The notes under the pieces are model-generated. The model saw only the letters and a program-made list of their open reading frames with translations. It was not told where the DNA came from and made no database searches. The position numbers and the translations under genes are program-made. From Gemmatimonadota bacterium (GTDB lineage: Bacteria; Gemmatimonadota; Gemmatimonadetes; Longimicrobiales; RSA9), in contig JBBDRO010000078.1 in assembly GCA_040905425.1 (NCBI GenBank), positions 65,075 to 96,948 on the forward strand: a stretch of 31,874 nucleotides of DNA, written 5' to 3'. This document shows, piece by piece, positions 1 to 31,874 of this stretch (position 1 is the stretch's first letter; the number at the start of each line of letters is the position of its first letter).

Positions 1-74
1 GGTGGCGCCGCCAGCAGCGCGGTGATGGCGGCCAGTGCCGCCAGGATGCCAGTTGCACGTAGCGTTCGCCTCAT
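1..74 (-). CDS. 5' end of a secreted protein gene (partial, runs off window)
   Basis: Minus strand reads GAAGGAG-6 nt-ATG(74), giving MRRTLRATGILAALAAITALLAAPP..., a typical Sec signal peptide. Not in the ORF track. Confidence 0.65.
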   Translation of the reverse strand, partial: MRRTLRATGILAALAAITALLAAP

Positions 75-235
75 GTTCTGCTCCTTCATCCTTGTGGTAC
101 GGCGGCACGCGCATGCCGCCACGATGCCACTCCGGGAGCCGGCCCCTGCAAGATCGACGCGAGGAGAACGTGAAGCGGCCCCGACGGTTGGATGCCGCCG
201 GGGCCGAAGGGGATGCATCGTCGCCTGGAAACGCG

Positions 236-1429
236 CTACTCAGCGCTCCAGAATCCCATCTCGACGCCGCCGTCCACATTGGACGCCACGCGGGTGCCCT
301 CACCCAGCGGCACGCGTACCGGCATGCGGCGGTCCGGCGGCGTCTGCTTGCGGACCAGGTGCGGGTTGAGGTCGTAGAGCACCTCGGGATCCAGACCCGT
401 GCTGGCCGCCAGGTCATCCAGGCTGGTGCCGCCCGGTACGATGACCTGATCGAACTGCAGCGGGGCCTGCGGCTTGATGTCCGTGAAACCGTACTTGGCC
501 GGTTCCTTGGCGATCTTGCCCATGGCCAGCATGAGCGGCACGTAGTCGCGCGTCTCACTGGGCAGCTCGTGCCAGATCTCCCAGTAGAGCGCCTCGTCCC
601 CACCGAGCGAGCCGCCGCGCTCCTTCAGCAGGCGGGCCACGCGGTTCTCACCGGTGTTGTAGCCGGCCGCGGAGAGGTACCACGAGTCGAAGTCGTCGTG
701 CATCTCCTTCAGGTACGTGAGCGCCGCACCAGTGGCCTTCACGGGATCACGCCGCTCGTCCACGTAGCTGGAAACCTCCAGCCCGTAGCGCTCGCCCGTC
801 TCCTCGATGAACTGCCACAGGCCGGCCGCGTGCGCCTTGGAATAGGCGTTCGGGTCGAGCCCGCTCTCGATCATGCCCAGATAGAGCAGGTCCTGCGGCA
901 TGCCGCGGGCGTGCAACTCGTTGGTGATCATGGGGCCGTACTTGCCGACCCGCTCCAGCCACTCATGGGTCCTGTCGTAATTCTTGCCCATGAGGTATTC
1001 CACGAAGAAGTCCACCCGGTCGTGATCCGTGTACTCGATGTCCCAGGTGACGGCCTTCTCCTCGGCCACGTCGCCCTCGTCCGCCACGAGGGGGCCGGCC
1101 GCGGCGTCCTCAGAGGCCGGGCCCATACCGGCGCCGGCCAGCAGCGCCAGGGAACTGGCGGCCAGGCCCAGCGAAACTGTGGTGCGGTTGTCCCGCACCA
1201 ACTGGCCGCTCCTGCGCATGGCGGAGTCCACGGCGGCCACGGTGGCCACGGTGGCGTCCCTGCGACGCCGGCCCTCGCGGGCGCGACGGTCATCGTTGCG
1301 GCGCTCACCGGCGCGGCGCTCCGTACCCCGTAGCGCCTCGGTCGCGCGCATGCCGGTGGCCACGGCCCCGTTGGCTGAGCTGCGCGGCCCGGAACCGTCC
1401 TGGCGGGTGTGGTCGGCGTTTCTATTCAT
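236..1429 (-). CDS. MltD-like lytic transglycosylase (SLT domain plus LysM-like C-terminus), N-terminally membrane-anchored
   Basis: SLT motifs IESG, AAGLWQF, AGYNTGE and ETRDYVP. LysM-like segment SLDDLAASTGLDPEVLYDLNP. RBS GGGAG upstream of ATG 1429. Confidence 0.9.
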   Translation of the reverse strand: MNRNADHTRQDGSGPRSSANGAVATGMRATEALRGTERRAGERRNDDRRAREGRRRRDATVATVAAVDSAMRRSGQLVRDNRTTVSLGLAASSLALLAGAGMGPASEDAAAGPLVADEGDVAEEKAVTWDIEYTDHDRVDFFVEYLMGKNYDRTHEWLERVGKYGPMITNELHARGMPQDLLYLGMIESGLDPNAYSKAHAAGLWQFIEETGERYGLEVSSYVDERRDPVKATGAALTYLKEMHDDFDSWYLSAAGYNTGENRVARLLKERGGSLGGDEALYWEIWHELPSETRDYVPLMLAMGKIAKEPAKYGFTDIKPQAPLQFDQVIVPGGTSLDDLAASTGLDPEVLYDLNPHLVRKQTPPDRRMPVRVPLGEGTRVASNVDGGVEMGFWSAE

Positions 1430-1614
1430 CAACGTAACTCCCTTTCTGTCAACGCTTTGCGGTGATTATCCAGTGCAAGAGCCGTGCTCACGGGGCGGAT
1501 ATGCGGGGCGGCAGTTGGCGGAGAGCGTGAACGGGCGCATTGCCCCGATGATCGGCAGCGCCTACCCTCGTGAAGGATGGGCACGCGCCACGACCCGAGC
1601 GGAGGGATGAACGG

Positions 1615-1833
1615 ATGCTGGAAGGTGACAAGGCTCGCGAACGGGCTGCCGAGGACAAGCGGGTGATGGGCATGGCCGGCCTGGCCACGCTGGGCAGCCT
1701 GGTGACCGGCACGCTGGGCTTCGTGCTGGGCGTCTTCCTCGTCCTCGTCGGTCAGCCGACCGCGGCCGCCGTGGCCCTGGTGGCAAGCGCGCTGGCGTTC
1801 GGCCTGGCCGCCAACGCGCTGCTGCGCAGCTGA
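1615..1833 (+). CDS. Small two-TM hypothetical membrane protein
   Basis: GGAGG at 1601-1605 precedes ATG 1615. Two hydrophobic segments, high-GC3 codon usage. Confidence 0.7.
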   Translation: MLEGDKARERAAEDKRVMGMAGLATLGSLVTGTLGFVLGVFLVLVGQPTAAAVALVASALAFGLAANALLRS

Positions 1834-1909
1834 TCGGCCGGCCAGCCCGTCTCTCCTACCGCGCCATGGGATTCCGGGCGCTGGCACCCGCTCGCGGAGC
1901 GCAGCTTCC

Positions 1910-1934
1910 GGAACCCACCCGTACATATGGTGTT
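1910..1934 (+). promoter_or_regulatory. Candidate ECF-sigma promoter
   Basis: GGAAC-N17-GTT, about 70 nt upstream of the CDS at 2005. Confidence 0.35.
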
Positions 1935-2004
1935 CGTCCTGCTAGCCGGAGCGATCGGCGCGGAGCCGTCGGTCACGTCTTTTTCGACCTAGCAGGGAGA
2001 TGTC

Positions 2005-2556
2005 GTGCGTAGAACTTTCAATCGTATCATCATGGCGGCCCTGGTCGCGCTTATGGCGCCTGCCGCCGTGTCCGCGCAGGGCGGTGGGATGGACCCCACG
2101 CAGCAGCTGCCGCCCGAGGCGCAGGAGCTGATCGCGGAGCTCCAGCAGCTCCAGGCGCAGATCCAGCCCATCCAGCAGCAGGCGCTCGCCGATCCGGAGA
2201 TCCAGGCCGCGCAGGAGAAGCTCGGCGCAGACGTCCAGGAGGCCATGGCGGAGCAGGACCCTGAGGTCCCGCAGCACATCGAGCGGCTCGAGACGCTGAT
2301 CGCCGGCGCGCAGGCCGCGCAGGCCGAGCAGGATCAGACCCGCATGGCGGAGCTGGTGGCCGAGGCGCAGCAGATCGAGCAGCGCCTGCAAGCGGCGCAG
2401 ACCGAGGCGCTGGAATTGCCGGAGATCGCCCCGCGCGTGGAGGCGTTCCAGCAGCAGCTCAAGGACAAGATGGTGGAGGTGGATCCCGAGTCCGAGACGC
2501 TCCTGAAGCGCTTCGAAGAACTGAACGAGCGGCTGGCCGTCCTCATGGGTGGCTGA
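2005..2556 (+). CDS. Secreted Q/E/A-rich helical protein with a two-fold internal repeat (chaperone-like?)
   Basis: RBS GGGAG, GTG start, signal peptide ending VSA|Q, coiled-coil composition. Confidence 0.85.
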   Translation: MRRTFNRIIMAALVALMAPAAVSAQGGGMDPTQQLPPEAQELIAELQQLQAQIQPIQQQALADPEIQAAQEKLGADVQEAMAEQDPEVPQHIERLETLIAGAQAAQAEQDQTRMAELVAEAQQIEQRLQAAQTEALELPEIAPRVEAFQQQLKDKMVEVDPESETLLKRFEELNERLAVLMGG

Positions 2557-2610
2557 CCGACCTCATGATCCGCCGCCGCTGAAGCGGCTGGATCCTGATA
2601 CAGTACGGAT

Positions 2611-2651
2611 GCGCGCCCGGGTGGAATTCCGCCCGGGCGCGCTGCCGTTTT
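2611..2651 (+). terminator. Hairpin, probable intrinsic terminator
   Basis: GCGCGCCCGGGTGG-AATT-CCGCCCGGGCGCGC (14-bp stem, one G-U pair) followed by TGCCGTTTT, downstream of the stop at 2556. Confidence 0.6.
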
Positions 2652-2753
2652 GGCCCATCAGGCGTGCCGGCGCGGCCTCCTGCCGCCGGACGGGGGTGGG
2701 CGCACAGGTGTGCGCGATGCTCGGAGCTTTCGCACCGTCCGCCGCGTGGTTGA

Positions 2754-2781
2754 GCCAGAATATCCTATAGGATATTTTGGC
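2754..2781. promoter_or_regulatory. AT-rich palindrome, candidate protein-binding site
   Basis: AATATCCTATAGGATATT (2759-2776) is a perfect 18-bp palindrome. It extends to 28 bp with one mismatched pair. Confidence 0.5.
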
Positions 2782-2937
2782 GGCAGACCGGGCCGGACCT
2801 TGCGTACGCGCAGAGCGTTCCAGTACCTGCCCCCCCCGGCACCCGTGGTGGAGGAAATCCGCCGCCCGGGCTCACCCCCCCCGCCGACCCACCTCCGCAA
2901 GCACCCTGGCCGGACCGGCTCCGCTTCACCCCACGCC

Positions 2938-3333
2938 TCACCGCCTCCGCGACCTGCCCTTCCCGGATCCACTCACCGTGTCCGCCATGGCGGCGAACGC
3001 TTCCCGCTGCCGGTGAAGGCGCCACCAGAAGAAGAGCGCCACCGCGGCCAGCACGTGCACGATCACGCCGGCCACCAACGACCAGACGTAGAGCACGGCG
3101 CCGAGCACGACCAGGACCAGCGCCGCCCCGAGCAGGCCGAGCGTCCAGGTCCGGATGAGTGCACGGGACTCGGCGGGGGTGCGCTCGGCGAACATCTCGA
3201 TGAGCCGCTCCTGCGTGGCACTCACCTGGCCGAACTGCTGTTTGGCGCGCTGCTTCCGGAGCTGCGGCGGCTCCTTGCCGGGTCGGAACCCTTTCATCGG
3301 CTGCTGCGGTCCCCGTCCACTGTGGCGTGCCAT
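2938..3333 (-). CDS. Hypothetical two-TM membrane protein (131 aa)
   Basis: GGAGG-6 nt-ATG 3333 (MARHSGRG...). This is the C-terminal part of the 680-aa track ORF, whose remainder is antisense to UPF0182. Confidence 0.8.
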   Translation of the reverse strand: MARHSGRGPQQPMKGFRPGKEPPQLRKQRAKQQFGQVSATQERLIEMFAERTPAESRALIRTWTLGLLGAALVLVVLGAVLYVWSLVAGVIVHVLAAVALFFWWRLHRQREAFAAMADTVSGSGKGRSRRR

Positions 3334-3645
3334 GGTGAGCCTCCAGGTGAGTCGTGTGCCCGATGGGGCATTATCCACCGCGACATGCACGCCAGCAAGG
3401 CAGCCGGCGCTCTCTCCTCGGGGATGTGCGCTGCCGCACGCATCGACGCCTGTGCCGCGAACGCTTCGGCCAGTCATCCCGGCGCCGGCGCCGGGATCGC
3501 CTTGGCCGGTCGCCCCGGAGCCCCGCACCCGATACCTTGATGGCACTCGCCCTTCCGGCCCCTCGCGACGCGGCTCCGCCGGAAAGCCCGTTCGCGAGTC
3601 AGCCCGGGGGGACACCTCGACGCGTTCGTGCAACGGTGGTCCGAA

Positions 3646-6387
3646 ATGGCTGACTTCCCCGGTTCCGAGCCCCCCCAGGGCATGCGCCGTCCCATCAACC
3701 TCCAGGACCTGGACCTCGGCAGGCTGGACAGGATGTTCCGCTGGGGCATCTGGTTCCTGGGGATCGTCCTGATCTGGACCGGGCTCACCTGGAGCCACAC
3801 CTTCTACATCGACTGGCTCTGGTTCCAGGCGGTGGGACACGAGGATGTCCTCATCACCCGGATCGTGGCGCAGCTGGCCCTCTTCCTGGTGGCGCTGGGC
3901 GCGTTCCTGGCGCTCTCCGTGCCGAACCTGCTCTACGCCTGGCGCGCCACCCGCGATGCGCCGGCGCTCGCCGCGGGTCTCACCTCCGTCAACTACCACT
4001 TTCTGCGCCGGCTGCTGGTGCGGGTATCGGCGGGCGCGGCCGTGCTCGGCGGACTTATGCTGGCATCCCACCCGGCGGCGGAGTGGGAAACCGTACTGCT
4101 CTTCCTGAACCGCGTCCCCTTTGGCGAGGCCGAGCCGATCTTCAATATGGATTTCGGCTTCTTCGTGTTCACGCTGCCCGCGCTCGAGCTGCTCCGCTTG
4201 TGGCTCATGTCGGCCGTGATCGCGGCGGGCATGATCGTGGCTGCGTTCTACTACCTGACCGCCCGCATGAGGGTGGATCACTTTTCCTTCACGCAGCAGG
4301 CGCGCCGCCAGCTGGCCTTCCTGGGAGCCGGTCTTTTCCTGGTCATCGCGGGCGGGCACTGGCTCGGCCGCTACGAGCTGATGTACTCCCCGACGGGCAC
4401 CGTCTTCGGCGTGGGCTTCACGGACAACTACGTGAACCTGCCCGGGCGCACGCTGCTGGCCTTCGTGGCGCTGGCAACAGCGGGGATGCTGGTCTGGGGC
4501 GGCCTTCGCACCGTCCGCAATCGCATGCTGATCGGTCCGGTGGTGGTCTGGTTCGCCGCCACCCTGATCGTGGGCGTGGCGGCGCCGGCGGTGGTGCAGC
4601 GCCTGGCCGTGGAGCCCAGCGAGCTGGAGCGCGAGCGCGAGTTCCTGGCCAACAACATCCAGTACACCCGGCAGGCGTTCGGGCTGGACAGACTGCAGTC
4701 GCGTGACCATCCCGCAACCGGCGTTATCGACGCGGCCACGGTGGCGGACAACCAGGGCACACTGCAGAACGTCCGCCTGTGGGACGAGAGCCCCCTGCTG
4801 CAGAGCTACAACCAGATCCAGTTCTTCCGCCTCTACTACGACTTCCTGGCCGTGCACACCGACCGCTATCAGGTGGGCGGCGAACTGCGGCAGGTCATGA
4901 TGGCCACCCGGGAGCTCTCCGCGGAGAAGCTCCCGGAGGAGGCGCAGAGTTGGGTGAACCGGCAGCTCCAGTTCACCCATGGCTATGGCGTGGCCATGAG
5001 CCCCGTCACGGAAGTGGAGGCAGGCGGACGGCCCACCTTCCTCATCAGCGACGTCCCGCCGCAGGGTCCCATCCCGCTCGAGCGTCCCGAGATCTACTAC
5101 GGGCTGAAGAGCCTGGACTACGTGATCGTCAACAGTGACATGCAGGAGTTCAACTACCCGGGCACCGACGGCCCGGTATACACGAGCTACCAGGGACAGG
5201 GCGGCGTCCAGCTTTCCGGATTCTTCCGGCGGTTGATGTTTGCGCTGGAATTCGGGGAGTTGAACATCCTCATCTCGGGCGAGATCAATTCGGAGAGCCG
5301 CGTTCAGTTCCGCCGGGAGGTGCCGGAACGCTTCTCCACCATCGCGCCCTTCCTGCTACGCGACCGGGAGGCCTACAGCGTGGTGGCGGATGGGCGGCTG
5401 GCCTGGATCCAGGACGCCTACACGGTAACCAACCGCTACCCGTATGCCACCGGCTGGGGCAGCACCTTCAACTACATCCGCAACAGCGTGAAGGCGGTGG
5501 TGGACGCCTACGACGGCAGCGTGGATCTCTACGTCTTCGAGCCCGACGATCCGCTGGTGATAGCCTACCAGCGCATCTTCCCGGATCTCTTCAAGCCGGC
5601 CGCGGAGATGCCGGCGGAGCTACGCGGCCACGTGCGGGTGCCGCTCGACCAGTTCAGCATCCAGACGCAGATGCTGCTGCAGTATCACATGCAGGACCCG
5701 GTGGTCTTCTACAACAAGGAGGACCAGTGGTCCGTGCCGGTGCAGACGTCGTTCGGGCGCTCCCAGCCGCTGCGGCCCTACTACATCGTGGCGCGGCTCC
5801 CCGGTGAGGAGCGCGAGGAGTTCCTCCTCATCCAGCCCTTCACCCCGGCCAACCGCCACAACCTGGTGGGCTGGATGGCGGCGCGCAGTGACGGCGCGGG
5901 CTATGGCGAACTGGTGCTCTACCGTTTCCCCTCGGGACGCCACGTGGACGGCCCCAGCCAGGTGGAGGCGCGCATCGACAATGACGCCATCATCTCGGAG
6001 CAGTTCACCCTGTGGGGCCAGGTGGGCTCGGAAGTCATGCGCGGCATCCTCCTGGTCATCCCGCTGGGTGACGCGCTGCTGTATGCGGAACCCGTATTCC
6101 TGAAACCCGAGACGCTCGAGTTCCCCGAGCTCCGGCGCATCATCCTGGCGGACGCCTCCCAGGTGGTCATGCACCCCACGCTCGACGCATCCGTGCAGGC
6201 GCTCGTAGGGCAGCTCGATCCGGTGGCCCCACCCGCGGAAGTAGGAGATGTGGGGCCGACCGCGCCGGCGCCGGTCGAGAATCAGACGCTGCAGGGCATC
6301 CGCCGCTCACTGGAGGAGGCCATTCGCAGCCTCCAGCGCGCCCTGGGCCAGATCGGCGGCATGGCGGGGGATACGCTGGAGAGGTGA
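3646..6387 (+). CDS. UPF0182 family membrane protein
   Basis: Family-typical motifs YIDWLWF, FNMDFGFFVFTLP, NVRLWD, FTHGYG, PEIYYG, FNYIRNSVKAVVDAYDG and FYNKEDQW. Multiple N-terminal TM helices. Confidence 0.93.
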   Translation: MADFPGSEPPQGMRRPINLQDLDLGRLDRMFRWGIWFLGIVLIWTGLTWSHTFYIDWLWFQAVGHEDVLITRIVAQLALFLVALGAFLALSVPNLLYAWRATRDAPALAAGLTSVNYHFLRRLLVRVSAGAAVLGGLMLASHPAAEWETVLLFLNRVPFGEAEPIFNMDFGFFVFTLPALELLRLWLMSAVIAAGMIVAAFYYLTARMRVDHFSFTQQARRQLAFLGAGLFLVIAGGHWLGRYELMYSPTGTVFGVGFTDNYVNLPGRTLLAFVALATAGMLVWGGLRTVRNRMLIGPVVVWFAATLIVGVAAPAVVQRLAVEPSELEREREFLANNIQYTRQAFGLDRLQSRDHPATGVIDAATVADNQGTLQNVRLWDESPLLQSYNQIQFFRLYYDFLAVHTDRYQVGGELRQVMMATRELSAEKLPEEAQSWVNRQLQFTHGYGVAMSPVTEVEAGGRPTFLISDVPPQGPIPLERPEIYYGLKSLDYVIVNSDMQEFNYPGTDGPVYTSYQGQGGVQLSGFFRRLMFALEFGELNILISGEINSESRVQFRREVPERFSTIAPFLLRDREAYSVVADGRLAWIQDAYTVTNRYPYATGWGSTFNYIRNSVKAVVDAYDGSVDLYVFEPDDPLVIAYQRIFPDLFKPAAEMPAELRGHVRVPLDQFSIQTQMLLQYHMQDPVVFYNKEDQWSVPVQTSFGRSQPLRPYYIVARLPGEEREEFLLIQPFTPANRHNLVGWMAARSDGAGYGELVLYRFPSGRHVDGPSQVEARIDNDAIISEQFTLWGQVGSEVMRGILLVIPLGDALLYAEPVFLKPETLEFPELRRIILADASQVVMHPTLDASVQALVGQLDPVAPPAEVGDVGPTAPAPVENQTLQGIRRSLEEAIRSLQRALGQIGGMAGDTLER

Positions 6388-6438
6388 GCCGGGGTTCCGG
6401 GAAACGCGATGGAGGCTGAACGGGACGTCGCTTGAAAA

Positions 6439-7719
6439 CTAACGCACGCGGCGCGTCTTCTTGCGGAGGAAATCCCGCATCACATACTCCCCCAGCGTCA
6501 TGGTGTTGGTGAAGTAGGCCTTGCCGCGGGTGAGCTGGCTGACCTCCGCCACGAAGCGCACCAGCAGGGCGTCACGCGCCAGCATGAAGGTGTTGATGAC
6601 AATGCCGCCCTTCCGACAGGCGTTCACCTCACGGAGCGTCTCGCGCACGACCTTCGGGTCCAGCCCCGCCGGATTCTTGTAGATCCGCCCGTCAGGGAGT
6701 GTGACCGCGGATGGCTTGCCGTCGGTGATCATGATGATCTGGCGCATGTCCTTCTTCTGCCCCATGAGGAGGCGGCGCGCCACGCGCAGGCCCTCGGCCG
6801 TGTTGGTGTGGAAGGGGCCCACGCGCGCCTGCGCCAGGCGCGAGAGCGGGATCTGCTCGGCACGATCCCCGAAGGTCACCACCTCCAGCGTGTCCCCCGG
6901 GTACTGCGTGCGGATGAGGTGGCTGAGCGCCAGCGCCACCTTCTTGGCCGGGCCGAAGCGGTCCTCACCGTAGAGGATCATGCTGTGCGAGACGTCCAGC
7001 ATGAGCACCGTGGCGCACGAGCTCCGGTACTCGGCCTGGTGGACCATGAGATCGGGGTAGTCCAGCTCGAGCGGCAGCTCCAGCCCGCCGCGCGCCATGG
7101 CGTTGGTAAGGGTGGCAGGGATGTCCAGGTTGAGCGTATCGCCGAACTGGTAGGGGCGGCTGGCCGCGTCCGCCTCGATGCCGGTGGCCAGGCGCGGCGT
7201 GTCGTGGCTGCCGGCGCTCGAGTGCCCCATGGCGCCGAGCAGGTGGCGCAGCGTGCGGAAGCCCAGGAAGTCCACGCCCTTGCGTGTCAGATTGAACTCC
7301 ACCTGCTCGCTGGCGGCGCGCGCCTCGTCCACCGCGCCGTCCGCATTCATCTCCGTGTGGCCGGCGGGCGCCTGCGGCGTGACGTTCAGGTAGCCCTCCT
7401 CCACCAGCTTCTGCACCAGCTCGTCGAGTAGCTCCGCGATGCGCGCGCGGATCTCCGCGTCGTTGCCCTCCCCGCGCAACTCGGCCAGCATCTCGGGCGT
7501 GAGCTGATCGCTCTCGATGAGCGCCTGCAGGAGCGCCTGCTTCAGGTTGTCCAGGGAGTGGTCATCCTCGTCCCCCGACCAGCCCCACCACGGATGGAAG
7601 TGCGGCCCGCCCTCGAAGCCGCTCTGCAGGAGGAAGTCCGCCATGCGCTCGAGCAGGTCCTGGATGTTCAGCGCGTCCAGGAAGCTGCCCGAGTACTTCT
7701 GGTAGGTGGTGTAGCGCAT
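6439..7719 (-). CDS. vWA domain-containing protein (COG4867-like)
   Basis: MIDAS motif DVSHSM, plus HTNTAEGL and [10 protein letters not shown]. Confidence 0.9.
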
Positions 7720-7885
7720 GGCCGGCTCCCGCTGCGCGTCATGAGGAGGTAAGCGACGTCCCCCGTCCGCTCACCGGCCCGCTGCGCGTGCACGGTTCGG
7801 GCCGGGTTCGTGGGGTGTAGCATACACTCGGGGGTGGGCGGTGGTCCGGCAAGGTGGGGGGCAGTATCGTTCCAGGATCCCGCAC

Positions 7886-8902
7886 TTGGAGGATACTGCC
7901 ATCGCGCACTTCGACGATCCCGCCGCTGGCACGCCGCCCGAACCCCCCACGCTCGCCGTGCTGGTGACCTACCATGAGGAGGGAGCTCTGCTGCGCGAGG
8001 CGCTGGAGTCCCTCCTGGGACAACCGGACGGGCCCGACGTCATCCTGGTCCATGATGACGCCTCCACCGATCCCGCCGCACGCCACCTGCCCGACGACCC
8101 CCGCATCACGCTGCTGCGCGCCCCGTCCAACGTGGGTCCGGCCGTGGCCCGCAATCGCCTGGCCGCCGCCACCACGGCCGACTACGTACACTTCCACGAC
8201 GCGGATGACCTCTTCCTGCCGGACTGGTCCGCCGTCGTCCGGGACGCCCTGTTGGAGGGTCCGGACGTGGTGCTCACCGAGCTGTCCACGATGGGCTCCG
8301 GCGGCCGGCAGGTCACCGAGCGCCTGCTGGGACTGGCCGCGCTCGAGCGGGACGCGGTGGATCCGGTGCGCCACGCGCTCGCGGGAGCCATTCAGCCGGC
8401 GGCCGGAACGTACCGCCGTACCGTCTTCCACGCCGTGGGCGGCTACCGTGAGGCGCTCTGGCAATCGGAAGACCTGGATTTTCACGTGCGCCTGCTGGCT
8501 TCCCGCCCGAGCCTGCGGGTGATCGACCGGCCCCTGGCCGTGCTACGCCTGCGCCCGGAGGGGCGCAGCCGGGCCGACGCGCTCGGGCCGTGGCGCAACG
8601 CGGTAGCGGCCTACCGACTCCTGGCAACGGAACTGGACCCCACCTATCGACCGGACCTGGCGGCGGCCGCGGCGCGGGCGGCAGCCCGCCTGTATGCCCT
8701 GGGTGATGTGGCAGCCGCACGCGAGGCCTTCTGGCTGGCCGAGGAACTGGGACCGCCCCCTTGGGCGGGCCGCGGTCCGCTGTACGCCGCGGTGGCCCGC
8801 CGCTGGGGGGGGCTCAGCGCGGAACGCCTGGCGAGCGCCTATCGCCGTTTGCTGCCCGCGGCCCTGCGTGCCCGGCTGCGCCGCCGGACGTCCGGCGGAT
8901 GA
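7886..8902 (+). CDS. Glycosyltransferase family 2 (start uncertain: GTG 7841, TTG 7886 or ATC 7901)
   Basis: GT-A motifs VHDDASTD, NVGPAVARN, FHDADD and SEDLDF. Confidence 0.85.
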   Translation: MEDTAIAHFDDPAAGTPPEPPTLAVLVTYHEEGALLREALESLLGQPDGPDVILVHDDASTDPAARHLPDDPRITLLRAPSNVGPAVARNRLAAATTADYVHFHDADDLFLPDWSAVVRDALLEGPDVVLTELSTMGSGGRQVTERLLGLAALERDAVDPVRHALAGAIQPAAGTYRRTVFHAVGGYREALWQSEDLDFHVRLLASRPSLRVIDRPLAVLRLRPEGRSRADALGPWRNAVAAYRLLATELDPTYRPDLAAAAARAAARLYALGDVAAAREAFWLAEELGPPPWAGRGPLYAAVARRWGGLSAERLASAYRRLLPAALRARLRRRTSGG

Positions 8903-8952
8903 TGGGGGAGTCGAGGCGGAGCGGCTCGGCGATCACGCCGGATAGGCCAGCC

Positions 8953-8978
8953 TGAAGAAACCGGGACGCTGATACGTT
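8953..8978 (+). promoter_or_regulatory. Candidate autoregulatory ECF promoter, leaderless transcript
   Basis: TGAAGA-N16-CGTT ending 8 nt before the GTG start of the sigma gene. No RBS is visible. Confidence 0.45.
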
Positions 8979-8986
8979 CAGTAATC

Positions 8987-9559
8987 GTGGAGACAACCGA
9001 CGACTGGACCCTGATCGAGCGCTGCCGGGCCGGCAGCACCACCGCCTTCGGGCCGCTCGTGCGCCGCCACGAGGGGCCGGCACTCGTCCTGGCGGAGGCG
9101 CTGCTCGGAGACCCGGACGAGGCGGCGGACGCGGTGCAGGATGCCTTTGTGCGGGCCTACCGCACCCTGCATCGCCTGGAGCGCGGAAGTGGCTTCGGGC
9201 CCTGGTTCCGGGTCATCCTCCGCAACCGCTGCCTGGACGGCCTGCGCGCGGAACACCGCCGGCGGCGGGTGGCCGTGGAGGACGCCGCTTCCAGCCAGGC
9301 GGGACGGGTGGAGGCCACGGCGCTGGCGGCGCTGGAACGAGCCGAGCTGTCGGCGGAGGTACAGACGGCCCTTGCCACGCTGGGTCCCGCGTACCGGCAG
9401 ATTCTGGTGTTGAAGGAGATGGAGGGCATGAGCTACGCGGAGATCGCACGCGAGGTCGGGGTGCCCAGTGGGACCGTGGGTAGCCGGCTGCACCACGCCC
9501 GGGAGGCACTCAAGCGCGCGCTGCTCGCGCGCGCCACGGCCGTGGAGGCGGTGTCGTGA
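8987..9559 (+). CDS. ECF RNA polymerase sigma-70 factor
   Basis: Region 2 (DAVQDAFVRAY, FGPWFRVILRNRCLD) and region 4 (EGMSYAEIAREVGVPSGTVGSRLHHAR). Confidence 0.95.
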   Translation: METTDDWTLIERCRAGSTTAFGPLVRRHEGPALVLAEALLGDPDEAADAVQDAFVRAYRTLHRLERGSGFGPWFRVILRNRCLDGLRAEHRRRRVAVEDAASSQAGRVEATALAALERAELSAEVQTALATLGPAYRQILVLKEMEGMSYAEIAREVGVPSGTVGSRLHHAREALKRALLARATAVEAVS

Positions 9560-10026
9560 ATGATATGGGCCGAGGCCCCGGCGACGGCGGCGCGAGCTCC
9601 GCGGCGGGCAGCGGCGGCGGCCATCCCCGTGAGCGCCTCGGCGCCTGGATCGACGGCGAGTTGGCGGCGGCGGACAGCGTGGCCGTGGAGGTCCACGTAC
9701 GGGGGTGCACCGAGTGCGCCCGGGAAGCGATGATCCTGCGACAACTGGGAGGAGCCATGCGCAACGCAACGTACCGGGGAGAGCGGCGCAGCGTCTGGGA
9801 GGGCGTCCACCGGCGCATCACTCAGCCGATGGGGTGGGTGCTGCTGGTGGCGGGAGCTGTCATCTGGGGTGGGTTGGCAATCTACGAATGGTGGCGCGCC
9901 GAGATCACGGTGGAGTGGCTGGCCGGGACGGCGGCCGTCATCGGCGTGGCGCTGCTGCTGGTGGGCATCGGCTACGAGCAGTACCGGGAATGGCAAGAGA
10001 CCCGTTACAAGGACGTGCAGCTATGA
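9556..10026 (+). CDS. Zinc-finger (zf-HC2/ZAS) anti-sigma factor with two TM helices
   Basis: HxxxCxxC motif (HVRGCTEC). GTGA overlap with the sigma stop codon. Two C-terminal TM segments. Confidence 0.9.
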   Translation: MNDMGRGPGDGGASSAAGSGGGHPRERLGAWIDGELAAADSVAVEVHVRGCTECAREAMILRQLGGAMRNATYRGERRSVWEGVHRRITQPMGWVLLVAGAVIWGGLAIYEWWRAEITVEWLAGTAAVIGVALLLVGIGYEQYREWQETRYKDVQL

Positions 10027-10346
10027 TCGTCACCACGATGGAAGGCGTCCCGGGCTACCGGGTCACGAAGGTGCTCGGGCTGGTGCGCGGCAACACCATC
10101 CGGGCGCGGCACGTGGGTCGGGACATCCAGGCCGTGCTGCGTAACATGGCCGGCGGCGAGATCCGGGAATAAACCAAGATGATGGCGGAATCCCGGGAGC
10201 AGGCCATCGACCGCATGAAGGCGGAAGCCGAGCAGCTCGGCGCCAACGGTGTCATGGCCATGCGCATCACCACCTCCATGATCATGAGCGGCGCCGCCGA
10301 AATCATGTGCTACGGGACCGCGGTAGTGCTGGAGGAGGAGCGGTGA
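10023..10346 (+). pseudogene. ybjQ: YbjQ/UPF0145 family gene interrupted by in-frame TAA at 10170-10172
   Basis: MIVTTMEGVPGYRVTKVLGLVRGNTIRARHVGRDIQAVLRNMAGGEIRE*TKMMAESREQAIDRMKAEAEQLGANGV...YGTAVVLEEER. The frame continues intact past the stop. ATGA overlap with the anti-sigma gene. Confidence 0.85.
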
Positions 10347-10448
10347 GGCAGGCCGCACGGCGGGGGTGAAGGCGCTGGAGCTCACCGCCGGGCAGCCGGG
10401 CACGGACGCCAGGTCACCGCGGGTCACACGAACGGCGCCGCGGCCCGC

Positions 10449-11075
10449 CTAGAGGCGCGCGATGGCCACGTAATGGCAGGCGCTACCCACCAGAACGAAC
10501 ATGTGCCAGATGACGTGCGCGTACCGGACCCGTTCGAGGTGGTAGATCAGCGTGCCGGAGGAATAGACCAGGCCGCCCGCCACGAGCCACAGGAGCGTAC
10601 CCGTGGGAAGGCGCTGGAAGAGCGGCGGCGCCGCCAGGAGAGCCAACCACCCCATACCCAGGTAAAGCGCGGTGGACAGGCGCGGATACCGGTCCAGAAG
10701 CGTCAGCTTGTAGATCACGCCGCCCAGCGCCAGCGCCCAGACGACGCCGAAGAGGATCCAGCCCCACGGCCCCCACAGGCGCAGCAGCAGGAAGGGTGTG
10801 TAGCTGCCCGCGATGAGCATGTAGATGGACGCATGGTCCAGCACACGCAGGCGGGCTTTGAGACTCTGCCGCGTGGCGGCATGGTAGAGGGCGGACGCCG
10901 TGTAGAGCAGAACCAGCGTGGTGCCGTAGATGGCAAAGCTCACGATCCGCCACGTGTCCCCGCCGGCCACCGCCTGGACCATCAGGTACGTTGCGCCAAT
11001 CACGGCCAGGAGTGCGCCGAGGCCGTGCGTTACGGCGTGGAAGCGCTCTTCGTTCAGCGTATAGAATCCGCTCAT
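10449..11075 (-). CDS. Hemolysin III / PAQR family membrane protein (YqfA/TrhA-like)
   Basis: EERFHAVTHG, SALYH, DHASIYMLIAGSYTP, YLGMGW and HVIWHMFV motifs. Confidence 0.93.
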   Translation of the reverse strand: MSGFYTLNEERFHAVTHGLGALLAVIGATYLMVQAVAGGDTWRIVSFAIYGTTLVLLYTASALYHAATRQSLKARLRVLDHASIYMLIAGSYTPFLLLRLWGPWGWILFGVVWALALGGVIYKLTLLDRYPRLSTALYLGMGWLALLAAPPLFQRLPTGTLLWLVAGGLVYSSGTLIYHLERVRYAHVIWHMFVLVGSACHYVAIARL

Positions 11076-11245
11076 GCGAGCCCGCACTCAATGGTTCCGT
11101 CCGGGCGCTCTCATCTCAGGAAACGTGCCGCGCTCCGCCCGGGCCCGGCGCCGGTAGGCCCGGGCGGCGGGGATGGCCCACCTCCTGATGGCGGAGAGCC
11201 GCGACGCGCCCTACCATGAAGCGTCATCCACCCCCGGAGGTAGCC

Positions 11246-13621
11246 ATGCGTACCCGCGCCCTGCCACTCCTGCTCGCCGCTCTGCTCCTGGCCATGCCGT
11301 CGATCCTCGATCCGGCCACGTCCCTGGCCCGCCCGCTGGCCGCGCAGGAGGTTCCCACGCCGCGCCAGTTCTTCGGCTTCGAGCTCGGGGAGGACCGGCG
11401 CCTGGCCAACTGGACCGAGCTCAGCACCTACTACGCGCGGCTGGCGGAGACCAGCGACCGCGTGCGAGTGGACACGCTGGGCACCACCACCCGGGGCCGG
11501 CCGTTCATCATGCTGACCATCACGAGCGCGGCGAACCATGCCCGGCTCGCGGAGCTGCAGGACGTGCAGCGCAGGCTGGCCGATCCTCGCGACATAGCAG
11601 ATAGCGGGGAGCTGGAGCGCCTGCTGGACGAGGGCCGCACCGTGGCCATGATCACGCACAACATCCACTCCACGGAGGTGGGCGGCGCGCAGGTGGCGGG
11701 GCGGCTGGCGCACCGGCTGGCCAGCTCCAACGAGCCGGACGTCCTGGAGATCCTGGACAACGTGATCCTGTTGCAGATTCCGTCGCTCAATCCGGACGGC
11801 ACCGAGTGGGTCTCGGACTGGTACATGGAGACCGTCGGCGGGCCGTTCGAGGGCACCTCCCCGCCCTGGCTCTACCACTATTACGTGGGGCACGACAACA
11901 ACCGGGACTGGTACGCCTTCACCCAGGACGAGACGGTGCACACCGTGCGGGCGCAGAACGCGTGGCACCCGCAGATCGTGCACGACATCCACCAGATGGG
12001 TGGCGGCGGGGCGCGCATCTTCTTTCCGCCCTACATCGAGCCGTGGGAGCCGAACGTGGACCCGGCGCTCACGGCCGGTGTGAGCCAGCTCGGCTCCTGG
12101 ATGGCGGCCAGCCTGCTCGCGGAGGGCAAGCGCGGCGTGGTCATCAACGCCACCTACGACGCCTTCACGCCCGCGCGCGCCTACATGCACTACCACGGCG
12201 GCGTGCGTATCCTGAGCGAGACGGCCTCAGCCAACCTGGCCTCCCCCACTGACGTCCCCGCCGAACGGGTGCGCGGCGGGCGCAACTACGACGCCGCGCA
12301 GCGGAGCTGGAACTTTCCGGCGCCGTGGGAGGGAGGCCGCTGGGGTCTCCCGGAGATCGTCGCTTACATGGACGCGGGGGCCATGGCCCTGCTGCAGAAC
12401 GCCGCGCGCAACCGCCGGTACTGGCTGGAGAACTTCCACGCCGTCAACCAACGTGCGGTGGAGGGCTGGCCGGAATGGCCGGCCATGTGGGTGATCCCCG
12501 CGCAGCAGGACAACGAGAGCGGACTGGCTTACGTGCTCCGCACGCTCACCCTTGCCGACGTGGAGGTGCATCAGGCGCGTGAGGCGTTCAGTGCTGACGG
12601 GCGCACCTATCCGGCGGGCACGTATGTGGTGCCGATGCGCCAGCCGTATGCCGCTTTCGCGCAGACCATGCTGGAGCGGCAACGCTATCCGGACCTGCGG
12701 GAGTACCCGGGCGGGCCGCCGCTCCGCCCCTACGACGTGACGGCGCACACGCTGCCGCTGCTCATGGACGTGGAGGCGGTGGCCGTGGCGGAGGCGGCGC
12801 TACCGGCGCTACCGGCGCTACCGGCGCTACCGGCGCTACCGGCGCTCTCGGAGCCGATCGCGGAGGTGGACTTCGCGTTCAGCCTGCCGGCTGCGCTGCG
12901 CGGCCCGAACGCGCCGCGCATCGGCTACTACAAGTCGGCGCAGGAGCCCATGGAAGGCGGCTGGACGCGCTGGGTGTTCGACCGGCACGAGCTGGCGTAC
13001 GACACCCTCAAGGACGCGCGGGTGCGCGCGGGTGATCTCGGGCGCAACTACGACGTGATCCTGCTCCAGGCGCAGTCGGGCGGTTCCATCACGCGCGGCT
13101 ACGCGGAGGACTCGCGGCCGGCGGAGTACACGGGCGGCATCGGTGAGGAGGGCGCGGCGGCGCTGCGGGCGTTCGTGGAGGAGGGCGGCAGGATCGTGGC
13201 CGTAGAGGAGGCCACGGAGTTCGTGGCGGAGCTGCTGGGGCTGGCCATCCGGGACGCCGTGGATGACCTGCCCAACACGGACTTCTACGTGCCCGGCTCC
13301 ATCGTGCGGCTGGACCTGGAGCCCGGCCATCCGCTGAGCGCCGGGCTGGACCCGCAGGTGCATGGCTGGTACTGGGGCAGCAGCCGGGCGTTCGCGGTGG
13401 AGGAGCGGCGGGCCGAGGTGGTGGCGCGCTACGGCCCGGACAACCCGGTAGCCTCCGGCTGGATCCTGGGTCCGGAGCACCTGGCGGGGCGCGCGGCGGT
13501 GGTGGAGGCGGCCGTGGGTGAAGGGTCGGTGGTGCTTTTCGGCTTCCAGCCGAACTACCGGGCGCAGACGGTGGCCACCTGGCCGCTGCTCTTCAACGCG
13601 CTGGCGGTGCCGCGGCGGTGA
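11246..13621 (+). CDS. Secreted M14 zinc carboxypeptidase with a C-terminal GATase-like domain
   Basis: GGAGG RBS, signal peptide, HSTE (HxxE), NPDG, DNNRDW, DIHQMG. The C-terminus contains EGGWTRWVF and FVEEGG. Confidence 0.9.
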   Translation: MRTRALPLLLAALLLAMPSILDPATSLARPLAAQEVPTPRQFFGFELGEDRRLANWTELSTYYARLAETSDRVRVDTLGTTTRGRPFIMLTITSAANHARLAELQDVQRRLADPRDIADSGELERLLDEGRTVAMITHNIHSTEVGGAQVAGRLAHRLASSNEPDVLEILDNVILLQIPSLNPDGTEWVSDWYMETVGGPFEGTSPPWLYHYYVGHDNNRDWYAFTQDETVHTVRAQNAWHPQIVHDIHQMGGGGARIFFPPYIEPWEPNVDPALTAGVSQLGSWMAASLLAEGKRGVVINATYDAFTPARAYMHYHGGVRILSETASANLASPTDVPAERVRGGRNYDAAQRSWNFPAPWEGGRWGLPEIVAYMDAGAMALLQNAARNRRYWLENFHAVNQRAVEGWPEWPAMWVIPAQQDNESGLAYVLRTLTLADVEVHQAREAFSADGRTYPAGTYVVPMRQPYAAFAQTMLERQRYPDLREYPGGPPLRPYDVTAHTLPLLMDVEAVAVAEAALPALPALPALPALPALSEPIAEVDFAFSLPAALRGPNAPRIGYYKSAQEPMEGGWTRWVFDRHELAYDTLKDARVRAGDLGRNYDVILLQAQSGGSITRGYAEDSRPAEYTGGIGEEGAAALRAFVEEGGRIVAVEEATEFVAELLGLAIRDAVDDLPNTDFYVPGSIVRLDLEPGHPLSAGLDPQVHGWYWGSSRAFAVEERRAEVVARYGPDNPVASGWILGPEHLAGRAAVVEAAVGEGSVVLFGFQPNYRAQTVATWPLLFNALAVPRR
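12795..12846 (+). repeat. In-frame 9-bp tandem repeat (CGGCGCTAC) x5.8 encoding (ALP)5
   Basis: Five perfect units plus 7 nt, read directly from the sequence. Confidence 0.95.
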
Positions 13622-13712
13622 TCATTGCGTTGGCGGCCGGCAGGGCCGATAGTGGGGGGGCTTTGCTTCGGCCAGACTACGGCGCATCCAACCGCCTATC
13701 GGGAGTTCCACC

Positions 13713-15509
13713 ATGCAGGCACGAATCGCCACGGGCATCGTAGTCACGCTCGTCCTTCTGGGGACGGGCGCCATGGCGTACCGCACGCTCGCCGCGCCCG
13801 CGCTGGTGGCGCCGGAGGCCCCCGGAGCGTATGGGTTCCGGCCTGGTGAGTTGGCCCACGACTTCAATTTTCGAACGGTGGATGGTACGCGTGGGCGGCT
13901 CTCCGGCTTGCTGGAGGAGCACCGCGCGGTGGTGGTGGTGATGCGCACCACCGAGTGCCCCGTGTCCAGGCAGTACGGTCACCGGCTGGCGGAGCTGGAG
14001 CGCGCCTATGCCGAGCGCGGCGTGGCCTTCCTCTACCTGAACGCCAGCCCGCAGGATACGCCCGACAAGATTCGTGAGGACATTGCCACCTTCGACCTGG
14101 CGGGTCCCTACGTGGCGGACCCGGACGGGGAGATCGCCACCCTCCTGCAGGCGGAGGTGAGCACGGAGGTGTTCATCATCGATGCCGCCCGCACGCTGCG
14201 CTACCGCGGGGCCGTGGATGACCAGTTCGGCATCAGCTTCGCCAAGCCCGAGCCGCGCGAGCACTACCTGGTGGCGGCGCTGGACGCCGTGCTCGACGAG
14301 CGCCCCGTGGCTGTGTCCGAGACGGAGGCCTCCGGCTGCTATCTGGAGCTGGCCGCCCAGCAGACGGCGCTGGTACCGGAGCGGCCCGTCACGTATCACG
14401 AGCGCGTGGGACGGATCATCCAGGAGAACTGCGTGAGCTGCCACCGCGCGGGGGGCGTGGCCCCCTTCTCACTCGAGACGTACGAGGACGTCTACGGCTT
14501 CCGGGGCATGGTGAGGTTCGTGCTGGAGGAGGGACGCATGCCGCCCTGGTTCGCCAACCCGGAGCACGGCGCCTTCCGCAACGATCCATCCCTCCCGGAG
14601 CGGGATCGGCGCGACGTGCTCGCGTGGCTCGAGGCGGGCGCGCCCGCGGGGGATCCCGGCGCCGCGCCCCGGCCGCTGGTATGGGTGGATGGGTGGCAGC
14701 TCGGGCGGGAGCCGGACGCCGTCGTGGAGCTGCCGGAACCGCAGGACGTGCCGGCCAGCGGGGTGGTGGACTACCGCTACATCTTCGTGAAGACGGACTT
14801 CCAGGAGGACCGGTGGATCCGGCAGATCGAGGCACGGCCGACCGCCCCCCAGGTCACCCACCACGTCATTGCCTATCTGCAGGGCCCCGATGACGAGGGG
14901 CGCGGGGCCTGGCTCGGCGCCACGGCGCCCGGCGTGCCGGCCAACGTCTTCCCTGACGGTACGGCCAAGCGCCTGCCCGCGGGCGCGTGGATCATGTTCG
15001 AGGTGCACTACACGCCGAACGGCACCGCCACCCGGGACCAGACCCGCCTGGGCCTGGTCTTCGCGGACGGCCCGCCGGTGCGGGAGGTGGAAACCACCTC
15101 CGTATCCACCACGCGCTTTGCGATTCCACCCGGCGCCGCGAACCACGAGGTGGTTGCCCGCCGCGGCTTCGAGCGCGCGGGCAGCATCACGGCCATGCTC
15201 CCGCACATGCACGTGCGCGGCAAGGCCTTCCGCTACGAGGTGGAGCGCACGGACGGGACCCGGGAGATCCTCCTGGACATCCCCCGCTACGATTTCAACT
15301 GGCAGCTCTTCTACGAACCCGCCGAGCCCGTCCACGTGGCCCCGGGCGACGAGCTGGTGGGCTACGCCTGGTACGACAACAGCGCCGGCAACCCGGCCAA
15401 CCCCGATCCCACCGCCACGGTACGCTTCGGTGAGCAGACCTTCGAGGAGATGATGTTCGGCTTCTTCGACTTCGTACCGGACGAGCCGCTGGCGGCGCGC
15501 GGCGGCTGA
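13713..15509 (+). CDS. Exported redoxin + cytochrome c + copper type II (PHM/DBH-like) monooxygenase fusion
   Basis: N-terminal signal/anchor. Redoxin segment (ECPVS, YRGAVDDQF, SGC). Heme motif CVSCH plus MPPW. Copper ligand motifs THHV, EVHY, PHMH and EEMM, plus YDFNWQ. Confidence 0.85.
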   Translation: MQARIATGIVVTLVLLGTGAMAYRTLAAPALVAPEAPGAYGFRPGELAHDFNFRTVDGTRGRLSGLLEEHRAVVVVMRTTECPVSRQYGHRLAELERAYAERGVAFLYLNASPQDTPDKIREDIATFDLAGPYVADPDGEIATLLQAEVSTEVFIIDAARTLRYRGAVDDQFGISFAKPEPREHYLVAALDAVLDERPVAVSETEASGCYLELAAQQTALVPERPVTYHERVGRIIQENCVSCHRAGGVAPFSLETYEDVYGFRGMVRFVLEEGRMPPWFANPEHGAFRNDPSLPERDRRDVLAWLEAGAPAGDPGAAPRPLVWVDGWQLGREPDAVVELPEPQDVPASGVVDYRYIFVKTDFQEDRWIRQIEARPTAPQVTHHVIAYLQGPDDEGRGAWLGATAPGVPANVFPDGTAKRLPAGAWIMFEVHYTPNGTATRDQTRLGLVFADGPPVREVETTSVSTTRFAIPPGAANHEVVARRGFERAGSITAMLPHMHVRGKAFRYEVERTDGTREILLDIPRYDFNWQLFYEPAEPVHVAPGDELVGYAWYDNSAGNPANPDPTATVRFGEQTFEEMMFGFFDFVPDEPLAARGG

Positions 15510-15510
15510 C

Positions 15511-16230
15511 ATGAAAATACTCGTAATCGATGATGACCCGCTCATCGTGGAATTCGTCCGGCGCGGCCTGGCCGAGGACGGCTACACCGTGGACTCCGCC
15601 GGTACCGGCAGCGAGGGGCTGTATTGCGCGCACATCAACAAGTATGACGCCATCATCCTGGACATCAACCTGCCGGACACCAGTGGCATAGCCATCGCCG
15701 AGGGCCTGCGCGCGGAGGGAGACGCAACGCCCATCGTCATGCTGACCGCCCGCTCGGGCACCGACAATGTGGAGCAGGGGCTGGACGCCGGCGCCGACGA
15801 CTACCTGACCAAGCCGTTCGACCTGCGCGAGTTGCGGGCCCGCCTGCGCGCGGCCACGCGCCGCGGCGGAGCCACGCGCACCGAAGAGTTGATCATCGGC
15901 GCACTCACGCTGAACCGCATCAACCACGACGTACGCGTTGGTGAGCGACCGTTGCGCCTCACCCCCACGGAGTACCGCCTGCTCGAGTATTTCATGCTGC
16001 GCGCGGGGGCCATCGTGTCCCGCACCGAGCTGCTCGAGAAGGTCTGGGAGATGCACTTCGATCCACAGTCGAACATCGTGGACGTGCATGTGGCGCGGCT
16101 ACGCGGGAAGATCAAGGGGAAGAAAGGGGTCCCGGAGCTGGAAACGGTGCGGGGCTTCGGCTTCCGGCTGCCGGAGGAGGCGGAGGTGGCGGAAGTGGCG
16201 GAGGAGGAGGAGAAGCCGGAGGAGGCGTGA
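15511..16230 (+). CDS. OmpR/PhoB family response regulator, CusR/CopR-like
   Basis: REC domain (DDD, LDINLP, GADDYLTKPF) and winged helix VWEMHFDPQSNIVDVHVARLRGKI...TVRGFGF. Starts 1 nt after the upstream stop. Confidence 0.93.
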   Translation: MKILVIDDDPLIVEFVRRGLAEDGYTVDSAGTGSEGLYCAHINKYDAIILDINLPDTSGIAIAEGLRAEGDATPIVMLTARSGTDNVEQGLDAGADDYLTKPFDLRELRARLRAATRRGGATRTEELIIGALTLNRINHDVRVGERPLRLTPTEYRLLEYFMLRAGAIVSRTELLEKVWEMHFDPQSNIVDVHVARLRGKIKGKKGVPELETVRGFGFRLPEEAEVAEVAEEEEKPEEA

Positions 16231-16246
16231 GGCAGGGCTCGGCGGG

Positions 16247-16657
16247 CTAGGAGTTCGCCGCCACGACCTGTGTTACGAGGTAGCGGCCGCCGTCCGGCAT
16301 GCCAACCTGACCGGCCGTATCAAAGCGCGCGGGGATCCCCGGCGTCATCGTGGCGGTGAGCTGCCGCCGCTCCAGCCGCAAACCGTCCGCCGCCGGCGTC
16401 CAGATCAGCGTCGGGGCCGTGCTCGGTGCCCCGGCGGGGTCGCTGGCGCGCACCACGATTGTTTCCCGTAGAACCCGCGTGTTCAGCGCGGCTGGGGCCG
16501 TATCCGCCACCCGCAGCGCCCCGGCTTCCATGCTCACGTCGATCCGCACCGCCTCCAGCGGCTCCACGATCACGGCCGAAGCCGTGATGGTGTGCTGCGC
16601 CGCCGCACCCGTAGCCGTCAGGGTGGTGAGCGCCAGCGCAAGTGCGAATCCGCGCAA
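16247..16657 (-). CDS. Secreted beta-rich protein, degenerate DUF4402/pilin-like subunit
   Basis: GGAG-8 nt-TTG, signal peptide ending AAA|Q, N-terminal TITASAVIVEPL, C-terminal GGRYLVTQVVAANS. Confidence 0.65.
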   Translation of the reverse strand: MRGFALALALTTLTATGAAAQHTITASAVIVEPLEAVRIDVSMEAGALRVADTAPAALNTRVLRETIVVRASDPAGAPSTAPTLIWTPAADGLRLERRQLTATMTPGIPARFDTAGQVGMPDGGRYLVTQVVAANS

Positions 16658-16701
16658 AATGGGATCTCCGTGGGCGAGAATCGGTCAGGATGCCACGACA
16701 A

Positions 16702-16719
16702 CATTACAACCTTGTAATG
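16702..16719. promoter_or_regulatory. Cop/CusR-box-like inverted repeat
   Basis: CATTACAA-CC-TTGTAATG with perfect 8-bp arms, 44 nt upstream of the start at 16657. Overlaps the CPBP stop codon. Confidence 0.65.
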
Positions 16720-17570
16720 ATTGCGCGCAAGCTCCTTGATTCCCACCACCAGACCACCAGCACCGCCCCGAGGGCCATAAGCACCACCTGGGCCACCCGC
16801 GCCGCCGCGGACATACCGAGCAGCTCGCCGCTGAAGTTGTGCATGAAATGGAGCATGATGACGGCCAGTACGCTGCGGCGTGTACCGTTGTACACCCAGG
16901 CGTAGAGCACGGCGGCGGGCAGGAGGCCGGCCAGGAAGCCGAGCGGCGTGGGGCGGGCAATTTCGAAGACGTCGAAGAAGCCGGGCATCAGGAAGAGGGG
17001 CAGGTGCCAGCTCCACCATACCAGGCCTACCGCCAGGCTGGCGTACAGGGCGCTCCACCGCTCCTGCAGGCGGTCCTGCAGGTAGCCGCGCCAGCCGATC
17101 TCCTCGGGTAGCGGGCCGATCACCAGGATGAAGCCGATCAGGGCCATGAGGCCCATCGGGTCCACGGCGCGCGCGGCGGCGCGCCCCAGGTCGAGCGGCG
17201 GGCCTGCACTGCCCACGAGCGCGGCCAGGCCTCCGGCCAGGAGCGTGAGCAGGGGGAAGAGGAGGAGCGTAACCGCCCACCAGCGGGGGCTGACCCGGCG
17301 CGGATCCACCAGCCGCGGCCCCAGCTCGCGCAGCGCGGCTGGCCCGCCGCTGACCCGGGTCATGACCACGCCGCCGATCATCACGCCGGCGCCCCCCACC
17401 AGGAAGAGGTAGCGCCCCGGCGCCTCCCATACGCTGCCGCCGGCCAGGGAGGCGAGCGCCCAGAAGGCCCAGGTCCAGCCGTGCGAGAACGCCAGGAAGC
17501 CCAGGACGTCGCGGGTCAGGGGCCCGGAAGACGCCCGCGCCGCGCTCACCTTTGGGCCGTGGTCCGCCAT
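16704..17570 (-). CDS. CPBP (CAAX protease/Abi) intramembrane metalloprotease
   Basis: EEIGWRG, WWSWHLP and LHFMHN motifs. TATATT lies 6 nt before ATG 17570, suggesting a leaderless transcript. Confidence 0.9.
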   Translation of the reverse strand: MADHGPKVSAARASSGPLTRDVLGFLAFSHGWTWAFWALASLAGGSVWEAPGRYLFLVGGAGVMIGGVVMTRVSGGPAALRELGPRLVDPRRVSPRWWAVTLLLFPLLTLLAGGLAALVGSAGPPLDLGRAAARAVDPMGLMALIGFILVIGPLPEEIGWRGYLQDRLQERWSALYASLAVGLVWWSWHLPLFLMPGFFDVFEIARPTPLGFLAGLLPAAVLYAWVYNGTRRSVLAVIMLHFMHNFSGELLGMSAAARVAQVVLMALGAVLVVWWWESRSLRAIITRL

Positions 17571-17638
17571 GGCGCGAATATACAGCCGCCCGCCGCCGGG
17601 GCCACGATCCCTGCGACGCGCGTGGGTCACAGCGTCAG

Positions 17639-18142
17639 TCAGTCACGCTCCCGACGCTCGACCTCCGGCGGTGGCGCGTGCGCCGCGGCCGCCTCCACGT
17701 ACGGCCGCGCCGCGTCATGGCGGTAGACCAGCTCGCCGCCCGCAGCGCCCACGGAGACGGCCGCCGCCAGCACGCCGACGGATCCAGCTGTGGCCAGCAG
17801 GCGCCCGGCACTGCCCACCGTGCCGCCGAAGAGGCCCGCACCCGACACCAGCAGCAGGATGCCCGACAGCAGCAGGAAGCGCTCACCCGCCTCCTCGTGC
17901 TCGTGCAGCACGCGTTCCCCGACCACGGCCTCCACGCGGTCCTCCTCGGCCTCCCCCGTGGCCAACGCCACCCACGCCGACGCGGCCAGCGCCGCCGCCA
18001 TGGCCAGGGGAATGGCCCAGGCCCGCATGGGACGCGCGCCGCGGCTGATTGCCAGGAGGGCGCCCAGCGCGAAGATTGGGAGAAGGACGGCCAGTACGAT
18101 GGGGAAGTGGACGATGGCGGGGTGCAGTGGATCTGGCAGCAT
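17639..18142 (-). CDS. DUF2231 family membrane protein (putative heme b-binding)
   Basis: AAGGAG RBS. LHPAIVHFPI, HEHEEAG and GGELVYRH motifs. Four TM helices. Confidence 0.85.
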   Translation of the reverse strand: MLPDPLHPAIVHFPIVLAVLLPIFALGALLAISRGARPMRAWAIPLAMAAALAASAWVALATGEAEEDRVEAVVGERVLHEHEEAGERFLLLSGILLLVSGAGLFGGTVGSAGRLLATAGSVGVLAAAVSVGAAGGELVYRHDAARPYVEAAAAHAPPPEVERRERD

Positions 18143-18201
18143 GGTACGCTCCTTTGTCGAGGTTGCCCTGAATCTGGCCTCGCGGAGGGGCGCCACACCA
18201 T

Positions 18202-18264
18202 CCGACATCCGTAGGGCACGCCTCCCGGAATGCGTTCTGCCCGTGTATCTCCTACGGATGTAGG
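18202..18264. promoter_or_regulatory. Paired inverted operator between divergent genes
   Basis: CCGACATCCGTAGG (18202-18215) and CCTACGGATGTAGG (18251-18264) are 13/14 reverse complements. Each is a CC(T/G)AC-N4-GTAGG pseudo-palindrome. Confidence 0.6.
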
Positions 18265-18272
18265 GAGGCGGG

Positions 18273-18806
18273 ATGGAAGATCTGGCGTCGGGCCGCATGC
18301 GGTTCCTGCTGGCCATTGCTGTGGCCTTCATCATCATCGGCGGCGGCATCGATCTGGTGCTGGATCAGCCGGAGCACTGGCTCAGCTTCCACGTGGTCTT
18401 CGAGGCCATGATGATCACCGGTGCACTGCTCATTGCCACCACGCTGTGGCTGGGCTGGTGGCGGAGCGTGCACTCGGTACGGCAGCTGCGCCTCTCGCTG
18501 GAACGGCAGGCGGCCGAACGGGATGCCTGGCGGGCGAGCGCGCAGCATGCGCTGCAGGGGTTCGGGCAGGCCATCGACCGCCAGTTCGACGTCTGGGAGC
18601 TCACGCCCGCCGAGCGTGAGGTGGCCCTTCAGCTGCTCAAGGGATACAGCCACAAGGCCATTGCCCGGCGGACGGACCGGGGGGACCAGACCGTCCGCCA
18701 GCACGCCACGTCAGTCTATCGGAAGGCCTCGGTGCGCGGGCGGGCCGAGTTGGCTGCGTTCTTTCTGGATGACCTCATGCTGCCGGTCGCGCACCGCCAA
18801 CGCTAG
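18273..18806 (+). CDS. Membrane-anchored LuxR-type HTH regulator (one-component)
   Basis: Two N-terminal TM helices and a coiled coil, then LTPAEREVALQLLKGYSHKAIA...TVRQHATSVYRK. GGAGG RBS. Confidence 0.9.
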   Translation: MEDLASGRMRFLLAIAVAFIIIGGGIDLVLDQPEHWLSFHVVFEAMMITGALLIATTLWLGWWRSVHSVRQLRLSLERQAAERDAWRASAQHALQGFGQAIDRQFDVWELTPAEREVALQLLKGYSHKAIARRTDRGDQTVRQHATSVYRKASVRGRAELAAFFLDDLMLPVAHRQR

Positions 18807-18818
18807 CGCGCGTCGAGC

Positions 18819-21437
18819 TCACACGTCGGTGGGTGAGGCCCGGCCGGCAACGTGCGGACCACCTTCCGCCCGGCCGGCGTCCCGCCGCGGCACGAGGTGC
18901 AGCGGGGGCACATCCACGAGCAGATCGTTGCCGGCCGCGGGAACCGTGAATTCCAGACTCGCGGGACTGCCCTCGGCACCGAGCGCATCGAGCGAGGAGC
19001 GCGCCACGGCAATCCGATAGCGACCGGGCAGGATACGGCTGACGTAGAACTGGCCGTCGGAGAAGGTGACGGTGGACATGGGGGGGTGCGCACCGTCCAC
19101 GCTGGTGATCTCGAGCGTGAGCCCCGCAACGGTCGGGACGCCCTCCCCCGCGGTCACGCTGCCCGCCAGTTCGCGCGTGCGGACGAGCGGAACGTCCACG
19201 CGCTGTGCCGTGTTCGGCACTGGCCGCACGTACAGCGCGGGCGCGGTGGTGGTCAGGCTGGGATCGGCCGAGCGGGTGGAATCCACGGCCACAGCCGCCA
19301 CGCGATAGGGCTGCAGAGCCCAGGAACGATAGCGGCCATGCTCGTCGGCCACGACGCGCCTGCCGTCCACCAGGAGGTCCGCCGCGGGCACCGGCGTGTC
19401 CCCTGCCGAGAACGCTCCGTCCCCGTCCACGTCCACGAAGACCACCCCGTGCACACCGGCGTACCCCGTGCGGGCGGTCGGCTGGAAGGTGAAACTGGTG
19501 TCCGGGGCCAGTGATACGCTGCCGTTGAAGACGGCCGCGCTGGAGCCTCCGCCGCGAGGGCTGGACACGGCCCGCAGCGTAGTGCCGAAGGAGCCCCGGC
19601 GCGCACTGAAGGTCAGCGAGAGTGCGGGCCGCTGCTGCCCCCGGCTCCACTGCATGGCGGCATTGATCACGGCGTTCGGGGCCGTCTGCATGGACAGGCC
19701 CAGCTCGGCCAGCCGGATGCCGTGCCTGCCGAGGCCGAGCGCATGGCTCAGCATGGGTCGGTACGTGCGCCCGAGTACGTCCACCGGCACCATGAGGGAA
19801 AGGCGGCTGGTGAGCAGGCTCGGGCTGAGGGCGCTCGGCTCGCGGTCGAAGCGCGCTTCCAGGTAGCCGCGGCGAAAGCTGACGGCGGCGTTCAGCCGCC
19901 AGCGCTCGAGGCCGCTCGCCGCGCCGGCTGCCGCGGCGCCGACCCGGAGCTGGGTGAAAGGCTGCCCCTCCGCCTCGAGCCGCTCGTGCCACGTGAGTTC
20001 CGTATCCCAGCGGCGTGTGGAGTCCGGCAGGATCGAGACGGGTCCGAAGCCCGGACGGGACACGCTGCCGCGCAGTTGCGCCCGCGATCCTGCCCGCGGA
20101 AACACGGCCACGGCGCCGCTGTAGAGCGCACCTGGCATGAGCGTCAGCTCGCCGACCGCCCGCTGGCCCGTGGAGATGCTGCCCAGCACGTAGGGGCGCA
20201 GGTGATCGGCCACGGCATCGGCCACATGCTCGGCGCCGCCCCCGATGGTGAGGAAGGCCGTGGCGCCGTAGCGCACGTCCGCATGCGCATAGCGATCGCA
20301 CAGCGCGCCCACGCAGCGGCCGGCGCCCGTGGCGTACTCCAGGCTCCCCGCCGGCAGCATCGACGTGGGCGTCTGGTAGAGCAGCGTGGTGACGACCTCC
20401 TGGCCGGCCGGCCCGTACATGCGGACCTGCACGGGCGTGGCACCCGTGCGCAGTGGCACTGCCACGGCGTCCTGCGCACCGGCGGCCGAGTAGCCGAGCA
20501 GCACGTTGCCCTGGAAGACCTCGTACTCCCAGCCCGCGGGCAGATCGGGCTGCAGCAGCATCTCACCCAGCTCGGGGCCGCGCAGGAAGGGGCGGTTGCT
20601 GATTTCGAAGCCGTTCACGAAGCGCGAGAAGATTCCCGAGGTCACGATCTGGCCGGCGCTCGCCTGCTCGATGTAGCGCGCCGTGGGGAAGACGCGGTGG
20701 TAGCGGAGCGCAACGTCACCGAAGGCCTCCCGCGCGTCACGCCCCGCCGCCAGCGTGAAGCCGGTACTCAGATCCCCGCCCAGCAGCGCGGCGCCGGCCC
20801 GCGCCCGCAGCGTGGTCAGGCGCGCGGGGTCGAGGCCGCTCGTTGCCAGGTCCCAGTCCAGCACGCCGACACCGCTGGCGGACCGATACGGTACCGAATC
20901 GAGCTGTTCACGCCGTTCGCTCATGCGCTGGCGCGCCAGAAGGACGGCGCGGCGCTGCTCCGCCAGGATGGCCTGCTGCCGGGGAAAGGGTACGTCGCGT
21001 GTGAGGGCCAGGGTGAGGCGGGAGAGGTCGAGGGTGGCCTGCGCTTCAAGCAGTAGCTCCAGCCGTTCGACGCGCAGATAGACCTCATCTTCCCGTGCCG
21101 CGACCTCGGCGGGCGCGAGCTGGACCGTGTCACCATCGAGCGTCATGAGCGGCACCGCCGCGTCCAGCACGGCACTGCCGCCACTGATGCTCGGCAGCCG
21201 GATCGAGCTCCCCTCGCGCACCACCTCCAGCCCCAGATGGCGGGCGAGCTGCACCACCGGTACGAGCACGGCTCCAGAGGAATCCACCAGGATGAGTACG
21301 GTGATGGGCGGCAGGCGCTCAGCCGCGAACTCGAGGATGCCCTCCTCGAACGCCGGCTCCTGCGCGATCAGGGCGGACTGCAGGAACGGTAGGGCGCAGA
21401 GCGCGCAAAGCGCCGGCCGCAGCCGACCCCGGATCAC
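18819..21437 (-). CDS. Usher-like outer-membrane pilus assembly protein (872 aa)
   Basis: Signal peptide after GTG 21437. Usher-like middle region (GWEYEVFQGNVLLG...VRMYGPAGQE), long amphipathic beta-strand region and C-terminal Ig-like domains (GVVFVDVDGDG, FSDGQFYVSRILPGRY). Last gene of the pilin/chaperone run. Confidence 0.75.
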   Translation of the reverse strand: MIRGRLRPALCALCALPFLQSALIAQEPAFEEGILEFAAERLPPITVLILVDSSGAVLVPVVQLARHLGLEVVREGSSIRLPSISGGSAVLDAAVPLMTLDGDTVQLAPAEVAAREDEVYLRVERLELLLEAQATLDLSRLTLALTRDVPFPRQQAILAEQRRAVLLARQRMSERREQLDSVPYRSASGVGVLDWDLATSGLDPARLTTLRARAGAALLGGDLSTGFTLAAGRDAREAFGDVALRYHRVFPTARYIEQASAGQIVTSGIFSRFVNGFEISNRPFLRGPELGEMLLQPDLPAGWEYEVFQGNVLLGYSAAGAQDAVAVPLRTGATPVQVRMYGPAGQEVVTTLLYQTPTSMLPAGSLEYATGAGRCVGALCDRYAHADVRYGATAFLTIGGGAEHVADAVADHLRPYVLGSISTGQRAVGELTLMPGALYSGAVAVFPRAGSRAQLRGSVSRPGFGPVSILPDSTRRWDTELTWHERLEAEGQPFTQLRVGAAAAGAASGLERWRLNAAVSFRRGYLEARFDREPSALSPSLLTSRLSLMVPVDVLGRTYRPMLSHALGLGRHGIRLAELGLSMQTAPNAVINAAMQWSRGQQRPALSLTFSARRGSFGTTLRAVSSPRGGGSSAAVFNGSVSLAPDTSFTFQPTARTGYAGVHGVVFVDVDGDGAFSAGDTPVPAADLLVDGRRVVADEHGRYRSWALQPYRVAAVAVDSTRSADPSLTTTAPALYVRPVPNTAQRVDVPLVRTRELAGSVTAGEGVPTVAGLTLEITSVDGAHPPMSTVTFSDGQFYVSRILPGRYRIAVARSSLDALGAEGSPASLEFTVPAAGNDLLVDVPPLHLVPRRDAGRAEGGPHVAGRASPTDV

Positions 21438-21438
21438 G

Positions 21439-22032
21439 TCAATAGACCTGCGTGACGGTGAGTGTGATCGTGGCCGTATACGTTCCGGCGAGCGCGGTGG
21501 GTGGGATCGTGAGTTCGCCACCCACGAAGACGCGCAGCGTGCTCGCGGCGGGCCAGCTGGTGCCGAGGTCGCACGCACCGTTGCCAAGTTCGTTCGCGCA
21601 CACGCGCTGATCGCCCCCCGCGGGATCAAACCCGTTGAGCCCGCAGCCGGATCGCCCGCGGGTGACGCACCAGCCGCCGAACTGGCTACCGCTGAAACTC
21701 ACCGGCAGGGGCGGTGCGGTGGCCGACGTAAGTTCCGTGGGCGTGCTGAGGGCGAACGTCACACCGTGGATGGCCGCCACGTCCAGCCGGTATTCACCGG
21801 ACTGCACGCTGGCACTGGCCTGATCCACGGCGGCCAGCACCGCAACGGTGCGGGCAGCGTTCGGATCCGGCATGAGCGTGCCGAAGGTCAGGTCGCGCGC
21901 GCCCACCGACGTGGGTGAAGCCAGCGGCACGGCAGCGCTGACGGCCACCTGCTGCGCGTGCAGCTCCGGCGCGCGCATGGCGAGCGCCACCGGCAGCAGG
22001 AGGCCGAGCAGGCAGAGCGTGGACGCGCGCAT
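21439..22032 (-). CDS. DUF4402/Csu-like minor pilus subunit with four Cys
   Basis: Signal peptide, DLTFGTL, VFVGGEL and C-terminal AGTYTATITLTVTQVY. Confidence 0.75.
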   Translation of the reverse strand: MRASTLCLLGLLLPVALAMRAPELHAQQVAVSAAVPLASPTSVGARDLTFGTLMPDPNAARTVAVLAAVDQASASVQSGEYRLDVAAIHGVTFALSTPTELTSATAPPLPVSFSGSQFGGWCVTRGRSGCGLNGFDPAGGDQRVCANELGNGACDLGTSWPAASTLRVFVGGELTIPPTALAGTYTATITLTVTQVY

Positions 22033-22038
22033 CGTCGC

Positions 22039-22857
22039 TTATCTCACGTCCAGCGCGCCGGAGACAGGCGGCGCGGTGATGATGTTGGACTGGCCGAGCT
22101 CGGGCCGCTCCGTCTCGAAGGTGTAGCGCACACGCGCTGCGCCGGGCACATCGGCGAAGACGAAGCGCCGGCGCAGCTCGTAGTAGACGGCCACCACGTC
22201 CACCTCCTCGGCGATCACGCTGCCCGCCGCGTCGAGTAGCTCAACGCGCACGCGGCCCAGGTAGGCGGCGGCGCCGGTGCGTGCCATGTCGAGGGTCAGC
22301 TGGACGCCCCCGTCCGTCCGCACGGCCGCCGCCGAGTCCACGCGGATGCCCGTGACGGGCTGGCCCTTCCGATAGCTCAGCGACGCCACCACGATGGTGC
22401 GCATGGAAATGGCCACCCGCACGTCCGGCTGCACCTGCTGCTCCACCGGCGGTCTGCCGCCGGTGGCGGTCACGAGCACGCGCGACCAGTACTCGCCATC
22501 GGCCAGGTCGGCCGGCGGCTGGGCCAGGATGCGGACCACCTGCTGCTGGCCCGGCTGCAACACGAGCCGGCGCGGAAAGGCCCGCAGCCATGACACCGCG
22601 GCCGGCGCGTCGGCGGGCGCCTCTGCGGTGAGCGGTACCGTCACCACGCCGGCCGAATCGGACTGCGGGTAGCCGAACGCAAAGGAGATGTCGATCTCCT
22701 CGGGCAGCGGGTTGGGATTGTAGAGCGTGATGGTGCCCGCGCGCGTGCTGTGATCCAGGAATACGGCCATGGGGCTCACGGACACCGCGCGCACCACTGC
22801 TGTGGTCGCGGCGCCTAGCGCCAGAGCCAACACCGCCGTCGTCACATACCTGCGCAT
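22039..22857 (-). CDS. PapD-like periplasmic pilus chaperone
   Basis: VSVSPMAVFL, TITLYN and FPRRLVLQPGQQQVVRI...LADGEYWSRV. GAGGTG RBS before ATG 22857. Confidence 0.85.
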   Translation of the reverse strand: MRRYVTTAVLALALGAATTAVVRAVSVSPMAVFLDHSTRAGTITLYNPNPLPEEIDISFAFGYPQSDSAGVVTVPLTAEAPADAPAAVSWLRAFPRRLVLQPGQQQVVRILAQPPADLADGEYWSRVLVTATGGRPPVEQQVQPDVRVAISMRTIVVASLSYRKGQPVTGIRVDSAAAVRTDGGVQLTLDMARTGAAAYLGRVRVELLDAAGSVIAEEVDVVAVYYELRRRFVFADVPGAARVRYTFETERPELGQSNIITAPPVSGALDVR

Positions 22858-22869
22858 GTTCACCTCTGT

Positions 22870-23349
22870 TCAGTTTCCCGTCTGGACAACCATCATCACA
22901 ATGGTGGCCGTGTACGTGCCCACCGGCTGCCCCGGCGGCGGCTGGGCCTGACCACCCAGGTAGATACTGGCAACGGTATGGGCCGGGTTGAACCGTACCT
23001 CCGTGCCGACCGCCGGATCGAACGCCGTGAGGCTGTTCTTGAAGTCGAGCAGTCCGTCAGCGGCGCCGAACAGGAGCGGGATCGCGTCGCCGCCCGGACC
23101 GATCAGCTCATCCGGCAGTTGAAACGTGATGCTGAAGCTTCCACGACCTTCGATCGTGAGCTGGGCCCGGCGTGTCGGGTCGGTGGCCGGCACCGCGGCC
23201 GCCACGCCCGGCGTCAGCAGCCCGAACTGCAGGTTCTGATCGGAGGTGACCAGCAGTTGCTGTGCGCCCAGGCCGGCCGGAGCCGCAAGCAGTGAAGCCG
23301 CGAGCGCCCCAAGCGCCAACCACGCCCCCCGCTCGACTCCTGGCCTCAT
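22870..23349 (-). CDS. DUF4402/Csu-like minor pilus subunit (alternative start 23367)
   Basis: Signal peptide, NLQFGLL, IYLGGQA and C-terminal VGTYTATIVMMVV. Confidence 0.8.
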   Translation of the reverse strand: MRPGVERGAWLALGALAASLLAAPAGLGAQQLLVTSDQNLQFGLLTPGVAAAVPATDPTRRAQLTIEGRGSFSITFQLPDELIGPGGDAIPLLFGAADGLLDFKNSLTAFDPAVGTEVRFNPAHTVASIYLGGQAQPPPGQPVGTYTATIVMMVVQTGN

Positions 23350-23387
23350 CGCAACCTTCCTGTGCATGCTATCAATCTATAGACAAT

Positions 23388-23425
23388 CCGCCGGCGACAC
23401 ACCGTCATCGGTGTGCCGCCGGCGG
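23388..23425 (-). terminator. Hairpin after pilin copy 1, weak U-tract
   Basis: 17-bp stem with a 4-nt loop, followed on the minus strand by AUUGUCU. Confidence 0.65.
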
Positions 23426-23437
23426 GGGAGAGCGCCG

Positions 23438-23938
23438 CTAGCTGCGGGCGTCGACCCGGATGTCCAGGGTGGCGCTGTAGGAATCCGCCACGGCGGCGGA
23501 GGCGGCCGCGGCCGTGATCGTGCCGCCGAAGCCCAGCGTGCCGGCCGTCAGGCCCGTGCCCACGTCCAGGTCAAAGGTCTGGGTGCCGCATACCACCGGG
23601 GTGGTCCACGTGCCGCTCATCTCCCAGGCGCACGTCAGCTCGACCGGCAGCGTGTTGGTCGGATCGGTGCCCACCAGCTGGGTGGGAACGTTGCTGAAGG
23701 TCACGGTGATGTCCCGGTTGAAGGACAGGGCCCGCGTGGTGGTGCCGTCCGTGGCCGAGATCACGTTGTCCGTGGCGCGGCTCAGCGTACCGAAGGGCAG
23801 ATCGCCCGTGCCGCTGATGTCCATGTACCCCGCCACGGTGGCAGTGGCCGTCACCTGGCTGTTCTGGTTCTGCGCGTCCACCGCCATCGGGAATGCCAGC
23901 ATCGTCACCAGCGCCGTGAGCATTGCCTTCTTCATCAT
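23438..23938 (-). CDS. Probable major pilus subunit, copy 1 (166 aa, DUF4402/Csu-like)
   Basis: GAGGAGG RBS, signal peptide ending VDA|Q, N-terminal strand SQVTATATVAG, DLPFGTL, two Cys, GFGGTIT and C-terminal ADSYSATLDIRV. Confidence 0.8.
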   Translation of the reverse strand: MMKKAMLTALVTMLAFPMAVDAQNQNSQVTATATVAGYMDISGTGDLPFGTLSRATDNVISATDGTTTRALSFNRDITVTFSNVPTQLVGTDPTNTLPVELTCAWEMSGTWTTPVVCGTQTFDLDVGTGLTAGTLGFGGTITAAAASAAVADSYSATLDIRVDARS

Positions 23939-23991
23939 GACCGCCTCCTCGAAAATGTCCGCTCGGTTTCTGTCCCGTCTTTCTGAATCGA

Positions 23992-24046
23992 AAGGTAGGG
24001 GATGCACCATGACGGCAGCGTGAACGAAGTGTTACAGCGCCGTAAG
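23992..24046 (-). promoter_or_regulatory. OmpR/PhoB-type phased promoter of pilin copy 1
   Basis: Minus strand reads CTTAC-N6-GTAAC-N6-TTCAC-N6-GTCAT-N11-TACCTT, an 11-bp periodic array before a -10-like hexamer. Confidence 0.55.
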
Positions 24047-24113
24047 GTGCTAGAAGTGGTTGCGGTGGAGGGCTTTACGGATGGGGGCGAATGCGCCCGG
24101 GAGGGGTTGATCC

Positions 24114-24160
24114 AAAGAAAATCCGCCGCCGGCACACCGTCATCAGTGTGCCGCCGGCGG
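24114..24160 (-). terminator. Intrinsic terminator after pilin copy 2
   Basis: Same hairpin as copy 1 with substitutions, followed on the minus strand by AUUUUCUUU. Confidence 0.7.
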
Positions 24161-24172
24161 GGGGAGGCGCCG

Positions 24173-24673
24173 CTAGCTGCGGGCGTCGACCCGGATGTCC
24201 AGGGTGGCGCTGTAGGAATCCGCCACGGCGGCGGAGGCGGCCGCGGCCGTGATCGTGCCGCCGAAGCCCAGCGTGCCGGCCGTCAGGCCCGTGCCCACGT
24301 CCAGGTCAAAGGTCTGGGTGCCGCATACCACCGGGGTGGTCCACGTGCCGCTCATCTCCCAGGCGCACGTCAGCTCGACCGGCAGCGTGTTGGTCGGATC
24401 GGTGCCCACCAGCTGGGTGGGAACGTTGCTGAAGGTCACGGTGATGTCCCGGTTGAAGGACAGGGCCCGCGTGGTGGTGCCGTCCGTGGCCGAGATCACG
24501 TTGTCCGTGGCGCGGCTCAGCGTACCGAAGGGCAGATCGCCCGTGCCGCTGATGTCCATGTACCCCGCCACGGTGGCAGTGGCCGTCACCTGGCTGTTCT
24601 GGTTCTGCGCGTCCACCGCCATCGGGAATGCCAGCATCGTCACCAGCGCCGTGAGCATTGCCTTCTTCATCAT
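24173..24673 (-). CDS. Probable major pilus subunit, copy 2 (identical to copy 1)
   Basis: Identical translation. Overlapping shadow ORFs in other frames are also identical, supporting nucleotide identity. Confidence 0.8.
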   Translation of the reverse strand: MMKKAMLTALVTMLAFPMAVDAQNQNSQVTATATVAGYMDISGTGDLPFGTLSRATDNVISATDGTTTRALSFNRDITVTFSNVPTQLVGTDPTNTLPVELTCAWEMSGTWTTPVVCGTQTFDLDVGTGLTAGTLGFGGTITAAAASAAVADSYSATLDIRVDARS

Positions 24674-24726
24674 GACCGCCTCCTCGAAAATGTCCGCTCG
24701 GTTTCTGTCCCGTCTTTCTGAATCGA

Positions 24727-24781
24727 AAGGTAGGGGATGCACCATGACGGCAGCGTGAACGAAGTGTTACAGCGCCGTAAG
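24727..24781 (-). promoter_or_regulatory. OmpR/PhoB-type phased promoter of pilin copy 2
   Basis: Identical to 23992-24046. Confidence 0.55.
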
Positions 24782-24876
24782 GTGCTAGAAGTGGTTGCGG
24801 TGGAGGGCTTTACGGATGGGGGTCGACCGCGGCCCGGGTGCCATACCTGCTGGCACGGGGTGCGCGCGGCCGGCGT

Positions 24877-26004
24877 TCAGCTCAGCAGGGCCAGGAAAAC
24901 GCCCGCGGTGACGGCCGATCCTACCACGCCCGCCACGTTGGGTCCCATGGCGGGCATGAGGGGATTCACACGGCCGTGGGTCTCCTCGGAAACGAACTGC
25001 TGGACCACCCGGGCGGACATGGGTACGGCGGAGACCCCGGCCGCGCCGATGCAGGGGTTGATGCGGCGGCCGTCCGCCAGGAAGAGGTTCAGCAGCTTGG
25101 CAAAGAGGATCCCGCCGGCCGTGGAGAAGGCAAAGGCCACGGCGCCCAGGACCAGGATCATGATGGTCTGCCGGGTGAGGAAGTTCTCAGCGCCCATGGT
25201 GCCGCCCACCACCAGGCCGAGGAGGATGGTCACGATATCGATCATGGGCCCGCCCGCGGTCTTTTTGAGCCGCTCCGTGACCCCCGACTCCCGGAGCAGG
25301 TTACCGAACATGAGCAGCCCCAGCAGCGGCGCGCTGGAGGGCACGGCCAGCGAAGCCACGATGCCCGTGATGATCGGGAAGAGGATCACCGTGGCCTTGG
25401 ACACCGGGCGGGCCTGCGGCATGTCGATGGCGCGCTCCCGCCGGGTGGTGAGGAGGCGCATGATCGGCGGCTGAATGATGGGCACCAGGGACATGTAGCT
25501 GTAGGCCGCCACCGCCACTGGACCCAGCAGGTGGGGCGCCAGCTGGATGGTGATGAAGATGGAAGTGGGTCCATCCGCGCCGCCGATGATGCCGATAGAG
25601 GCGGCTTCCTGGGCGGTGAAACCGAGCAGGTAGAAGGCGCCCAGGGCCGCCACGAAGATCCCGATCTGCGCCGCCGCGCCGAGCAGGAAGGTGAGGGGCC
25701 GCGCCAACAGGGGCCGGAAATCCGTAAGCACCCCCACCCCCAGGAAGATGAGCGGGGGAAGCAGTTCGGTGCGGATGCCCGCGTCGTAAATGACCCCCAT
25801 GATGCCGTCGGCATAGGATCCCATGTTGGCCAGCGGGAGATTGGCCAGGATCGCGCCGAAGCCGATGGGAATGAGCAGCAGCGGCTCGTAGCCGCGGGTT
25901 ATGGCCAGGTAGATGAGCACACCCGCGACGGCGAACATGGCCACGTTGCCAGGGCCCAGGCTGGCGAGCCCGGATTGCCGGAACAGCTCGATGAGGATGT
26001 CCAC
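24877..26004 (-). CDS. oadB: Na+-translocating decarboxylase beta subunit
   Basis: YEPLLLIPIGFG, LLGAAAQIGIF, IGIIGGADGPTSIF, AAYSYMSLVPIIQPP, GAAGVSAVPMSARV and AMGPNVAGVVGS. GTG start 7 nt after the oadA stop. Confidence 0.95.
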   Translation of the reverse strand: MDILIELFRQSGLASLGPGNVAMFAVAGVLIYLAITRGYEPLLLIPIGFGAILANLPLANMGSYADGIMGVIYDAGIRTELLPPLIFLGVGVLTDFRPLLARPLTFLLGAAAQIGIFVAALGAFYLLGFTAQEAASIGIIGGADGPTSIFITIQLAPHLLGPVAVAAYSYMSLVPIIQPPIMRLLTTRRERAIDMPQARPVSKATVILFPIITGIVASLAVPSSAPLLGLLMFGNLLRESGVTERLKKTAGGPMIDIVTILLGLVVGGTMGAENFLTRQTIMILVLGAVAFAFSTAGGILFAKLLNLFLADGRRINPCIGAAGVSAVPMSARVVQQFVSEETHGRVNPLMPAMGPNVAGVVGSAVTAGVFLALLS

Positions 26005-26011
26005 GCTACGC

Positions 26012-27961
26012 TCAGGCGATCGTGGCCAGCGGCGTGGTGCTGTCGATCTCGTCACCTGGACGGACGTGGACGGCCGTCACCGTGCCGGCCTGCGGAGAGC
26101 GGATGTCGTGCGTGGCCTTCATGGCCTCCACGACGGCCACCACCCCGCCTTCCTCCACACGATCGCCCACGGCAATGGGCACATCCACCACGTCTACGGA
26201 GCCGGCGAAAGTGGAAAAGACCTCCGTGCCCGCCGCGCTCTCCACGGCCGCGGGCGCCCCGGGGGCTGCCGCTTCCGCCGCCGCCGGCCCGCCTCCCCCT
26301 GCCGCAGCCTCCGCCACTGGCGTGGCGCCCGCCGGAGCCGCCGGCGCTCCCTGGCCGTTGCCGAGCGGCTCCAGGGTGACCGTGAACGTACGCGTCTTCG
26401 GCCCCTCCTTGACCGTGCAGCGGGTGGTGATCGGTCCCGCCGGTGCACCCGGCGCCGGAGCGCTTTGTGACGGCGCGGCCGCTGCAGGAGCGGCGGCGGC
26501 GGGGCGCGCCGGCCCATTTGTAGCGGCCTTGTCCGGCTTCAGCGGGATATCGATCTTGGACCGCCCCGTGAGCAGACGGATCCCCTCGTTCAGCTCCATG
26601 TTCTTGCCCGGCACCATGGAGGACAGAACCAGAAAGACGTTTTCGTCCGTGACCCCCAGCCCGCGCTCCTCCAGAGCCGCGCGCGCGGTGGGGATGTTGT
26701 TCGGCGCCGCGTCCAGCGGGTCACCTTCGAAGGGCGGCAGGTCGAGCTGCCGGGAGGCGCACTCCACCACTTCCGGATCCGGCGCCAACGGGGTCCGACC
26801 GAAATAGCCGAGCACCGCCTTGCCGTAGCCGGCGTCGATCTTCTCCCAGCGCCCGTAGAGGACGTTGTTGAATGCCTGCAGCCAGTACTGCTGACTGCCC
26901 GGAGTCACGCTGGTCCAGGCGCCGCCGGCCTCCACCACCACCGGGAACTCGGCCAGTACCTCACCGTAACGCTCCAGGATGCCGGCCTTGGTCATCATAT
27001 GCACGTTCGGGCCGATGGCCCCGCCGGGCATGGGGAAGCCAAGCACGCGCGCGTCCGGGGTGGTGGTCGTGGGATTGAACTGGTAATCCGCGAGCAGTTG
27101 CTCGAGCATGGCCTCGATCTCGGCCAGGCCGCCCACGTCAATGTCCAGCTCGTAGCCGGTGCCGCGCAGCGAATGGGCCAGCGAGCGCGCATCCGGCTGG
27201 GAGGTGCCCGCCGCAAGCGGACGGATGGCCAGGTCCACCCCGTCGGCGCCACCGTGGATGGCAGCCATGTAGCATGCCACACCGGTGGCCGCCGTGTCGT
27301 GCGTGTGCATCCACAGCGGCAGCTCGGGCGGCATGATCTTCTTGAGGCCGCGTGCGGTCTCGTAGATCGTGGCCGGCGTGGTGGTCCCGCTGGCATCCTT
27401 GAGGCAGATGCTGTCCACGTGCATCCCGCTCTCCAGGAGCTGCCGTCCGATATCGATGTAGAACGCGGGCGTGTGCACCCGGTCCGATTCAAAGGGCAGA
27501 CCCATCAGAGCAATCACCACCTGGTGGTGCATGCCGGCGTCCACGATGGGCTGACCGGTCTTCACCAGGTTTCGCACGTCGTTCATGTAATCGAAGTTGC
27601 GATCCCAGGTGGTGCCGGCCGCGGCCATGAGCCGCGCCTGCAATGCCAGCGCCTCGGGTGACTGGGTGGTGAGCGTCACGCCCGACACCGAGCGCGTCAG
27701 GATCTGCAGGTCCGCCTCCGGCCCCACCGCCTCCCGCATGCGCCGCATGTTGTCGAACGGATTGCGCCCCAGATAGAAGAGCGGCGCCTGGAAGAGGGCT
27801 CCGCCGCCGAACTCGAAGTGGCGTACCCCGAGGGCGGCCGACGCCTCCATGGCGGGCAGGAAATCCTCCAGGCGGACCTTGCCACCGAAGGTGCTCTGCA
27901 GACCGTCCCTGAAGGGCGTGAACATCACCCGTATGCGTCGTGGCTTGTCAGCGTATATCAT
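26012..27961 (-). CDS. oadA: Oxaloacetate decarboxylase alpha / PycB-type carboxyltransferase with biotinyl domain (649 aa)
   Basis: FRDGLQS, CLKDASG, HTHDT, MPGG and VTPGSQ motifs. Ala/Pro linkers and biotin site EAMK. ATGA overlap with oadG. Confidence 0.88.
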   Translation of the reverse strand: MIYADKPRRIRVMFTPFRDGLQSTFGGKVRLEDFLPAMEASAALGVRHFEFGGGALFQAPLFYLGRNPFDNMRRMREAVGPEADLQILTRSVSGVTLTTQSPEALALQARLMAAAGTTWDRNFDYMNDVRNLVKTGQPIVDAGMHHQVVIALMGLPFESDRVHTPAFYIDIGRQLLESGMHVDSICLKDASGTTTPATIYETARGLKKIMPPELPLWMHTHDTAATGVACYMAAIHGGADGVDLAIRPLAAGTSQPDARSLAHSLRGTGYELDIDVGGLAEIEAMLEQLLADYQFNPTTTTPDARVLGFPMPGGAIGPNVHMMTKAGILERYGEVLAEFPVVVEAGGAWTSVTPGSQQYWLQAFNNVLYGRWEKIDAGYGKAVLGYFGRTPLAPDPEVVECASRQLDLPPFEGDPLDAAPNNIPTARAALEERGLGVTDENVFLVLSSMVPGKNMELNEGIRLLTGRSKIDIPLKPDKAATNGPARPAAAAPAAAAPSQSAPAPGAPAGPITTRCTVKEGPKTRTFTVTLEPLGNGQGAPAAPAGATPVAEAAAGGGGPAAAEAAAPGAPAAVESAAGTEVFSTFAGSVDVVDVPIAVGDRVEEGGVVAVVEAMKATHDIRSPQAGTVTAVHVRPGDEIDSTTPLATIA

Positions 27962-28167
27962 GGCTTCTCTTCGATCTTTCCGAGGCGGGTTCCCGGGTAG
28001 CTCCGTGCCGCGGCCGCACTGATGGCCGCCACCACGGCCGCATCCAGTTCCTCGACAACCGGGAACAGGGCTGTGAGGAGCCGGATGATACCGGCCAGCA
28101 GCGAGAGCAGGACCAGCACGGCCGTGCAGGCCGCCGCGCTGACCAGCAGCAGGTTCGGCTCGTTCAT
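27958..28167 (-). CDS. oadG: Na+-decarboxylase gamma/delta subunit (OadG family)
   Basis: 69 aa, single TM helix (VLVLLSLLAGII), then DAAVVAAISAAA. Sits between birA and oadA with ATGA overlaps. Confidence 0.8.
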   Translation of the reverse strand: MNEPNLLLVSAAACTAVLVLLSLLAGIIRLLTALFPVVEELDAAVVAAISAAAARSYPGTRLGKIEEKP

Positions 28168-29138
28168 GAGGCGTACTGCATGCGCATGCGCGTGCGCGCG
28201 CCCGCGCGTGTGCAGGCGTGTAGAATGGCACGGCCGCGCCGGACCGGATCCGCGTGCCCCTCCAGGCGCAGCTCGAGCCCGTCACCGATTGCCGTGACCC
28301 GGCCGGCGGCCAGGACCCGTGTGGCCTCATCTGCCCGGTCCTCACTCACCAGCACCTCCCGGCCGAGCACGCTCGAGCGGGCGCGGTAGCGGTCCAGCAG
28401 CGGGCGATAGCCCTCCACCAGCAGCGCCTCGTAGGCTCCGCCCAGCGCACCCAGCACCGCGCGCATGACGCGCCCGGTCGTGAGGGCCGCGGGCGCCGTG
28501 GCATGCTCGCGCAGGCACGTGATGGCCGGGACGAACGCCGTGGGCGCCACCGCCGGCGCGGTGGTCACGTTCACGCCGATCCCCAGTACCACCGAGGTAA
28601 CCGCGGCGCCGCGGGTCTGGGTGTGTGCCAGCACACCGCCCACCTTGGCCCCATCGATGAGCAGGTCGTTCACCCACTTGATCTGGCAACGCCCGGAGAG
28701 GCCGGGGAGTCCATCCAGCGCCTCGATCACGGCCACGGCGGCGAGCGCCAGGAACACGGTTTCGAAGCGCTCGATGGGCTGCCGGGGCGCAAGATGGACC
28801 GTGAGATGGAGGTTGCCTACGCCACCGGACCATGTGCGGCCGTTGAATCCCTGAAATGCGCCGCCGGTACGAGCCACGCACGCCAGGCGGTCAGGCACCA
28901 GGGTGCCGCTCCGCAGCAGCCCCACGAGGCGCGCATACTGGGAATCGGGAGCGTTGCGGGAGACCACCAGGTGATCCCAGAAGGGGTCCTCCAGGGGGGT
29001 GCTGGCCACCACGGCCCGCTCGCCCAGGAGAGTATCCAGCACTGGCCTCACCGCAGTGGGAGCGCCCCCGACTGTCAGGTCGGGTGTGGCCTCCGTCAGT
29101 GTTTCCGCGTAGTCCGGGGCGTCGGTGTAGACGGCCAC
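28164..29138 (-). CDS. birA: Biotin-protein ligase (no HTH), divergent
   Basis: GRTW...GNLHL, IKWVNDL, KVGGVL and VLGIGVNV, with an SH3-like C-terminus (GRVTAIGDGLELRL). Confidence 0.85.
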   Translation of the reverse strand: MAVYTDAPDYAETLTEATPDLTVGGAPTAVRPVLDTLLGERAVVASTPLEDPFWDHLVVSRNAPDSQYARLVGLLRSGTLVPDRLACVARTGGAFQGFNGRTWSGGVGNLHLTVHLAPRQPIERFETVFLALAAVAVIEALDGLPGLSGRCQIKWVNDLLIDGAKVGGVLAHTQTRGAAVTSVVLGIGVNVTTAPAVAPTAFVPAITCLREHATAPAALTTGRVMRAVLGALGGAYEALLVEGYRPLLDRYRARSSVLGREVLVSEDRADEATRVLAAGRVTAIGDGLELRLEGHADPVRRGRAILHACTRAGARTRMRMQYAS

Positions 29139-29221
29139 TTCGCTGGCTCCCTCGGCTCATCACAATAGGCACGACAGGGATACACTATGCCTCCGGGGCG
29201 CTGCGTGAAATAGGAGATGCG

Positions 29222-29236
29222 CTGACATCCTGTCAG
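29222..29236. promoter_or_regulatory. Candidate operator upstream of the birA-oad operon
   Basis: CTGACA-TCC-TGTCAG inverted repeat, 83 nt upstream of the birA start. Confidence 0.4.
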
Positions 29237-29669
29237 GGGGATTCACCACATGGGGTCCTGTGGAAGTTCGCGGAGCCCTCGGGCGGTCGTGCGCTAGCGC
29301 GTTACCCACACCGGGTTACGGGCCTTCCCGCCAGGCTACAGCGTGAGTTCCGGGGCTGGCGCTCAACCAGCCCATCCCCACCGGAATCGCCAACCCGCCA
29401 ATCCCGGGCACGGGGATGAAACGTGGCTGCTGGCCGAGCGGTTGCGCGCACCCGTAACCCCGTTCCAAGCGACGCCCCGCGTCCCGCTCACCGGCACATC
29501 GTCCACGATCGCGACCGGGCCTGCCCCGTCCGCACCGCCGCCCGCTGGAGGGTAGCCGAAGGGAGAGCCGCCGCCACGAGCGCGGGCGCCGCCAACACGC
29601 GGTTGTGGCTTGGCCCCTTCGGCCAGGTGCCCTTGGCAGACAGGCATGCCGAGGCCACGCGCATGACGG

Positions 29670-30767
29670 CTAGCCCGTCACCACCACCACGCCCTTCATG
29701 AACGGGTGCGGCCCGCAGTAATACGGGAAGCGGCCCGGCTGGTCGAAGCGTGCGCGCCAGCTCGAGCCCGGCTGGATGGCACCCGACTGGAACGCGGCGT
29801 TCTCCGCGTTTACGGTGTGCACGGCGGCGTCCTGGTTCACCCACTCGATGGTCTGGCCGGCGCGGATCCGGATGGTGCCCGGCGTGAAGAGGAAGCGCTG
29901 GATCGTGACGCGGACTTCGGGCGGCGCGTCGGCGTCCTCCCGCACGGTCTCCATGGCGCGCTCGCGGTCCGTGTACCAGCCGAGCACGAAGCCCAGGAAT
30001 TCGACGGGCGCGTTCAGCTCGAAGCCGTAGCGCGTGCGGCTGGTGCCCAGCGAGGCGCCCTGGATGGTAGTGGTGGCGGCATTGCTCGCCTGCAGCCCGA
30101 ACGCGAGCGACGTGTACGGCAGGCCCGCCTGCAGCCCCACGCTCCAGGCTACGTCCTCGCCGCGATCCGCCCCGGAGGCGGCGCGCCGATCGAGCAGGGA
30201 AACCAGGTCCGCCGCGAGCGTGACACCCATGTTGCGCGGCCGCACGTGCCAGACCGCGCCGCCCCCCAACGCGAACCGGAGGTCGTCCGTGCCGTAGGCC
30301 GCCGACATGGCGCGCGCCACGCCGATCAGGCGCAGCGGCCCCGCCTGCCGCGCGAGCGCCGCCTCGGCGTCCAGGCTGCGTGCCGCCAGGTTGTAGGCAC
30401 CGGTGACGTTCAGATCGGCCATGGCGCCAGTGGCCTGCCGGAGCAGACCCAGGCGGTCGTAGATCTCCCACTCGTCGGTGCGCTCCGGTACCGCCTCCGA
30501 TGCCTGGGAGAAGCGCACCCCGCCGGTCCAGCGCACGGGCAGGAGAAAGGGCAGACCCACGGCCACATCGAACGTGGTGGCGGCCTGCAGGCCGGACGCG
30601 CCGCCCAGGCCGGCGAACCTGTGCGGCAGGGACACTTCGAGCATCCCGGGCAGCGCACTCACACTGTTGGGCAGGTTGGGCGTCCGCTCCATCAGACGCT
30701 GCGCGAGGAGCGGCTGGGTGCAGAGGCCCAGTATCAGGAAAGGCGGCAGCAGGAGTCTCGAGCGCAT
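29670..30767 (-). CDS. Putative outer-membrane beta-barrel fused to a C-terminal type-1 (blue) copper cupredoxin domain
   Basis: Signal peptide ending LLA|Q, amphipathic strands (LEVSLPHRF, WSVGLQAGL, YGFELN), then amicyanin/plastocyanin-like FTPGTIRIRAGQTIEWVNQDAAVHTV...YYCGPHPFMKGVVVV. Confidence 0.8.
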   Translation of the reverse strand: MRSRLLLPPFLILGLCTQPLLAQRLMERTPNLPNSVSALPGMLEVSLPHRFAGLGGASGLQAATTFDVAVGLPFLLPVRWTGGVRFSQASEAVPERTDEWEIYDRLGLLRQATGAMADLNVTGAYNLAARSLDAEAALARQAGPLRLIGVARAMSAAYGTDDLRFALGGGAVWHVRPRNMGVTLAADLVSLLDRRAASGADRGEDVAWSVGLQAGLPYTSLAFGLQASNAATTTIQGASLGTSRTRYGFELNAPVEFLGFVLGWYTDRERAMETVREDADAPPEVRVTIQRFLFTPGTIRIRAGQTIEWVNQDAAVHTVNAENAAFQSGAIQPGSSWRARFDQPGRFPYYCGPHPFMKGVVVVTG

Positions 30768-30972
30768 GGCTGGCGGTGGCTGCAGGATCGGCGCCAAAGG
30801 CAGGTCTGTCCGGCGTGCGCGCAAACGTAGCGGCGGATAACGTATTACGGGCCATGTGTTGAGCCCCGCGCGATTGCCCCTCCCCAGGGGCGCATCTAGC
30901 TTGCCCCGATCACCGCGAGGGAGTCGATCCAGCCCTGGCACCCGGCCCCCGAAAGCGGATGGTTCCACCACG

Positions 30973-31874
30973 ATGAAGCTCGGCACCCGGCTACTCTTGC
31001 CGCTGCTCGCCACTGTAGCTGGCGTGATGCTGGTCTACTCTCTGTGGGCGGTGCGGCAGCGGGAGAGCGTCATTCTGTCCGACGCCCGCCGCGAGACGTC
31101 GGCCTATGCCACCGCGCTCGGCATTGCCCTCGACATGGCGTACCGGGATCCGGCCCGTCCCGGCGTGCAGGAAGTGATCGACCGTCTCAGCCGGGTGGCG
31201 ACGGTCTACGGCGTGGTGATCTATGAGTCCGACGGGACCATCACCTACGCCTCCGAACCGCTCCGGTCACCCACTTCGGTGGCGGCCGCCACGCTCGCCG
31301 ACGTTCTGGCGGGTGGGGGCCCGGCGATTGTCGAGCGCGTGGTGGATGAGATCCCTGTGCTCAGCGTCCTCAACGTCATCGCCGACGAGGCGGGTACGCC
31401 GGTGGCCGTCTTCGAGGTGGTGCAGCCACTCGATGACGTGCAGGTTGTGATCAGGCGCGTGCGCCAGCGCTACCTGCTCAATACGCTCACCCTGCTGGCG
31501 GCGCTCACCGTGGTCATTCTCTTGCTCGTGCGCCGTCACCTGGCGGAGCCGCTGCGCCGCTTCGTGGACGCCGTGCGGGCCCTGGGTCGTGGCGAACTCG
31601 CGCATCGCATCGCGGGCGGTGCACACGGCGGTGAACTGGATGCCCTGGCACTGGAAATCAACGGCATGGCGGCCCGGCTGGAGCGCGCCCGGGCCCAGCT
31701 CCTCCTGGAGAGTGAGCAGAAATTGGCCCTGGCCCGGCGTGTCCGGGAATCCGAAAAGATGGCCGCGGTGGGTAATGTGGCCGCGGGTGTGGCGCATGAG
31801 GTGGCGGCGCCCTTGAACGTCATCCGCGGCCGGGCCGAACTCCTGCTGCGCCGGGAGTTGGCGGAACCCGATAT
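30973..31874 (+). CDS. Sensor histidine kinase, NtrB-like (partial, runs off window)
   Basis: Open frame from ATG 30973 (MKLGTRLLLPLL...): TM, periplasmic domain, TM, HAMP (EPLRRFVDAVRALGRGEL...ELDALALEINGMA) and H-box EKMAAVGNVAAGVAHEVAAPLNVI. Absent from the ORF track because no stop lies in the window. Confidence 0.93.
   Translation, partial: MKLGTRLLLPLLATVAGVMLVYSLWAVRQRESVILSDARRETSAYATALGIALDMAYRDPARPGVQEVIDRLSRVATVYGVVIYESDGTITYASEPLRSPTSVAAATLADVLAGGGPAIVERVVDEIPVLSVLNVIADEAGTPVAVFEVVQPLDDVQVVIRRVRQRYLLNTLTLLAALTVVILLLVRRHLAEPLRRFVDAVRALGRGELAHRIAGGAHGGELDALALEINGMAARLERARAQLLLESEQKLALARRVRESEKMAAVGNVAAGVAHEVAAPLNVIRGRAELLLRRELAEPD

Follow-up and report, generated by a model that had tools for sequence, protein, structure and literature searches.

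The window analysed here, a 31.9-kb stretch of DNA with a G+C content of 69.5% from a soil-type, Longimicrobiales-like Gemmatimonadota source, carries on its minus strand a pilus cluster of six genes. These comprise two identical copies of the major pilin gene, a second gene of the DUF4402 pilin type, the genes of a PapD-fold chaperone and of a third DUF4402 protein, and that of an usher-like porin. The usher-like outer-membrane protein (18819..21437, minus strand; 872 aa, with a C-terminal CarboxypepD_reg-like domain) was assigned by fold comparison. It showed no Pfam Usher match and no PDB sequence match, and its Atlas model aligned with the PF00577 usher clusters with TM values of 0.53-0.57 across 536-559 residues. 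The majority of its 53 homologs belong to Gemmatimonadota/Longimicrobiales MAGs. The PapD-like periplasmic chaperone (22039..22863, minus strand; AF2 pLDDT 80.8) was recognised by fold only, neither a Pfam nor a PDB sequence match being found. Its top Foldseek matches include CsuC, EcpB, Caf1M, CfaA, FimC and PapD (probability 1.00, E ~1e-7 to 1e-5), with an Enterococcus WxLIP protein at rank 1, and PapD_N is present in 39-46% of the members of the nearest Atlas clusters. Two DUF4402 pilin-like proteins are encoded on the same strand, one of 197 aa (21439..22032; Pfam DUF4402 4.8e-07, alignable with the other pilins) and one of 165 aa (22870..23367; 4.8e-05). The major pilin-like gene pilA was assigned by alignment with the DUF4402 pilins, with which its 166-aa product shares the DL.FG and GG...Y.AT motifs; DUF4402 is matched by 13 of the 17 members of its family. 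The promoter-distal copy lies at 23438..23938 and the second, with an identical translation, at 24173..24673, both on the minus strand. The pilus is uncharacterised; it belongs to the DUF4402 type and resembles chaperone-usher systems in structure, and the label of non-classical chaperone-usher pilus given in an earlier note is upheld by the folds of chaperone and usher. Past the usher lie the gene of a small secreted protein, sec136 (16247..16657, minus strand), and, at 2.6 kb, that of an orphan OmpR/PhoB-family response regulator (15511..16230, plus strand; 239 aa). Although both outer flanks differ from those of the relatives, regulator, sec136 and pilus all fall within 9.3 kb.

The earlier note had listed three copies of a TTAC-N6-GTAA core, each upstream of a pilin-like gene, and all three were found where it placed them. 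This makes 3 matches in the window against 0.01 expected (at least 3 in 0 of 100 shuffles), or against 0.056 under a stricter null with local 114-nt composition, for a pattern that was picked post hoc, after inspection of the sequence. Sites 2 and 3 (GTTACAGCGCCGTAAG, at 24031 and 24766) each lie 92 nt 5' of the start codon (ATG) of a major pilin gene; the two genes are identical and DUF4402-like. A repeat search and position-by-position comparison revealed that these genes form a tandem duplication of two 735-nt units (23375..24844), each of which bears pilA with its promoter block and a GC-rich hairpin; positions 23432-24087 and 24167-24822 are 100% identical over 656 nt, with a period of 735. 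As both pilin sites are inside this one duplication, only two of the three sites are independent. The exact core had no match in 602,886 nt from 46 related loci, a usher-anchored comparison set searched by tblastn with the window proteins.

Site 1 (16702..16719) is a perfect 8+2+8 palindrome, CATTACAA-CC-TTGTAATG (in full CATTACAACCTTGTAATG), and was the sole 0-mismatch box in a scan of 31,857 window positions, none having 1-5 mismatches. Its arms are identical at 16 of 16 positions to the CATTACAA-AA-TTGTAATG element of the E. coli hprR-hiuH spacer. This spacer is bound by HprR, which recognises the same sequence as CusR (PMC8249747). The CusR box and the Pseudomonas CusR/CopR/CzcR palindrome have the same architecture as site 1, and the form of the CusR/CopR-type box given in the earlier note agrees with the published CusR/CopR/CzcR boxes.

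The site lies 44 nt upstream of the start codon of sec136, a 136-aa secreted all-beta protein belonging to a small uncharacterised family (a search of 1.84 billion sequences gave 38 representatives at E<=1e-3), in which an N-terminal SAVIVE-like strand and a C-terminal VTRVIA(S/A)NS are conserved. The protein gave no Pfam or NCBIfam match and its AF2 model (pLDDT 72) no PDB fold match at E<=0.001; it is not demonstrably pilin-like or otherwise a pilus protein, and a place before a pilin-like gene is confirmed for sites 2 and 3. The geometry is awkward, with 44 nt from box end to start codon and no recognisable -10 element. In L005, L007 and L008 a homolog of sec136 separates the regulator from the usher, and its upstream region holds single half-sites at most, the perfect box being present only in the window. 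Only in the window, too, is sec136 parted from the usher by a block of three genes absent from the related loci: a CPBP/Rce1-like intramembrane protease (16704..17630, minus strand; Pfam Rce1-like 8.3e-16; no homolog in the 46 loci), a DUF2231 membrane protein (17639..18142, minus strand; Pfam 1.8e-06; start codon inferred, since the Pfam match starts at residue 73 of a longer ORF) and a membrane-anchored LuxR/GerE-type, LIC13292-like regulator (18273..18806, plus strand; Pfam GerE 1e-07; NCBIfam NF047608 at 65.9 bits, under cutoff). Site 1 overlaps the CPBP stop codon at the edge of this block, and could on that account be an RNA hairpin formed by the 3' end of the CPBP mRNA, or an operator for a different factor, for instance the inserted LuxR-type protein, its match to E. 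coli being chance. The region indeed folds to -19.4 kcal/mol (z = -2.17), a value reached by 7 of 200 shuffles. However, the site is not followed by a T-run and a search for terminator-like sites found none there, the region upstream of the LuxR gene has another inverted repeat (CATCCGTAGG...CCTACGGATG), and a 16/16 match to a documented box type that is unique in the window makes these origins very improbable.

The regulator has, as previously described, the Response_reg (1.4e-29) and Trans_reg_C (2e-24) domains and the helix VWEMHFDPQSNIVDVHVARLRGKI, and no kinase gene adjoins it in the window; no box was found upstream of its own operon. Its identity is 41% with E. coli CusR and 40% with HprR. 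A copper-type character is not supported: TIGR01387, the heavy-metal regulator family, is the top-scoring full-length model but reaches 197.6 bits where the cutoff is 279.2, the MtrA, PhoB and CseB models are within 14 bits of it, and the CseB and PhoB models outscore it on the DNA-binding domain alone. In pairwise comparison this domain scored 65.9 bits with CusR, 69.3 with BasR and 67.0 with PhoB; as CusR is no nearer than the other two, the specificity cannot be deduced from homology. The proposed phylogeny did not place the regulator with CusR/HprR either (support 72/66). What the winged helix shares with CusR/CopR is, on the sequence comparisons, generic.

Translationally coupled to the regulator is the gene of a 598-aa membrane-anchored protein (13713..15509, plus strand), whose stop codon ends 1 nt before the regulator ATG (junction TGAcATG). 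It comprises an AhpC/TSA-redoxin domain (Pfam AhpC-TSA 5.4e-11, Redoxin 4.1e-09; thioredoxin-like PDB matches over residues 42-212), a CxxCH motif and a weak Cu2_monoox_C-like C-terminus (0.002; 18.1 bits, below the cutoff of 23). The suggested co-transcription with a cuproenzyme concerns the window alone and is not supported as a feature of the circuit: the protein falls short of the Cu2_monoox_C cutoff and has no homolog in any of the 46 related loci. A true copper or oxidative-stress circuit of the CusR/CopR/HprR type, in which Cu or H2O2 would switch the pilus, could draw on the E. coli HprR/CusR-type palindrome of site 1, on the rank of TIGR01387, on the possible Cu-monooxygenase-like histidines of this periplasmic neighbour and on a truncated kinase (best match a heavy-metal sensor family) that adjoins a cupredoxin protein elsewhere in the window. 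We consider it unlikely. The model scores and the tree speak against it, as does the missing redoxin neighbour; moreover, neither in the window nor in five relatives does the regulator adjoin a gene for metal efflux, a multicopper oxidase or a cognate kinase, and the protein preceding the regulator in the relatives is without metal-binding composition. Copper is not indicated as the signal.

Full-length orthologs of the regulator (62-78% identity) occur in L003, L005, L007, L008 and L010, immediately past the usher in convergent orientation, at a distance of ~0.05-0.75 kb. The linkage of regulator and pilus type was thereby borne out in all five close-clade loci (usher at least 43% identical) that have at least 1 kb past the usher; the contigs of L004, L006 and L009 end at the usher and so are not informative. 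The recognition helix FDPQSNIVDVHVARLR is identical in four of the five orthologs, L010 having a diverged helix (FDPHSNIVDAHVTRLR) together with a diverged promoter block; the acidic C-terminal tail of the window's regulator is missing from the orthologs. Adjoining the pilus cluster in all comparable relatives, the regulator probably controls it.

Alignment of the pilA upstream regions revealed a conserved block of ~60 nt, shared by all 11 available major-pilin promoters, with 16 invariant columns across 10 aligned regions and GTAA/GTCA half-sites 22 bp apart. In the window it reads CTTACGGCGCTGTAAC-N5-GTTCACGCTGCCGTCATG-N8-CCTACCTTTCGATTCAG and is present in two identical copies on the minus strand, at 23983..24046, where site 2 (24031-24046) is the distal element, and at 24718..24781, which contains site 3 (24766-24781). 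Compared with the full 16-position box, the pilin sites have 6 mismatches of 16, level with 12 other window positions, mostly coding; they are weak copies of the site 1 box. A relaxed motif defined after viewing the alignment, TKAM-N6-GTMA, is found at the homologous position in every one of the 11 available pilA promoters; the flagged site is conserved at orthologous pilin promoters as part of the block and not as the exact core. Across 635 kb this motif has 25 distinct sites, where chance predicts ~1 per 32 kb; overall it is not enriched, and its weight therefore lies only in positional conservation. The paired form YYGTMAY-N14-16-YYGTMAY gave 12 matches on both strands of 634,760 nt, 10 of them at pilA promoters and all of these N15. 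L010 has a perfect palindrome, CATGACGA-AA-TCGTCATG, at the homologous position, and L004 has ATGAACgtgctGTAAT, comparable to the published CopR and CzcR boxes (CTGACAn5GTAAT and GAAACn6GTAAT), which share the second half GTAAT and vary in the first (PMC11195947). Block and regulator co-occur in 6 of 6 loci where both are visible; four Gemmatimonadaceae loci (L031, L035, L036 and L039) have a partial block, the regulator ortholog being absent from the available sequence.

The two half-sites may also be read as direct repeats, and here control could be split, the OmpR-type regulator acting on sec136 only and the pilA block being a LytTR-type operator. CTGTAAC and CCGTCAT are the best-conserved elements of the block, with 13 bp between them as 9-mers, and 22-bp phased direct repeats also suit LytTR geometry, their match to the LytTR consensus being presumptive. 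A LytS-like kinase (Pfam His_kinase 2.9e-26) and a LytTR regulator (NCBIfam best BtsR, 168.9 bits, and LytR, 142 bits, both under cutoff) are encoded a few kb 5' of the pilins in L003, L005, L007, L008 and L010; L006, whose contig breaks off at this point, has the LytTR regulator only. Direct repeats with 12-bp spacing (range 11-13) just 5' of the promoter are the binding sites of LytTR proteins (PMC6193735), and AlgR is a LytTR regulator needed for type IV pilus expression (PMC4787818). However, the window has the block without any LytS or LytTR homolog in its 31.9 kb; its outer flanks differ from those of the relatives, with OAD and redoxin genes replacing LytS/LytTR, a 267-aa protein and sec235, and the pair would have to lie elsewhere in the genome. 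Conversely, L023 has the LytS/LytTR pair and a different pilin promoter, from which the block is absent. TGAAC and GTTCACGATT, between and before the repeats, are conserved as well and unexplained by a pure direct-repeat operator, and no paired-repeat copy lies upstream of the lytS-like operon. Such split control is less likely than not, but the LytTR regulator is a serious competitor for the pilin promoter.

No sigma-70 consensus promoter was found at site 1 or at the pilin sites, which fits dependence on an activator. Its absence would also suit a core promoter for an alternative, ECF-like sigma factor, in which a spacer of 16 nt separates TGTAAC (-35) from CGTCAT (-10); in that case the TTAC...GTAA core would be an accident of the -35 and the regulator a neighbour with other targets. 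TGTAAC-N16-CGT(C/A)AT, which we take to resemble ECF promoters, occurs in the window, L003 (twice), L005, L006, L007 and copy 2 of L008. In L004 and copy 1 of L008, however, TGTAAT stands instead of CGT, L010 has GTCATG instead of an AAC-containing -35, and the supposed spacer GTTCACGATT is itself nearly invariant. The ORF lists of the close loci, some of whose entries were scanned against Pfam, showed no sigma or anti-sigma gene, and a promoter of this kind is quite improbable.

Control of both targets by the regulator, in its phosphorylated form and through half-site boxes at the sec136 and pilA promoters, has in our judgement about an even chance of being correct. A kinase encoded elsewhere would phosphorylate the regulator, which would then bind boxes whose best-conserved half, (T/C)GT(A/C)A(T/C), is the half-site type of the CusR/HprR/CopR/CzcR group. 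One target would be the perfect 8+2+8 palindrome before sec136. This gene, encoded right after the usher in the relatives, would have been detached from the pilus operon by the three-gene insertion in this genome, and we infer that its product may belong to the pilus. The other target would be the pair of degenerate boxes, 22 bp apart, ahead of either major pilin gene. Between the end of the proximal box and a TAnnTT-like element there are 10 nt, and the regulator would therefore be a promoter-proximal activator.

The regulator under study, an OmpR-family response regulator of 239 aa (15511-16230, plus strand), is encoded 1 nt behind the gene of a 598-aa membrane-anchored protein (the redoxin; 13713-15509, plus strand) with an AhpC/TSA-redoxin domain and a CxxCH motif. 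The Pfam Cu2_monoox_C match of the redoxin is sub-threshold, with 18.1 bits for a cutoff of 23, and its solved relatives cover the thioredoxin-like part only. A gene for a secreted protein of 136 aa (sec136; 16657-16247, minus strand) ends 17 nt from the regulator stop codon. Between the regulator and the pilus cluster lie the genes of a LuxR/GerE-type membrane regulator (plus strand), a DUF2231 protein and a CPBP/Rce1 protease. The pilus cluster, on the minus strand, comprises two identical copies of a major pilin-like gene of 166 aa (pilA; 24673-24173 and 23938-23438), followed in transcription order by a 165-aa DUF4402 protein, a 274-aa protein without a family match at the sequence level and a 197-aa DUF4402 protein, and an 872-aa protein with a weak CarboxypepD_reg match only (21437-18819). 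The window, with a G+C content of 69.5%, is closest to metagenome-assembled genomes of Longimicrobiales and other Gemmatimonadota, and over its whole length no Rfam match at gathering threshold was obtained.

The pilus proteins of the window gave no match to the Pfam Usher or PapD models, and PDB sequence-profile searches with the chaperone, usher and pilins returned nothing meaningful. The AlphaFold2 model of the 274-aa protein (pLDDT 80.8, built on a 16-sequence alignment) has as first Foldseek match an Enterococcus WxLIP protein, which is not a chaperone-usher chaperone, but most of the top matches are such chaperones (CsuC, EcpB, Caf1M, CfaA, FimC and PapD), with a probability of 1.00, E values of about 1e-7 to 1e-5 and TM values by target of 0.38-0.56. 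By the fold of this model only, a PapD-like chaperone with two Ig-like domains is predicted. The 872-aa protein aligned with two PF00577 usher clusters with a TM of 0.53-0.57 over 536-559 residues (ESM Atlas's own model, pTM 0.63). Because the sequence says no and the structure points to yes, the label of non-classical chaperone-usher pilus, proposed in the earlier note, is a fair one. As in the archaic (sigma) Csu/CupE pili, the chaperone would have two Ig domains, with CsuC at ranks 2, 4 and 5 of the structural matches, several small pilins contain a Y in their C-terminal strand, and the usher gene comes late in the cluster. Unlike those of Csu/CupE, the usher and chaperone have no Pfam usher or PapD match, and the usher bears a CarboxypepD_reg/SdrD_B-like C-terminal domain. 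The pilins differ as well: of 17 pilin-like family members, 13 match DUF4402 and two match SCPU (PF05229) weakly (best E 0.027, below any cutoff), so that the SCPU pilins of the archaic (sigma, Csu-type) clade are not found in this family. The literature searched contains no mention of DUF4402 or PF14352.

One usher, P0002, is 74% identical to that of the window. We aligned 38 usher homologs, and this alignment served to retrieve 46 loci, flanked by as much as 10 kb, from species-representative genomes, which were compared with the window proteins by tblastn. Eight loci form a close clade (usher 43-60% identical). Beyond the usher, the contig extends for 1 kb or more in five of them (L003, L005, L007, L008 and L010) and ends there in L004, L006 and L009. 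All five encode a full-length regulator ortholog (62-78% identity) immediately behind the usher gene, in convergent orientation. The recognition helix of the regulator, FDPQSNIVDVHVARLR, is identical in four of these five orthologs, and a sec136 homolog stands between usher and regulator, on the usher strand, in L005, L007 and L008. Among the 38 distant loci, none of the 29 with at least 1 kb past the usher has an OmpR-family regulator there. The adjacency of regulator and pilus is real but confined to one Longimicrobiales subclade. The earlier note had accepted that its proposal would fall if the regulator were unlinked from pilus loci in relatives; in all five informative close loci the two are linked, and a link between regulator and pilus is likely.

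The tblastn comparison found no homolog in the 46 loci for the redoxin, the CPBP protease, the DUF2231 protein and the LuxR-type regulator. In the window, these four genes are lineage-specific neighbours, and the last three have the appearance of an insert that separates sec136 from the usher. The window keeps the regulator-pilus link despite the replacement of both outer flanks. The idea of a cuproenzyme operon is lost as a general feature, with a redoxin homolog in 0 of the 46 related loci.

The gene ahead of the regulator in the relatives encodes a secreted, Arg/Asp/Gln-rich protein of some 240 aa (L003 13262-13978, L005 9246-9995, L007 13648-14355; minus strand), in which an FCRxGxGHPVxGRxWCRDKG motif is conserved and for which no family match was obtained. 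In the spacers upstream of the regulator orthologs (L003 13153-13261, L005 9137-9245, L007 13551-13647, L008 13895-14046, L010 13203-13499), a TATCAT/TATGAT/CATAAT element occurs 7-10 nt before the ATG, with a hairpin further upstream, which suggests that the orthologs may be transcribed as leaderless mRNA; the window copy is unlike them in following the redoxin gene at a distance of 1 nt. Palindromes that contain TCCGGA, such as GTCCGGAATCCGGAC and CATCCGGATGCGNATTTCCGG, recur between usher and sec136 or ahead of the regulator (L005 7780-7870, L008 12510-12650, L010 13280-13430; minus strand); they may be a repeat family or the operator of another factor.

With a predicted receiver (Pfam Response_reg, 103 bits) and winged helix (Trans_reg_C, 85.9 bits), both above cutoff, the regulator is assigned to the OmpR/PhoB family. 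The likeness to CusR/CopR claimed for it holds loosely: it is 41% identical to E. coli CusR and 40% to HprR, and TIGR01387, the heavy-metal model of CusR/CopR/SilR/CzcR, is the best full-length model with 197.6 bits, which misses the cutoff of 279.2. MtrA (186.3 bits), PhoB (184.9) and CseB (184.0) all lie less than 14 bits from this best score. For the DNA-binding domain alone, CseB (81.6 bits) and PhoB (77.7) score above TIGR01387 (68.3), and BLASTP of that domain gave BasR 69.3, PhoB 67.0 and CusR 65.9 bits. In a tree of 12 rows with only six E. coli references, the regulator falls in a separate Gemmatimonadota clade, with deep forks of 72/66 support that do not favour CusR/HprR over PhoB, BasR, QseB or OmpR, or the reverse. 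Since its scores are below the cutoff and rival models are close or higher, the regulator would not be placed in the heavy-metal subfamily; any reading of how it works draws on the box and not on the protein. No metal-efflux, multicopper-oxidase or periplasmic metal-chaperone gene lies beside the regulator in the window or in the relatives, and with the missed TIGR01387 cutoff the copper flavour falls away as a general feature.

As the earlier note had said, the cognate kinase is not adjacent, and no kinase flanks the regulator in the window or any of the five orthologs. At the end of the window (29670-31872), a 447-aa protein (minus strand) with a C-terminal cupredoxin/amicyanin-like domain adjoins a kinase gene cut by the window end; this kinase, with HAMP and HisKA domains, finds its best match among the NCBIfam models in the heavy-metal sensor kinase family TIGR01386 (44.4 bits). 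It is a possible, unproven partner of the orphan regulator, 14.6 kb away. In another part of the regulator gene (16169-16222), four overlapping repeats spaced by 9 nt encode an acidic C-terminal tail (EEAEVAEVAEEEEKPEEA) that is missing in all five orthologs.

The three TTAC-N6-GTAA sites of the earlier note are present, one within the palindrome at 16702-16719 (site 1) and two upstream of the pilA copies (24031-24046 and 24766-24781, sites 2 and 3). Against these three matches in the window, 0.01 would be expected from shuffles and 0.056 if the null follows local composition. A tandem duplication with a 100% identical core (23432-24087 equals 24167-24822) contains both site 2 and site 3, and therefore the independent sites number two, not three. 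Scans for sigma-70 promoters and terminators at both sites gave none.

Site 1 reads CATTACAA-CC-TTGTAATG, a perfect 8+2+8 palindrome. The E. coli K-12 hprR-hiuH spacer, read directly, contains CATTACAA-AA-TTGTAATG, equal to site 1 at 16 of the 16 arm positions; we take this 18-mer to be the HprR box, which Urano et al. reportedly defined in 2017. The K-12 cusR-cusC spacer, also read directly, contains AAAATGACAATTTTGTCATTTT, and site 1 differs from this CusR box at one position per arm. When the full box was scanned along 31,857 window positions, site 1 alone had no mismatch, none had 1-5 mismatches and 14 had six, among them both pilin sites, which taken alone are no better than background. 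A box of the type ATKACAA-N2-TTGTMAT is thus present near the regulator of the window, the perfect box being 472 nt beyond its stop codon. There is no such box ahead of the regulator operon (13622-13712) nor in the spacer before the orthologs, and among the relatives a perfect palindrome occurs in L010 only, at pilA.

HprR binds the hprR-hiuH spacer, and its recognition sequence is the same as that of CusR (PMC8249747). Besides the 40-41% identity of the OmpR-family proteins, E. coli HprR (YedW) and CusR share with the window the 8+2+8 palindromic architecture of the box and a regulator gene that adjoins its target, the target in the window being a presumed one (PMC8249747). Unlike them, the window regulator has neither an adjacent kinase nor a metal-efflux or msrPQ-type target, scores below the family cutoff, and has the recognition helix QSNIVDVHVARLR in place of DTNAIDVAVKRLR; its presumed targets are the secreted protein sec136 and the pilin genes. 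A CopY/CopR repressor box, described as TACAnnTGTA (PMC7253601), was ruled out for site 1, which has TACA-N4-TGTA. Site 1 may also be read as an RNA hairpin, which its folding (z = -2.17) makes possible and the absence of a T-run speaks against.

At the pilin promoters of the relatives, the literal TTAC-N6-GTAA was found 0 times in 602,886 nt of the 46 loci, so that the exact motif, which the earlier note had expected at orthologous promoters, is not the conserved unit. An alignment of ten major-pilin upstream regions instead brought out a block some 60 nt long, in which 16 columns are invariant, (A/G)TGAACGNGCTGTAA(C/T)-N5-GTTCACGATTC(C/T)GT(A/C)ATG-N8-CCTAGNTTTCATTCAG, present in the window at 23983-24046 and 24718-24781, and the pilin site of the earlier note is the window form of its distal element, CTTACGGCGCTGTAAC. 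A relaxed motif, TKAM-N6-GTMA, defined after the alignment was seen, is found at the homologous position of 11 of the 11 available pilin promoters; it is not enriched overall, with 25 distinct sites in 634,760 nt against about 1 expected per 32 kb. The paired pattern YYGTMAY-N14-16-YYGTMAY is more specific: both strands of the 634,760 nt hold 12 matches, of which ten belong to pilin promoters, each with N15 as its spacing, and the eleventh pilin promoter departs from the pattern at one base. In L010, whose regulator has the most diverged recognition helix, the distal position is a perfect palindrome, CATGACGA-AA-TCGTCATG, with CGTCATG 22 bp downstream, and the full box matches at pilA with 2 mismatches. 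In the other close loci, even the best full-box matches differ at 3-4 positions; since they fall within coding sequence, they were set aside.

In the elements of the block, the left half varies (TGAAC, TTACG, TGACG, TTCAC) and the right half is conserved, as GTAA(C/T) or GTCAT, and they can be read as degenerate boxes of the CusR/CopR/CzcR kind. In Pseudomonas, CopR, CusR and CzcR have a common palindrome, given as ATTCATnnATGTAAT, with CTGACAn5GTAAT for CopR and GAAACn6GTAAT for CzcR; it is chiefly the second half-site, GTAAT, that is common to the three, the first half being variable (PMC11195947). The pilin promoters resemble this in keeping GTAA(T/C) or GTCA behind a left half of TGAAC, TTACG or TGACG. 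The Pseudomonas regulators, unlike the one of the window, are metal-responsive, have cognate kinases and target metal resistance operons, and the window boxes differ from theirs in standing in tandem, 22 bp apart, before a pilin gene.

A conserved TAGATT-like hexamer follows 10 nt after the end of the proximal element, a spacing reminiscent of the position of a pho box. In the window, we likewise take the VDVH helix to be as in PhoB, and the CTGTCAT-type half-sites, the 22-bp phasing and the proximal box ending 10 nt before a -10-like element to be like pho boxes. The PhoB model lies less than 13 bits from the best model on the full regulator and above the heavy-metal model on the DNA-binding domain; unlike PhoB, the window regulator has no pst or pho genes near it.

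The regulator may not be the factor that reads this block, and a LytTR regulator is its most serious rival. A LytTR-type regulator is encoded a few kb upstream of the pilins in L003, L005, L006, L007, L008 and L010, with a LytS-like kinase beside it except in L006, whose contig begins inside the regulator gene. The two conserved elements of the block are also direct repeats, 9-mers 13 bp apart in 10 of the 11 pilA promoters, and LytTR proteins bind direct repeats 11-13 bp apart, just upstream of the promoter (PMC6193735). However, the window retains the block with no LytS or LytTR homolog in its 31.9 kb, L023 has a LytS/LytTR pair and a different pilin promoter, and sequence outside the LytTR-like repeats is conserved too. 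A division of labour, in which the regulator would control sec136 only and the LytTR protein the pilins, strikes us as rather unlikely. Ahead of the pilus cluster, the relatives have a conserved set of genes for the LytS-like kinase, the LytTR regulator, an S41 C-terminal-processing-peptidase-like protein (not in L007) and a protein of 267 aa that matches DUF4412 weakly (L003 1995-6182, L007 4231-7017, L008 1837-6015, L010 2218-6807); no homolog of the S41-like or the 267-aa protein was found in the window either.

Another rival is an ECF-type promoter, since the pilA block contains TGTAAC-N16-CGTCAT, which presumably resembles the ECF promoter consensus. This suits several loci, but L004, the first pilA copy of L008 and L010 do not fit, and the conserved 'spacer' would be left unexplained. 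Four Gemmatimonadaceae loci (L031, L035, L036 and L039) have a partial block (TGAAC-N17-TCACGATTACGTAC), and the regulator ortholog is absent from the sequence covered; part of the block therefore predates the adjacency of the regulator.

The tandem organization itself extends over 23375-24844, where pilA, its promoter block and a downstream hairpin are repeated in 735-nt units with a 100% identical core. L003 and L008 also have two pilA copies, each with its own block, and promoter-plus-pilin duplication therefore recurs in the clade. The GC-rich hairpin, of about 38 nt, lies directly 3' of each window copy (23388-23425 and 24123-24160); the terminator scan showed no T-run there. As an attenuator or terminator, the hairpin might determine how much the major pilin is expressed relative to the downstream genes.

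For sec136, a word-based homolog search gave one match, P0054 (85% identity), and an exhaustive profile search 38 representatives at E ≤ 1e-3 among 1.84 billion. The family has a conserved N-terminal strand-like motif and a C-terminal VTRVIA(S/A)NS of invariant length, and 32 of its members share no Pfam match. Its position after the usher is the one where Gemmatimonadaceae loci encode a DUF4402-like pilin. Alignment of sec136 with the pilins by hhalign gave 38.7% probability, over the signal peptide and first strand only, and 0.8% with the post-usher Gemmatimonadaceae pilins; its AF2 model (pLDDT 72, pTM 0.45) had no PDB match at E ≤ 0.001, the best being at E 2.2. Since pilin homology is undetectable and there is no structural match, the link of sec136 to the pilus is positional only. 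The Gemmatimonadaceae proteins directly 3' of the usher (L031 10348-10863, L035 11625-12134, L036 12578-13108) are pilin-like and of 170-176 aa; one of the three matches DUF4402 (E 0.0016).

Taken together, the observation of the earlier note is partly confirmed and its interpretation partly supported. Returning to the regulator as the controlling factor, whether it acts directly on both the pilin and the sec136 promoters, by a binding that we infer from the boxes, is an even call. The wider proposal, which we put forward as improbable, is that the recognition code of HprR/CusR and CopR/CzcR, an 18-bp palindrome with GTAAT-type half-sites, survives in Gemmatimonadota and was taken over by the orphan regulator. 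Its regulon would be an undescribed DUF4402 branch of chaperone-usher pili with the new sec136 family as accessory pilus subunits, and sec136, cut off by the three-gene insertion, would have regained co-regulation through its own perfect box.

Gemmatimonadota are abundant in soils, and to our knowledge their genetics is almost unstudied. If the proposal were true, it would supply a first testable regulator-operator-target triplet for the phylum, with a phosphomimetic regulator as an experimental handle to switch on the DUF4402-type pilus, and a box of metal-regulator type would have been reused to control a surface structure. The general principle, a two-component regulator beside an archaic chaperone-usher cluster that drives its first promoter, is already known from BfmSR-csu: BfmSR of Burkholderia thailandensis is encoded just beyond the last gene of the archaic csuFABCDE cluster, and BfmR activates the promoter upstream of the first csu pilin gene (PMC12124856). 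Lineage and pilus variant would therefore be what is new and of value here, the mechanism being a known one. Logic and gene neighbourhood are the same as those proposed for the window regulator, while BfmR is of NarL/FixJ type with an adjacent kinase and Csu/SCPU pilins, and the window has an OmpR-type orphan and DUF4402 pilins.

Two further features of the window were observed. An 801-aa M14 carboxypeptidase-like protein with a run of PAL tripeptide repeats (PALPALPALPALPAL) is encoded at 11216-13621. In the spacer between the divergent DUF2231 and LuxR-type regulator genes (18206-18259), a 10-bp inverted repeat, CATCCGTAGG...CCTACGGATG, with arms 34 nt apart, is a candidate operator of the LuxR-type regulator.
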